A stretch of DNA of 64,000 bases from a phage: sequence record PX393110.1, one strand, 5' to 3'. Positions 1 to 64,000 of the stretch are shown here, piece after piece; position 1 is the stretch's first letter, and the number at the start of each line of letters is the position of its first letter. The notes under the pieces were generated by a model. That model was not told the origin of the DNA and did no database searches. It saw nothing but the letters and a program-made list of their open reading frames with translations. The position numbers and the translations under genes are program-made.

Positions 1-231
1 ATTATCTGTACGGCATTCATAACCACCATTCTCTACAGCGGTATGCAGGATCTTGGTTCTGTCCATTAATTTAAAAGCCATCAGTGAACCTATAGATTCC
101 GATTTCAGATTTATCCTGGTCAGATAAGTGACCCTGACGGTACATAACCAATCCATCACGAGTCCGGATTATGTCATCTGGGCAGATAGGCTTTAGCCTA
201 CTCATGACCATCAATGCTCTTACCCATTCCA

Positions 232-504
232 TTAGCGGACCTTAGTTAAGTTGCCTCCGCTCACGTAAGGATGTTGCGAGCGGTAGACTGTTGAACTGAA
301 TTCCTGGGTAATAGACTTACACCCACTTCTATACCCAGGATCGTCAGGACTGCGAGGAGTATTCATGGCGGAGCCTTCCCGAATCATCTTCAGGAAGCGC
401 TCCTCCTGCTCCTTAGTTTCAAAGAGCTTATATCCCATAATTACCTCAGAAGGAAATATGGACGTCGACAGGATGCTTCGTAGCAGGAGTAGACTGCTCC
501 ACAT
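232..504 (-). CDS. hypothetical protein
   Basis: 90 aa ORF in the minus-strand gene tiling; true start probably internal (MGYKLF...); no recognisable motif. Confidence 0.3.
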   Translation of the reverse strand: MWSSLLLLRSILSTSIFPSEVIMGYKLFETKEQEERFLKMIREGSAMNTPRSPDDPGYRSGCKSITQEFSSTVYRSQHPYVSGGNLTKVR

Positions 505-754
505 CTGACAGTTTAGAGAACAGATCCTGGAGAGGGATGATCTCGCCTTCGACGAAGAGGTTATCCACGCTCTTGATTACTTTCGCCTTATCTTTATCCA
601 GCACGATAAACGTCGTGGAGATAAAGTAGTCATGGTAGCGAGTATTCGGATGGAGATCGATATTAGTGATCTCCGTCAGATTCTTGGACTGAGCCGCACG
701 CAGCAGGGCTCGGTGCTTAGACTTAATGATTACGGAAGGCATGGTTAGCTCCAC
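446..754 (-). CDS. hypothetical protein
   Basis: 102 aa ORF; true start probably internal (MPSVII...); no recognisable motif. Confidence 0.3.
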   Translation of the reverse strand: MELTMPSVIIKSKHRALLRAAQSKNLTEITNIDLHPNTRYHDYFISTTFIVLDKDKAKVIKSVDNLFVEGEIIPLQDLFSKLSDVEQSTPATKHPVDVHISF

Positions 755-1125
755 ATTAGATTTGTTGTTATCAGTGTATAGGTATGACTGATTGCAGCTA
801 AGGCAGTAAGCATCTTCGATAATTTGACCAGGAACTTAATTTGATCCACAGTCATATTCTCATGTTGCTCATCAAGAAGAGCTGAGGTCCTTAAGGACAG
901 ACCCAGCAGATCTATAGGTTGAGCAACTCGCTCCGCTAAGCTTCCGCATAGACCATCTTCGGTTTCCACCTGAATTAATTGGTCTACAATAGTGTTGTAG
1001 TGAATCGGGAGGAGGTCATCCTTGTTAATAGTGTCCCGTAACCCAACAAGACTCGTCGTTACGATCTTGACGTTATCTTCATCGACTACGTGACCACCAA
1101 CTACGGCTCTGAAGTATACAGACAT
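745..1125 (-). CDS. hypothetical protein
   Basis: 126 aa ORF in minus-strand tiling. Confidence 0.35.
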   Translation of the reverse strand: MSVYFRAVVGGHVVDEDNVKIVTTSLVGLRDTINKDDLLPIHYNTIVDQLIQVETEDGLCGSLAERVAQPIDLLGLSLRTSALLDEQHENMTVDQIKFLVKLSKMLTALAAISHTYTLITTNLMWS

Positions 1126-1134
1126 AGCGGCACC

Positions 1135-1446
1135 TTACTTATTCAGGTCGAGGAAGAAACGAGCACGATGGCTCAGAGAGTATAAATTGCACGGACGACC
1201 ACCCTCTTCCGAGGCAGTGGTCGTTTTGATCAACCAGCCATCCTTCTCCAACTTATTACATACATAATAGATGGACGTACGAGGGATTTGACCCAGTGAT
1301 GCTTTGCTATCAGCAAAGACAGTTAACTCGTTGATCGTGGCTCCCGAAGCGGTTCCGGAGATATACCACAGAATCATCGAGGAAGAATTAGACAGACGAT
1401 ACAGACGAGATATAAGGAACAGTTTAGCGATATCGATGTTTTTCAT
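1135..1446 (-). CDS. PadR-like winged-helix transcriptional regulator (putative)
   Basis: 103 aa; ...YYVCNKLEKDGWLI... resembles the PadR recognition helix/wing (YplLkrLEeeGli). Confidence 0.4.
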   Translation of the reverse strand: MKNIDIAKLFLISRLYRLSNSSSMILWYISGTASGATINELTVFADSKASLGQIPRTSIYYVCNKLEKDGWLIKTTTASEEGGRPCNLYSLSHRARFFLDLNK

Positions 1447-1477
1447 AATAACTCCTAACAGATTAGATTATACTATA

Positions 1478-1891
1478 TTAACGGAAAGATTCGTTCGCAG
1501 CTACGGTGCATAGGGATGGAAGGATCAGATCATTAGCGTCACTGAGATCTTCCTTAGTCGCACCAGTTTTCTCTACGGATAAAGTTGTAACTACTTCTAC
1601 CGGATCCAGATGAATCAGGGAGCGGATCACTGCTGGCTTACCATCAGACCCTATGCCATTAAACTGGACGATTGCTGACTTATGCCCATGATCCATAACA
1701 GGCAGGACCATCGCTTCTTTAGCAGAGTACAACACTTCAGCAAGACTGTACTCTGGGCACTCTTCAACATACGACTTAGCCAACAGTGCAGTAATGACAT
1801 CAGCTTCCATAGCAGAAGCTACACGAGGATCTTTACCAGCATGGGCTGTGACTGATGCCAGAATCAAAGAAGCAGCAATTAATTTCTTCAT
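1478..1891 (-). CDS. secreted/periplasmic protein with N-terminal signal peptide
   Basis: MKKLIAASLILASVTAHA-G: basic N-terminus, hydrophobic core, AxA-like cleavage site. Confidence 0.4.
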   Translation of the reverse strand: MKKLIAASLILASVTAHAGKDPRVASAMEADVITALLAKSYVEECPEYSLAEVLYSAKEAMVLPVMDHGHKSAIVQFNGIGSDGKPAVIRSLIHLDPVEVVTTLSVEKTGATKEDLSDANDLILPSLCTVAANESFR

Positions 1892-1903
1892 TTTATCACC
1901 AAG

Positions 1904-2182
1904 TTATGCAATACGAGTTACGGAAAGTTCGGTTTTAACGTCGCGTGTGTCAGCACGCATCGGTAGATACTCTATCTCCTGATAAGCAAGCTCCGGCTCC
2001 ATAAATTTGTACCACGTCTGGAATTGCTCTATCAGCTTACGAGCACTCGGAGCATTACCCTGGATGGTGAAGGAGTGGACACCATTGACCTGGACAGCAA
2101 GACGGTAGCGGAGCTTGTTCATGAGGATCCCCTTATTTTGCTTCTTTAGTGAAAGTCGGACGACGAACCGTGATTTCGCCAC
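1904..2182 (-). CDS. hypothetical protein
   Basis: 92 aa ORF; start likely internal (MNKLRY...). Confidence 0.3.
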   Translation of the reverse strand: MAKSRFVVRLSLKKQNKGILMNKLRYRLAVQVNGVHSFTIQGNAPSARKLIEQFQTWYKFMEPELAYQEIEYLPMRADTRDVKTELSVTRIA

Positions 2183-2519
2183 TCATATCAACCACGAACT
2201 GGGCAATACGGTGGCCATTCGAACCACCATCGTGGTGCTCGTAGCGGTAACCAACTTCGAACCATGCACCAGTCTTGTCATCCAGAGGGCCTCCGGAGAT
2301 ATGGATCCACATGGATTTGAACATCGGGATGTTCATCTGGCACATAACGTCCTCGGTAGAACCACTCACGTAAACCTGACCACGTACTTCGCGGACTTCT
2401 GGAGTAGCCACCAAATCGGACATATTGATCATTGATTCTACTTCTGCCAGCATGTTCTCGAAAGCAGTTTTAGCGTCGAACTTTTGAATGAATTCTTGGT
2501 TAGTCATAATTAGCTCCAA
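2133..2519 (-). CDS. hypothetical protein
   Basis: ORF preceded by the conserved leader AATTTGGAGCTAATTATG (strong Shine-Dalgarno). Confidence 0.35.
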   Translation of the reverse strand: MELIMTNQEFIQKFDAKTAFENMLAEVESMINMSDLVATPEVREVRGQVYVSGSTEDVMCQMNIPMFKSMWIHISGGPLDDKTGAWFEVGYRYEHHDGGSNGHRIAQFVVDMSGEITVRRPTFTKEAK

Positions 2520-2566
2520 ATTATAAAGGGGAAGAATTAGGAGGACCGAAGTCCTCCAGATTGGAA

Positions 2567-2851
2567 TCAGAACTGGACGTCTACTTCTTCGAAGATCGCT
2601 TCGAACAGACCATCCTCACACTTAGCCACCACTGCACCGGTACCTGGGTCCAGCATCTCGACTGTATCAGAACCATCGGAAGCGAAGTGACTTTCTTCAG
2701 GAAACACTTCTGGACCAGTGTAAGCTTTGAAACCGATGATCTTTTCACCAACCGCACTTACCCAGTTGGAATTGTAGTTTACTGAAACACCCATGTAGTC
2801 AGTTACCAGAGTGTCATTTGCCAGAGCAGCGAGCAGTTGAGCGATTTTCAT
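2567..2851 (-). CDS. hypothetical small protein
   Basis: start refined to MKIAQ (ATG at 2849-2851); class-2 conserved element lies upstream. Confidence 0.4.
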   Translation of the reverse strand: MKIAQLLAALANDTLVTDYMGVSVNYNSNWVSAVGEKIIGFKAYTGPEVFPEESHFASDGSDTVEMLDPGTGAVVAKCEDGLFEAIFEEVDVQF

Positions 2852-2897
2852 AGTTTTATCCCAAATTAGACGATTTGATGAACCGGGAAGCGCCTTG

Positions 2898-2975
2898 ACG
2901 CCCCCGCCCACAAGAACGGGCTTTAGGACGGTTCAAAAATCGTTTATTTGAAAAATAAAACGTTTTATTTTTCGT
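2898..2975 (-). promoter_or_regulatory. class-2 conserved intergenic element (GCCC-N8-GGGC hairpin plus AT-rich TCGTTTTATTTTT block), copy A
   Basis: near-identical elements at ~8005, ~11470, ~11855 and ~34268, each just upstream of a small minus-strand gene. Confidence 0.4.
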
Positions 2976-3315
2976 GTCGAACGATGGTATCAATACAGTC
3001 CATATCCATGATAACGAAGATTACAGACTCCCCATTATCTTCCACTACCTTAAGCACCTGCCATCCTTGCTCCATAAAGACTTCTCTCATAGCGGCAAGA
3101 TCTCGCACATGCTTAAGCTCGGTAACTGTAATCACTCTGGGACGAATGAACTTCTTCAGAGTTATCTCGTAAAGATAGGTCCCATGGCTATTGTAGAGAT
3201 TATCTACATTACAGGTATATAGGCCTAACTCCGGACCCCATCCCTGCGATAAGGTCTGGATGAGCTCATAACTAGGCCAATCCCATTTATGCTTACTACG
3301 ATGATACAGAATCAT
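2965..3315 (-). CDS. hypothetical protein
   Basis: 116 aa ORF. Confidence 0.35.
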   Translation of the reverse strand: MILYHRSKHKWDWPSYELIQTLSQGWGPELGLYTCNVDNLYNSHGTYLYEITLKKFIRPRVITVTELKHVRDLAAMREVFMEQGWQVLKVVEDNGESVIFVIMDMDCIDTIVRHEK

Positions 3316-3601
3316 TAGCTACCACCTTATGATAAAATCTTCCGGTAGTGTGGATTACAGTAGCTATGTACTTAGCGTCCACTTCAGTGCCTAGCAGATT
3401 AGATACCGCCTTAATTACAGTTGCTGCTGGGTGTTTATGGTTAATTACCACATCCAGCATCTTACGATCAGCAGATGGGAAGAACTTCTTATTCCGACGA
3501 GCAATATTCTTAACCACCATGTTGGGATCATCGGATGTATAACCAGCTATTGCCATGGTGGTCAATAAGTCGAAGAATTCGATGGGCTTAGTAGACTTCA
3601 T
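3296..3601 (-). CDS. hypothetical protein
   Basis: 101 aa ORF. Confidence 0.35.
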   Translation of the reverse strand: MKSTKPIEFFDLLTTMAIAGYTSDDPNMVVKNIARRNKKFFPSADRKMLDVVINHKHPAATVIKAVSNLLGTEVDAKYIATVIHTTGRFYHKVVANDSVSS

Positions 3602-3676
3602 ATCGTACCTTAACGAGTAAATAAAAATAGGCTGTTAACCGAGGGCGTTCCCCAAGTTAACAGCCTTTGGACCGTA

Positions 3677-4021
3677 TTAAACGGCGGCAGTCAGAAAGTT
3701 ACTGGAGATCAGGAAATCATCCAGAGCTACTTCTGTATTCTTAGGAGTATTGTCTAACTCCCACTCACCCACTCCCAGACGGATCTTAGCCACACCAGGA
3801 GCTATCTCTTCAATAGACAGCTTAGAGCCACCGATGATCTGGAGGCGAAGAGCATTTACAGCTACTGCATACCCAGAGAACGCAGTCTCTACCTGGTGAC
3901 GGAACTCCTGGTCTGAATTAACCTTAGCAGCGTAAGCAGCAGGTTCCATACCCAGTTGCTTAGCATACATCAGATGAAACATGTCCAGGTTAATCTTGTT
4001 ACCAGTAGTCTTCTTAGTCAT
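3677..4021 (-). CDS. hypothetical protein
   Basis: 114 aa ORF. Confidence 0.35.
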   Translation of the reverse strand: MTKKTTGNKINLDMFHLMYAKQLGMEPAAYAAKVNSDQEFRHQVETAFSGYAVAVNALRLQIIGGSKLSIEEIAPGVAKIRLGVGEWELDNTPKNTEVALDDFLISSNFLTAAV

Positions 4022-4538
4022 TTTCGATTTCCTCGGCAGTTACGCCAGTGATGTTTAAATACAGATCGGTCGGTAATTCTGGCAGGGTAGAGACATCCAG
4101 ATTCTCTACGTCCTTGGCCAGAGTTATGTGAGGAGAGTATTCCGCACTGATCTCAGACGGTACCTCCCCAGATGCACGGAGTCGATAGTTAAACGATTGT
4201 AGCAGATCGCTATCGAACGCCAGCACCAGGTAGTTAGCATTCTCACCGAAGATCTCATAGCGAGGATTCTTCAGATGAAGTTTGCTACCTACCAGATCAG
4301 CAATAGTTCCCTCATCCGGAGCACCAGTCCCCGGAGCATACATAAGGGTGCAGTGGTTATCGTGACCGGTATCGAAGTTAAGCTTATCATAATCAGCTAC
4401 TTCAGAGATAACCTGCTTAAGATTATCTATCCAGGCATCAGAGTCTGGACAGAATTTTACCGAGGAGTAACCCTCGTCCACGGACTGTACAAGTCCTAAC
4501 ACTACTTCAGCTTTATTCATTTTTATCACCATGGCCAT
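4014..4538 (-). CDS. 2H-family phosphoesterase (LigT / cyclic-nucleotide phosphodiesterase-like)
   Basis: two H-x-T-x motifs (GHDNHCTLMY and SPHITLAK) about 75 aa apart, the 2H superfamily hallmark. Confidence 0.45.
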   Translation of the reverse strand: MAMVIKMNKAEVVLGLVQSVDEGYSSVKFCPDSDAWIDNLKQVISEVADYDKLNFDTGHDNHCTLMYAPGTGAPDEGTIADLVGSKLHLKNPRYEIFGENANYLVLAFDSDLLQSFNYRLRASGEVPSEISAEYSPHITLAKDVENLDVSTLPELPTDLYLNITGVTAEEIEND

Positions 4539-4825
4539 GGTAGTTTATTTTCGGGCTCCTGCCTATAGTAGGAGCATTTGATACCCAACGATTCCACAAT
4601 ACTTACAGGAATCTTATCAGTTACTTCAGAGTCTTGATAGATTGGTCCGAATACTGATACGTTTGGATCTTGCAACAGTTCAGATATTAATCCAGCCTCT
4701 TCATAAGTCTCGAAGAATGCTGCGGTGGTATCTGGATTACAGCCGAGACCGGTCCATGAGGTGTAAAACTCGTTTACTCCACAGAGAGCACCGTGCTCCT
4801 TATGCACCACTAAAAATCCCAGCAT
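4526..4825 (-). CDS. hypothetical protein
   Basis: 99 aa ORF. Confidence 0.3.
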   Translation of the reverse strand: MLGFLVVHKEHGALCGVNEFYTSWTGLGCNPDTTAAFFETYEEAGLISELLQDPNVSVFGPIYQDSEVTDKIPVSIVESLGIKCSYYRQEPENKLPWPW

Positions 4826-5330
4826 CTGTGTATCCTTTAAGTTTATTTCTATACTTAACCATTTCCTGCTTAGCTATCTCATCACAGAGATTATTTACTT
4901 TGTAGCGAGGATTATTGAACTTCTGATGACCTTTGACATGCTTAACCTTAATGGACTTAGGGTTAAGATCGCGAAGCATTTCCATATGCTTATCTATGAA
5001 TTCCTTTAATGCCCATTCGCAATCGCATTGGACGACTACCCTAACACCATCGAATGCTGTCTTAGTCATGGCAAACCATAGGGTCTTCATGATCCCTTCT
5101 AGCTCTGCCCAGTTATTATCTACAGCAGTAAATCCTCCGCGAGTTATATGAGCTCGCTGCTCACCAGGAAGACGAATCCATCCTCCGAAACCAGCAGCCT
5201 TACTCTTATGACAGTACGATGCATCTGAGAAGATTGTTATATAGCCCGCAGGGTCCAGACCGCGTTCGGGAGTACCCTCGAAGTGGATAACTCTACCAAC
5301 ATCTTTCTCACCGATAGCATGTTTCTTCAT
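4800..5330 (-). CDS. ribonuclease HI-like
   Basis: RNase HI catalytic residues in order: IFSDAS (Asp), NWAELEG (Glu), QCDCEW (Asp), VKGHQKFNNPRYKVNNLCDEIA (His/Asp). Confidence 0.6.
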   Translation of the reverse strand: MKKHAIGEKDVGRVIHFEGTPERGLDPAGYITIFSDASYCHKSKAAGFGGWIRLPGEQRAHITRGGFTAVDNNWAELEGIMKTLWFAMTKTAFDGVRVVVQCDCEWALKEFIDKHMEMLRDLNPKSIKVKHVKGHQKFNNPRYKVNNLCDEIAKQEMVKYRNKLKGYTDAGIFSGA

Positions 5331-6898
5331 TACATATCCACCGTAGTTGCCTGGAACAGACCTACCACCATTTCGTGGGACGGCTTCACGACCGGACTAT
5401 CGAAGTCAATAGAGCTGTTGATGTTCTGGTTAACCATCATCAGGCTACGTACTTCCCAGCAAGCACGATCAGTCAGTACACGGTGAATTGCTGCGGTATC
5501 ACCATCCACGTCCATGTTCTGACCACCCATCGCCATCGGAGGAACCTGAATCTCCTTACCCATGTGAGGTCTGACCTTAAATCCCCATACTGAGTAACGG
5601 TGTAGGGATGGCGCACGGTTCATGAATACCGTAGCATTTTCACACAGTCTCCAGCATACTTCCAGAGCTACTCTGGACTTATTCTTGTACATACGCTGTA
5701 CTTTATTGCTGATGTCGTACATGTTGTACCCTTCGTTAGTCGGGCCACCATATAAGTTCTCCAGCTCACCCAGGATGTCTGGCTGAAGTAATTCGTACAT
5801 CATCTTGAACGGTACACCAAGAGTATCCAGAGGAAGATGCGGAGCCGAAGTAACTACAGAACGACCAGAGTAATCAACACGCTTACCTAACAGGTTACCA
5901 CGAATGCGACCACCCTTGCCTTTAAGGTTATTGATCATCGGCTTAATCAAATTACCGCGATAGTCCTTAGTACCTTCCAGGATTAGTCCGTTAACCATCT
6001 TCTGCATTACAATAGATTCACGAGGAATCAGAGATAACAATGCTTCGCTGGCTTCAGCAGTATCACGAATACTTCTGATACGGATTGCATGGCGCAGGAT
6101 TCGCAGGTAGAGTAAGTTAGTCGGATGATACGACATTACCCCATTACTGATACCGACATCACGGTAGCTCGGAGGATTCACCAGTACTGTAGTGTTATAG
6201 AAGTCGCTGAACTCCGTATAACCACTATTGACTACTGTAGGATCTTCACACTCTTCGATATAGGCTTTCATATCGGCGTGGTTAGCTACCAATGCCTGGA
6301 TAAGACTCAGGAGACCTAATTCCGATGACTCATGCTCGGACATACGACGGATCTTAATCATTACTACTGCGAGGCGCTTCGTGCTATCCTGAACTGGGAT
6401 AGTATTAGAGTAGAACATCGCATACTTCTCACGATCTTCATATTCCGGAAGAGCTGCATTAGACTCACGAACCCGCTCCCGATCATCACCAACCATCTTA
6501 GCTGCCAAACCAGCTTCCTGAACTACGAAGCGGTATCTACCGATAAGGAACTGACCGAACTCTCTCTCTGGAAACCCGAATAACGCAGCCATACGTTTGA
6601 TAGCTAATGGATTCACATAAGGAACGATCGTCTCGATGTGACCCATACGGCGGCGACGGGATTCACGATGCATCGCTACCATACCGCATACATTACACGG
6701 AGGAGCTCCCATAACCAGCTGGTTACCACACTCACACTTACCAGTTACCAGAGGTCCGAATATTCGCTGGCAGAATAGCCCACCAGTGAATGGCTTAGGA
6801 TCATGGAACTTAAGATTATACATGCCCATGTTGGTTACTTCACCACTGGACTCGGCACGGATTACAGCATCAGTTGCAATAGATAACTTTAATTTCAT
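5330..6898 (-). CDS. multisubunit RNA polymerase beta-prime subunit, N-terminal fragment
   Basis: Cys cluster then RRRRMGHIETIVPYVNP (cf. RFGHIELAAPVAHIWF); LLGKRVDYSGRSVVTSAP; NRAPSLHRYS; catalytic NMDVDGD (cf. NADFDGD). Confidence 0.75.
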   Translation of the reverse strand: MKLKLSIATDAVIRAESSGEVTNMGMYNLKFHDPKPFTGGLFCQRIFGPLVTGKCECGNQLVMGAPPCNVCGMVAMHRESRRRRMGHIETIVPYVNPLAIKRMAALFGFPEREFGQFLIGRYRFVVQEAGLAAKMVGDDRERVRESNAALPEYEDREKYAMFYSNTIPVQDSTKRLAVVMIKIRRMSEHESSELGLLSLIQALVANHADMKAYIEECEDPTVVNSGYTEFSDFYNTTVLVNPPSYRDVGISNGVMSYHPTNLLYLRILRHAIRIRSIRDTAEASEALLSLIPRESIVMQKMVNGLILEGTKDYRGNLIKPMINNLKGKGGRIRGNLLGKRVDYSGRSVVTSAPHLPLDTLGVPFKMMYELLQPDILGELENLYGGPTNEGYNMYDISNKVQRMYKNKSRVALEVCWRLCENATVFMNRAPSLHRYSVWGFKVRPHMGKEIQVPPMAMGGQNMDVDGDTAAIHRVLTDRACWEVRSLMMVNQNINSSIDFDSPVVKPSHEMVVGLFQATTVDM

Positions 6899-6913
6899 TT
6901 TAATTTCTCCTAA

Positions 6914-7633
6914 TCAAGGCTTAGCGACGACAGTATAGGCTTCACGAACGATTTCACGAGCTACTTTAGCCGCATGCTGAGTACCACAATACTGATGCAT
7001 GTATTTGAACTGCACAGGTTGCTGCTGGCGAAGATGATTGATATAGCGACGAAGAGTAGGATGGGTGACACTCTGGTCAGCACCACTCACTACCATCATA
7101 AACGCAAACATCTTCAAACTAGCTTCGCGTTTAGCAGGATATTTCTGCATGATGTAATCGATTACACCGTTCACCAGGAGCTTCAGATCACGAGAACGCG
7201 CTATGGGTGATTTCTGGTCTGGGCTAATGGAAGCAGGATCGATTAATTCCACACGACTTTCGCCATCATCGTCCGTTACGAGAGTAGACTCGTTAAAGGA
7301 CATTATGTGACGACGATCCATCGTTTCTTTATCTTCGTGACGAGTATCACCAGTTTTAGCCATATAACCAGTTGGGTTAACTACCCGAAGATACTCATGC
7401 GACACGATAGAGTCGGCAACGTATGGATTATTATTAACACGAGCAATGTTACGGTCTAGCGAACGTAAATCTCCTGAATCTAATGCGCTATCATAGAAGG
7501 ATAAGTCGATGTACTCGTCCCCAGTGTTAGCAATGTTGAATGTTTCATGGAACTTATAGTTAGCGGTCATTGGTCTATCCCAATTAGAGAATTCAAAGAG
7601 CGACCGCGAGGCCGCTCGGTTACCTGCTATCAA
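6914..7633 (-). CDS. hypothetical protein
   Basis: 239 aa ORF between the two beta-prime fragments. Confidence 0.4.
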   Translation of the reverse strand: MIAGNRAASRSLFEFSNWDRPMTANYKFHETFNIANTGDEYIDLSFYDSALDSGDLRSLDRNIARVNNNPYVADSIVSHEYLRVVNPTGYMAKTGDTRHEDKETMDRRHIMSFNESTLVTDDDGESRVELIDPASISPDQKSPIARSRDLKLLVNGVIDYIMQKYPAKREASLKMFAFMMVVSGADQSVTHPTLRRYINHLRQQQPVQFKYMHQYCGTQHAAKVAREIVREAYTVVAKP

Positions 7634-7968
7634 AGCGCGAAGTAATACCAGTCACCATAAACGCGAATCAGCACTTCCTGACTTTCTGCATCCACATTAG
7701 TGAAGTAGAAGCTACCAAATCCGAACTCCAGAGACTCACCAGTCTGCATGAGATCTGCCATTTCATCCATGAACTTATCGAAGTCCGGATCACGGTCCTG
7801 AACTACAGCGACTTCCACCTCCTTGGTGTACAATTCAGAACGACCAATATGAGGAGCAACCTGGCGGAACTCCATTACAGCACCACGAGCCAGATTTTCC
7901 TCAGCAGCATCCCGAACAGAGGCAGTATCGATTGTAGCGAAAGACTTAATTGCATTTAAACGTGACAT
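7630..7968 (-). CDS. hypothetical protein
   Basis: 112 aa; 4-nt stop/start overlap with upstream gene; conserved leader AATTTGGAGCTAATACTATG. Confidence 0.4.
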   Translation of the reverse strand: MSRLNAIKSFATIDTASVRDAAEENLARGAVMEFRQVAPHIGRSELYTKEVEVAVVQDRDPDFDKFMDEMADLMQTGESLEFGFGSFYFTNVDAESQEVLIRVYGDWYYFAL

Positions 7969-8004
7969 AGTATTAGCTCCAAATTAGATTATCCAGTGAA
8001 GCGC

Positions 8005-8075
8005 TACCGCGCCCCACCCAAAAGAACGGGCTTTATGAGCTCCCAAAAATCGGTTATTTGAAAAATAAATTTCAA
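8005..8075 (-). promoter_or_regulatory. class-2 conserved intergenic element, copy B
   Basis: CGCGCCCCACCCAAAAGAACGGGCTTTATGAGC...TCGGTTATTTGAAAAATAAA; same architecture as copy A. Confidence 0.4.
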
Positions 8076-8768
8076 TTATTTTTGGTTAGGAGGCATCTTG
8101 CGAGAACGACGATAGTTGATCATCGTACATGCACAGTTACGCTTATCCTGAGTCTCATAGATAATTGCGCTGGATAATTCCACATTAGACAATAGCAGAG
8201 TCATTACCCGACCTTGGGAAGACAGATCCTGGATGCGCTGCTTATTGATGCACTCTCTTACGGTTTCCTTAGAGTACAGCTTACGATCTCTACGTCCGCA
8301 AGTAATCACGTCTTCTATGGGGACCACCATATCCCCTAGTTCCTTGATTATGAAACGATCATCTGTTATGATAGTAGGGAACGACTTCAATAGTTCTTCC
8401 ACAATCCGTAGAATACCATTGCCCATTCCGTAATACCGCCGATTACTAATATCGTCAATAAGATTATGTCGATATTTTTCATTAATGTAGGTCTTGTGAG
8501 TAGCCAGCAGATAGTACAGTTGCATACCACCGAACCCTTCACATGCCAGATTTCTCCGGAGTACCGCCTTACTTCCTGCGATAGTGAAGTTTCTGATAGG
8601 ATACCAATCAGTAGTCCAAAAGTCGTCTATGTCGTCTATATGCGACTCTATTCCATTATACCAGACTGGTTGTAGGGCATCTGTACCTATGAATTTACGA
8701 CCCTCGTAGCATATACTGTCCCCTACCGTATGGATCAGCAGGGGATTATAGATCTTGCCCACATCCAT
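8076..8768 (-). CDS. hypothetical protein
   Basis: 230 aa ORF. Confidence 0.4.
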   Translation of the reverse strand: MDVGKIYNPLLIHTVGDSICYEGRKFIGTDALQPVWYNGIESHIDDIDDFWTTDWYPIRNFTIAGSKAVLRRNLACEGFGGMQLYYLLATHKTYINEKYRHNLIDDISNRRYYGMGNGILRIVEELLKSFPTIITDDRFIIKELGDMVVPIEDVITCGRRDRKLYSKETVRECINKQRIQDLSSQGRVMTLLLSNVELSSAIIYETQDKRNCACTMINYRRSRKMPPNQK

Positions 8769-8776
8769 CTCCCAAG

Positions 8777-10291
8777 TTATTTGTTATTCAGATTTAACCC
8801 AGCAATGATCATCTCGGAACGGGTTCCGAAGCTAACATCACCATTAAGCACTGCCGAGGTAAGACGCTGCTTAACGTTACCGTGGCCAATAGACTTCAAC
8901 CAGCTAGGGTGCTTCGTAGGGATAGCATCAGCTTTAATCGCCAGTACCTCACCCTTATCACCCATGCTGCGAACACCGATTCGTCCGTTATTCATCTTAA
9001 CCAGATCAGTACAACCACGAGCAATGATCTCATGGTGAATCGATGCGATACCGATACCGATGTCGTCGAAGATGTGCTTAAGCTGGATTGATGCTAGCTC
9101 TGCACCCTTAATAGCCGACCCAGCTTCGTGAGCAAGATCCGTGATGCACTTATACTTAGACTCGGATACCTGAGCTACCGCAGTACCTCTACCACCTACC
9201 GTCTTCAGGATGTCAGCCAAGGTATTACTTACCGAAGTACCGAATTCCTTAAGAGTAGTCGAGCCAGATGTATGCTTACCACGAAGACCAGCCTGGGTAG
9301 ATGGTTCGGAGATATGCTGCGCCGACGCCGTTCCAATACCGAAGTTAATCGGGAAGAAGTTAGCTGGTTTAGCCGGATCCATACCGCAGCAATGCTGACA
9401 TACCCCACCCTTAGTCGATTCACAGGTAATCGGGCTAAGGACTTTAACGTTACCCTCTTCATCAGCTAACTGATCAACATTCTCCTTAGTGATCAGTACT
9501 CGATCATTAGTGAATCGATACAGTGCCGATTTCTTAGGTAGGGTAATCACTTCCTTAGTTCCGCAATCTTCTTCCACAATAGACAGCTCACGAGAGCAGT
9601 TAACCAGCTGACGAGCGAACCAGCCAGTCGCAGGTACCAGGAAGAAGTTACCAGCCAGACCCTTACGAGCAGGTCCGCAGGTGTTGAAGTAGTTGATAGG
9701 AGACAACCCGGAGCTTAAGTTCTCCATAATCGGCATCGGCATGATCTTACCAGTCATACCTACCAGAAGACCCTTAGCTACTACCATCGAGCGAACCTGG
9801 GGAGGAGATACACGAGCGCCAGATACACCCATCGCATACAGAGGATTATGACGGTCTACCTCTTTGAACCAGCGATCAGTACATTCGTTGATCACCTTAT
9901 CAGCAGCCACCAGACGATCCTCGTACTTCATCTTACCGAGTTCCTGGGTCATTGATGGGAAGTCGATACCGAAGTCAAACTTAGTGTCGTCATAGCACAA
10001 GCTAAGTCCAGACATAGTTGCTTTATGGAACCCGAACTGCTGCAACTTATGGAGTCTACGCCCAGCTACTTCCGGAGTGTAGTTATTATTGATGTGAGAG
10101 ACGATCTTCGCAGATTCCTTCTTATCGATTTCTTTTTCTGGAAGATAGCCACTGATTTCCCAAATAAACAGTCGACCGATAGTAGTTTCTTTAGGACCAT
10201 CAGAGAAGTAAAAACGCACCGGAGTGGTGTAGGTTGCTTCTTTCATATCAATAAGACGGTGTAATTCATTCAAGGACTTTGATACGATCAT
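8777..10291 (-). CDS. multisubunit RNA polymerase beta-prime subunit, C-terminal fragment
   Basis: GIGTASAQHISEPSTQAGLRGKHTSG matches the beta-prime region GxxAAQSIGEPGTQLTMRTFHxGG. Confidence 0.65.
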   Translation of the reverse strand: MIVSKSLNELHRLIDMKEATYTTPVRFYFSDGPKETTIGRLFIWEISGYLPEKEIDKKESAKIVSHINNNYTPEVAGRRLHKLQQFGFHKATMSGLSLCYDDTKFDFGIDFPSMTQELGKMKYEDRLVAADKVINECTDRWFKEVDRHNPLYAMGVSGARVSPPQVRSMVVAKGLLVGMTGKIMPMPIMENLSSGLSPINYFNTCGPARKGLAGNFFLVPATGWFARQLVNCSRELSIVEEDCGTKEVITLPKKSALYRFTNDRVLITKENVDQLADEEGNVKVLSPITCESTKGGVCQHCCGMDPAKPANFFPINFGIGTASAQHISEPSTQAGLRGKHTSGSTTLKEFGTSVSNTLADILKTVGGRGTAVAQVSESKYKCITDLAHEAGSAIKGAELASIQLKHIFDDIGIGIASIHHEIIARGCTDLVKMNNGRIGVRSMGDKGEVLAIKADAIPTKHPSWLKSIGHGNVKQRLTSAVLNGDVSFGTRSEMIIAGLNLNNK

Positions 10292-10310
10292 TACTTAATT
10301 CTCCAAATTA

Positions 10311-10626
10311 TTATGCAGCTACGGATAAGTTTTCAAGGTAACTAACCACTCGGTCGGAATGGCGGAAGATCTTCGGATCCTGAGGTAAGTCAGTCGCGAA
10401 GTTGTGGAAGATCTTGTAGTAGATCTCCCGACGCTGCTCGTCGTTCTTATGAGGAACTCGAACAGTTATGGAAATAGTCTGATCTCCCTTATCCACCAGG
10501 ATGTACGGGAAACCTGTAGAGGAAGCAAATACCCCACGGTAGTTAACACGGTCGAACAGATTACTGAGCATCTGATACGATTTACGCTGGCGGAAAGTAG
10601 CCTTAGACGGATCAAAGTACTGCATT
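10311..10626 (-). CDS. hypothetical protein
   Basis: start refined to MQYFD (ATG 10624-10626) preceded by GGAG. Confidence 0.3.
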
Positions 10627-10956
10627 GATAATCTCCTCAGCCTGATGATCAACCAGGAATACTCCACACTGACCATCATAACCAATACGTTGTGCATTAA
10701 AGCCATACACAGTAATAACTTCAGATATGCCGTCGATAGGATCAGTTTCACCAGTACGAATCACTGGGTAGCGACCAGACAGGATATACTGCTCAATCAC
10801 CATGGCCCAGTGATCGTTATGAGACGACCCAGCCACAATCTTATCAGGCTCGGTGAGGATCAGGTCAGCGAACTTACGCAGAGCGGCCTCCTCGAAGCCA
10901 TCAACATCTGCCAAGGTCACCAGACCATGTTCCTTCTTGAACTCGTCACTAATCAT
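10612..10956 (-). CDS. hypothetical protein
   Basis: 114 aa ORF. Confidence 0.35.
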   Translation of the reverse strand: MISDEFKKEHGLVTLADVDGFEEAALRKFADLILTEPDKIVAGSSHNDHWAMVIEQYILSGRYPVIRTGETDPIDGISEVITVYGFNAQRIGYDGQCGVFLVDHQAEEIINAVL

Positions 10957-11419
10957 AAAGCCTCCAGAACTAAGTGGACGTTATTCCCTACGCTGTCATT
11001 TACAACGATATGGGATTTAAACTTATACATTTCGTTGATCACATCGGTCATGTGAATCACCGGAATATACACTCGGTCAGAACCAACTACTGCAACTTCA
11101 TTAAGCCAGTCGTAGTCGATTTCATGGGTCTTCAGAAGATTTATGAGATCACGGTACATGAAGCTTACAGACTTGATTCCGCCACTCATACGAGCAGCCC
11201 AGTCTGTAGCAGGGACGGATTCGATTTCCTTCCTACCTTTCATCTTACGGCGAAAGATGGCGGACTGAACGTTCCATAACTCTGAGAATTCTTGATCGGG
11301 GATTTCTCGACCATGCTTGGTCCGGGAGACCAGTCGAGCTTGAGGATCGGCATTAGGACGGAACTGCTCAGCAATAGAAGGAGCAGCTTGTTGGAAGGCA
11401 GCGAAAAGGGATGTAGACA
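10953..11419 (-). CDS. hypothetical protein
   Basis: start refined to MSTSLF (ATG 11417-11419) with GGAGAAAG upstream. Confidence 0.4.
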
Positions 11420-11469
11420 TGACTTTCTCCAGTCTTTCAAGGTCGCAGGCAACGCGACGGATCATTCGG

Positions 11470-11535
11470 CGGGGAACGCCCCGCGCCCAAGTTAACGGGC
11501 TGCAGAGCGCTCCAGACTTCGTTTTATTTTTGGTT
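11470..11535 (-). promoter_or_regulatory. class-2 conserved intergenic element, copy E (divergent)
   Basis: GGCGGGGAACGCCCCGCGCCCAAGTTAACGGGC...TTCGTTTTATTTTTGG. Confidence 0.35.
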
Positions 11536-11817
11536 TTGAGCTTGCTGGAACATCTTGGTGATTTCCAGCATCAGGTCACGGTAGTCAGAAGTCTGAACTC
11601 CTTCCAAACCGTAGTCGGCAATGATTGACTTGAAGTAGTTCATACCGTCCTGGAGGTTATTGAACTCCAGAGGATCTTCAGCCATCGCCAGGTAGACTTC
11701 GGACATAACCACTGGACGGCCATCTTTCTCATCAACGAAAGCAACCAGAACAGCCAGCTCATCTTTGTCAGCAACTGTAGGATTGGAAGAGAAACCGAAG
11801 TTTTTAGCAGTAAACAT
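11524..11817 (-). CDS. hypothetical protein
   Basis: start refined to MFTAKNF (ATG 11815-11817); leader AATTTGGAGCTAATTATG. Confidence 0.4.
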   Translation of the reverse strand: MFTAKNFGFSSNPTVADKDELAVLVAFVDEKDGRPVVMSEVYLAMAEDPLEFNNLQDGMNYFKSIIADYGLEGVQTSDYRDLMLEITKMFQQAQNQK

Positions 11818-11854
11818 AATTAGCTCCAAATTATAACGAACCGTGAAGCGGCCA

Positions 11855-11940
11855 ACCCGCCCCACCCAAAAGAACGGGCTTTAGGACCTCTCAGAGTTCG
11901 TTTTATTTTTCAAAAACATTTCAATAATGAAAAATATTTT
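11855..11940 (-). promoter_or_regulatory. class-2 conserved intergenic element, copy C
   Basis: CCCGCCCCACCCAAAAGAACGGGCTTTAGGAC...TTCGTTTTATTTTTCAAAAA. Confidence 0.4.
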
Positions 11941-11964
11941 TGAAAAATAGGCCATCCTTGGCCT
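11941..11964 (-). terminator. intrinsic terminator-like hairpin
   Basis: minus-strand RNA: AGGCCA-AGGA-TGGCCT followed by AUUUUUCA, directly after the stop of the 487-aa gene. Confidence 0.45.
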
Positions 11965-11970
11965 AATGAA

Positions 11971-13434
11971 TCAGCGAGCTTTGCTGATTGCCTGGGTAAT
12001 ACGTTGGGACTGTTTACGCCAGGATTGCTGCAGACGAGGATTAAGCTTCATGATTACAGACATAATCATGGCCAGTACTCCACGCTTAGCCTTAGGACTA
12101 CCAGACTTAGCATCCTTCAGGTATTTACGAGCCACAGTTTTAATATCCTGGGATGGCCAGGTCTTAACGACTGGTGACTTAACCTGCTTAGCCAGCGCTA
12201 CGAAGATGACCAGAGTGCTGATAAGGTCGGAGGTACGTACAGAACCTTTACCGCCCATCAGTACTTCGATAACCTTGTTAACGCGACGGAGCACTTCCGA
12301 CGGAGCCGCTTCGTCTACTCCCTCAGGCATAGCCGTACTCTCAGCAGCAGATAGCTTCCAGGAGTTAGCAGTAGCCATATCGGTAGTGTAGCATGCGGAC
12401 AGATCATCGTCGGATGCTTCGGACAGATTCATGAACTCGTTCTTAGTCGGGTTCCAAACCATGTCCTTGTACTTAATGTACCAGCGACCACCATCGTCTT
12501 TGATCATATCAGGGACTTCTCCCTTAGACAGATCTTCGTTGACAGATCGTCCCATCAACCAGCGGTAAACAGGTTTCAGATCCCAGCGACCGTCAGGAGT
12601 AACCTTCACATCCTGGCCAGTCAGATCCTTAATTACCTGAGTTACGTTATCGCCAGTCTGGTTGATCTTATGGTTAGTCACCAGCTGCGCTACGGACTTC
12701 TTATTACCCTGATCGTCGGTACGTTCTGCACCACGTAAGATCATGGTGGAGTTAATCTGGTCCATAGTGAATCCAGCATCGATAAGACGCTTGATCTGAG
12801 CCATGACCTGATCATACTCCTTCGGTAGATCGTCCACAAACTCGTTGAGCTGCAGACCAGCACCACTCGTCATGCTACCACGACCTGCCGCATCACCAGT
12901 AATCAATCGGGCAATTACCACTAGCTTAGAGCTGGAAGATAGTTTAGGATGGTTGATAAACTTATCTAAAAAATCGTTTATCGTAGTGATCTCTTCAGGG
13001 TTATTATTTCTGTTGCTGGCAGCCAACTCTGTGAACATACCCATAGCAGAACCATCCGGAGTCTCATAAGCATCCATCATGTTCAGCTGGGTAGAGCCAC
13101 CTTCGCCATCTTCCGCAAAGAATGCATCAGCAGAGAACGTACCAGAACGAACTTCTTTCTGTACGAACTCTCGTAGCAAATTCTTAGCCATCTGCTGGGG
13201 CATCATCATAAGATAAGAATAGTAGTCACGCAGGTTAGCATCACTGGTATTCTGCATCTTGCGGAACATAGTATACCATTGACTGCTCTTACCATTCTTC
13301 TCGATGTCAGCGACAGCGTGATCAATCATACGCTGGTCGATGAAACGCTCTACCGAGGCTAGATCCTCGTCCACTATTTGTTCACTCATCAACAGAGTGA
13401 GTAAATTTTGGGCCTTAGTCATTATTTTCTCCAA
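11971..13434 (-). CDS. hypothetical protein (487 aa)
   Basis: long uninterrupted ORF; no recognisable catalytic motif. Confidence 0.45.
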   Translation of the reverse strand: MEKIMTKAQNLLTLLMSEQIVDEDLASVERFIDQRMIDHAVADIEKNGKSSQWYTMFRKMQNTSDANLRDYYSYLMMMPQQMAKNLLREFVQKEVRSGTFSADAFFAEDGEGGSTQLNMMDAYETPDGSAMGMFTELAASNRNNNPEEITTINDFLDKFINHPKLSSSSKLVVIARLITGDAAGRGSMTSGAGLQLNEFVDDLPKEYDQVMAQIKRLIDAGFTMDQINSTMILRGAERTDDQGNKKSVAQLVTNHKINQTGDNVTQVIKDLTGQDVKVTPDGRWDLKPVYRWLMGRSVNEDLSKGEVPDMIKDDGGRWYIKYKDMVWNPTKNEFMNLSEASDDDLSACYTTDMATANSWKLSAAESTAMPEGVDEAAPSEVLRRVNKVIEVLMGGKGSVRTSDLISTLVIFVALAKQVKSPVVKTWPSQDIKTVARKYLKDAKSGSPKAKRGVLAMIMSVIMKLNPRLQQSWRKQSQRITQAISKAR

Positions 13435-13458
13435 TATGTCGACATAAAAGGATGATGA

Positions 13459-14184
13459 TCAGTCATCCTGGGTAGAAGCTCCTTCCTTAAGTTTAGCTTC
13501 TAATTTCTCCCGTATTAACGGAAGGAATTCTATTCTCCTAACTTCTGTATGGCCACTCTGGATAATATGCTTGACTAGGTCGTAGTCGACTCTAGGAGTA
13601 GATACTTTAATATCATACTCTAAGTCAGTGGCATCTAATTTATTCATCTTAAAGAATTCGGGAATAACATTACGTATCCTGGAGTGTGGATCGTTAGTCA
13701 CTCCTATTTTCACGAACGAGTCGTCCACTACCCAAATATAAAAATAGCACTCTTCATTAAGAGAGGCTAGAGCTATCTGCCTATCACAGCTAGCTCGTTT
13801 CTCTGGATCAGAGTAAGTTTTACGTATAGATTCTGCATTCTTTAATCTAAAATTTGGATCCTTCTGATTCTCTACAAATATTTTCCTAACGACATCTCTA
13901 TGTTTAGGATAATTATTACTGCATGTGGTGCTGCAGAAGTTAGAGTGACCTTGAACTAATCCACGGAAAGTAGACTCTCCTCCACAGTTTAGACATACGC
14001 CATACCCAGGATCAGTTATAATATCCTTAGGTATGTCTAGCGCAGTTTTATTGTGGCACTTCCGGAGATGGACACCAAATGATCTCTTATAATTATAAGA
14101 GGTATCTGGATCGTCGCAATACGGACAAATCCATCTTTGCGTGGTAAAGTTGTAATACTTACTCAGAAACTCTTCATGTGTCAT
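13459..14184 (-). CDS. zinc-finger protein with T5orf172/MUG113-like (GIY-YIG superfamily) C-terminal domain
   Basis: N-terminal CxxC...H...CH and CLNCGG...C clusters; C-terminal YFYIWVVDDSFVKIGVTNDPHSRIRN. Confidence 0.35.
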   Translation of the reverse strand: MTHEEFLSKYYNFTTQRWICPYCDDPDTSYNYKRSFGVHLRKCHNKTALDIPKDIITDPGYGVCLNCGGESTFRGLVQGHSNFCSTTCSNNYPKHRDVVRKIFVENQKDPNFRLKNAESIRKTYSDPEKRASCDRQIALASLNEECYFYIWVVDDSFVKIGVTNDPHSRIRNVIPEFFKMNKLDATDLEYDIKVSTPRVDYDLVKHIIQSGHTEVRRIEFLPLIREKLEAKLKEGASTQDD

Positions 14185-14263
14185 AATATTCTCCGCTTAG
14201 AATAAAATGGGCTAGATGGTGAAGCGGCACCATCAGGGGAGCTACCCTTTTCGCCCAAACACT

Positions 14264-14294
14264 TTAACAGCCTTTCGAGTCATCAAAAGAGCGG
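14264..14294 (-). promoter_or_regulatory. class-1 conserved motif TTAACAGCCTTT-N9-CAAAAGAGCGG (plus-strand reading), copy 1
   Basis: one of 18 same-orientation copies, each in the short spacer upstream of a minus-strand gene start. Confidence 0.45.
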
Positions 14295-14296
14295 TT

Positions 14297-14566
14297 TTAT
14301 CGAATTAGCCCATACTTCCATGCCATTACATGCGCAGGTTCGTTATGAGCGAAGAATGCGGTACCCTTCTTGGTAGTAAGCACCAAACACGGCTTATTTC
14401 CCATCATATCAGCCATGCTAGCTACCACAGTCTTCTCAGACCCAGGCTTAGCCGGATCAATGCCCATAGCTATTTTATGAGCAGTTGTCTTACCAGGACG
14501 TCTCGGATTAGATACCAAGACTTTAGGGGAGGTCTTTCGGCCACCCTTACGCTGCTTTCTCGCCAT
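14297..14566 (-). CDS. hypothetical basic protein
   Basis: 89 aa ORF with Lys/Arg-rich N-terminus. Confidence 0.3.
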   Translation of the reverse strand: MARKQRKGGRKTSPKVLVSNPRRPGKTTAHKIAMGIDPAKPGSEKTVVASMADMMGNKPCLVLTTKKGTAFFAHNEPAHVMAWKYGLIR

Positions 14567-17500
14567 GTTTAGGCTCCAGAGTTATTTTAGCCTTAAGCTC
14601 GATATACTTACATCCCCAGCCTGTACCGTCGGAACGAATACCGGATTTGGAGTTGAAGCTGTTAGCTATAGAGTTTAACTTCTCCTTCTCCTTAAGGATC
14701 TCTACGTATGGAGTCCACTGGCTATACTGATCGAGAGCTTCCAGTAGTTTCTCCAATGCAGACTCACGACCCTCAACGATCAGCCATCCGGAACCATCTT
14801 CGTTAACTCCATAGTCATCCAGACCCATCAAGGAACCGCCCCGAGCACCGAATTCGATATCAGTGCGCATAGGCATATCCCAGAGTTCACGAATAGCCCC
14901 CTCCATATTCTCACGAGTCTTCTGGAACACCTTGAACATCTCGTTGATTCCGGATGTGGTATCCAAGGAGTCGTGGACCATGATGTGAGTCTCGGCCTCC
15001 ATATTGGACTGCTTAAAGTCCTCATCCAGGAAGTACATACCTGCGCCAGCAACCATCGACGAAGTATTCTGGATAGGATAGTTCACCGAAGTAGAGTTAA
15101 CGTTGGTACCTTCCAGGTTGATACGGTTACCGAAGTAACCATAAGCATACCCAGTCTCGAAGCCATTTTTCTTGGTAGCATCAATCCATGCCTTAAGACC
15201 GGTAAACTTACCGAATACCGTGTCCATCAGATTCTGAGCACGCTCCATATCACCACCAGTAGCAACCATCGCTACCGATTCAAGGCTAGACTGGTATACT
15301 AATGCGAAGTTAATCGCCTTACCACCCTTACGCTCAACATCAGTTACTTCAGGTTCAGACTTCTGGTATGCAATCGAGCTAACGAATCGGTGCATGTCGC
15401 CACCAGATAAGAATACGTTCTTCATATCCGAGTCATCGGCGAACACGCTAACCATCACCAGCTCAGCCTGGCTAAAGTCCTGGTGGTACCACAGGCCACC
15501 CTCCGGCTTAGATACCCAGATGTTACGCAGAGTACTGTCGCCAGGAACGTTATGAATACCTGCCTGCCAACGAGATGTAATCGCAGCCAACGAGTTAAAG
15601 TCCGGAGTCATGATGTAGCAATCTTCACCATCCTGCAACTTCGGATTATCCCAGTCGTACTTACGAACTCGCAGCGGAGGTAAACCATCACGTAGTTTAG
15701 CTGCCCATACCGTCTGGCGTCCTACCTTACCATCAATGTATGTAGCAATCTGTTTGTAGTGACGCTTATACATCTTCAGGTCAACCATCATACGGAACGA
15801 TGTATTCCAGGTAGACTCGTCATCCGGATTAACTCCCAACATCAACTGGTGAATAGCCAATTGGGCATCGAGAACATCCGCTTTAAACTTATTCGTGAAT
15901 CGCTCTTCATAAGCTTCCAGACCGTCCTGGACGCACATGGCAATTAACTCCCGAACATGCTTAGACTCAGCAGTATCCCCGAATTGGATGATCCTGGTTA
16001 AGATCTCATCTACCGGAAACTCCCGGAAGAATTCCCTCTCCAGCTTCTCCGAATCCTTAGGCACGAACCCCTTAGAGATCGCCAGCAGGGTTTTATCCCA
16101 GTAGTCATGCACCTTAAGCTGGTCCATTACAGACCATAGCATGGTACACATCTCTACTTCATCAGTAAGATAGGCTTTCCAGAACTTCTCCTTATTAGCC
16201 TTATCGTTACTGTTAGGGTTGAAGAATCCTGACAGATCAGCAATCTTCCCAGCCAGAGTAGTAACCATCTTACGGCGCTCTTGTCCACCAGGAGTGTACC
16301 ATACGTTCTCGTACGGCAACTCTCGATAGATAAAGTCGCGAGCTGTAAGCATCTGGTCAGGAGGTAACTTAAGGTTAGGGATTAGGCTAACCAAGTGCTC
16401 CGACATTTTGCTCATGCAATAGTCGTACTCTTTAGTCGCCTCTTCGTCATCCCAACGAATACCGTTAGCTTCGAAGATAGATGCCAGGTATGGATGTAAC
16501 ATATATACGTTATACCCATCCTTATACTTATCGTAAAACATCTCGTGGATGAACACACCGTACGCGGAGTCATAGCAGCAGTACTCCCCAAGAATCTCAC
16601 GAGGAATCGCACCCCACTCATATGGGTAGAACGATGCCAAGTAAATAATCTCGGATTCTTCGAGCTCCTCCGATAGTTCGGCTATCTTATCCAGCATAAA
16701 CTGGTTGAAGTTAACAGGAATACGATTCTTAGCCGCCTTAGTCGGAGCCGCTTCCACGAGTTTCTCGTACTCAGCTTTAAGAGCTAGGTGATGCTCAATA
16801 TTGAACTCGCCAGACTGAATCTCTGCAATCTGCTCAGGAGTACAACGCTTCTTCATATCCTTGAAGATAGCTGCCCAACGATCCTTCCATTCGTGTACCG
16901 ACCCTTCCCAGAAGTCTGCATGTAAATAACGACGAGCAGCATCTTTCAACGAGCTCCGTTCGCCATGCATAGTCAGAGTTACAATCGCATCGATAAACTT
17001 GCAGAATACGTCTAACCAATGCCACGTAGTCTTAATCTCGTACGGACAGTTAAACGCCACGATCTGCTCCTGGAACTTAACCAGGAAGTCACGCAAGAAT
17101 CCTAGCTGTTCCGGAGTCTCTTTACCGGTAACATTGTACCATACGGACTTGGCATCCTTATCACCAATCTTCTTAGCGATACTGAATCCAGTGATCCGGA
17201 AGTCTACCGAGAATAAATCAGCTGCGTTAGACTCATAGTCGAGGCCGAGATAGCCTTTGTACCCAGACCACATAATGTCGTTAAGGAACTCCTGGAGGCC
17301 GTTCCAGTCGACGAATTCCCACTCTACATTATATTCGGATTCTTTCTGGCCGAATACCAGAAACTTAAAACGATCAATCCACGAATCAAGTATACCAGGA
17401 TCAGAATCCAGATTACGTTCAACCTGGGCATGGTGCATGACTACAGCTAGCTTAAAGTTATACTCCGGTATGTTACCCAGAGGGAACTTCAGTAGCTTAT

Positions 17501-17834
17501 CCAGAGTCTTCTTATGCGTATAGCCTGGGGATATAGTCGCAGCTAATTGGCGACCCAAAGTCATTACATGCTTAACGCCATGCTTTTCACACAGCTCGTA
17601 AAAGTTGAGACCATCCTTATCACGGATTTCGTCTATGTTAGACAGCTCTTCGAAAGTACCATCTCTGTTGATCTCTATCAGACCAACTTTGTTATGTACC
17701 CCAGCTGTAATTAGCGCTACATCAAGAGTTTGGCCAGCATTCGATGCAGCAAACGGAGGAGCATCATTATTCTCGCGCTCGTCCCCGATAATGACATAGT
17801 CTACTTCGCCAACTAAATTGTGATTCAGAAACAT
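14547..17834 (-). CDS. family A DNA polymerase
   Basis: motif A DFSQAEL (cf. DYSQIELR), motif B KGGKAINFALVYQ (cf. RRxAKxxNFGxxYG), motif C VHDS (cf. VHDE); start refined to MFLNH at 17834. Confidence 0.8.
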   Translation of the reverse strand: MFLNHNLVGEVDYVIIGDERENNDAPPFAASNAGQTLDVALITAGVHNKVGLIEINRDGTFEELSNIDEIRDKDGLNFYELCEKHGVKHVMTLGRQLAATISPGYTHKKTLDKLLKFPLGNIPEYNFKLAVVMHHAQVERNLDSDPGILDSWIDRFKFLVFGQKESEYNVEWEFVDWNGLQEFLNDIMWSGYKGYLGLDYESNAADLFSVDFRITGFSIAKKIGDKDAKSVWYNVTGKETPEQLGFLRDFLVKFQEQIVAFNCPYEIKTTWHWLDVFCKFIDAIVTLTMHGERSSLKDAARRYLHADFWEGSVHEWKDRWAAIFKDMKKRCTPEQIAEIQSGEFNIEHHLALKAEYEKLVEAAPTKAAKNRIPVNFNQFMLDKIAELSEELEESEIIYLASFYPYEWGAIPREILGEYCCYDSAYGVFIHEMFYDKYKDGYNVYMLHPYLASIFEANGIRWDDEEATKEYDYCMSKMSEHLVSLIPNLKLPPDQMLTARDFIYRELPYENVWYTPGGQERRKMVTTLAGKIADLSGFFNPNSNDKANKEKFWKAYLTDEVEMCTMLWSVMDQLKVHDYWDKTLLAISKGFVPKDSEKLEREFFREFPVDEILTRIIQFGDTAESKHVRELIAMCVQDGLEAYEERFTNKFKADVLDAQLAIHQLMLGVNPDDESTWNTSFRMMVDLKMYKRHYKQIATYIDGKVGRQTVWAAKLRDGLPPLRVRKYDWDNPKLQDGEDCYIMTPDFNSLAAITSRWQAGIHNVPGDSTLRNIWVSKPEGGLWYHQDFSQAELVMVSVFADDSDMKNVFLSGGDMHRFVSSIAYQKSEPEVTDVERKGGKAINFALVYQSSLESVAMVATGGDMERAQNLMDTVFGKFTGLKAWIDATKKNGFETGYAYGYFGNRINLEGTNVNSTSVNYPIQNTSSMVAGAGMYFLDEDFKQSNMEAETHIMVHDSLDTTSGINEMFKVFQKTRENMEGAIRELWDMPMRTDIEFGARGGSLMGLDDYGVNEDGSGWLIVEGRESALEKLLEALDQYSQWTPYVEILKEKEKLNSIANSFNSKSGIRSDGTGWGCKYIELKAKITLEPKHGEKAA

Positions 17835-17864
17835 GTTTAACTCCAAAAATAAACCTCCGCCAAT

Positions 17865-17895
17865 TTAACAGCCTTTTAGGCCGCTAAAAAGGCGG
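17865..17895 (-). promoter_or_regulatory. class-1 conserved motif, copy 2
   Basis: TTAACAGCCTTTTAGGCCGCTAAAAAGGCGG; flanked by inverted repeat CCTCCGCC/GGCGGAGG. Confidence 0.45.
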
Positions 17896-17903
17896 AGGTA
17901 TCT

Positions 17904-19541
17904 TTAGATGAGGGTCTGTAGGAACCACTCGGGCACTTGTCCCTTAAGGTTATCCAGCAGTCTCTGGAAGGATGGGTCCATCATGTAGGTTACTGCGAAA
18001 TCGTCATGGCTACGTACAGCACGACCACTACCCTGGATGATGGCTATCATAGGCTGGATATTATACCACTCCGGATCACGCACTTTCTTGCGCTCTACCC
18101 AGAGATCACCCAGGTTAGGATAGGAGATCTTGAAGAATACCTGGAATCTGGCAAGATCGCCATGTAAGTCCACGCCCTCCAGAATAGACGGAGACACGAT
18201 AATGCGACCAGGAGTCATCAGCTTAGTGATGTCTCGCACTTCCCTAGAGGTGGGAATGTACATACGGTCGGCATACTTACTTAACTTCTTGATCTCCTCA
18301 GCATTAGCATACGATGCAGAGTGAACCAGTCCGCAAGCAGTGTCATCTCCCAGTCCCTCCAGGAAGTTATCCAGAGCTTCTACATATTCCGGGAACACAT
18401 CCGCCTTAGTCTTGAAGTTCATGCTAGGAAGAGAACGTTCCACAATAAACGGACGATTCTCCAGAGGCCATGCATAATCAGTAGTGATTACTTCCGTATC
18501 ATCCATGCTCAGTTTCAGATCATAGATAAGATTAAACGGAGTAGCAGTCATCAGCAGACGATACTCTGGATGCATAATCAAGCTAGCTGAAGAGTCCAGT
18601 ACTTCCAGTGGCTTGAACTTAAACATCAGATCTCGCTCACCAGTATCTTCGTACAGTACCCACTGATCTGGATCCGTAGCGATGATTGTATTAATCCCGG
18701 ACACGGTCTCTGAAGCCAGGCTAGCTCGAGATTCCAGAGGTCCCAGTTTACTCGCGATCAGCGACTCTACCTGAGCCTTGTTACCGATAGCATCGAACTT
18801 CTCGATAGCCTTCTCCAGATCACGAATCTGAGCGTATAGAACAGATTTAGCCTGGGTAAGATATGGTAGCAGGTCGAAGATGTAGTTGATCTTGAAGTGC
18901 TTAGTCCTCTGAATCTCAGCAACCGGAATGTAATCCCCCATGTCGAATTCTGGAGTTAGGTCCATAAGACGACTGATGTTGATAGTAACTTCGGAGCGAT
19001 CAATAAGAGATCCTGGCAGAGTATGGGCTTCGTCCGCCACCAGCAGTCCTTCTGCAGTGTACTTACCATCCGCAGTAAAGAAGAATGCATAGTTAAGGTT
19101 CTTAAGTGGTGAATCTTTCCACGCATTACGAGCTGCCGCATACTCACAGCACCCGTCCGTCTTACGATAGCGACAGGTAGGGTGATGTTTCTTCTTCGGA
19201 GGAATGGGCAGAGTCAGGTCTGTGTGGCAGCTATAGTTCGTAGCACCCATCAACTGCTTCATATCCTTAAAGTCGCGAAGATACTGCTGCTGGAGAGCAA
19301 TCGTCTTGGTAATGAATAGAGAATCGGTCTCGAACAGCTGATTAATTACTTCGGCTACGATTCGAGAGATCCACGATTTACCAGCACCGGTAGGAGCATT
19401 CAGCAGCACCGTCTTCTTATTCTTATTAATGAACGCATCCAGAATCTTGATGATAGTTTCGCGCTGATTAGCTCGATAGCTAAAGTCCGGGAACGTCTCC
19501 TCCACTACGCTATCGAGGATTCCTTCGACATCATATTGCAT
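17904..19541 (-). CDS. DEAH-type helicase (SF2-like)
   Basis: Walker A LLNAPTGAGKSWIS; DEAH box LLVADEAHTL. Confidence 0.6.
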   Translation of the reverse strand: MQYDVEGILDSVVEETFPDFSYRANQRETIIKILDAFINKNKKTVLLNAPTGAGKSWISRIVAEVINQLFETDSLFITKTIALQQQYLRDFKDMKQLMGATNYSCHTDLTLPIPPKKKHHPTCRYRKTDGCCEYAAARNAWKDSPLKNLNYAFFFTADGKYTAEGLLVADEAHTLPGSLIDRSEVTINISRLMDLTPEFDMGDYIPVAEIQRTKHFKINYIFDLLPYLTQAKSVLYAQIRDLEKAIEKFDAIGNKAQVESLIASKLGPLESRASLASETVSGINTIIATDPDQWVLYEDTGERDLMFKFKPLEVLDSSASLIMHPEYRLLMTATPFNLIYDLKLSMDDTEVITTDYAWPLENRPFIVERSLPSMNFKTKADVFPEYVEALDNFLEGLGDDTACGLVHSASYANAEEIKKLSKYADRMYIPTSREVRDITKLMTPGRIIVSPSILEGVDLHGDLARFQVFFKISYPNLGDLWVERKKVRDPEWYNIQPMIAIIQGSGRAVRSHDDFAVTYMMDPSFQRLLDNLKGQVPEWFLQTLI

Positions 19542-20497
19542 ATTAAGTTCTCTCTTCTGTCTAATACGGACTGGATGAACTCATCAGTACCATTCTGCAG
19601 TTTCCGTATTAGTAATTCCTCAGGATCCTCACCATCGCTGTAGACTACTCGCAGTTGACGAATACTCTTCACCTTCTGTCTTACGCTATTGCGCAGTTCA
19701 AAAGATAAATCCGTACTGTCAAGAAATATCTGACCTTCTTCCGGGAAGAACTGACTCATCATCCTGGCCTGGGTATCGGTGAGGAAAGATCCCTGGACAG
19801 CTAATGGGTTATCGTAGCCTAACAGCAACATTGCGAAAGCATCAAACATACCCTCGCATAAGCTGAACTTAGTCATACCTCCGTATAGACTAGTCTTCAG
19901 AGCACGATTCGGACTATAGATATACTTATCCCCAGGAGGAATATGGTATTTCCTTTTACCTATCGGCTCGTACAGACGCATCGTATAAGATATGATCTTA
20001 CCCTTAAAATACATCGGAGCTGCCACACCTACTCCCTTAAGTTCGCGGATCTGGAAATAATCTTCCATACCCTGTAGGAGCGGGTTGCGGTTAGCCAAAT
20101 ACTCTTTACAGAAATCAGAAGGAGGATCAAACATCCTCTCATACTGAATCTCTGGCACCGAAGATAAACTCCGGACTACCTGCTTATCAGAATGAGCTAT
20201 CCACCCACGGATAGTTAGCTCTAATTCTAACTCTTCCTTACTCTTATTCGAGAAAGGTATGAACTTACAATGGCAACGATGGCATATTCCAGTCTGCTTA
20301 TTGTAGTTCCAGTAAAATGTCCACTTAGAGTTCGGTTCCCCCATAAGTTCACAGGTGGGACACAGTCGGAGCTCCTCCCCCTTATGTTCGTTAGCTATCT
20401 GGACATTACCAGGATACTTATCTGCTTCGAACATGTAAACTCTGGGAGTAACCCTAACCAAGTATTCATTTATACGAGTTAGAGACTCAATTTCCAT
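19505..20497 (-). CDS. DNA primase (zinc-ribbon plus TOPRIM)
   Basis: CPTCE...CHRCHC zinc ribbon; TOPRIM-like LCEGMFDAF. Confidence 0.6.
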   Translation of the reverse strand: MEIESLTRINEYLVRVTPRVYMFEADKYPGNVQIANEHKGEELRLCPTCELMGEPNSKWTFYWNYNKQTGICHRCHCKFIPFSNKSKEELELELTIRGWIAHSDKQVVRSLSSVPEIQYERMFDPPSDFCKEYLANRNPLLQGMEDYFQIRELKGVGVAAPMYFKGKIISYTMRLYEPIGKRKYHIPPGDKYIYSPNRALKTSLYGGMTKFSLCEGMFDAFAMLLLGYDNPLAVQGSFLTDTQARMMSQFFPEEGQIFLDSTDLSFELRNSVRQKVKSIRQLRVVYSDGEDPEELLIRKLQNGTDEFIQSVLDRRENLICNMMSKESSIA

Positions 20498-20813
20498 AGA
20501 CTAAACTCTGACCCGCATGGATGCGTACTGCATGGTTCTTGTTAGAGTTAGTCAGACGAATCCACTTACCTTCGTCTGTAGAGAATACCTGAGCAGTTAA
20601 GCCCAGGTAAGATACAGAAAGATTAGAGATAGAGTCGACAGTTACCGTACTATCTACCGGAAACTCTACCGATGAGCCAGCTCCAACAATGTAGCCACTC
20701 TTACGCAGCTTCATTGGAGCAATACGACTACTGTGCTGATCGTCAGCACCAATTGTCCGAGCGAACGAGCTCTCAACGTAAACAGTTTCAGGAATATTAA
20801 TCTGCATTGCCAA
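20487..20813 (-). CDS. hypothetical protein
   Basis: 108 aa ORF. Confidence 0.3.
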   Translation of the reverse strand: MAMQINIPETVYVESSFARTIGADDQHSSRIAPMKLRKSGYIVGAGSSVEFPVDSTVTVDSISNLSVSYLGLTAQVFSTDEGKWIRLTNSNKNHAVRIHAGQSLVYGN

Positions 20814-21396
20814 TAGTCTCTTTAACCAGGTGCTCTATTGAACTACCATGTGCCATATGGAGAAGAGACTGGAGAGTACCCATCCATACATCATCACTCA
20901 CTTCGTCTTTGTACTTATTGAAGCAGGTACTGAAGATGTTGCGGCAGTTCTCCAGCTCGCTTTCGCCAAAGAAGATGTTACCCATGCTGAACTCAGTCAT
21001 GATCTCACGAGATACCGCAATAGCATCTGCAACTTTACAGATGAACTTAGCTTCGGCAGATGCAGGAGTGCGGAAAGTAGGAAGTACCTCTTCCCAGATT
21101 TCCTGCTCAACTTTATTCAGAGTCTCTTTTAACTCTGGGAAGCGAGCCTTAGCAGTGTAGGGGACATCACCTGTAAAGATCTCTGGAATGTCGTGAACCA
21201 ACGAGTACTGATTTACTTCCAGACCCTGCTCAGCAGTTAAAAATCCATCCATCACCAGTTTCTGAACAATCAGAGTAGAGTAGTAAGTAACTTCGAAGCT
21301 ATGCTCCGAGATAGTAGAGCGATGAGACAGTACTTGCTTACCTGCGAAACGATTCACGTTATTGGTACACACTGGTACCTTAAAAAGATCTTTCAT
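20797..21396 (-). CDS. HD-domain phosphohydrolase, YfbR-like 5'-deoxynucleotidase (putative)
   Basis: H...HD...D pattern: EHSFEVTYYS ... LVHDIPEIFTGDVP. Confidence 0.55.
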   Translation of the reverse strand: MKDLFKVPVCTNNVNRFAGKQVLSHRSTISEHSFEVTYYSTLIVQKLVMDGFLTAEQGLEVNQYSLVHDIPEIFTGDVPYTAKARFPELKETLNKVEQEIWEEVLPTFRTPASAEAKFICKVADAIAVSREIMTEFSMGNIFFGESELENCRNIFSTCFNKYKDEVSDDVWMGTLQSLLHMAHGSSIEHLVKETIGNAD

Positions 21397-21448
21397 GTAA
21401 TTTCTCCTAAGTTACAAAAATAAAGGTATGGAAGTTGCCTCCCACACC

Positions 21449-21479
21449 TTAACAGCCTTTCGAGCCCTAAAAAGAGCGG
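21449..21479 (-). promoter_or_regulatory. class-1 conserved motif, copy 3
   Basis: TTAACAGCCTTTCGAGCCCTAAAAAGAGCGG. Confidence 0.45.
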
Positions 21480-22553
21480 TTATTCCAGAATAAACGGAGA
21501 CTTATCCCCGAGGCGGTTCGCGACCCATTTCACGAATGGTGAATTAACCAGATGCTCGCACTGGATAGACATGTGAGCTCCAGTAGTCTTACATAGATAA
21601 TGAGCGCCTGCTAACCACATCATCACATCCAGAGTTGATCCTGGTTGGAACTCTCGACCAACATCTTCCATTACGTATTCTAGAATACTGTGATCGCTAT
21701 TATAACGAGAAGCAGCATCTTCAAGAGTAGCGATGTAATGCTGGAAGTAGGTACGGATCTTATACCAGGAATTAAGTGATCCGAGATCAATCGTAGTTAC
21801 CGGAGCTTCATTAATGTCGTCAACATAAGCTCGGATATTACTTACCTGCTTCTTGATGTTCGACACTTCCGGATACCAGTGGAGATCATCCGTCATCACC
21901 ACATAGTTGCCCATATCTACTTTGAGCATAGTTGCGATGATTTCCTGGATGATCGTGAACTCCACCAGATTAACGTTAGTCAATCCCCAGATTAGATCAT
22001 TACTACGGTTGAATACCGTGCAGTCCAGACCACCATTACGGTACTTAAACGATAGAGCAATGTTGCAGATCATATCTGCGGTATTGATGCTGCCAATGCT
22101 GTTTACCAGACCTACATCAGAATCACGGCTGGGATCGTGAATAGTAGCCACGCACTTACGGTTACCCAGGTCAGAACGGAGGCGGTCTGTTACAGTCTGG
22201 AGTTGATCGTAGTTATACAGACGCTCACCGTAAGCACCACGCCAGGTAACCATATCATCGCTAAACATCTTAGCGCGAGGAACCATAATCGACATCCAGT
22301 TATCGATTGCATAGCCACCAGACAGTACCCACAATACTTCCCCCATAATTCCGAGGATATTGTCTTTACGTTCTGGATGAGCCATCCAACGATTAATCGG
22401 ATTACTTAACTCAACTACAGCATGACCGATGGATACTACCGCCGAAGAGTTAACAGAAGTTCTGGACTTCTGCAACTCACCAGCCTTATCCATAGTATTG
22501 ATGCTGTTAACCAGGATTTCAGTATTACTGTTACCGCGAATTACCGAGATCAT
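21480..22553 (-). CDS. thymidylate synthase-family enzyme (ThyA homolog; possible pyrimidine C5 hydroxymethyltransferase)
   Basis: ILGIMGEVLWVLSGG (cf. ELLWFLxGxTN), WRGAYGERLY (cf. PVYGxQWR), ADMICNIALSFKY (catalytic Cys region, cf. ALPPCH..QFYV), LDCTVFNRSNDLIWGLTNVNLVEF (cf. LSCQLYQRSxDxxLGxPFNIASYALL). Confidence 0.6.
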   Translation of the reverse strand: MISVIRGNSNTEILVNSINTMDKAGELQKSRTSVNSSAVVSIGHAVVELSNPINRWMAHPERKDNILGIMGEVLWVLSGGYAIDNWMSIMVPRAKMFSDDMVTWRGAYGERLYNYDQLQTVTDRLRSDLGNRKCVATIHDPSRDSDVGLVNSIGSINTADMICNIALSFKYRNGGLDCTVFNRSNDLIWGLTNVNLVEFTIIQEIIATMLKVDMGNYVVMTDDLHWYPEVSNIKKQVSNIRAYVDDINEAPVTTIDLGSLNSWYKIRTYFQHYIATLEDAASRYNSDHSILEYVMEDVGREFQPGSTLDVMMWLAGAHYLCKTTGAHMSIQCEHLVNSPFVKWVANRLGDKSPFILE

Positions 22554-23272
22554 TTAGAGTCCTTACGCACTGAATCAATAGACTTAACTGCAGAGGACAG
22601 TAACTCCAGACGGGCCTCCTGAGGGATCATACCAGATGGCTCGTTCAGGATCATAATACCTTTACCAGTATTAGTAAAACGAGCTGTGATTGATCCAGGA
22701 TACACCGGATGATTCAGAGTTACAGAATTACACAACGCAGCACCGAATCGCTCCTCGTAGGCACGCATAGTTACCTTAAGGAGAGTAGAACTGACTGCTA
22801 CAGAGTATTCAGGATCAACAACACGGAAGTTATTGTCCTCAATACTCTTATCCTTCGTATTGAAGAACAGAGTCATGTTATAATAATCAATAGACTCGTT
22901 ACTGAGACGTAATGCCTCATCACGAGCTTCCTGGCTGGCAAACATACTGTTATGCAGCAGGAAGTAAACGTACGAATCGAATACCGCACGATCACTGACG
23001 ATCAACTCGCCACGATTGTAGGCATCCTTGAACATCTGAGTTCGCTGACGAATAAGACGCAGCTGGAACTCTACCGCTTCCATAGGATCTTCTACAGCTA
23101 AGCGCAGAATATCCATATGGGATGTTACTCCCAGAGGAAGATGGTCACGAGTCTGTACTGCACGGAAGGTACATTCGGTTGATTCTTCCCAACCTTTAGC
23201 CAGGGTAGATTTACCGGTACCCTGCGCACCAGACATAATTACACTGTAGCCTGGGATACTATAGTCTCTCAT
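22550..23272 (-). CDS. P-loop nucleotide/nucleoside kinase
   Basis: Walker A MSGAQGTGKSTLA; start refined to MRDYS (ATG at 23272) with GGAGAGAA upstream. Confidence 0.55.
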   Translation of the reverse strand: MRDYSIPGYSVIMSGAQGTGKSTLAKGWEESTECTFRAVQTRDHLPLGVTSHMDILRLAVEDPMEAVEFQLRLIRQRTQMFKDAYNRGELIVSDRAVFDSYVYFLLHNSMFASQEARDEALRLSNESIDYYNMTLFFNTKDKSIEDNNFRVVDPEYSVAVSSTLLKVTMRAYEERFGAALCNSVTLNHPVYPGSITARFTNTGKGIMILNEPSGMIPQEARLELLSSAVKSIDSVRKDSK

Positions 23273-23304
23273 TATTCTCTCCAATTAAGAATCTTTCCCA
23301 CATT

Positions 23305-23335
23305 TTAACAGCCTTTCAAGACCCTAAAAGAGCGG
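23305..23335 (-). promoter_or_regulatory. class-1 conserved motif, copy 4
   Basis: TTAACAGCCTTTCAAGACCCTAAAAGAGCGG. Confidence 0.45.
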
Positions 23336-23361
23336 ACTAAAAAGGCTGGTGTAAATGTGAA

Positions 23362-24333
23362 CTAGCTAAACTTATACCAGCGAGGTCTCATACGGATCTC
23401 GTGATTCAGTTTATGTAGTTTCGAGAATTCGCAGAATGAGTTGGTGAACATCTGGCGAGTATAGAATCGCTCATCCTCTGGCATGAAGTGGAACCATTTC
23501 TCCGGTTCCCATGAATACCCGAAATGTGCACATATCTCTTTGATGTTCTGATACCACCATTCCACGAATACCTGATAACCACAGGGAGGATTCTGGTCAT
23601 TAATCATGTACCATACCCCATCCTGAGTCCCAGGTCCACATACGATAGCGTCATTATCTGTATACGCAGTCTCTTTAGAGTAGGACATAGTTGCCCAGCA
23701 TTGATATGCCATGAACGGACCTAATCCAGATACCTGTAACAGATGCTCGATAGCCTCGGTAGCGAACGGAGACTTCCATGCCCATAAGATAGGATCACTG
23801 TAGGTCTTCACCAGATAGGCTCTGGCAGCTACACTGTACTTAATATCCTCTGGACATACTTCATTAGCCATCTTAACTGCTGTGCTAAGGAAGTAGGCAT
23901 TTGATTGCTGTGGAGCGGTGAACGGAGGACCATCCTCATAACGACGTAGCTCTTCGCGACCCATGTTATGTATGTCGTCATAGCTCATCTCATAAAGAGG
24001 AAGGACTCTGCGGAAGCGATCCATATATGAATCACCACGGTTTATCATCTGGAAGAGTACTACATTAAGTGCTTTACTCTCCCAGCTTAAAGAATCGTTC
24101 TCCAGAATGTTCTTAATAGCCCACACTGTTTCACGATCGTGCTTACGGAACACGTTAGTGAATTTGAACTTACTAATCCACTTATGTTCCGTCCACGGAG
24201 GAGGCAGCTTAAGCACCTCCTTCTTATAATAAACCTCTGTACGTTCACGGTTATACTCCACATACTCCCGTAACTCCTCAGGATTTATCATCCCAAGGAG
24301 TCCTTCGTAATGCAGACCTAACGGTGTTGACAT
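23362..24333 (-). CDS. hypothetical protein (323 aa), translationally coupled to upstream GT
   Basis: start ATG overlaps upstream stop (TAATG at 24331-24335); Trp/aromatic-rich, no recognisable motif. Confidence 0.45.
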   Translation of the reverse strand: MSTPLGLHYEGLLGMINPEELREYVEYNRERTEVYYKKEVLKLPPPWTEHKWISKFKFTNVFRKHDRETVWAIKNILENDSLSWESKALNVVLFQMINRGDSYMDRFRRVLPLYEMSYDDIHNMGREELRRYEDGPPFTAPQQSNAYFLSTAVKMANEVCPEDIKYSVAARAYLVKTYSDPILWAWKSPFATEAIEHLLQVSGLGPFMAYQCWATMSYSKETAYTDNDAIVCGPGTQDGVWYMINDQNPPCGYQVFVEWWYQNIKEICAHFGYSWEPEKWFHFMPEDERFYTRQMFTNSFCEFSKLHKLNHEIRMRPRWYKFS

Positions 24334-25412
24334 TAAAGAATACCTTCTTTGGTAAAGTAGTCGATTACTTCATCCTGAAGTTCTTGTGCGTAATCCTTGC
24401 GCAGATACAGATTCTCATACTGATGTTTCAGCAGAGCATCACGATCTTTCAGTTTCTCTGCAATCTCCGCATTACTGGAGACGATCAGAGGAGCCAGCAG
24501 CTCTTCGGGGACGCCGCTCCGGATTATTGTTCCGGCAGCATCTTTATCCACCAACATCAGAGTACCAGAGCTCAGGTATTCATAATAACGGTTAGGTGGG
24601 CTGGTATAGAACGAGTTACTAGAGTTCCAGTCTTCAATAAGCAGTACCGCTGCGTATTTAGCCACTTCATCCAGCATCTCTGACAGCTTAAACTTAGGCA
24701 GCCAGTTAATAGGAGCAGCAGGCCCCAGCCACTTACGTTCTTTAGGATCCAGCTCTTCCCAGTTTTCCTGCTCGTAGCCGTCAAATCCAGCAAGACCACC
24801 AGTATGTTTAGCGATAGACATCTGAGCTTTGTAGCTAGGCACCGACATAAACAGTTCCAGACCATCCTGCTGGGAGAAGTACTGAGTGAACTTATGGAAG
24901 CGACCTTCACGAGCAGCACCGTAATACAGCAGGCTATTGTCTGGTTTATCAGATGAGCCGTAGCGAGGCTTACGACCAGGAACGTAGGTAAGACGGTTCC
25001 AGTTAATGTGGTGATAGTTCTCTTCGCTAGGGGAGTACTGATTACCCCAGGAAGTACGCTCGAATGCTGCTACTACTTTAAATGTCGTAGCTGCTGTGAT
25101 GTGTCGCCACTGCGGACCCTGGATACGCATACGTGATGAATAATCTTGACCAATCCAGTAAAACTTAGCTCCGAGGTCCGCCTGGTCTACCCAGAATTTA
25201 TACATCTCATCGCGGAACTTACAGAAGGTAGGAACACCATTGACGGCGATGATCACGTCATATTTGGTGCCATCTTCCATAGCCTTAACAAACTTAGGAG
25301 TATCATCCAGCAAGTCCGCCTGAAGTCCGTAGGCTAACCAGGATGCCAGAGTGTTACTGGCGATGATGGATTTATCGCTGCATGGCGAAAAGTTAGTTAC
25401 TGCAATTTTCAT
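24333..25412 (-). CDS. GT-B fold glycosyltransferase, phage DNA beta-glucosyltransferase-like (putative)
   Basis: MKIAVTNF... N-terminus, LLYYGAAREGRFHKFTQYFSQQDG and NRYYEYLSSGTLMLVD segments resemble T4 beta-glucosyltransferase as recalled from memory; not searched. Confidence 0.4.
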   Translation of the reverse strand: MKIAVTNFSPCSDKSIIASNTLASWLAYGLQADLLDDTPKFVKAMEDGTKYDVIIAVNGVPTFCKFRDEMYKFWVDQADLGAKFYWIGQDYSSRMRIQGPQWRHITAATTFKVVAAFERTSWGNQYSPSEENYHHINWNRLTYVPGRKPRYGSSDKPDNSLLYYGAAREGRFHKFTQYFSQQDGLELFMSVPSYKAQMSIAKHTGGLAGFDGYEQENWEELDPKERKWLGPAAPINWLPKFKLSEMLDEVAKYAAVLLIEDWNSSNSFYTSPPNRYYEYLSSGTLMLVDKDAAGTIIRSGVPEELLAPLIVSSNAEIAEKLKDRDALLKHQYENLYLRKDYAQELQDEVIDYFTKEGIL

Positions 25413-25440
25413 ATTTAATTTCTCCGTAGGCTGTCACAAT

Positions 25441-25470
25441 GTAACAGCCTTTTAGCTCATCAAAGAAGCG
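25441..25470 (-). promoter_or_regulatory. class-1 conserved motif, copy 5 (variant)
   Basis: GTAACAGCCTTTTAGCTCATCAAAGAAGCG. Confidence 0.35.
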
Positions 25471-26494
25471 AATTAGCTGATGCCCAACTCAGCCACTTAT
25501 CATTGAGATCAGTTAAGTAGGAATAGTCTTTGTTTAATCCGAATACCGTACGGTTAGTTCCATCGAACTTCATTACCCCAGCACCAGGAGCTCGGATAAT
25601 TGCATCTTCGGTAGCCGTACAATACTCTTTCAAGTATTCCTGGATGTTGGGACGAATACGACGGAACGAGCTATCTGCAGAGTCATAGTGGAACATATCT
25701 GCACAATGCCACTGTACGTAGGACTTATCTGGACGGCTAAGCAGCTCATTACGAGTTACCATATCTTTCGGAGAGTAGCCTAGCTTAGCTACGGTGACTT
25801 CGTGAATACCACCGCCATTAGAAGAGGTGTCCATTAACCAGTTCTCATCCCAGTAGAACGAGCTACCAGTACCGGTTACCTGGCCCACTTTCCATCCCAT
25901 CGCCATACCTTTAAACAACAGGTAGCAATCCTCACCTACAGTGAGTTGCTGGAAGGTCTTATCGAACAGCCAGAACATCTTCTCGCTAGTCTTGACCATA
26001 ATACCCAGGTCAGTAGCCGGAGCAGTGTTATTATGGGACTGACGATCGCAGAGTTCAACAATCTTGTAGTTACGGTTCTTGAAGCTACGGACGAACGCCA
26101 TCTCAAACTCAGATCCCTCGAAGTCGATAATGGACCGATCCAGATGGAAGATATCGTCGGCGAACCAGACATCATCATCCACGAAGTAGCAGATGTCTGG
26201 GCACCAGTCCTGCTTCTCCATTACAATCCATGCTTTATCCAGAGCATGGGCACGGATTTCTCCGATTACCGGATTTTCGTACTTAGGGCTATGACAGAAA
26301 TTAAATTGCTCATCCCCACCAAACTGCTCTTCCAGAATTGCCTTATCTTCTTCGGAGGCATCCTGAATAAAGTAGAAGAAGCGATACTCAATAGAGTCGT
26401 CAGTCTTTTTAGCATCTTTGAACGACTGAATCTGACGGAGTACCGACTTCAGACGATGATAGGTTGGGATGATAAAAGCTACTTTGGTGGTCAT
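25460..26494 (-). CDS. family-2-like (GT-A fold) glycosyltransferase
   Basis: VAFIIPTYHR N-terminus and DxD motif YFVDDDVWF. Confidence 0.5.
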   Translation of the reverse strand: MTTKVAFIIPTYHRLKSVLRQIQSFKDAKKTDDSIEYRFFYFIQDASEEDKAILEEQFGGDEQFNFCHSPKYENPVIGEIRAHALDKAWIVMEKQDWCPDICYFVDDDVWFADDIFHLDRSIIDFEGSEFEMAFVRSFKNRNYKIVELCDRQSHNNTAPATDLGIMVKTSEKMFWLFDKTFQQLTVGEDCYLLFKGMAMGWKVGQVTGTGSSFYWDENWLMDTSSNGGGIHEVTVAKLGYSPKDMVTRNELLSRPDKSYVQWHCADMFHYDSADSSFRRIRPNIQEYLKEYCTATEDAIIRAPGAGVMKFDGTNRTVFGLNKDYSYLTDLNDKWLSWASANSLL

Positions 26495-26500
26495 AATTAT

Positions 26501-27112
26501 TTATCCAATTTGACGAACTAAGCGAAACCCTTCGGCGTACGGCCACTGGGCGGAATATCCACGTAAGGTGGCTAGGGCTAAGATACTCTGGGTATCTCGG
26601 TCTGACTTAATCTGGGAGTCGAATCGTCCCATAGCCTGGCACTTACACTCAATATCGTCCTTATTCAGACGCTCGAAGTAATTAGGTTCCATCTGACCGA
26701 ACTGGGTCAGGGACTCGGCATACTCATATTCCAGGATAAGCCAGTTATACGCTCGGAGAGCTACACGAGCAGCATGATTAACTAGTTGATGGTCCTGGTG
26801 TAGGCTACTGAACGGAATATAGACTACATCCGGCCTGATTTTAGCAACATAGTCCGCAATATCCTTAGCCAATTGCGGAATATCCTTCTGAGTCATACCA
26901 TCGCCTGTGGAGGCATCGTTACGCTCCAGGCAATGTACTTCTTTGATATTCGGATAGACACCGAATGCTGCTTCGGCTTCGCCACGACGGGTCTCGTCCG
27001 GAGCAGTTACTTCGAGGATGAAGAATTGGTCATCGCGGAATTTGCTCATAATACCTCCGCAACCCAGAATCTCATCATCGTGATGTGGGCTGATAATCAG
27101 TCGTGACTTCAT
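26501..27112 (-). CDS. PIG-L/LmbE-family N-acetylglucosaminyl deacetylase
   Basis: LIISPHHDDEILGCGG (family hallmark AHPDDE) and second His-rich motif SSLHQDHQLVNH. Confidence 0.6.
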   Translation of the reverse strand: MKSRLIISPHHDDEILGCGGIMSKFRDDQFFILEVTAPDETRRGEAEAAFGVYPNIKEVHCLERNDASTGDGMTQKDIPQLAKDIADYVAKIRPDVVYIPFSSLHQDHQLVNHAARVALRAYNWLILEYEYAESLTQFGQMEPNYFERLNKDDIECKCQAMGRFDSQIKSDRDTQSILALATLRGYSAQWPYAEGFRLVRQIG

Positions 27113-27127
27113 TATTAATCCTCGCTA

Positions 27128-27163
27128 CACAAAAATGGGGTTAGGCCGTAGAGACCTAACCCC
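27128..27163 (-). terminator. intrinsic terminator-like hairpin
   Basis: minus-strand RNA: GGGGUUAGG-loop-CCUAACCCC followed by AUUUUUGUG; sits between class-1 copy 6 and the LmbE start. Confidence 0.45.
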
Positions 27164-27179
27164 GTACGCCTCTGACACC

Positions 27180-27210
27180 TTAACAGCCTTTTAGGTCATC
27201 AAACAGGCGG
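27180..27210 (-). promoter_or_regulatory. class-1 conserved motif, copy 6
   Basis: TTAACAGCCTTTTAGGTCATCAAACAGGCGG; overlaps the 3' end of the transporter gene. Confidence 0.4.
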
Positions 27211-28581
27211 AGTTTCCTTAGCCAAGAATACTTTAGGTACAAAGATCTTGAGGAACCCGAATAGAATACACAATACCCCAATCAGTACCGGAACAGCCGA
27301 TACAGCTACCAGAGTCTTCGTTACAGTTACTACGTCGCCACCTGCCCAGTTAAGTGCAGCAGCAACTACACCCATGCTTACAATCCAGAATACACGAGTT
27401 CTAGGAGCGGTCATGGACTCTACCGTAATACCTGCTGAGTCATGACCTGTAATAAAGAACAGGATCACAGACACGAGGGTAATTACCGAGAATATCCATC
27501 CGCCTGGGAAATTAGCCAGAAGCTGGAAGATATCCTGAGCACCATGTTGTAGACCAGCTACACCGAATACGGTAAACCAGACGTTACTGATGATGGTAGG
27601 GAACAGTACACATCCGAGGATCAGTTCGCGAATAGTACGGCCGTAAGAGATACGTGCCACAAACGCTCCGACGAATAATGCCCAACCTACCCAGGCTGCA
27701 TAGTAAGCATAAGGCCAGCTAGCCAGCCATTGCTTCTCTTCAGCAGTACTGCCGATGTTTACTGACATAGGAATAATCTGGAGCAGATAGCTACCAGAAT
27801 AGGTGATGGTCTTCCAGAGGTATTCGAAGAATGTACCACTTACAGCAACGAATGCCATAATAGATAGAGCTACGATTACATTATATCTGGATAACCACTT
27901 AACCCCACGATCGACACCAGTTACGGCACTAAGTACAGTACCCAGAGTCAGGAGCGCGATAATGGTGTAAGGACCAACATCCACTCCCAGGAACTCTTTA
28001 AATCCGGAACTGATCGGGCCTACTGCGTAGACGAACGACAGGGTTAAGCCTATGATGGTAGAGAAGAGTAAGCTTATCGTATTAAGGTTATTCAGAGCTC
28101 GGGACTTGAATAACTGATTAAGCGGACGGTCTTCACCACGTACATGCAGTAAGTACCCGAATGCCACCCCTACGACTGCATAAACTGCCCATGCGTTAAG
28201 TCCCCAGTCAAAGAAGGTAGTTACCATATTCTGACGTTCGGACATACCCTCCTGCTGATGGTACATAGGTTCGAGTACACCATAATAAATCATGGATACA
28301 CCCATACCGGTACTAAACATCATGGAGTAATAGGTAAAGCGATTATATTTCGGAGCACCTTTACCCAGCTTAATGTTACCATGCTTGCTGAATACAAAGA
28401 ATGCCAGGAACGCTAGGAAGATCAGCGAAGACCAGGTAAATATGAATCCATACTGAGATATGAATACAGACTTACTCCAGTCCATTACAGCACCAAACTG
28501 GGTGGGAGCTAACATAATGGCGAGTATGATACCCACCGTTACTAGCACCGTCCCCCAGGTAACTACCTTTGAATCTGACAT
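27199..28581 (-). CDS. BCCT-family (betaine/carnitine/choline-type) secondary transporter
   Basis: multi-TM protein; FSKHGNIKLGKGAPKYNRFTYYSMMFSTGMGVSMIYYGVLEP (cf. FSRYGNIRLG...WFAMLFxAGMGIGLxFxGVxEP) and VGAFVARISYGRTIREL (cf. GMFLARISRGRTIREF). Confidence 0.7.
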   Translation of the reverse strand: MSDSKVVTWGTVLVTVGIILAIMLAPTQFGAVMDWSKSVFISQYGFIFTWSSLIFLAFLAFFVFSKHGNIKLGKGAPKYNRFTYYSMMFSTGMGVSMIYYGVLEPMYHQQEGMSERQNMVTTFFDWGLNAWAVYAVVGVAFGYLLHVRGEDRPLNQLFKSRALNNLNTISLLFSTIIGLTLSFVYAVGPISSGFKEFLGVDVGPYTIIALLTLGTVLSAVTGVDRGVKWLSRYNVIVALSIMAFVAVSGTFFEYLWKTITYSGSYLLQIIPMSVNIGSTAEEKQWLASWPYAYYAAWVGWALFVGAFVARISYGRTIRELILGCVLFPTIISNVWFTVFGVAGLQHGAQDIFQLLANFPGGWIFSVITLVSVILFFITGHDSAGITVESMTAPRTRVFWIVSMGVVAAALNWAGGDVVTVTKTLVAVSAVPVLIGVLCILFGFLKIFVPKVFLAKETPPV

Positions 28582-28584
28582 TGA

Positions 28585-29493
28585 TTATTCCTCAATTACG
28601 CCCTTAGCGATTAACTGGCGACGGACGTATGCGTAGCCAGCAGGTGAAGTAGCGAGGACGATGTCCGCACTACGGAAGTTGGTTTCGATATAGAAGCACT
28701 CCTGAAGATCCCGCGTACAGAAGAGCTCAGTGCTCATCATACCCTCGCGTACGTTACATGCGTCTGCAACGAATTGCGCAACATCTTCGAAGTGGTCTAC
28801 CGAATGACTATAGCCGAATCCACGGGCATCAGTAGATATAACGTAGTTATGGCAGTACGGAGTGAAGTCAGTATCTTCGTAGGATTTACCCTGGATAGTG
28901 AAAATATCTGCATAATCCTTGAACCCGCTCGGGCTAACCAGAAGATCCCAGGCAACTACCATACCGTCGATAACATCTGCTTGAAGTACCAGAGAAGTAG
29001 TATATTCGTCCGGCGCCTTATCACAGACCAAAATTGGGGAGTCCCCCAGAAGGTCCGACATAGTGCCTGCACCCTTGCCCCCGTGAACACGATCACGGCG
29101 TACAAACGCCTCCTGAGGCTTCTGGTACAGTCTAAACGACGGTACAATCAGCGAATCAGGCATAGTTCCCAGATTAGCTTCGGAGCGAAGGCAGGATAAT
29201 TGGTCAGCTTTAGACCACGTACTTTCGATAGCGTGCAGATCGTTACCGATTTTGGTATAGATGTAGCTTTCCGGATTGCGGTACTTACCCTGATTCAGCT
29301 CTTCGATAACCGAGTCGAAATAAGGAAGTCGTACTGATCCCTCACGAGGAGCAGTTAACGCTACTGAACCATGCTTGGTATGATCCTGATCAACTACCAT
29401 AACCTGGTCCAGACTTACACCCATCTTAAGAATCTGGGATAGTGTAGCTGCTGTGTGGTTAGTGCAGCCAATCATCAAATCTAACTTCTTCAT
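28585..29493 (-). CDS. hypothetical enzyme, possibly ATP-grasp-like ligase
   Basis: glycine-rich HGGKGAG and C-terminal FYIETNFRSAD resembling the ATP-grasp E-x-N-x-R motif; weak. Confidence 0.3.
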   Translation of the reverse strand: MKKLDLMIGCTNHTAATLSQILKMGVSLDQVMVVDQDHTKHGSVALTAPREGSVRLPYFDSVIEELNQGKYRNPESYIYTKIGNDLHAIESTWSKADQLSCLRSEANLGTMPDSLIVPSFRLYQKPQEAFVRRDRVHGGKGAGTMSDLLGDSPILVCDKAPDEYTTSLVLQADVIDGMVVAWDLLVSPSGFKDYADIFTIQGKSYEDTDFTPYCHNYVISTDARGFGYSHSVDHFEDVAQFVADACNVREGMMSTELFCTRDLQECFYIETNFRSADIVLATSPAGYAYVRRQLIAKGVIEE

Positions 29494-29520
29494 TTTAATT
29501 CCTCAGTTAACTTGTACAAC

Positions 29521-29550
29521 CTAACAGCCTTTCGAACCCTAAAAAGAGCG
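29521..29550 (-). promoter_or_regulatory. class-1 conserved motif, copy 7 (variant)
   Basis: CTAACAGCCTTTCGAACCCTAAAAAGAGCG; about 27 nt upstream of ATG with GAGGA in between. Confidence 0.4.
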
Positions 29551-29594
29551 AAATAATAGATATCTAGCCACCTCGTAAGATGGCTATGTATATA

Positions 29595-30335
29595 TTACTT
29601 TAATTCGGAGAGATCTGCTATCTTCACCTTAGCTGTTACATCCCAGATTCCTTCACCAAATCCGGTATCTTCCAGCAGCTTAGGCACTTCACGTTTCTGT
29701 ACCTTAGACTGCTCGTACTTAAGCAGAGGAATATTACCGGTCTTATCCGATTGATCCCACAGATAAGTAGCAGCACCAATGTTATCGAACAGTGCGAGAT
29801 CTGGATTAAACTGGGTAAGGAGTCGGCAGTCCCAGTGAGATTTATGTTCCTCGAAAGGATTAGTCTCCGTACCACGCTGACGATACTCGTAGTTAGGAGT
29901 ACCGATCACGATTTTAGCCTTAGACTGGAATAGCTTAGACAACACCATAAGCCCATCTTCGCTATCCAGATGCTCCAACACATCTAGCCAGATAATAGTG
30001 CCGAATTTATCCAGCTCTTCAATAGGAAGATCTTTCAGCAGTTCAACGATATTGCAGATGTAGATATCGCTATATACATTTACACTGCCTTTGATGTAGT
30101 CTTCGCAGATGTCCAGACCTGTGATCTGACCTTCGAATCCTGCGTTACGGAGAGCTAGACCGATCTCTCCACGACCTAATCCCATATCCAGGATTGGCCC
30201 GGAGATAATTTCGTTACGGAGCATCCATTGGAGAAAGTGCTTCTGGACTAAGTAGGAGGTACCTCCGTTGCCCAGTGAAGCCTTCGTGACCTTAGTACCA
30301 GGAACGAAGTTACACTCGATATGTTTACCAAACAT
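29595..30335 (-). CDS. class I SAM-dependent methyltransferase (small-molecule type)
   Basis: motif I ILDMGLGRGEIG; post-I acidic GLDICEDY; TIIWLDVLEHL. Confidence 0.55.
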   Translation of the reverse strand: MFGKHIECNFVPGTKVTKASLGNGGTSYLVQKHFLQWMLRNEIISGPILDMGLGRGEIGLALRNAGFEGQITGLDICEDYIKGSVNVYSDIYICNIVELLKDLPIEELDKFGTIIWLDVLEHLDSEDGLMVLSKLFQSKAKIVIGTPNYEYRQRGTETNPFEEHKSHWDCRLLTQFNPDLALFDNIGAATYLWDQSDKTGNIPLLKYEQSKVQKREVPKLLEDTGFGEGIWDVTAKVKIADLSELK

Positions 30336-30361
30336 GTTCTGTCCTCATTAGTTTCGACACC

Positions 30362-30392
30362 TTAACAGCCTTTGGAGCCGTAAAAGAAGCGG
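30362..30392 (-). promoter_or_regulatory. class-1 conserved motif, copy 8
   Basis: TTAACAGCCTTTGGAGCCGTAAAAGAAGCGG; lies between a terminator hairpin and the SD/ATG of the methyltransferase. Confidence 0.5.
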
Positions 30393-30404
30393 TATTGTAC
30401 ATAT

Positions 30405-30434
30405 CCAAAAATTAGGGTGACCGAAGTCACCCTA
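30405..30434 (-). terminator. intrinsic terminator
   Basis: minus-strand RNA: AGGGUGAC-UUCG-GUCACCCU followed by AAUUUUUGG, directly after the topoisomerase stop. Confidence 0.55.
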
Positions 30435-30439
30435 GTTAG

Positions 30440-31687
30440 TTACAGTTTACCGATCATCTTCTGAATCATCTCATCAGAAGTCTGATTCTCTACCTTAGCA
30501 CGACGCTCTTGCAGATTAGCAATGCGGTCGTCGTGATCTTTCTTACGCAACATGCTAATGCTACGGCTAAGGCAGGAATTCAACACTTCCTGGGTAATAC
30601 CGAGAGCTTTGATGATCTGAGCATCAGACTTATCCTGCATAACCAGCTCGCCCACTTTAGGAAGAATCTGGTAAATCTCGATGTCTCGGTCAATCTTCTT
30701 AAGCGACTCAGTCTTATGGACGGAGAATGCCTGATTGTAGAGAGCCATCGTGACTGCAATCCAGTCGCGAATACCCATCGTCACCAATTGGCCATTATAA
30801 GCTACCTGGATACGATGCGAGCGGTTCATGTAAGCAATATTCATGCATGCTTCGTGAACCTCGTCCATATCGATGGTTCTGATACGTGGAGCCTTCATTA
30901 CTCGGATATAGATCTTATCCTTGGACATGTTCTTGACCAGGATCTTACCTTCGGACAGCCACTTATTCAGGAAGCCGATGCGAGGAGTAATCACCTCACC
31001 AGACCCGATGATGTCGATGGTATCGGTATTGACACGAGTCACCTTAAGGCTAAGACCGAGGCGACCTACACCAGTTTCCCACAGCTGCTTAAGGTCAGAC
31101 TTAGCAGGCACGATATCGTAACCGTACTGAGCCTTAAGCAGATTGTAGTCATCATGCTCATAAGCATCCAGCAGTGACTCATAGGTGAACGCTGGAATAC
31201 GAGACTGAATCCCCGTAGCCCATGAGAAGGTACCGTACATCAGAGCATACGGAATCGGCACCGGAAGGTACGCATATTCCATCTTCTCTTCACCTTCCAC
31301 CTGCGGAACATAGTCCGCTAAGCCGAAGTAGTACTCTGCACGATCTTCGTTCAGGCCAACCTTCGTGTAACGAGGAGCCGCACCAGGTACTTCTTCCAAC
31401 AGTTTCACACCGAAGGAACCCTGACCATCAATAGCTCCGATACGAGCCAGACGAGAGATAGTTCCATCGATAGACTGGTCGCCGAATGGGTGGAGCGACT
31501 GAGTCTCGGAGATAGCACTCAGAGTCCCAACCAGCTTCCCGCGAGCAATGCTATTCAGCGCCATGTAGATACGACGCTGAGCAGGAATCAGGCCATCGAT
31601 ACCAGGAACTACACGATGAAGAGCACAGTACACACTGTAGTCAGTGTAGTTCTTGGTGATGAATTCAGAAATCTTTACCTGTTCCAT
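30440..31687 (-). CDS. type II DNA topoisomerase, DNA-cleavage subunit (GyrA/gp52-like)
   Basis: IDGLIPAQRRIYMAL matches the GyrA-type RDGLKPVQRRILY segment. Confidence 0.6.
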   Translation of the reverse strand: MEQVKISEFITKNYTDYSVYCALHRVVPGIDGLIPAQRRIYMALNSIARGKLVGTLSAISETQSLHPFGDQSIDGTISRLARIGAIDGQGSFGVKLLEEVPGAAPRYTKVGLNEDRAEYYFGLADYVPQVEGEEKMEYAYLPVPIPYALMYGTFSWATGIQSRIPAFTYESLLDAYEHDDYNLLKAQYGYDIVPAKSDLKQLWETGVGRLGLSLKVTRVNTDTIDIIGSGEVITPRIGFLNKWLSEGKILVKNMSKDKIYIRVMKAPRIRTIDMDEVHEACMNIAYMNRSHRIQVAYNGQLVTMGIRDWIAVTMALYNQAFSVHKTESLKKIDRDIEIYQILPKVGELVMQDKSDAQIIKALGITQEVLNSCLSRSISMLRKKDHDDRIANLQERRAKVENQTSDEMIQKMIGKL

Positions 31688-31689
31688 AA

Positions 31690-33675
31690 TTACTCCTTAA
31701 ACAGACCGTAGTCTTCTAACAGTTGGCGACGAGCACGAGATGAGTACAACAATTTACGAGCGGCATCGAGATGCTCTTCGTTATCATCGTAGGTGACCTG
31801 GATAAGACGGCGAGTCTTCGCATTCACGATGAACTGCTCAGTCTCTTCCTCTGTGTAGGAACCGAGACCCTTACGACGTTCGACATAGGACTTATCGAAG
31901 TCGATCTTATCCTTCTCATCGGCGTAGTAGAACTCGGTCTTCTTACCGTTCTTGACCACATAGAACGGAGCTTCGAGTTTATACAGACGACCATCCTTAA
32001 CCAGCTCAGGAGCATGGATGAGGAAGATTGAACTGATGAGATTACTGATGTGCTGACCATCCACATCCAGGTCAGTCATAATGATGACCTTACCGTAGCG
32101 TGCTTTATCCAGGTCGAACATAGAACCCATGCCGCAGCCGATAGTGTTAATGATCGCCAGCAGTTCTGGGTTATTCACGAACTCCATAATATCCATGGAA
32201 GCCGAGTTACGCATCTTACCACGGAGCGGAAGCACCGACTGATACTCGTTACGCAGTTTGATGATGTTACCCGAAGCAGACGGACCCTCTGTGATGAACA
32301 GTTCACGAAGATCCCAGCGGTCAGACGGAGATTCGTAGATCTTCGCCATGTCTCCGTCCATAGCGGCCTTACGATGATCGTCACCCATCACCAGCTTGGA
32401 TTTAATGAAGTCCATGTTGGAGAGTTTATTCAGGCTGGCTTTGTAAGCCAGGATCTTGGCAATCAGAGCATCGAAGAACTGCTTATTCTGCTCATAAACC
32501 AGGCTGAAGTAGAATGTGAGCTGACTAAGGCATTCTTTCTCATAGAAGAAGTACTCGCCATAATAGTCGTAATCATTGATCTGCTCATCATCCAGCATCA
32601 GCTGATTCTTGGCATAGATTTCCCAGTCGCTCCAGGACATACCGAGACCAGTCAGCTTCTCCTTAGTCTGGGAGGAGAATGCAGTACGGTAGCTGGAGAA
32701 GACGTTAGTGAACACGATCAGACCCAGCTTAGCATCACCAACAGTGATGGCCGAGTTGATTTTATTCAGCATGCCGCCGAGCGCTCTCGTGACCAATTTC
32801 TCATGCAGACCACCATGCGGGTTATTGATCAAGTTGATCATGTCCACGTGGGAGTAAGACATATTCTTATCAGAATAGCCCAGCTCTCCGGAGAATGTCA
32901 GACGATCGTTGAACGAGAACTCATACTTAACAGTAGAGTCCAGGAACAGCTTCTCATTTTCGGCAACATCCGCACGGAAGTCCCAGGTAGCCAGAGCTTC
33001 ACCATTTACGGTGATAGTGGCATCTCGACCAATCAGGGAGATCTTCAGAGGAACCGTGTCCACATCAGACCAGATGCTGCGGTACAGAGTAGCATCAGGA
33101 ACCAGGAAGACTGCTGTAGAGAAGTCAGTAGCCTTTAAGGTCTCCAGCACTTCATCCGGAATACCGTCATCGTGAAGATCGTTCAGATCATTGATTACGG
33201 CATCAATCTGCATGATACCACGACGGAAGCCAAGCACGTAGAACTGACCAGGCTCCATAGGGATGTGTGCCTTATCACCCTGCATAACACGGCGAATCAC
33301 GATAAAGCGCTCAGACACTGCGTTAACAGCAGAGCTACCTACACCGTGAGTACCGGAAGTGATTTCGCGGTTATCACCCAGCTTGGAACCTGCGTGAAGA
33401 TCTGTTACAGTAGAGAACAGGATTGACTTAGTCGGATCTTCCGGATCAGCGTAGATAGGAATGCCGCGACCGTTGTCGGTAACCAATTTATAGGATTCAC
33501 GGTTAATGATCTGCACCAGGTTGGCATGACCATTAAGCAGCTCATCCTCCGCGTTATTGATTATTTCCTGGAGAGGATGAGTGTAGTTAATCGGGTCGCC
33601 CAGATACATCGACACGTTCTGACGAACGTTATCAGGGTAACGCAATCTTGTGATTTCAATAGCATGTTCTGACAT
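31690..33675 (-). CDS. type II DNA topoisomerase, ATPase/TOPRIM subunit (GyrB/gp39-like)
   Basis: GHKL ATPase N-terminus VSMYLGDPINYTHPLQEIINNAEDELLNGH; start refined to MSEHAIE (ATG at 33675). Confidence 0.7.
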   Translation of the reverse strand: MSEHAIEITRLRYPDNVRQNVSMYLGDPINYTHPLQEIINNAEDELLNGHANLVQIINRESYKLVTDNGRGIPIYADPEDPTKSILFSTVTDLHAGSKLGDNREITSGTHGVGSSAVNAVSERFIVIRRVMQGDKAHIPMEPGQFYVLGFRRGIMQIDAVINDLNDLHDDGIPDEVLETLKATDFSTAVFLVPDATLYRSIWSDVDTVPLKISLIGRDATITVNGEALATWDFRADVAENEKLFLDSTVKYEFSFNDRLTFSGELGYSDKNMSYSHVDMINLINNPHGGLHEKLVTRALGGMLNKINSAITVGDAKLGLIVFTNVFSSYRTAFSSQTKEKLTGLGMSWSDWEIYAKNQLMLDDEQINDYDYYGEYFFYEKECLSQLTFYFSLVYEQNKQFFDALIAKILAYKASLNKLSNMDFIKSKLVMGDDHRKAAMDGDMAKIYESPSDRWDLRELFITEGPSASGNIIKLRNEYQSVLPLRGKMRNSASMDIMEFVNNPELLAIINTIGCGMGSMFDLDKARYGKVIIMTDLDVDGQHISNLISSIFLIHAPELVKDGRLYKLEAPFYVVKNGKKTEFYYADEKDKIDFDKSYVERRKGLGSYTEEETEQFIVNAKTRRLIQVTYDDNEEHLDAARKLLYSSRARRQLLEDYGLFKE

Positions 33676-33711
33676 AGTTTCTCCGGTCAGGTTTAAATAA
33701 GCTCGCACAGT

Positions 33712-33742
33712 TTAACAGCCTTTGGAGGGCTCAAAGGAGCGG
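33712..33742 (-). promoter_or_regulatory. class-1 conserved motif, copy 9
   Basis: TTAACAGCCTTTGGAGGGCTCAAAGGAGCGG. Confidence 0.45.
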
Positions 33743-33994
33743 TTCTGGAAGAGCGTACCAACCAGACAGCTCAAAGAACTCATCCAGAGTTCCATTAAAG
33801 AAGGAGTCCAACTCCTTAGCCATTTCCCTGGCGAAGCGACCAGATTCGGTCGACATAACCACACGAGCTTCCTTCATGGGCTCCTTAACCACTTCGTACT
33901 GATCCTGGTTAGGGTAATATACAATGGCGCATTTCAGGTTTACCGACATAACCACCACCGTATTGAATTTAGTGACTTCGAGAAGCTTAACCAT
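33731..33994 (-). CDS. hypothetical protein
   Basis: 87 aa ORF. Confidence 0.3.
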   Translation of the reverse strand: MVKLLEVTKFNTVVVMSVNLKCAIVYYPNQDQYEVVKEPMKEARVVMSTESGRFAREMAKELDSFFNGTLDEFFELSGWYALPEPLL

Positions 33995-34236
33995 TATGCA
34001 GCTTCCCCTGTGACTTTCAGGAACTCGGCCACTTCTTCTGCATCAAATTTGCAGGAAAACTTAGCGCATTCCATAACCGCTTCGAACAGGGTATTGAAGC
34101 TGGAGTCATAACCACCGATTTGGCTAGAGAAGTGAACATTGAACTTTGTATCGAGGCCTGGGGTGTGCTGAATTTCAGCAGAGTTAGCGATTGCAACCAG
34201 AACAGCACCACCACGTGAACTTTTGATTATAGCCAT
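33994..34236 (-). CDS. hypothetical protein
   Basis: 80 aa ORF downstream of class-2 element D. Confidence 0.35.
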   Translation of the reverse strand: MAIIKSSRGGAVLVAIANSAEIQHTPGLDTKFNVHFSSQIGGYDSSFNTLFEAVMECAKFSCKFDAEEVAEFLKVTGEAA

Positions 34237-34267
34237 GATTTTATCCCAAATTAGAAGAGCCGCAGCG

Positions 34268-34350
34268 GGAACGCCCCGCCACCCAAAAGAACGGGCTTAA
34301 AGACGGCTCATAAATCGTTTTATTTTTCATTATTTGAAAAATAAAATAAT
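34268..34350 (-). promoter_or_regulatory. class-2 conserved intergenic element, copy D
   Basis: GCGGGAACGCCCCGCCACCCAAAAGAACGGGCTTAAAGAC...AATCGTTTTATTTTTC. Confidence 0.4.
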
Positions 34351-34352
34351 CT

Positions 34353-34378
34353 ACACAAAAATGGGGTCCGAAGACCCC
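34353..34378 (-). terminator. intrinsic terminator
   Basis: minus-strand RNA: GGGGUC-UUCG-GACCCC followed by AUUUUUGUG, directly after the Mre11-Rad50 stop. Confidence 0.55.
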
Positions 34379-34384
34379 ATCTAA

Positions 34385-37150
34385 CTACTCTTCCATAAAC
34401 GTAGTTACGTTATTGGAAAGGTAGGCACCGATTTTAGTATTATATCTCTGGAACGTAGGTACATGAGTAACCAGGATGATGTGATTAACCGGAATGTCCT
34501 GGAGAGCATCGATAGCTATGTCCAGAGTATTCACATCCAGATTCTTCAACGACTCATCCAGAATCAGGCATCCAGCACCTTTACTAAGGCTAATCAGCTT
34601 ACCGATGAACAGTACGTCCACCAGGTTCTGCTGACCACCAGAGAGATCAGAATACGGAATCAGGAACTCACCGACTTTGTATTGAACATCAAAGTCAATC
34701 TTGATATTTCCATTAGCCTGTTCACGAACGGTAGAGATGACCATATCACCACCAGTCATCATCGCAGCCACTTCCTTAAAGATAGAAGCAGTTACGTCAC
34801 CGCTATTAGTGAACAGATTCTGATACTCCACCAGCTTCTGATACTTAGGCTGAAGAGTAGCCAGCTCAGAGTTAGCCTTATCCAGCTTCGTCTGAGCATC
34901 GTCCATACGAGACTTAAGACTACGAAGAGTAGCCATAGCTCCGATAGTGGAGTTAATCTCGATAAGCTCTTGTTCCAGCTTAGCGACTTCCTCTTCCAGA
35001 ACTTGCACGGAGGAATAGGACTTAGTCTTATTCTTAAGCACTTCCACATCGCTATTGACGGTATGAATCTTCTGGCGAAGAGTGGCCACATCGTTTAGCA
35101 GACCGGACTTACGACGGAGTTCGACTAATTCGTTATTCTTAAGAGCCAGCTTCTGTCGGATTTCATCAGACTTAGGAGCCTTACTTATCTCAGCTTCCAC
35201 AGCATCCAACTTAGACACAGATACAGATCCCTGTGTCTCGAGCTCATCCATCTTACTTCTGATAGAGCTCTGTACCTGCTTAATGTCCTCTTCCTTAAGA
35301 GACTGTTTACAGGTAGGACAGGTAGTGGGAATATTCCGCATTTCTGTCTCTAACTTAGTCAACTCCTGTTCCAGACGAGTCAACTCCTTAGTTAGAGATT
35401 CGCTCTGGTTATGGAGCGAACGAATATTCCCTTCTACTTCCGACACTTCGGCATCTAGCAGAGTAATTTCGCCACGGACATTAGCGAGTGCGGAGTTAAC
35501 CTCTTCTTCGCTAAAGTCTATATTGAACGCAGCCAGCGAGTCTTCCAACATCTGAAGACTCTGTAGCTTACTATCCAAATTACCCAGCTCCCGGATCTTC
35601 TGACGAATATCATCAATCTGAGGAAGGATTCGGGATTTAGCCTCTTCCAGATCACTTACGTCCTTGAGTCTGGAGAAATCGTGATCCTCCATCGTCTTAA
35701 GGACTTCTTCCTGAGCAGTAACCTGAGTCTGGAGATTACCGATCTCTACCTTACAGTTCTTAGCCGAGGCCTTTGCGACAGCTTCGTACTGGTTAATTAC
35801 GGTAAGACCAAGCATCTTCGTTATCAGGTTGATACGCTCGTTGAATCCGAACTGGCTAAGGAACGGAGGACTGTTCTGGGAGCGGTACAGAAGATCGAAG
35901 TGTTCGAGGAATGGCAGCATCTCCCAGAGCTTAGCTTCACGCTCACGAATACTTCCGCCATCCATCTCATCGCCATCAATCCAGACTCGGAACGTCTGAC
36001 CACCAGCCCAATGGCGACTGATCAGGAATTCACGACCACCATACTCCAGCATCACTTCTACCAGAAGATGGTCCTGACCGAGTCTCACCACGTTACGAGG
36101 ACTGTCGCTACCAGTTAAGCAGTAGTTCAGAGCTCGTAACAGCGAGGATTTACCATTACCGGTTTCGCCGTAGAGATAAGTCAGACCTTTCTTAAAGTCC
36201 AGCTCCAACTTATCGATGCTACGGAAGTTCTCTACCTTAATGCTATTTAAGGTAAAGTTGAGGTCGAATACCGACTCGGAACGATCAACGTGGGTAGACA
36301 TCTCATCATGGATATCTTTAAGACCTTTAGCCCGAACGACTTTATCGATAACTTCTTCGACATCAATAGACTTAACCGAGATGCGTGAAGCATCCATCAT
36401 CTGAGCTCGTTCACGAACTACCAGATGTGGGTAATTGTCCAATCCGACAGGAACCTCATCTTCCCAGTACATCTTTAAGTACTTAAAGGAATCAGACTCT
36501 ACCGGAACCCGCTGCCAGGAAAGATCTTTGAGATCCAGCAGTACCAGACTGCCTTCCTGACTATCACCCATCCCATGAGGAATAGGCACGTTCACCGAGT
36601 GAGTATGACCGATGCTGATAGGACGGTGGATGTCACCCGCAAATCCCAGATCGTACTTAGTATCGTCGAACTCCTGACCGAACATCGAGGACAGGGTAAT
36701 ATGGCCGATTAGGACATCTACTTTATCCTGGATGAAGCTAAAGTCCTGAGTCGGACGCCAGTCGCTGAAGGCGACCTTACGGCCACCTAAGTTCAGGATC
36801 TTACCATCGACATACTCCGCCTTACCAGCCAGGATCGGCACCAGCGAGTTCTGATAGTGATCAGCATCTACCGATTTGGAGTTAATGTCGTGGTTACCCA
36901 GAATGTAGTAAATCTCGGAGAACTGCTCACCGAGGATGTCCATAAACTGGGAAGTAGCATGTGCAATCTTAGGCTCGTGCTGAGCCTTATGCACCAAGTC
37001 GCCAGCGATAGATAGGCAAGTAACTTTATGTTCCTTACCCATCTCCACCATACGATGAGCCAATCTGATAAACTGCTTTAGCCGAAACCCTTCCGAGTTA
37101 TGTTGCTGAAACTCATGAATATGAATATCAGCAGCAATTAACATTTTCAT
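34385..37150 (-). CDS. fused Mre11-Rad50 (SbcD-SbcC) recombination nuclease/ATPase
   Basis: N-terminal phosphoesterase motifs (ADIHIH, GDLVH, GNHD, GHTH); then Rad50 Walker A YGETGNGKSS, long coiled coil, ABC signature LSGGQQ; one uninterrupted 921-aa ORF. Confidence 0.65.
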   Translation of the reverse strand: MKMLIAADIHIHEFQQHNSEGFRLKQFIRLAHRMVEMGKEHKVTCLSIAGDLVHKAQHEPKIAHATSQFMDILGEQFSEIYYILGNHDINSKSVDADHYQNSLVPILAGKAEYVDGKILNLGGRKVAFSDWRPTQDFSFIQDKVDVLIGHITLSSMFGQEFDDTKYDLGFAGDIHRPISIGHTHSVNVPIPHGMGDSQEGSLVLLDLKDLSWQRVPVESDSFKYLKMYWEDEVPVGLDNYPHLVVRERAQMMDASRISVKSIDVEEVIDKVVRAKGLKDIHDEMSTHVDRSESVFDLNFTLNSIKVENFRSIDKLELDFKKGLTYLYGETGNGKSSLLRALNYCLTGSDSPRNVVRLGQDHLLVEVMLEYGGREFLISRHWAGGQTFRVWIDGDEMDGGSIREREAKLWEMLPFLEHFDLLYRSQNSPPFLSQFGFNERINLITKMLGLTVINQYEAVAKASAKNCKVEIGNLQTQVTAQEEVLKTMEDHDFSRLKDVSDLEEAKSRILPQIDDIRQKIRELGNLDSKLQSLQMLEDSLAAFNIDFSEEEVNSALANVRGEITLLDAEVSEVEGNIRSLHNQSESLTKELTRLEQELTKLETEMRNIPTTCPTCKQSLKEEDIKQVQSSIRSKMDELETQGSVSVSKLDAVEAEISKAPKSDEIRQKLALKNNELVELRRKSGLLNDVATLRQKIHTVNSDVEVLKNKTKSYSSVQVLEEEVAKLEQELIEINSTIGAMATLRSLKSRMDDAQTKLDKANSELATLQPKYQKLVEYQNLFTNSGDVTASIFKEVAAMMTGGDMVISTVREQANGNIKIDFDVQYKVGEFLIPYSDLSGGQQNLVDVLFIGKLISLSKGAGCLILDESLKNLDVNTLDIAIDALQDIPVNHIILVTHVPTFQRYNTKIGAYLSNNVTTFMEE

Positions 37151-38004
37151 GCCGACTCCAGTATCTTAGCCGTAACGCATCTGTTGTACTTACCCAGTAC
37201 ACCATGGAAATACGGAGGAAATCTGTGACCTGGACAGAACTCTTCCAGAGTCGGTAAGATACGCTGTTGCATCTGTACCTTAGACTCCTGCTCCTTAATG
37301 ATGTTGTGGACTTCGGTATCAGTCAGAATCCTGTCGAGTCGCATTAGCTCCATATTGGAACGAACACGGAACTCTACCGATTGGCTTAGCGAACCATCTT
37401 TGTAAGCGTTAATCGCTTCCTTAACAGTCTTCAAGCCAGTAGCCACTCCTGGAATGTTGTCGGAGCCGTCCCCGACGATGGCTTTGTAGATGAGGTAATC
37501 CTTATGATCATCCAGATCGTAGGTCTTCATCAACCAGGGAAGATCTACTAAACCATCATCCGGATTCAGGACACAAGTATTCTCATTAATGGATAAGTAC
37601 CAGTCTCGGTCTCGTGAGTGTAACATGACCGGACGACCAGAATGAGCATAGTAGTAGCCTAAATCATCGGCTTCCACACCAGACACCTGGATACATTTAA
37701 TACCCAGCGACGGGAAGATCTGCTCGTGAAGAACATTCATAGCAGCCCACAATGCTTCGAAACTCTCGTCGTACTCACGATTGGCCTTATACTCTGGATT
37801 CTTATCCTTAGGTCTGTATCGCCACTTACCCCGATCGTACAGCATGATTAGTTCGGAGCTATATCCGTCTTCCTTAATCAACTTCGCTACACTACCGATA
37901 GTAGAGGCGACTGTAGGACCTAAATCCTGAGACTTACCGGCTGCGAACCAGTTACGAAGCGTCAACCACTGACAATCGACTGGTATTAACGGTATATCAT
38001 TCAT
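37147..38004 (-). CDS. 5'-3' exonuclease / flap endonuclease (phage RNase H-like)
   Basis: H3TH motif GDGSDNIPGV. Confidence 0.6.
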   Translation of the reverse strand: MNDIPLIPVDCQWLTLRNWFAAGKSQDLGPTVASTIGSVAKLIKEDGYSSELIMLYDRGKWRYRPKDKNPEYKANREYDESFEALWAAMNVLHEQIFPSLGIKCIQVSGVEADDLGYYYAHSGRPVMLHSRDRDWYLSINENTCVLNPDDGLVDLPWLMKTYDLDDHKDYLIYKAIVGDGSDNIPGVATGLKTVKEAINAYKDGSLSQSVEFRVRSNMELMRLDRILTDTEVHNIIKEQESKVQMQQRILPTLEEFCPGHRFPPYFHGVLGKYNRCVTAKILESA

Positions 38005-38020
38005 AGTCTACCTAGAGCGT

Positions 38021-38047
38021 CAAAAATAAAGGGACCGAAGTCCCTTT
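38021..38047 (-). terminator. intrinsic terminator
   Basis: minus-strand RNA: AAAGGGAC-UUCG-GUCCCUUU followed by AUUUUUGA. Confidence 0.5.
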
Positions 38048-38060
38048 ATTAGTTAATTAA

Positions 38061-39095
38061 TTATTTACGGAATTTGGCGAAGCGAGAGGCAGCACCACCT
38101 TCTTCTTTGTCTTCGTCAGACTTATCGTCGCCGGCATCTTCAGTTTTATCTTCAGATTTGGCGTCAGATTTGTCGTCAGCAGCGTCTTCTTTAGACTCGC
38201 CTTTATCTTCAGACTTATCTTCGGCAGAGCTCGCGTCGGACTTAACATCAGACTTAGCGTCAGATTTGTCGTCGGCTTTCTGATCACCGGACTCTTCCTT
38301 AGATTCTTCGGCCTTAGCCTCTTCTTCAGCTTTAAGCTCTTCGAAGCCATCTTCGCCAACCAGCGGCAGACCTTTAGCCTTACGCTGGGAACGAATTTCG
38401 TCCAGATCTTTACGGACACGCTTGACCAGACCTACGTATTTGTCTTTGTCGAAGCCTTCACGGATGTACGCCTGAGCCAGCGGCTGGTAGGTCTGATCTG
38501 CAACTACCGGATCAGCTTTGCTGAACAGCGGAGTGAAGGTTACAGAACCCTGATTACCACGTACTACGGTAATCTTAACCGGAGAGCCTTTGATGTCTTT
38601 ATCCAGCATACCTTCCAGAACTTCCGGAGAGTCTTCCGCCAGCGCCGTAATGAAGTCGGTCAGTGCGTTAGCCACCTTACCGTTACCGATCACCGCATAC
38701 AGAGTATTCGGCTTCCAGTTATCAGACGGAGTGTCGGTTTTCTGCAGGAAGAAGTAGAACAGGATGTTGTACTTCAGACCGTATTTCCAGTGATTGTATT
38801 CGTTCAGCTCGTCGAGCATGTCATCCAGCTCGGCATAGTTGAAGTTTTCCGGCAGATCTTCACAGTCGGACGGAGTCTGAATACCATAGCTGAAGTAACC
38901 GTGAGTACGGACTTCACGATACAGGTTACCGACGGGGTCAGTTATGATACGACCCTGATGGCTACCTTCCGGAAGGAAAGTCGCGTTAGGGAAGTTACCG
39001 GTACCACCGGATTTCTCTTTACGCTCTTTCATTTTACCTGCGAGGGCTTTGATACCAGCTACGTCTAACTTCTTAACTTGAACTTGTTCAGTCAT
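38061..39095 (-). CDS. acidic low-complexity protein (possible DNA-binding or replisome accessory)
   Basis: 344 aa; C-terminal third is a D/K/S/E repeat (DDKSDAKSDVKSD...) ending in basic RFAKFRK. Confidence 0.35.
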   Translation of the reverse strand: MTEQVQVKKLDVAGIKALAGKMKERKEKSGGTGNFPNATFLPEGSHQGRIITDPVGNLYREVRTHGYFSYGIQTPSDCEDLPENFNYAELDDMLDELNEYNHWKYGLKYNILFYFFLQKTDTPSDNWKPNTLYAVIGNGKVANALTDFITALAEDSPEVLEGMLDKDIKGSPVKITVVRGNQGSVTFTPLFSKADPVVADQTYQPLAQAYIREGFDKDKYVGLVKRVRKDLDEIRSQRKAKGLPLVGEDGFEELKAEEEAKAEESKEESGDQKADDKSDAKSDVKSDASSAEDKSEDKGESKEDAADDKSDAKSEDKTEDAGDDKSDEDKEEGGAASRFAKFRK

Positions 39096-39156
39096 CTTTG
39101 TGATCTCTATTTAAACAATGTTTTAACAATCTTAATCAGAGTTGCCCTCTGACACC

Positions 39157-39187
39157 TTAACAGCCTTTCGACCCTCCAAAAGAGCGG
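39157..39187 (-). promoter_or_regulatory. class-1 conserved motif, copy 10
   Basis: TTAACAGCCTTTCGACCCTCCAAAAGAGCGG. Confidence 0.45.
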
Positions 39188-39191
39188 CGGA

Positions 39192-40232
39192 CTACACCTT
39201 ACGCAGTCGGTCTATCATTTTAGCCCGATGCTGCTCTTCTGTATTGATGATCGAGTACATACGAACCAATACTGACGGATCATTATCTACTCGGTTGGCT
39301 AACTTATCCAGAGCACCTAAGTAGATACTGGTCTCTTCCTTGATTACCTTACGAACTGAGTCAGCAAAGGTAAATCCAATACTGTCTGGGTTGAACGTAA
39401 TACCGTCCAGCATCACAGCCAGCATCACATTGTCCTGGAAGATGTCCGATTTAATAGAATCCAGTACACTATTCTTGCGGACTGTTTCCAATATCGAGAC
39501 GACCTTAGACACCTTCGGGAACCCTTTCCGGCCATTCAGTAGTTCCAGGAAGGTAAAGAATTTGCCTATGTCTTTGATAGATGTAAGCAGCAGGAATAGT
39601 TCAGGATGGTGCTCTGCCAGAATCGACAGGAACATCATCTTCTCTGTATTCGTCTTAGGAATCAGATCCTGTATCGCTTTAATATCTACGTCGGTCACGA
39701 TTGCTCCCATATGTTCGAGTATACGAGTCACGATGATCCTGTCTGTCAGATCAAGATGCTCGACCATAACCACTCCCCAGTCTAAATATAGCTGGATGAT
39801 AGGTTTGAATCGGTTAGGGAGGAACTGATTCCAAAGATTAACATAGCGATGGACAGCCACTTCCTGTCTAACGCTGTAACTATTGCCTAACTCCAGAGCC
39901 TTGTAAAAATCTGAGTTCTCGGCTAATTCGGGTTCTAGCATGTCGATCGATACTTGCTTTACTTCTTTCTTAATTATCGACTCGAGATGATCCCGTGTAA
40001 CTTCTTCTGTGGTAGTGAGCAGCATGTAGGTTAAGCTGGTCACTGCAGAAGATAATGCCTCTTCGGTCTGTCCTCTGAATTTATAATAGGTACACACCCG
40101 TCGGACTATGGCTAGTGATAAGGTGAATAGGGTACGAGAATCCCTCTTCACAGAATTGATCTCCCTATTCACCAATTCAACTAGCTTTTCGACGGTAGCG
40201 TTCTCGAGGATCTCTACCATCTCTTTTATCAT
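39192..40232 (-). CDS. hypothetical protein (346 aa)
   Basis: long ORF, predicted helical; no recognisable motif. Confidence 0.4.
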   Translation of the reverse strand: MIKEMVEILENATVEKLVELVNREINSVKRDSRTLFTLSLAIVRRVCTYYKFRGQTEEALSSAVTSLTYMLLTTTEEVTRDHLESIIKKEVKQVSIDMLEPELAENSDFYKALELGNSYSVRQEVAVHRYVNLWNQFLPNRFKPIIQLYLDWGVVMVEHLDLTDRIIVTRILEHMGAIVTDVDIKAIQDLIPKTNTEKMMFLSILAEHHPELFLLLTSIKDIGKFFTFLELLNGRKGFPKVSKVVSILETVRKNSVLDSIKSDIFQDNVMLAVMLDGITFNPDSIGFTFADSVRKVIKEETSIYLGALDKLANRVDNDPSVLVRMYSIINTEEQHRAKMIDRLRKV

Positions 40233-40456
40233 TTAAATATCTTCCTCAGACCAGCATCCGGATCACCCTCATCCACGAAATCCTGCTTAATGCTAACTGC
40301 ATCGTTGATAGATATTTTGAACTCCTCGTCGGAAACACGAGTAATAGTTCCGTATTTACTCTCTATGGAGTTGCCTGGACTTATGGAACTCAGCACCATA
40401 AATACCATGGCTTCGTTGGGTAGGGTACCTACGATATCGGACAGCTTTACACTCAT
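40229..40456 (-). CDS. hypothetical protein
   Basis: 75 aa; 4-nt overlap with upstream gene. Confidence 0.3.
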   Translation of the reverse strand: MSVKLSDIVGTLPNEAMVFMVLSSISPGNSIESKYGTITRVSDEEFKISINDAVSIKQDFVDEGDPDAGLRKIFK

Positions 40457-40459
40457 ACA

Positions 40460-40909
40460 TTACCCCATACTTGATAAAGAGATAGACTTTTCGTCTAGTT
40501 CGCATACCTCCGTGATTAAAATCAGGTATTCGTAATTATCTTTATCATTGATTAGTTTATCCATATTCAAGGTGATCGTGAATCGATCATCTATGCTAAT
40601 AGCTTCCTTGACCGCATCTTCCACTGCTTTAATCAGGTTAGATACATCGCGAGTCCAGAATGATTGGCTGAACGAGAATATCATGCGGATATTCAACATC
40701 ACGGACTTACCTTTATATGGCAGAAATGCTTCTCTAGCTCCCTGCATATCTAAGGAGGATTTCACCCACTCCTTAAAGTCCTTGATGCTAGGGTCGAGAT
40801 AGACCCACGATCTTCCTCCACGAGCCCTCCCGACTTTATACATTTCGTTCACGGAGGGGAAATTCCCTCCGTATTGCAGAATGTAGTTATGAGTTCCTAA
40901 TACTTCCAT
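40460..40909 (-). CDS. hypothetical protein
   Basis: 149 aa ORF immediately upstream of the DnaB-like helicase. Confidence 0.35.
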   Translation of the reverse strand: MEVLGTHNYILQYGGNFPSVNEMYKVGRARGGRSWVYLDPSIKDFKEWVKSSLDMQGAREAFLPYKGKSVMLNIRMIFSFSQSFWTRDVSNLIKAVEDAVKEAISIDDRFTITLNMDKLINDKDNYEYLILITEVCELDEKSISLSSMG

Positions 40910-42168
40910 TAGTTCCTCCGACCACCTCTGCCACCATAAGTCTGTAGGCGAGAATACACATCACGAGTAATCTGTTCGATTTCACCATGAGCTCTCATGA
41001 TCCAAGGTGAGCTAATTCCGTCCTTACCACGACGGCACTTAGCCACTTTAAGAATACCGCAGTGCTTCTCACTACGAGGACTCAGACCGACCGTAACCAT
41101 CATATCTACGTTCTGCTGCTTACGAGCAGATTCACCAGCAGAATCGATATTCAGTTCTTCCTCTCCCCAGTATTGAATCTTAGGCTGAGAGGCAACGAAC
41201 ACCAGGCGAGCAGGTTCGTAGATAGGTTTAGCTATGGAAGTCAGGATGTCATAGATATGACCACCATCGTCATACATACTTCCTGTTTCCGGACGCTTAA
41301 GGTTGGAGTCATAGTCCACTACCAGACAGTCGTAGCGCTTCTTACCTCGACAACTATCCAGGTATTCTTCCAGATCTTCAGCACCGAGACTACGAGAAGG
41401 CACTGTAATCAGGTCGATATAGTTCAGGATCTCACGAACGTCGTCGGTAAGGTGTTTATTCAGTTCGGCGACAACCTTAGCATAAGGAGTACCGGTGATC
41501 ACCGCCGTAGCACGAGATAAGAAGTCGTAGCGAGTTAAGTCGCCAAGAGCTACCCATAAAGTGCGACGACCCTGTGTAGCGAATCCGAGGACTTCCTGTA
41601 GCATGATAGCAGATTTACCACCACCAGGACGACCTACGAACTGAATTACCTGACCAGGAATATAGCCATTAAATACCGAGGCTTCAGTAACCACATCCAG
41701 AGTAGACTGGAATACGCCATCTAAGCCACCGATGTCATGTTCCATTACAGTATCTACATCCAGACCACCCAGAGTATGTACCGGAATAGTCGAAGTCAGA
41801 CTACGTGGAATATCACGAATCAGATCAATCAACATACCGGTATCTTCGGAGTTAGCTTTCATGATCTCTGTCAGTTTACGCTCCTGATAGAATCGGAAGA
41901 AGTTATTCACAATCTTCTCAATTTCTTTAGGATCGTTAACCAGACGGAAATTCTCGGCCAACTCAACAAAGTTAGATATGTCCTCTGCAGGACATACCTC
42001 ACCAAGTATCGAGTGAATTACAGCTGGGGTGGCATCCTGTAACTTAATACCGGACTCCACGAGGGTTCTTGCAATCTCAGTAGACCAGGGAAGATCATTA
42101 ATCGTGAGTCCCATAGACTCTTTGATCTTAGGGTTAAACAAACTTGCTACGTGTGTGATCTCTGACAT
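40909..42168 (-). CDS. DnaB-like replicative helicase
   Basis: Walker A VIQFVGRPGGGKSA (cf. DnaB ARPxMGKT) in a RecA-fold C-terminal domain. Confidence 0.55.
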   Translation of the reverse strand: MSEITHVASLFNPKIKESMGLTINDLPWSTEIARTLVESGIKLQDATPAVIHSILGEVCPAEDISNFVELAENFRLVNDPKEIEKIVNNFFRFYQERKLTEIMKANSEDTGMLIDLIRDIPRSLTSTIPVHTLGGLDVDTVMEHDIGGLDGVFQSTLDVVTEASVFNGYIPGQVIQFVGRPGGGKSAIMLQEVLGFATQGRRTLWVALGDLTRYDFLSRATAVITGTPYAKVVAELNKHLTDDVREILNYIDLITVPSRSLGAEDLEEYLDSCRGKKRYDCLVVDYDSNLKRPETGSMYDDGGHIYDILTSIAKPIYEPARLVFVASQPKIQYWGEEELNIDSAGESARKQQNVDMMVTVGLSPRSEKHCGILKVAKCRRGKDGISSPWIMRAHGEIEQITRDVYSRLQTYGGRGGRRN

Positions 42169-42177
42169 TTCTATGTC

Positions 42178-43818
42178 CTATTTGCGAAATGATACCTTAG
42201 TGTGACTGATTACTTTCAGTCTACTTTTAATAGTTTCCATCTTGGACTTCATCTGCTTATTCAGCATATAATTATGCTTATCGAAGAAGAGTCCTACCTT
42301 AACCGCATCACCACGAGCCGAACGACCGATAGTCTGGATTACGCTCTTGTATGACTTGCCAGTTAAGGGTATAATAGAATCTAAGTTAGGGATGTCGATC
42401 CCTTCGGTACCAACGGAAGTAGTGATCAGCACTTTGAATGCTAAATCCTCAGCCAGTTCCTTGAGCTCGTCAAGTCCTAACCCTTCCGCTTCGCCTACAG
42501 GTGTCCAAACTACCGAACTCGAGAAGAATACAGTATCGATACCGATAGCATTCAGATTTCTAGCCATCTGAACACCATCTTCGACCTGAACCATCGGGAT
42601 ATAGGTTATACCTTTACCACCGAATACTTCATTATAAGTTCGTTTAATAGCCTCAGCAGTCATCATGCTACCCATATGCAGGTACAAACTACCTAACATA
42701 TACTCGGGTCGCTCTTTCTGATACTTGGCAATAACAGATCTGTCTTCTGACATCTCAACTAATATTTCGGTTAACTCTACCGGAACAGGTAGGTCATGCT
42801 CGATAATAGATGGTCCACAGTATGCTAATACCGCCATCCCCTTACTCGAAGCACCAAACTTAAATCCCTCGACGAGTAAACTGACGCCCTCCAGAGAATC
42901 CCCAGTGGCCGTAGTTCCCCAGATATACTCGGGATCGATAAGTTCTGTAAGTCTCTGCCAACCAGATGCAGAGAAGTGGTGAGCCTCGTCGGCTATAATA
43001 CAGTTAACCTGATTAAAGAACTCGGAGTACTCACCTTTCTTGTACTTATTGGTTCTCTGGAGTCCCGCCGGATTAATAACGTTAATCGGACTATTTACAT
43101 CCAGATCCCACGGAATAGTTACCCCGTACTTAGCAGCACGTAGAATAATCTCTTCCTTAACTCGGTTAGCGAAAGTATAGATCAACACTTTCTCTGTCAG
43201 ACCCGCTTCCAGTACAGACTCAGCAGTACCGATCAGCAGTTCTGTTTTACCAGCACCCGTATATAACCCGATGATCCCGAACTTAGAGTGACAGATAGCA
43301 TCTGCCGCACTCATCTGAATCTTACCCTTTTCAGGCTTAGGGTGATTTTCGAATACATCCAGCCATTTACGACTGAACTCGAATGCTGGCTCTTCCAGAC
43401 TATTATCGAACTGGGTAGGATCATCAGACGTAGCTATCGCAGTAGCACCAGGAATTACCTGAGCTCCTGAGTTGATCAGCTGATATAACATCTGACCTAC
43501 ACCGAGCTGGCAATTAACTTCACCAGCAAATAGACTCGTATATTTAATCTCTTTACGAGTCGGGAACATCCGTTTCATTCTCCAGTTATATTCCATCACA
43601 TCTTCGATGGCTGTGGAGAACATATGAATCTGTTTCAGTGCTTCCTGATCGTCAGCTGTGATCTTGCACAACATCCGAGACTCACGAGTAAAGTGTATAG
43701 TATACTCTTTACCAGCCGACTCGTTCTGAATCTTGGCTAATTCCATACGAATGGCTTTAGACACATCCGGATTTACCTTAGCCTTCTTCCCTACAAGATC
43801 CTCTAGCTTTACAGACAT
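42178..43818 (-). CDS. SF2 DNA helicase (UvsW / DEAH-like)
   Basis: Walker A GLYTGAGKTELL; DEAH box IIADEAHHF. Confidence 0.55.
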   Translation of the reverse strand: MSVKLEDLVGKKAKVNPDVSKAIRMELAKIQNESAGKEYTIHFTRESRMLCKITADDQEALKQIHMFSTAIEDVMEYNWRMKRMFPTRKEIKYTSLFAGEVNCQLGVGQMLYQLINSGAQVIPGATAIATSDDPTQFDNSLEEPAFEFSRKWLDVFENHPKPEKGKIQMSAADAICHSKFGIIGLYTGAGKTELLIGTAESVLEAGLTEKVLIYTFANRVKEEIILRAAKYGVTIPWDLDVNSPINVINPAGLQRTNKYKKGEYSEFFNQVNCIIADEAHHFSASGWQRLTELIDPEYIWGTTATGDSLEGVSLLVEGFKFGASSKGMAVLAYCGPSIIEHDLPVPVELTEILVEMSEDRSVIAKYQKERPEYMLGSLYLHMGSMMTAEAIKRTYNEVFGGKGITYIPMVQVEDGVQMARNLNAIGIDTVFFSSSVVWTPVGEAEGLGLDELKELAEDLAFKVLITTSVGTEGIDIPNLDSIIPLTGKSYKSVIQTIGRSARGDAVKVGLFFDKHNYMLNKQMKSKMETIKSRLKVISHTKVSFRK

Positions 43819-43820
43819 AA

Positions 43821-44339
43821 TTACTCCTCTTTACTCTGGTAAAGTAACTGGACATCTGCCGCATTCTCGACATATTCCTGAGCTATACGAATAGCCCTAA
43901 CGACCATAGCCTTCTCTCCCCAGCTTAAGAACTCAGGAGTAGCGGCCATCTTAACGATCAACTCACGAGACAGATCTTCGATACACTTAATCTTGTTCGA
44001 GACCTTAGGAAACGCGAGTCTGTTATTGATGGTGATACGATCAGCAGGAATCTGGGTGAAGGTCTCGCCGAACAGTCTATCGAAATCTCCGATGTCGAGT
44101 TCAGTGAAGTAACCCTTACCTTCTTCCGTATCAAATATCCCATGAACTACTACGTTCTGTCGGATAGACACATTTAGTAAGTACTTAGAGTTCAGTAAGA
44201 TAACGTAGATACTCGAATAGCTTCGGAGATCACGTTTCCATGCTGATAACGACTCAGTAGGTGAGCCTTTGTATTCTACTCCCGAATTAAGAAGCATCTT
44301 AGCAAATGGGTCTAGGCTGTTAATTACTACAGTACTCAT
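43821..44339 (-). CDS. hypothetical protein
   Basis: start refined to MSTVV (ATG at 44339) with AAGGAG upstream. Confidence 0.4.
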   Translation of the reverse strand: MSTVVINSLDPFAKMLLNSGVEYKGSPTESLSAWKRDLRSYSSIYVILLNSKYLLNVSIRQNVVVHGIFDTEEGKGYFTELDIGDFDRLFGETFTQIPADRITINNRLAFPKVSNKIKCIEDLSRELIVKMAATPEFLSWGEKAMVVRAIRIAQEYVENAADVQLLYQSKEE

Positions 44340-44363
44340 TGTATTCTCCTTGGGTGCCACAGT

Positions 44364-44394
44364 TTAACAGCCTTTCGACGCTAATTAAAGGTGG
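44364..44394 (-). promoter_or_regulatory. class-1 conserved motif, copy 11 (variant 3' half)
   Basis: TTAACAGCCTTTCGACGCTAATTAAAGGTGG; about 25 nt upstream of ATG. Confidence 0.4.
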
Positions 44395-44696
44395 TCTTTA
44401 ACAGTTCCCAGAATATTATCTCTGGTATGGATTACGCCACTACGATTGGCTTCAATACGTGTGGTAGCTACTATTTCAAATACTTCTAATTGGATAGTAG
44501 GATGAATCATGCAAGTACGGATCAACATAGACAGAGCATCTTCGTAGCTCTGATAACCAGTCGCGTTCTTGTGATTATCCTGCCAAAGTCTATCTGTCGC
44601 CTGAGCTCGCTCCGAGATGTAAGAGATCTTACCATCTTTCATCTGACCAACACAATACTTAGCTTCAGAACTATCTGAAATATGTAACGTTTCCAT
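44385..44696 (-). CDS. hypothetical protein
   Basis: 103 aa ORF. Confidence 0.3.
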   Translation of the reverse strand: METLHISDSSEAKYCVGQMKDGKISYISERAQATDRLWQDNHKNATGYQSYEDALSMLIRTCMIHPTIQLEVFEIVATTRIEANRSGVIHTRDNILGTVKDHL

Positions 44697-44739
44697 AATT
44701 TCTCCTAATGGGGAGTTTTACCTCCCCTGAGTAAACATA

Positions 44740-52724: not shown

Positions 52725-54302
52725 ATGGCAGAAAACGAAGTGGTCTCTAAGCAAGACTTAGATGACAAACCTGGTTCTCGCCAGGAGGTCTTAGCAAAGT
52801 TGCTAGACGATACCATCACTATGAAGCATAGCGATGGATTGTTGGGCACGGTACAGGCTTACCTTACCGATCGCCTTACCAATATGGTAACCACTCGTGA
52901 AAAGTATTTCAACGAGCTGGCGAGATTTCGCTATAACTATATCACAGCTGGTATCTATGATATCATCTGTAATGACGTGCTCACCAATACGGATGATGGT
53001 GGATTCGTCATAGAAATTGAAGGTGATGAAGAACTGACTCGGGAGGCAAATGAGCTAATTAAAGCTCTAGCTATCCCAGACTTCCTCACTTCCATTTTGC
53101 CGGAGTTACTGCATTATGGATCATACCCCTTAAGACCGTCACTGGAAGATGGCGAGGGATTGATTGGGTTGGTGGATGATTTTGATCCTCGTGATGTTAT
53201 CGCAGTAACTGATTCATCCGGCCTTCCTATTTTCTTCTTCGTAAACTATACGACGAAGGATGCTGGGTATATAGACTATGAGTCTCGTCAGAAAATGGAG
53301 TATCTAGGCCCTCAAGAGGTATCTTACCTCTCTCTGGATCAGAACTTCATTAAGCTGCCGATTCCCGATAAAGTCACTGCCCAGATGAAGCGTAAAATCA
53401 CGGAAGAGCTGGGTGAAGATGAACCCATGGTTAAGCTCATGGGTAAGTCGATTAAAATTCGTTCGTCCTTATCATTCTTATGGGGATCTCTGGATAAGCT
53501 CAAGAATATCTTGATGCTGGATAAGGTTAACGTCTATAAGACGCTGGCTAACCTCCTAAGTCCGTCTGTAATCGGTGTTCCTCTTCCGAACAATAACGAC
53601 ATTAAGCAGATGAAGTCTATAGTCAACGACTATGACCAAATCATTAACAGTACTAACCTGTTTGCTGCTGATATGAGTAACCTCCAGTTTAATCTGCAGG
53701 ATATCGTATCAGTTAAAGTCGTTCCTATCTCTGGAGATCGGTCTGTACCTCAGATCCTGGATACTGGTAAGTCGGATAACACTATCGATCCGGAGAAGAT
53801 CAGATCCGAGTTAGAGGTTCTGTTACAGTCCTATGGTATTCCTCTGGAATTATTCCTTGGAAGCCTTTCCTCTAAGGATAACCTAAGGACGAATATTCGT
53901 TACGCTAAGAAGATCAAGCGCATCGGTAAGAGTCTGTGTAAATGGCTGCAGTATCTGCTGCTGTTACACTTCGGCTTTAAATACGAAAATCTGGATCTAG
54001 AGTTATCTGAAATTAAGGTAACCCTGAAGTCCTCGATTAACGTAGATGCTCTTGAGAATATGGAGACTCAAGATCTTCTTATCACAAGTATTAATGGTAT
54101 GACTGGAATGCTGGATTCTCTGAAGAACGAGATCGAGAACTCCAATTATACTATTGATAACGATGCTCTGCTTAAGGTAGTCGCGGATACTCTCGCAGAT
54201 ATAGGCTCTCCGTTCCATGGAGTAATTAAGCTTAAGTCTGAGGTACCAGTAACCCAGCAGACTCCTCCTGCTCCCCCAGAAGATGGTGAAGAGAATGAAT
54301 AA
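52725..54302 (+). CDS. portal protein (putative)
   Basis: 525 aa ORF in the canonical terminase-portal-scaffold-capsid order; positional call only. Confidence 0.45.
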   Translation: MAENEVVSKQDLDDKPGSRQEVLAKLLDDTITMKHSDGLLGTVQAYLTDRLTNMVTTREKYFNELARFRYNYITAGIYDIICNDVLTNTDDGGFVIEIEGDEELTREANELIKALAIPDFLTSILPELLHYGSYPLRPSLEDGEGLIGLVDDFDPRDVIAVTDSSGLPIFFFVNYTTKDAGYIDYESRQKMEYLGPQEVSYLSLDQNFIKLPIPDKVTAQMKRKITEELGEDEPMVKLMGKSIKIRSSLSFLWGSLDKLKNILMLDKVNVYKTLANLLSPSVIGVPLPNNNDIKQMKSIVNDYDQIINSTNLFAADMSNLQFNLQDIVSVKVVPISGDRSVPQILDTGKSDNTIDPEKIRSELEVLLQSYGIPLELFLGSLSSKDNLRTNIRYAKKIKRIGKSLCKWLQYLLLLHFGFKYENLDLELSEIKVTLKSSINVDALENMETQDLLITSINGMTGMLDSLKNEIENSNYTIDNDALLKVVADTLADIGSPFHGVIKLKSEVPVTQQTPPAPPEDGEENE

Positions 54303-54549
54303 ATCTGAGCTGCTTATGCAAGCTGTTGATGAGTCTGCTGCTACTACGTACACGCTGACTCGCCTTGCAAAAGATAACAGCGATACCGTAAATGGTGTGC
54401 TGGATAACTTCCTCCGTGACGTGCAGATCCACGATGCTGGCGCTACTGCATCTATCGATGACAATGGCGATCTCATAGTAACTACTCGCCTCGGCGATGG
54501 TCTGACTTATATCATGGAAAAGTACGGCTTCGGCTACACTAAGTCGTAA
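54283..54549 (+). CDS. hypothetical small protein
   Basis: 88 aa; alternative start MNKSEL at 54295. Confidence 0.3.
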   Translation: MVKRMNKSELLMQAVDESAATTYTLTRLAKDNSDTVNGVLDNFLRDVQIHDAGATASIDDNGDLIVTTRLGDGLTYIMEKYGFGYTKS

Positions 54550-54561
54550 TAAGGAACCGCT

Positions 54562-55998
54562 ATGGAAGTAGTAGACTCGGTCAATGCTGTTGACTTAGTT
54601 GAGGTATCCGAGGCAGTCCAATTCGACGTAGTTGAAAATGCATCCGAAGTTGATGGAAAATACGTCCTAGCTAAAGCCGTAGGTCCTGCGTTCTTTCCTG
54701 GTCAAACCTCTGGTAATAAAGTTTATTACCCAGAGGCGCTCTGGGAAAAAGTGCTGGCTGATGGGGACGTTAATTCCCGGCTGCAAAACCGTACCATGTT
54801 TGGTACGATTGGTCACGACATTGAAGATATCAATGACGAGGTCATCCGTCGAGGCGAACTGTCTCATATCGTAACTAAACTTTTTGTAGATGATGCTGGT
54901 GTAGGTCGAGCTGAGTATCTGGTAGTCAATACCCCGACTGGTCAGATTCTCAACACGCTACTCCGAGCAGGCTCTAAGCTGCGGGTGTCTACAAAGGCTA
55001 AGGGAGCGCTATCCCATCCAGATGAGAATGGGGTCAAAACTCTCAGAAGCTACTATCTTAAAAGGATAGACTTCGTACTTACCCCCGGATTCGAGCAGGC
55101 ACTGCCCGAAGTAGCAGAGTCTCTGAACAAAATCCGTAACCAACTACCAGATCCCGTCGAGGAGAGTAAAATGGAACAGAACGAATTCATTGAGCACCTT
55201 AAGACTGAGAATGCTCAGCTGAAGGCTCAGGTTGATGAATCTAAACAGGCCAATACGGTCCTGAAAACTCAGCTGGAAGAAGCGAAGACCCAACTGGCTA
55301 CCGCTACCACCCAGCTGGCCGAAGTTAGCGAGTCCCTGGCTAAATACCAGACTCTGGGCACCTTCGAGCAGGTAGATGAGGCATTGACTAAAGGTGCTGA
55401 AACTATCACTTCTCTGAAAGAATCTCTGAACGAGACTATTGAAGAGTCTGCTCACGACATCCACGATCTGGAAGTCGTAGAAGAAGCTCTGGAGAAATAT
55501 AAAGAGCTGGGTACTCCAGAAGAGATCTCTGAAGCTATCGCCACCCTGAATGGACTGATCGAAGAGAAAGAGACCCAGGTCTGCGAATCTCTGGCCAAGA
55601 AATTCAAACGTAGCCCTAACATGATTAAAACCATGCAGACTGCGTTGGGTGGTCTGGATAAAGTCGAAGAAGCTCTGTTAGCCGAAGCTGCTGAACTGGG
55701 CATCAAAATCGACGAATCCGACGATGGCGAAGATAAAGGCGACGGTAAAGACGATAAGGGTGATGACAAATCCGACAAGAAAGATGGTGGGGATGACAAA
55801 GGCGACGACGCTGATGAATCCAAGAAAACTCCATCTAAAGTCGAAGAGTCTCTGAATCGCGTAAATCGCCTGGGTTCTCTGATGTCTACCAGACAGATCC
55901 GTACCAATCTGATTAATACTCAGAAAGTAGACGAGTCTGCCGGTAAAACTGCCGACGCACCTCAATCTCGTGCCGGTAAACTGATGTCTCGTCGATAA
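54562..55998 (+). CDS. scaffolding protein, possibly with N-terminal prohead-protease-like domain
   Basis: 478 aa; central coiled-coil-like heptad region; acidic D/G/K repeat (DDGEDKGDGKDDKGDDKSDKKDGGDDKGDD). Confidence 0.4.
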   Translation: MEVVDSVNAVDLVEVSEAVQFDVVENASEVDGKYVLAKAVGPAFFPGQTSGNKVYYPEALWEKVLADGDVNSRLQNRTMFGTIGHDIEDINDEVIRRGELSHIVTKLFVDDAGVGRAEYLVVNTPTGQILNTLLRAGSKLRVSTKAKGALSHPDENGVKTLRSYYLKRIDFVLTPGFEQALPEVAESLNKIRNQLPDPVEESKMEQNEFIEHLKTENAQLKAQVDESKQANTVLKTQLEEAKTQLATATTQLAEVSESLAKYQTLGTFEQVDEALTKGAETITSLKESLNETIEESAHDIHDLEVVEEALEKYKELGTPEEISEAIATLNGLIEEKETQVCESLAKKFKRSPNMIKTMQTALGGLDKVEEALLAEAAELGIKIDESDDGEDKGDGKDDKGDDKSDKKDGGDDKGDDADESKKTPSKVEESLNRVNRLGSLMSTRQIRTNLINTQKVDESAGKTADAPQSRAGKLMSRR

Positions 55999-56053
55999 CA
56001 GACTCAGTATCCGTAAGTGTAATTTGACTTTCCATGATTAAGGACTAATTTTC

Positions 56054-57481
56054 ATGACTAAGCAGAATATCGTGCTGTCTAACGTCGACGAGGCTTCCGC
56101 AGATGTAATGGCTAACGCCTACTTCGACAAATACAGCGAACAAATGGATGCATACGCATCTAACTCCATCCTGGCTCGCGTTAACGAAAGCCTGTCTCCG
56201 TTCGAAATGATCGCTGTAGGTCAGACTCTGGACCAGTACCAAGGTTACCAGAAGTATGTCAACGAATCCATGAGCGGCCTGGCATCTATGGGTGCTATTC
56301 CGGCAATCGCTCTGGATGTTATCACCGCATCTGTCGGTAACTCTATCCTGCCTCTGGTCTGCTCTATCCAGCCGATCCCTGAAGAGCATGGTATTGTTTA
56401 CTATCGCCAGATTAAAGCATCCCAGACCTCCGGCGGTTACACTGCAGGCGACGTGATCCGTGATCCGCTGTCTCGTGATAATCCTGGTGAAGGTACCCTG
56501 GGTGCCCAGCGTCGTCAGCAGGTAATTGGTACCGGTAACGGCAGCGAAACTAACTTCGCCGCTACTCTGGAACTGTATCCGGTTCGTCCGAACATGGTCT
56601 TCGTCAACATCCCTGGTGTTGGTAACGGTCAGGACGACGGTAACGGTAAGATCCTGGGCTTCGGCTTCGATGGTACCATCAACTACAAAACTGGCGCGAT
56701 CACTATCGCAGCTAAAGCAGCTGTTCCTAACACTGCTCAGGTTGCTGTTCGCTTCGACGTTGATGTTGATCTGCTGGATAACCTGGATAAAATCCAGGCT
56801 GGCCTGATCTCCAAAGATATCCGTGCGGAAATCTGGACCCTGGCTGCTGATATCGGTACCTTCGCTAACTTCGCCTTCCAGAACCGCTTCGGTCGTTCTG
56901 CAGAAGATGAAGTCGCATCCGATCTGTCCAACGAAATCACTAACGTTCTGAACGTTCGTGCTATCAAACAGATCGCTGCGATGGCTATCGGCGAAACTAT
57001 CTGGGATCAGACTCCTCCTGCTGGTGTTTCCTATGCGGAACACAAACTGACTCTGGTTGATACCTTCGCTCGTGCTGAATCCGTGTTGCACAACAACGCT
57101 GGTGTAGGCTCGGTGAACCGTATCATCTGCGGTCGCTCTGCTGCTGCGGTATTCCGTGGTATGCCTGAGTTCACCCCAGCAGGTCAGTCTGTCGGTACTT
57201 CCGTATCTCTGTATGGCTTCTACGACGGCGTGCCGGTAATTCGTGCAACTGGTGTTATCGAAGATAACGCTGCTTATCTGATCTGCAACCCGGACGGTTA
57301 TTTCAACTGCCCGCTGGCATACTCTCCGTTCATGCCGCTGATCGTTACCGATACCATCCAGAACCCGAACAACCCGTTCCGCGGTACTAAAGCTGCTGGC
57401 GTTTGGGCTGGTATGACCCAGCTGAACCCGAACCTGGTAACCAAACTGACCTTCAAACTGGCTAACTTCTCTGGTAGCTAA
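56054..57481 (+). CDS. major capsid protein (putative)
   Basis: 475 aa; markedly biased codon use (CTG, CGT, GGT, AAC) typical of a very highly expressed gene; strong terminator follows. Confidence 0.5.
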   Translation: MTKQNIVLSNVDEASADVMANAYFDKYSEQMDAYASNSILARVNESLSPFEMIAVGQTLDQYQGYQKYVNESMSGLASMGAIPAIALDVITASVGNSILPLVCSIQPIPEEHGIVYYRQIKASQTSGGYTAGDVIRDPLSRDNPGEGTLGAQRRQQVIGTGNGSETNFAATLELYPVRPNMVFVNIPGVGNGQDDGNGKILGFGFDGTINYKTGAITIAAKAAVPNTAQVAVRFDVDVDLLDNLDKIQAGLISKDIRAEIWTLAADIGTFANFAFQNRFGRSAEDEVASDLSNEITNVLNVRAIKQIAAMAIGETIWDQTPPAGVSYAEHKLTLVDTFARAESVLHNNAGVGSVNRIICGRSAAAVFRGMPEFTPAGQSVGTSVSLYGFYDGVPVIRATGVIEDNAAYLICNPDGYFNCPLAYSPFMPLIVTDTIQNPNNPFRGTKAAGVWAGMTQLNPNLVTKLTFKLANFSGS

Positions 57482-57507
57482 GATTTGATGCGTTAAGTTG
57501 GCATTAG

Positions 57508-57540
57508 CTACGGCCTCTTATTGAGGCCGTAGTTTTTCTT
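57508..57540 (+). terminator. rho-independent terminator
   Basis: CTACGGCCTC-TTATT-GAGGCCGTAG followed by TTTTTCTT. Confidence 0.65.
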
Positions 57541-57630
57541 GTTTTAATTTACTTTGACATATCTCGATTAGTCAAACTAAATTTAGTCAGGACGACACAC
57601 TAGCACTAACCACCAACCAAAGAGGTAGAT

Positions 57631-58341
57631 ATGTATAAGGTAACTAATAAGTCCGAGTACACTGTTCAAGCTAACCTGTCCGCAGACGGTCCGGTAAGCA
57701 TCGCTCCTAAAGAGAGTCTGACCATTCGTAACCCGTCTCGCGATTTCGTTAAAGAGATCGGTCGCGTATCTAACCTGCTTTCCTATACGGAAGTAAGTGG
57801 TGATGCGTCTGGCGATCAGACCGATAAAGACGAAGTGGTCGCAGCTGAGCCTGAACATCCGAACTCTCTGGACAAAGAGCCAGGTACTGTTATCCAGGGT
57901 ACTGCTCTGACCAAAGAAGAAATTAACACTGCTGCTGAGCGCTCTGATCATAAGATCAATGACAAAGTGCCCGATACTGCGGTAGTTGGCGCTAACCAGG
58001 ATGCTGCTGCACCTAAAACTGGTGGCGAGTCTAACGTCGCTCCTAAAGAAGTGACCGACGCAGAATTAAATAACGCTGGCGCTGCTGCTGGTGGTGAAGA
58101 TCAGGGTGCTGGTAATGCGGAAGATGCTTCTGCAGATAAATCCGACTCTGGCATCCGTCAGTTTACCGGTGAAGAACCCACCAAATCTGAAGAAGATGGC
58201 GAAGGTGAGCAGTACACTCGCGAAGAGCTGGAATCTACTCACTGGGCCACCGTTAAGAGCATCGCGGAATCTAACGGTATTGATTACACCAACAAAGGTG
58301 AAGCGATCACCGCTATTCTGGATGCTAAAGTAACCAAGTAA
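57631..58341 (+). CDS. hypothetical acidic low-complexity protein (possible capsid decoration/structural)
   Basis: 236 aa; Asp/Glu/Ala/Gly-rich. Confidence 0.35.
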   Translation: MYKVTNKSEYTVQANLSADGPVSIAPKESLTIRNPSRDFVKEIGRVSNLLSYTEVSGDASGDQTDKDEVVAAEPEHPNSLDKEPGTVIQGTALTKEEINTAAERSDHKINDKVPDTAVVGANQDAAAPKTGGESNVAPKEVTDAELNNAGAAAGGEDQGAGNAEDASADKSDSGIRQFTGEEPTKSEEDGEGEQYTREELESTHWATVKSIAESNGIDYTNKGEAITAILDAKVTK

Positions 58342-58374
58342 TAGCTAAAATTCAACGAGCCTACGGAGCATAGT

Positions 58375-58911
58375 ATGGATATTCGCAGTTTAGTTCTCCA
58401 GGGAACAGATACTCTCAGGAAGAATCAATATCCTACTGGTAAAGTAGGCTCGTTCGATTTTAACTATGTTATGAGAAATAAACAGCTCATCGTTAAATCT
58501 CAGGCACGCCCTTCCAGTGGTGAATCGTATTCGGCATATCAGTCCCAGATTGTATTCTCTGGAGTAGGTTATTCTGATGTTCCGTCTCCTGATTTCCCTC
58601 TGACGTACAATTCTCCTAACGGGAAGATTTATCTTCAGAAGCCTACCACTCGGAATACTGTCCAGATCAGATGTTCTTGTAAGGACGATTATTTCATGTG
58701 GCAGTACCCTAATAAGTCTAAGGGTGCTCTCCTGGGTAGATTTAAGCCGTATGTACGTAAAACAACGGATCGTCCTCCTAGAAACCCAGGCAACGTACCA
58801 GGAATGTGTAAACATGCTCTGGCTCTCGTGAAGAATCTGTTTTCTATGGGAGTTCTCCAGCCTGATTCTCAGGTACAAGAGTACTTATCAAGACCAACTA
58901 GGAGTATATAA
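58375..58911 (+). CDS. hypothetical structural-module protein
   Basis: 178 aa ORF. Confidence 0.4.
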   Translation: MDIRSLVLQGTDTLRKNQYPTGKVGSFDFNYVMRNKQLIVKSQARPSSGESYSAYQSQIVFSGVGYSDVPSPDFPLTYNSPNGKIYLQKPTTRNTVQIRCSCKDDYFMWQYPNKSKGALLGRFKPYVRKTTDRPPRNPGNVPGMCKHALALVKNLFSMGVLQPDSQVQEYLSRPTRSI

Positions 58912-59198
58912 TGGTAACTGCAGCAGAAGTTCTTTCGTCTGTTGACGAAGCCACTTATACGATCAAGCGCATCAAACAGATTCGTGACGGTCGTCTGGTG
59001 ATTCGTCAGAAGCGTCAGTACGCTGGTCCGGCACCTAAGCCAGGATTTAAGCGTAATCCTCAGACTGGCAACATCGAGAAGATGACAGCTACTGAGCACC
59101 GTAAGCGTTCTAAAGCTGTCCGTAAGGTACAGCGTAAGGCCACGGTTAAGCTGAAACGCGCTAAATCAATTCGTCGCAGAGAGGCTATGGGGTTATGA
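58911..59198 (+). CDS. hypothetical protein with basic C-terminus
   Basis: 95 aa; RKRSKAVRKVQRKATVKLKRAKSIRRR. Confidence 0.35.
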   Translation: MVTAAEVLSSVDEATYTIKRIKQIRDGRLVIRQKRQYAGPAPKPGFKRNPQTGNIEKMTATEHRKRSKAVRKVQRKATVKLKRAKSIRRREAMGL

Positions 59199-59824
59199 GT
59201 CTGAGCTATGATGAACTCGTTGAATCGTTCCTGTTAGAATCAGGGCAATTTATTCTGGATAGTCTGGATGATACTGCTCTTACGCAGGACCGAGTGGAGC
59301 TTATCATAGCTAAAGAGCTGGCCACCTACTCCAGATATAAACCTAATCTGGTTACTGGAGCTTTGAATCTCTGGAATAACCGAAGATTTACTGGTAAGGA
59401 TGAGCACGGTAATCCTGAGCCCATCCCTATCGTAATTCACCGACTATTCGTTAATGGTGGTTTTACTCGCTTGATCACCAACAATAGATTCGGTACCATC
59501 TCCCAGAACTACTGGCGCTTCGATAACGGGGTGTTCAATATGTATATGGAAGATGGGCAGTACTTGTGTGAGTATGCAGTAGCGCACGCCTATAATAAAG
59601 AAACTAAGTTAATCGACTCCTTAGACTTAACAGCAACTACGTTCATGAGCATGGTTCATGGTAAGATGATGCAAGTCTTAGGCAGGTCCCGACGAGCCTT
59701 CCAGATTAGTGATAGTCCTATACTGATGGATGGTGATGCACTAATAGCGGACGGCCAACAGATGTATGATCAGGCTATGGAAGATCTTAAAACCCAGAGC
59801 GATTACATGTTGGCTTCTATGTAA
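59195..59824 (+). CDS. hypothetical structural-module protein
   Basis: 209 aa; 4-nt overlap with upstream gene. Confidence 0.4.
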   Translation: MSLSYDELVESFLLESGQFILDSLDDTALTQDRVELIIAKELATYSRYKPNLVTGALNLWNNRRFTGKDEHGNPEPIPIVIHRLFVNGGFTRLITNNRFGTISQNYWRFDNGVFNMYMEDGQYLCEYAVAHAYNKETKLIDSLDLTATTFMSMVHGKMMQVLGRSRRAFQISDSPILMDGDALIADGQQMYDQAMEDLKTQSDYMLASM

Positions 59825-59833
59825 GAGGCTTTT

Positions 59834-60397
59834 ATGGAGAAGAGAACTCACCAGGATAGACTGGAGGAGGCTTCCCGCAAGTTCGCATTAGTTCAAATAC
59901 CGTTAGCAGTGAAAACTGCTGGTATATATTGTCGGTTGTACCGTAAAGTCAACGACCTACGTGATGAGGTCTACGGCAATTACGGCGGAGTCGACGAACT
60001 AATCCCCATTACAGCGAACTCGGTGTATTCTGGCATGGATAATGCCGTTGCATCGGCATCAGGTTCGTCGCTGGACTTATCCAGCTTGGGTACTTTAGAG
60101 GACGGTGCGCTAGCTCAGAACGAAATAGACGTCTCTTCTGGCTACGAAGTAGAAGACGAGTTCCGAGTACTGCTTACCGCATCTCAATGGCGAATAGTAG
60201 CGGGCTATGAGGGAGGCTTCCTCGAGGATAGCGGATATGCTTTTGCTCTTACCTCAAAGGACTTAAAGACAGGTGATGTCGTAGAGTTCGATAGGAAAGA
60301 CGGAGCTCTCGCGAGATTCCGAGTAATTAAGCCGGTATCTCTTGGTCGTAAGGTGGATATCGTAACCAGATTTCAATTATCGAACATAGGGGATTGA
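59834..60397 (+). CDS. hypothetical structural-module protein
   Basis: 187 aa ORF. Confidence 0.4.
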   Translation: MEKRTHQDRLEEASRKFALVQIPLAVKTAGIYCRLYRKVNDLRDEVYGNYGGVDELIPITANSVYSGMDNAVASASGSSLDLSSLGTLEDGALAQNEIDVSSGYEVEDEFRVLLTASQWRIVAGYEGGFLEDSGYAFALTSKDLKTGDVVEFDRKDGALARFRVIKPVSLGRKVDIVTRFQLSNIGD

Positions 60398-60398
60398 T

Positions 60399-61064
60399 AT
60401 GTCTAGCTTGTCAATTACCCCAGCTGATGTAGTGGCTGCTCTTAATAAGTGGATAGCTTTAAACTATAAAACTGTTAGGAGTATTGTGTTCGATCCTATG
60501 GCTGGTTACGAGACTTCCATAGAGAATGTAAGGTCCACGAGTGTCCAGCTGAATAAATATCGTGAACCTAAATCCACGATGCCTATTCTGTCGTGGAACC
60601 GGACGCCCTTCCGCAGAGGAGATATGGGTAAGACCATAACTCAGAAGATGAAAGGTGCCGATGGCAAATGGTACAACGTAACTGTAGCCATGATGAAGAT
60701 GGACTACAGATTCGTATTCTTCGCCACGAATATGAAAGATGTTGAGCAGTTTGAGGTTGACTGGTTAACGCAGCGTGGGTTAAACGGGATTACGAATGCT
60801 ACAGTGAACATGGGGCAGTCGCTAGGTGAATTTACCTTCGCCTTAAACTGGGGCATGTCTCTGGAAGATATAACCTTTAATCTGGAGACTAATTACTACA
60901 AAGCCTTAACTGGCTCTGCGGAGATTAGTGGACCGGTTATATCAGCCACGGAACTGGGTGAGGATGACCTCAATAACCTTATCGAGGTGGTTGAGTTCCA
61001 ACTCCAGTCCTGTAATGGCGGAGTACTTCCGGATAAGTTTACAATTACAGATCTCGGAGATTAA
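60399..61064 (+). CDS. hypothetical structural-module protein
   Basis: 221 aa ORF. Confidence 0.4.
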   Translation: MSSLSITPADVVAALNKWIALNYKTVRSIVFDPMAGYETSIENVRSTSVQLNKYREPKSTMPILSWNRTPFRRGDMGKTITQKMKGADGKWYNVTVAMMKMDYRFVFFATNMKDVEQFEVDWLTQRGLNGITNATVNMGQSLGEFTFALNWGMSLEDITFNLETNYYKALTGSAEISGPVISATELGEDDLNNLIEVVEFQLQSCNGGVLPDKFTITDLGD

Positions 61065-61065
61065 G

Positions 61066-61257
61066 ATGTCTGAACAAAATAAAACCGACGCCCCAGTTAG
61101 CGAAAAGGTTCGCCTGTTCTCTATTGTGGATCATGACGTCGAGATCACCATTAAAGGTGGTCAAACTATCCTCGTTCCTCCGAAGGGCATCCTGAAAGAT
61201 GTTCCTAAAGAGTGGCTGGAAGATGTCAAACTTCCCGCTGGCGTTAAGATGAAATAA
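61066..61257 (+). CDS. hypothetical small protein
   Basis: start refined to MSEQNK (ATG 61066) with GGAGA upstream. Confidence 0.35.
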   Translation: MSEQNKTDAPVSEKVRLFSIVDHDVEITIKGGQTILVPPKGILKDVPKEWLEDVKLPAGVKMK

Positions 61258-61267
61258 GGAGATTTAA

Positions 61268-63067
61268 ATGTCTGCACCACGCGTAAGCTATGCGGAGCGC
61301 GATCTGAGTGCGTACGTTCCTGCTACTGAGACTATTTATGCGGCTATCGTAGTTGATGCTGTTAAAGGTCCGGTAGAGAAACCGATCGTGCCTGGCAATG
61401 CTCCCAACTTCCTGAAAATCTTTACGCCAAATGAGCAAATCGACATCGGTATGTCTACTGCGCACTTCTCTGCGCTGACCGTGTTGGAGAAATACTCCAG
61501 CGTGGTAGTAGTCCGTGCTGCCTCTGCTGATGCTCGCTATTCCGGCGCTCTGGTAAATAACGACGGTACCGTCGTTACCGCCAGTGATATTAAAGATCCG
61601 TCTGCAGTGGATATGGACGATGAGTCCTTCCTGATTGCCGCAGCTAACCAGGGTCTTTGGGGTGATGAACTCCGCTTCCAGGTACTCGGCTATAAAGCTA
61701 CTGAGACTGTCTCTGTAACTGGCGGTATTCTTAAGTCTACCCAGAAATGGGGTGCTGGTTATCCGGTTAAGTTGGCTGGGTCTAACCTGCCTGCTGAAGT
61801 AAATGATTATACCACTTACTTCGCAGTTCCGGCTACCGGTGGTATTAAACTGGCTACCAGCCGAGCTAATGCTACTGCATCTACTCCGGTCACACTGACC
61901 GTGTCCGATGCCACTGGCGTTATCGTATCTCCGGCTGTGGAGTACACCAAGACTCCTAATACCTTCAATCTGCGGGTATTTAAAGCAGACGATCTGGTTA
62001 ATCCGGTGCTGGATGTAATCGGTTCTAAGATCAATGGTCTTAAGGATCCGGACAATAAGTCTCTGTACATCGAAGATGTTACTGCCGACAATATCTATGC
62101 TCAGGTGTTTAACAACCCTCTGAATACTGATCCGGTAGCCGACATCGTTATCCCAGCAGCATTGGGTGGTGGTTCTAACGGATCTCCGGTTACCGATGGC
62201 GACTGTATTCGTGCTCTGAACAAGCTCAACAACCCTCGTGAATTCGCCATTAAAGTGATCATGAACGGTGGCCGTACTTCTCAGGCTTACGGTTCGGCAA
62301 TCATCGCTCTGGCAGAGTCCCGTGCTGACTGCGTCGGTATTACCTCGGTTCCTCTGACTGCACAGGGTGGCGTATCTCCTGCTCAGTCTATGGTTAACTA
62401 TCGTAAGCACGACACTAACTGGGATACCAGTTATGCTGCCATGTATGCGCCTCACGTTAAGATCTACGATCGTTACAACGACCGTAATCTGTGGGTATCT
62501 CCGGACGGTGTTGCGACGAAGGCTATCTTCGATACTGCGTCTAACTTCGAGATCTGGTACCCAGTTGGTGGTAACAAGCGCGGTGTGGTTAACGTGCTGG
62601 ATACGTACGTACACCTGCTCGATTCTGACCAGGATCTTCTGTATGATGCGGGTATTAACCCTATCGTATTCGAAGAAGGCGAAGGTATCAAGATCTGGGG
62701 TCAGAAGACTCTTCAGTATGCCAGCTCCATGCTGGATCGTCTGAACGTCCGACTCCTGCTGGTTACCATCGGTCCGGCTATCCGTAAACTGTTGGCGAAC
62801 TTCCTGTTCGAATTCAACGATGCGGATACTCGTGCACTGGCTAAAGGTATGGTCGATACCTATATGGATTCGATCATGGCTCGTCGTGGTGTTACTAAGT
62901 ACGTCACTATCTGTGATGATACCAACAACACTGCAAGCGATGTGGATAACCATATCCTGAGAGTAAGCCTGCTGGTTTGCCCGAATAATTCGACCGAATA
63001 CATCCCTCTGACTATTGGTATTACCAATAACAGTGTGGACTTCGATCTGGCCGCGGAAGCACTGTAA
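61268..63067 (+). CDS. tail sheath protein (putative)
   Basis: 599 aa, biased codon use, followed by a ~175-aa tube-sized gene; positional/size call. Confidence 0.45.
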   Translation: MSAPRVSYAERDLSAYVPATETIYAAIVVDAVKGPVEKPIVPGNAPNFLKIFTPNEQIDIGMSTAHFSALTVLEKYSSVVVVRAASADARYSGALVNNDGTVVTASDIKDPSAVDMDDESFLIAAANQGLWGDELRFQVLGYKATETVSVTGGILKSTQKWGAGYPVKLAGSNLPAEVNDYTTYFAVPATGGIKLATSRANATASTPVTLTVSDATGVIVSPAVEYTKTPNTFNLRVFKADDLVNPVLDVIGSKINGLKDPDNKSLYIEDVTADNIYAQVFNNPLNTDPVADIVIPAALGGGSNGSPVTDGDCIRALNKLNNPREFAIKVIMNGGRTSQAYGSAIIALAESRADCVGITSVPLTAQGGVSPAQSMVNYRKHDTNWDTSYAAMYAPHVKIYDRYNDRNLWVSPDGVATKAIFDTASNFEIWYPVGGNKRGVVNVLDTYVHLLDSDQDLLYDAGINPIVFEEGEGIKIWGQKTLQYASSMLDRLNVRLLLVTIGPAIRKLLANFLFEFNDADTRALAKGMVDTYMDSIMARRGVTKYVTICDDTNNTASDVDNHILRVSLLVCPNNSTEYIPLTIGITNNSVDFDLAAEAL

Positions 63068-63077
63068 GGAGATCAGG

Positions 63078-63602
63078 ATGCCGCCTATTACTTTGGATCA
63101 AGTCCGCAATCTGGGAGACTTCGCCACGATCGTCGACTGGGAATTACAGTTCATCACTGTACCTTCCGGCCTGAATAATCTGTCGGATGCAGTCTTCCTG
63201 CGTTGCGAATCTTCGGATATTCCGAAAAAGACTGGTACTTCCACATCTATCCAGATTCGTGGTCTGGTACCGGTTAAACAGCCTGGGATTTACGCTCCTC
63301 CGCAGACTCTTACACTCACCTGTAACGAAACTGTGGATAACGCAATCGCTCAGCAGATTGCTAACTGGCGTGAAATGTGCTATCAGACTGGTACTGGCGT
63401 TGCTGGTCGTACTCAGGATGTTAAGGCGAAACTGCGTCTTAAACGTCTGAATCGTCAGAAAGTCGGTATCTGGTATTATGATCTCGAAGGTGTATTCCTG
63501 GAAGATTATGATGCTGGTGGCCAGCTGGGCTCTACTTCGGCTGACGTACTGAAACCAGTCCTGACGTTGTCCTACGACGACTTCAAGGAAGGAGCTCTTT
63601 AA
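63078..63602 (+). CDS. tail tube protein (putative)
   Basis: 174 aa from ATG 63078 (AAGGAGA upstream), immediately after the sheath-sized gene. Confidence 0.4.
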   Translation: MPPITLDQVRNLGDFATIVDWELQFITVPSGLNNLSDAVFLRCESSDIPKKTGTSTSIQIRGLVPVKQPGIYAPPQTLTLTCNETVDNAIAQQIANWREMCYQTGTGVAGRTQDVKAKLRLKRLNRQKVGIWYYDLEGVFLEDYDAGGQLGSTSADVLKPVLTLSYDDFKEGAL

Positions 63603-63616
63603 TAGAGAGGTAGACC

Positions 63617-64000: not shown

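Follow-up and report, generated by a model that had tools for sequence, protein, structure and literature searches.

Fusions of Mre11 and Rad50, viral ones included, were described in 2011 by Yoshida, Claverie and Ogata (PMC3175470). The examples were Mimivirus R555, Bacillus phage 0305phi8-36, and plasmid and eukaryotic sequences; they were not monophyletic, and many metagenomic homologs on phage-like scaffolds were already noted (PMC3175470). In these proteins, an N-terminal Mre11-like metallophosphoesterase is joined through a short tether to an ABC ATPase of the Rad50 type, which contains a coiled coil; motif II reads GDxxH, and motif V has Asp at the position of His206 in P. furiosus (PMC3175470). 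All of these features recur in the phage protein analysed here, although the sole complete phage example of the 2011 paper is without one P-loop segment (PMC3175470). R555 is also considerably longer (1351 aa versus 921 aa), and the structural alignments of our model with 'DNA repair exonuclease' proteins of Mimiviridae span ~1190-1360 columns at just 13-14% identity.

In T4-type phages and in bacteria the two subunits are separate polypeptides, as the initial annotation held: gp47 and gp46 of phage RB49 have 341 and 560 aa, and the E. coli SbcCD structure shows SbcD and SbcC as distinct chains. Like the present protein, the RB49 pair is homologous to Mre11 and Rad50, comes from a phage and has short coiled coils; the 47-before-46 order is shared, and so is the role expected of T4-type gp47/gp46, end resection for recombination-dependent replication. 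Unlike here, four small ORFs lie between RB49 genes 47 and 46, and motif V of gp47 is GHFH instead of GDIH. E. coli SbcCD (6s6v, 6s85, 7yzo) shares with the fused protein the CxxC zinc hook and, where the nuclease module ends at its C-terminus, a helix-loop-helix. It differs in consisting of two chains, SbcD (400 aa) and SbcC (1048 aa), in the far greater length of its coiled coils and in the larger size of its capping domain.

Domain architecture of the 921-residue protein

The DNA analysed (the window) is a 64,000-nucleotide stretch of PX393110.1, the genome of a virulent E. coli phage of the SP-15/RP13/YerA41-like lineage with thymidine-hypermodified DNA. It contains a 921-aa ORF running uninterrupted from ATG to stop (Table 1), as had been claimed without mention that the gene lies on the minus strand. 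Under uniform codon use, the chance of 921 successive sense codons is (61/64)^921 = 6e-20. GGAG is found 8 nt 5′ of the ATG, and the calculated mass agrees with the ~105 kDa product proposed at the outset. Domains were assigned by four independent routes: Pfam and PHROGs, a sequence search of the PDB, AF2 models, and hhalign to RB49 gp47 and gp46. Every Mre11 and Rad50 motif named in the initial annotation could be located in the translation.

Table 1. Coordinates of the fused gene, its parts and the adjoining exonuclease gene in the window
Feature	Position	Strand	Residues	Details
FEN-type 5′-3′ exonuclease gene, upstream	37147..38004	-		285 aa; Pfam 5_3_exonuc_N; PHROG_107 exonuclease
Whole fused Mre11-Rad50 ORF	34385..37150	-		921 aa + stop; 103.9 kDa, pI 5.2
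Mre11/SbcD-type metallophosphoesterase core and small beta-rich C-terminal sub-domain	36413..37150	-	1-246	
Flexible linker, low-confidence region	36362..36412	-	247-263	
Helix-loop-helix, candidate equivalent of the Mre11 Rad50-binding domain	36296..36361	-	264-285	
14-residue tether, from helix-loop-helix to first beta-strand of Rad50 head	36254..36295	-	286-299	THVDRSESVFDLNF
Rad50/SbcC N-terminal ATPase lobe	35801..36253	-	300-450	Walker A G328-ETGNGK334-S335; Q-loop region YRSQ425
Ascending coiled-coil arm	35336..35800	-	451-605	~155 residues; AF2 helices 451-487, 499-539, 548-605
Zinc hook	35294..35335	-	606-619	C611-P-T-C614
Descending coiled-coil arm	34817..35293	-	620-778	~159 residues; AF2 helices 620-657, 662-708, 715-778
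Rad50/SbcC C-terminal ATPase lobe	34388..34816	-	779-921	LSGGQQ 836-841; LILDESL 862-868; H896

The Mre11-type half contains DIH (8-10), GDLVH (50-54), GNHD (85-88), GH (149-150) and GDIH (172-175), and Pfam Metallophos matches residues 1-184 with 35.7 bits (cut-off 21.5). In 10 family members its motif residues are invariant except for N86 and H54. Motif I (D8-I-H10) is thus conserved throughout; motif II (G50-D51-L-V-H54) aligns with GDLFH of P. furiosus Mre11; in motif III (G85-N86-H87-D88) the G, H and D are invariant, and 4 of the 10 relatives have Gln at the position of N86; and the invariant H150 of motif IV aligns with the GH of RB49 gp47. Motif V is G172-D173-I174-H175 and not the canonical G-H-x-H; D173 is invariant in the family, and hhalign places it opposite the first His of GHFH in RB49 gp47. 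Profile and model agree on the fold. All 17 matches of the N-terminal profile to PDB sequences are Mre11, SbcD or MPE nucleases, and Mre11/SbcD proteins were the only metallophosphoesterases matched in the PDB sequence search. The AF2 model of the N-terminal part (pLDDT 85, pTM 0.78) finds Mre11/SbcD proteins exclusively among its top 50 Foldseek matches in the PDB, the best being E. coli SbcD 6s6v_A (4e-10), and hhalign aligns this half to RB49 gp47 with 94% probability. The N-terminal domain is assigned on these grounds to the Mre11/SbcD fold rather than to that of another metallophosphoesterase.

We infer a nuclease activity for the fused protein, and do not assert it, because motif V has Asp173 where canonical Mre11, SbcD and gp47 have the first His. 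Asp is a common metal ligand of metallophosphoesterases, and metal binding by Asp173 is plausible. It could instead be supposed that the N-terminal domain is a degenerate, non-catalytic Mre11 fold serving only as a scaffold or for dimerisation, which would make the protein a Rad50-like tether or ATPase without nuclease. Besides the replaced His, the Asn-to-Gln exchange in motif III of some relatives and the size of the domain (~250 residues plus the helix-loop-helix, against ~400 in SbcD) fit such a loss. However, D8, H10, D51, H87, D88, H150, D173 and H175 are all invariant down to 22% identity, which is the pattern expected for an active site under selection; the protein of PX393110.1 itself retains canonical GNHD, and Mimivirus R555 was reported with the same His-to-Asp change (PMC3175470). 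A catalytically dead domain is thus considered very unlikely.

Between the two halves, pLDDT falls below 50 at residues 250-258 in the full-length AF2 model and at 252-262 in the N-terminal model, and both models predict helices at 264-274 and 278-285. I268, V272, L277 and H281 of this helix-loop-helix are nearly invariant in the family, and its position makes it a candidate for the element that binds Rad50 at the base of the coiled coil. In the tether that follows, D296 is nearly invariant and F299 invariant. A gap of ~28 Å was calculated for the T. maritima complex, requiring 9-12 residues to bridge (Yoshida et al., PMC3175470), and the 14-residue tether is compatible with this distance. An internal start giving free Rad50 was rejected, as M284, the sole Met near the junction, is not conserved in the family.

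The Rad50-type half contains Walker A (GETGNGKS, 328-335), the LSGGQQ signature (836-841), Walker B (LILDE, 862-866) and TH (895-896). The full set of Walker A, Q-loop, signature, Walker B/D-loop and H-loop is present and divided between the N- and C-terminal lobes, between which AF2 predicts an antiparallel coiled coil (helices 451-605 and 620-778). The ascending arm would measure ~23 nm when fully extended. The CPTC motif sits at the apex of the coiled coil; both of its Cys residues (C611, C614) are conserved without exception in the family, and Pfam Rad50_zn_hook matches residues 609-639 with 21.2 bits, just below its cut-off of 24.3. Across fused homologs down to 22% identity, metal-ligand, ATPase and hook residues are all invariant with the exception of Asn86. 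Further matches were obtained to Pfam AAA_23 (53.6 bits), SMC_N (44.3 bits) and AAA_29, and to PHROG_77 'SbcC-like' (171 bits, 8e-50). In the PDB, both lobes align with M. jannaschii Rad50 3aux (1.3e-10 for the sequence alone, 1.8e-30 for the profile), and E. coli SbcC is matched by the profile at 1.5e-21. The best PDB match of the full-length AF2 model (pLDDT 82) is Rad50 of the MRN complex (2e-19), and hhalign to RB49 gp46 gives 98.9% probability.

Genomic neighbourhood

The fused gene belongs to a conserved replication/recombination module. Its neighbours are the FEN gene, two small ORFs, topo II B/A, helicases and an SSB-sized protein, and PolA is also part of the module. The FEN gene and the fused gene overlap by 4 nt, the start of the latter overlapping the stop codon of the former (ATGA), so that the two are probably co-transcribed and translationally coupled. 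This adjacency is kept in 10 of the 11 loci of the closer subclade and makes the FEN exonuclease a likely functional partner of the fused protein. No second Mre11 or Rad50 gene was found in the 64-kb window by six-frame hmmsearch with family profiles, and tblastn detected a single matching place in the related phage IME392; a separate unfused copy was likewise reported to be absent in Mimivirus and the Bacillus phage (PMC3175470).

The ATPase half also resembles components of bacterial defence systems. The PADLOC model of LmuB matches residues 298-903 (100.5 bits, 3.5e-29), weaker PADLOC matches were found to mad3, PbeC, AriA, PtuA and GajA, and LmuB chains of Lamassu are among the Foldseek matches. 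T4 gp46/47, moreover, participates in the breakdown of host DNA, and this role too would suit a protein acting not in replication or recombination but as an SMC-type defence or counter-defence effector, for instance a Lamassu-like DNA-end sensor plus nuclease, directed against competing phages or host DNA. LmuB does share with the fused protein a CxxC-type SMC/Rad50-like ATPase. It is, however, closely homologous to SbcC and has its evolutionary origin in SbcCD (PMC12663957), and the PADLOC match therefore reflects shared ancestry. Indeed, the SbcC-like PHROG outscores the LmuB model (171 versus 100.5 bits), and the best PDB sequence matches are Rad50 and SbcC. Lamassu is a bacterial defence system that requires separate LmuA (effector) and LmuC proteins and is without Mre11 nuclease, whereas no LmuA- or LmuC-like partner is encoded near the fused gene, and its N-terminus is a complete Mre11-type nuclease with no Lamassu effector domain. 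The surroundings of FEN, topo II, helicases and PolA, in conserved synteny, also speak against a defence role, as does the fact that the gene, the only detectable MR homolog in the window, behaves as a core gene of its lineage. A defence function is accordingly regarded as highly improbable.

Continuity of the junction and the family of fused phage proteins

The initial annotation proposed a natural in-frame fusion of Mre11 and Rad50, and this is borne out by purifying selection at the junction and by the many fused phage relatives. Compared with phage IME392, the gene has 317 nucleotide differences over 2766 nt, 242 of them at third codon positions, and 0 indels; all 11 changes across the junction (residues 247-299) are synonymous, and no amino acid is altered. 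This substitution pattern indicates that purifying selection maintains the reading frame there. Comparison with related phages, which had been proposed as a check, revealed the same uninterrupted fusion in independent genomes. Many phage genomes and metagenomic contigs, independent of one another, keep the fused architecture at identities of 22-38%, including phages of Acinetobacter, Ralstonia, Rhizobium, Vibrio, Cobetia, Thermus and Yersinia. Full-length, one-piece homologs occur in cultured phages of at least 8 host genera and in 33 IMG/VR contigs. Word-index protein searches returned just 9-18 relatives, and the size of the family becomes visible only from an exhaustive profile search, which gave 498 representatives of 50%-identity clusters at E<=1e-30; among the 150 best of these representatives, 123 align with the complete fused profile as a single piece. 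A scan of 185,579 prokaryotic species genomes yielded no full-length copy.

Three relatives appeared at first sight to be split, which could have suggested that the fusion is dispensable; this reading was rejected. RHph_TM39 gave three tblastn pieces and has two annotated CDS, which is an assembly artefact; its record covers only part of the genome and contains an N-run, and ~1.4 kb of it is duplicated verbatim. Thermus phage phiLo is fragmented in tblastn, yet its protein is one 867-aa CDS. In YerA41 the Mre11-Rad50 junction is fused, and the break lies before the C-terminal ATPase lobe (827 aa + 185 aa). A real split was rejected here, since the sister phage GN1 gives a one-piece match and the YerA41 sequence was obtained via RNA-seq (PMC12686479).

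Merging of adjacent 47-like and 46-like genes by a frameshift or indel in sequencing or assembly might be imagined, as unfused operons share the Mre11-then-Rad50 order (RB49 gene 47 is upstream of gene 46) and a lost stop could mimic fusion, as genomes of this hypermodified-DNA lineage are hard to sequence (PMC12686479), and as RHph_TM39 (duplication, N-run) and YerA41 (break before the C-terminal lobe) show annotation anomalies; this explanation is effectively refuted, however, by the uninterrupted junction in separately sequenced phages of 8 host genera, in the 123 cluster representatives and 33 contigs mentioned above and even in the truncated metagenomic fragments P0097 and P0144, which also cross it, by the lack of any indel and the purely synonymous junction changes relative to IME392, by the absence of homopolymers of 6 or more bases in the ORF, and by the stop-rich state of the other two reading frames at the junction. 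A check of raw reads is unnecessary because the comparative evidence already settles the frameshift question.

The fusion is real but not new in kind, and it belongs to a large phage protein family. This compact family of ~900-aa proteins was not individually described in the 2011 paper (PMC3175470). The closest ortholog, IME392 AXY86089.1, is labelled 'hypothetical protein' in GenBank, and other orthologs are called 'SMC family ATPase', 'coil containing protein' or by one subunit name alone. The cluster members that were looked up are metagenomic entries only; two entries of a single cluster carry the name 'DNA repair exonuclease SbcCD ATPase subunit'.

Proposed mechanism and meaning for the family

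We consider the protein to be, with a probability of about 85%, a bona fide single-chain Mre11-Rad50 (SbcD-SbcC) enzyme for end processing in recombination-dependent replication. By analogy with known complexes, it would most likely process DNA ends as a homodimer equivalent to M2R2: contacts between two chains at the Mre11 domains, at the ATP-engaged heads of Rad50 and at the zinc hook would give a dimer of ~208 kDa. ATP binding would clamp a DNA end between the heads, and ATP hydrolysis would allow the tethered nuclease dimer to swing onto the DNA. Cuts, both 3′-5′ exonucleolytic and endonucleolytic, would then be made at free, hairpin or protein-blocked ends. As with T4 gp46/gp47, this would initiate end resection in recombination-dependent replication and repair. 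The enzyme probably acts together with the FEN 5′-3′ exonuclease. Fusion guarantees co-expression, equimolarity and co-inheritance of both halves. The 1:1 stoichiometry that the fusion had been suggested to fix follows trivially from it, and the canonical complex is already M2R2; a selective advantage through stoichiometry is therefore conjectural.

A more specific and rather doubtful proposal is that the compact ~900-aa fusion is a lineage-defining core gene of SP-15/RP13/YerA41-like phages, whose thymidine is glycosylated or hypermodified, and that, with its Asp-for-His substitution, it is adapted to resect bulky hypermodified or topoisomerase-blocked ends. The gene may be co-inherited with the UDG-fused family-A polymerase of these phages and tightly coupled to FEN and topoisomerase II. 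If this proposal is true, the protein would represent the smallest self-contained MR machine, useful for dissecting the transition from the resting to the cutting state structurally.

The fused phage protein does not overturn the current understanding of Mre11-Rad50, and its practical value lies chiefly in annotation, as the orthologs ought to carry the label fused Mre11-Rad50. The fusion class of 2011 was reported from few sequences; it is now seen to contain a large phage family whose members are uniform in length, with at least 123 distinct 50%-identity clusters. A 104-kDa single-chain MR protein with short coiled coils could serve as a minimal model for MR biochemistry and cryo-EM.

Domain architecture of the fused protein

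As the initial annotation had claimed, the gene is a single uninterrupted ORF, and all the Mre11 and Rad50 motifs listed there are found in it (see the table). It runs from ATG to stop on the minus strand (calculated protein mass, 103.9 kDa). GGAG is located 8 nt 5′ of the ATG, and the ATG shares bases with the stop codon of the preceding gene (ATGA). In Pfam, Metallophos covers residues 1-184 (35.7 bits; cut-off, 21.5), matches to AAA_23, SMC_N, and AAA_15 start at residue 301, and Rad50_zn_hook lies on 609-639, slightly under threshold. Residues 294-915 match PHROGs phrog_77, "SbcC-like subunit of palindrome specific endonuclease" (8e-50), at profile positions 291-949 of 967; the match, beginning at position 291, is thus preceded by about 290 N-terminal positions of the profile. 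In the PDB sequence search, the protein alone matches both head lobes of M. jannaschii Rad50 (1.3e-10) and, weakly, P. furiosus Mre11 (0.02), and the family profile finds Rad50 (1.8e-30), E. coli SbcC (1.5e-21), and Mre11 (2.3e-6). All 17 PDB matches of the N-terminal 298-residue profile are Mre11, SbcD, or mycobacterial MPE nuclease, and profile-profile comparison gives 94% and 98.9% probability for RB49 gp47 and gp46, an unfused T4-type Mre11/Rad50 pair.

Judged from sequence and models, the set of Mre11-type metal-binding positions is complete, with an Asp variant in motif V, and so is the Rad50 ATPase. A catalytically dead nuclease domain is very unlikely because the active-site residues are invariant: in an alignment of ten family members (22-94% identity), invariant columns include D8, H10, G50, D51, G85, H87, D88, H150, and G172-D173-I174-H175 on the Mre11 side and G328, G331, G333-K334-S335, C611, C614, S837, G839, and D865-E866 on the Rad50 side. 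The non-canonical motif V, G-D173-I-H175, is aligned with GHFH of RB49 gp47; the GDxxH form of motif II and Asp in place of P. furiosus His206 were already reported (Yoshida et al., PMC3175470). Motif III is GQHD, not GNHD, in four of the ten members (P0004, P0005, P0008, and P0009), which changes the metal-ligand Asn (N86 column) to Gln.

The AlphaFold2 full-length model (mean pLDDT, 82.3) has coiled-coil arms of ~155 and 159 residues, roughly 23 nm, and a CxxC hook. A conserved helix-loop-helix flanked by two flexible segments is predicted from both sequence and models. A separate model of residues 1-298 (pLDDT 85, pTM 0.78) matches Mre11/SbcD chains in all of its top 50 PDB hits, the first being E. 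coli SbcD in the SbcCD head complex (4e-10). Among PDB folds, the full-length model is closest to the Rad50 chains in Mre11-Rad50 complexes; SMC, JetC, and the Lamassu defence protein LmuB come next. The protein also gives a 100-bit match to LmuB, but a Lamassu-like defence role is very unlikely as well: LmuB derives from SbcC (PMC12663957), the partners LmuA and LmuC are both absent from the neighbourhood, and the gene context is a conserved replication module.

Features of the fused protein (residues) and of its neighbourhood in the window (nucleotides)
Feature	Location	Strand	Details
Fused Mre11-Rad50 (MR) gene	34385..37150	-	921 aa
Mre11-type motifs	8-10, 50-54, 85-88, 149-150, 172-175		DIH, GDLVH, GNHD, GH, GDIH
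Rad50-type motifs	328-335, 611-614, 836-841, 862-866, 895-896		Walker A GETGNGKS, CPTC, LSGGQQ, Walker B LILDE, TH
N-terminal alpha/beta domain	start of chain		AlphaFold2 full-length model
Low-confidence linker	250-258		same model
Two short helices	264-274, 278-285		same model
First Rad50 head lobe	300-450		same model
Ascending arm (followed by the hook loop)	451-605		same model; three helices
Descending arm	620-778		same model; three helices
Second Rad50 head lobe	779-921		same model
FEN-type 5′-3′ exonuclease	37147..38004	-	directly upstream of fused gene
344-aa protein	38061..39095	-	long Ser/Asp/Lys/Glu-rich acidic C-terminal tail
Topoisomerase II	30440..33708	-	split B then A subunit genes, downstream of fused gene
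Helicases	same minus-strand block	-	ResIII/DEAD type and DnaB-like
BCCT-family transporter	27199..28581	-	460 aa, full-length; Pfam 309 bits
5-hmdU DNA kinase helical-domain protein	23362..24333	-	PF18723, 121.7 bits
Thymidylate-synthase-like protein	21480..22553	-
Family-A DNA polymerase	14547..17846	-	1099 aa; Pfam DNA_pol_A on 766-1001 only; long N-terminal extension

The fusion in related phages and metagenomes

The fusion is real, and the earlier reading of it as natural is supported on four independent grounds: the nearest phage, cultured phages, a cluster search, and IMG/VR. E. coli phage vB_EcoM_IME392 (IME392) has an ORF of identical length (2766 nt) with 88.6% nucleotide and 93.8% amino-acid identity; codon-wise, there are 317 differences, 242 of them at third positions, and no indel, and residues 247-299 (linker, helix-loop-helix, and tether) carry 11 synonymous and no amino-acid changes. 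By tblastn, the protein is found full-length and in one piece in Acinetobacter phages Ab1-TPeters and vB_AbaM_3098 (37-38% identity), Ralstonia RP13 (35%), Rhizobium RHph_TM30/TM40/TM61/Y65 (29%), Vibrio Va2, 1.031.O, and 150E35-1 (26%), and Cobetia Carin-5 (23%). In Yersinia vB_Yru_GN1, a single match spans residues 53-896 (22.6%); Thermus phiLo matches in two pieces (27%), yet its record has a single 867-aa fused CDS. Both other reading frames contain many stops at the junction, and homopolymer runs of at least six bases are absent from the ORF; with no indel against IME392 and full-length copies in other phages, the comparison that the initial annotation proposed as a check excludes a sequencing frameshift for practical purposes.

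A family profile built from 10 sequences and run exhaustively with HMMER against 1.84 billion cluster representatives yielded 498 proteins at E<=1e-30. Among the best 150, 123 match in one stretch from profile positions ~1-10 through at least 900 (lengths, about 855-1073 aa), and 22 of the other 27 are at least 811 aa long and match in several stretches. Inteins were found in two of five such long members scanned: at residues 216-603 of P0078, within the Mre11 domain, and at 360-762 of P0103, just past the Rad50 P-loop (Pfam Intein_splicing; both metagenomic). Both scanned members of the remaining short, apparently truncated ones still cross the junction. In IMG/VR, 33 viral contigs (76-350 kb) bear a full-length fused copy.

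Two apparent exceptions were rejected. In Rhizobium phage RHph_TM39 (MN988559.1, 3001-7002; a "partial genome" record), an N-run and a verbatim ~1.4 kb duplication split the gene into two CDS, an assembly artefact. Yersinia phage YerA41 (MW570730.1, 2405-5442) encodes an 827-aa "nuclease with metallophosphatase domain" and an overlapping 185-aa "DNA repair ATPase"; the junction is intact and the break lies only ahead of the C-terminal ATPase lobe. This genome required RNA-seq reconstruction (PMC12686479), and the break could be a sequencing error or a real split; its sister GN1 matches in one piece.

In a pattern-seeded scan of 185,579 prokaryotic genomes, each representing a species, no full-length match was found among the matches listed, which does not prove absence; among the best 80 loci, almost all are confined to the generic P-loop region (about residues 300-390), and a few extend into the coiled coil. 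Of the matches listed, only one, in a Clostridia bacterium MAG (JAFVVO010000015.1, 5001-6254; query residues 206-598, 25% identity), clearly extends across the junction; it may represent a fused homolog, with the contig being either bacterial or from a prophage.

Mre11/Rad50 fusions were published in 2011 for Mimivirus R555 and twelve further sequences, among them Bacillus phage 0305phi8-36, with many metagenomic homologs on phage-like scaffolds (PMC3175470). The whole fused fold is also shared, in a search against viral models, with mimivirid "DNA repair exonuclease" proteins and Tenacibaculum phage proteins of about 1310 aa, and several GenBank orthologs are already labelled recombination endonuclease, SbcC-like, or SbcD-like. 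Therefore, the kind is already known and novelty is low; the protein is a newly added member whose closest relative (AXY86089.1 of IME392) is unannotated.

Gene neighbourhood

The fused gene lies in a minus-strand block with genes for replication and thymidine modification. No second Mre11-like or Rad50-like ORF is found elsewhere in the 64-kb window, and IME392 has a single matching place for the protein. The order helicase, DnaB-like helicase, unknowns, FEN, fused MR, and (topo II) recurs on metagenomic contigs at 31-36% protein identity. In the closer subclade, 10 of 11 loci have FEN immediately upstream of the fused gene, and topo II B/A is no more than a few kb away in 12 of 38 related loci, in two divergent subclades (L003, L007, L090-L092, L103-L108, and L119); this proximity may reflect a shared replication module or a functional link, e.g. 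topoisomerase-DNA adduct removal. The 344-aa protein, without a Pfam or PHROG match, has conserved counterparts in relatives (29-38% identity), likewise encoded just ahead of FEN, and is, by inference only, a candidate single-stranded-DNA-binding protein.

The kinase helical-domain and thymidylate-synthase-like genes point to thymidine hypermodification, and the polymerase is probably the UDG-fused SP-15-like enzyme of the 2025 papers, with a putative UDG domain. 5HMUDK is reported as undetectable in RP13, with EP_H11 and IME392 mentioned alongside (10.1101/2025.03.26.645540). The window, whose MR gene is 88.6% identical to that of IME392, has a clear PF18723 protein; the metagenomic relative L007 encodes both HMUDK and ADDT. 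The block also contains the betaine/carnitine/choline (BCCT) transporter gene, annotated in IME392 too; a secondary transporter is an unusual gene for a phage.

Proposed role and lineage distribution

By analogy with T4 gp46/47 and from the neighbourhood, the protein would resect DNA ends for repair and recombination-dependent replication, probably together with FEN, whose gene is likely co-transcribed (probability of this role, roughly 85%). As in established Mre11-Rad50/SbcCD structures, two fused chains would pair into an M2R2 equivalent, and the ATP-engaged Rad50 heads would grip a DNA end. Once ATP is hydrolysed, the nuclease dimer would shift onto the DNA and cut, anchored by the helix-loop-helix and here additionally by a covalent 14-residue tether. 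Fusion of Mre11 to Rad50 was already reported as geometrically compatible, the roughly 28 Å distance in the T. maritima complex needing 9-12 residues (Yoshida et al., PMC3175470), and the tether length fits this estimate.

The cultured carriers IME392, EP_H11, RP13, RHph_TM30, phiLo, Carin-5, and YerA41 coincide with the SP-15/RP13-like group, defined by UDG-fused family-A polymerase and hypermodified thymidine (PMC12686479; bioRxiv 10.1101/2025.03.26.645540); neither paper mentions the fused MR gene. The compact single-chain MR might be an adaptation specific to this lineage of hypermodified-DNA phages, with coupling to FEN and topoisomerase II, but this is doubtful; if so, it would provide a useful minimal MR model.
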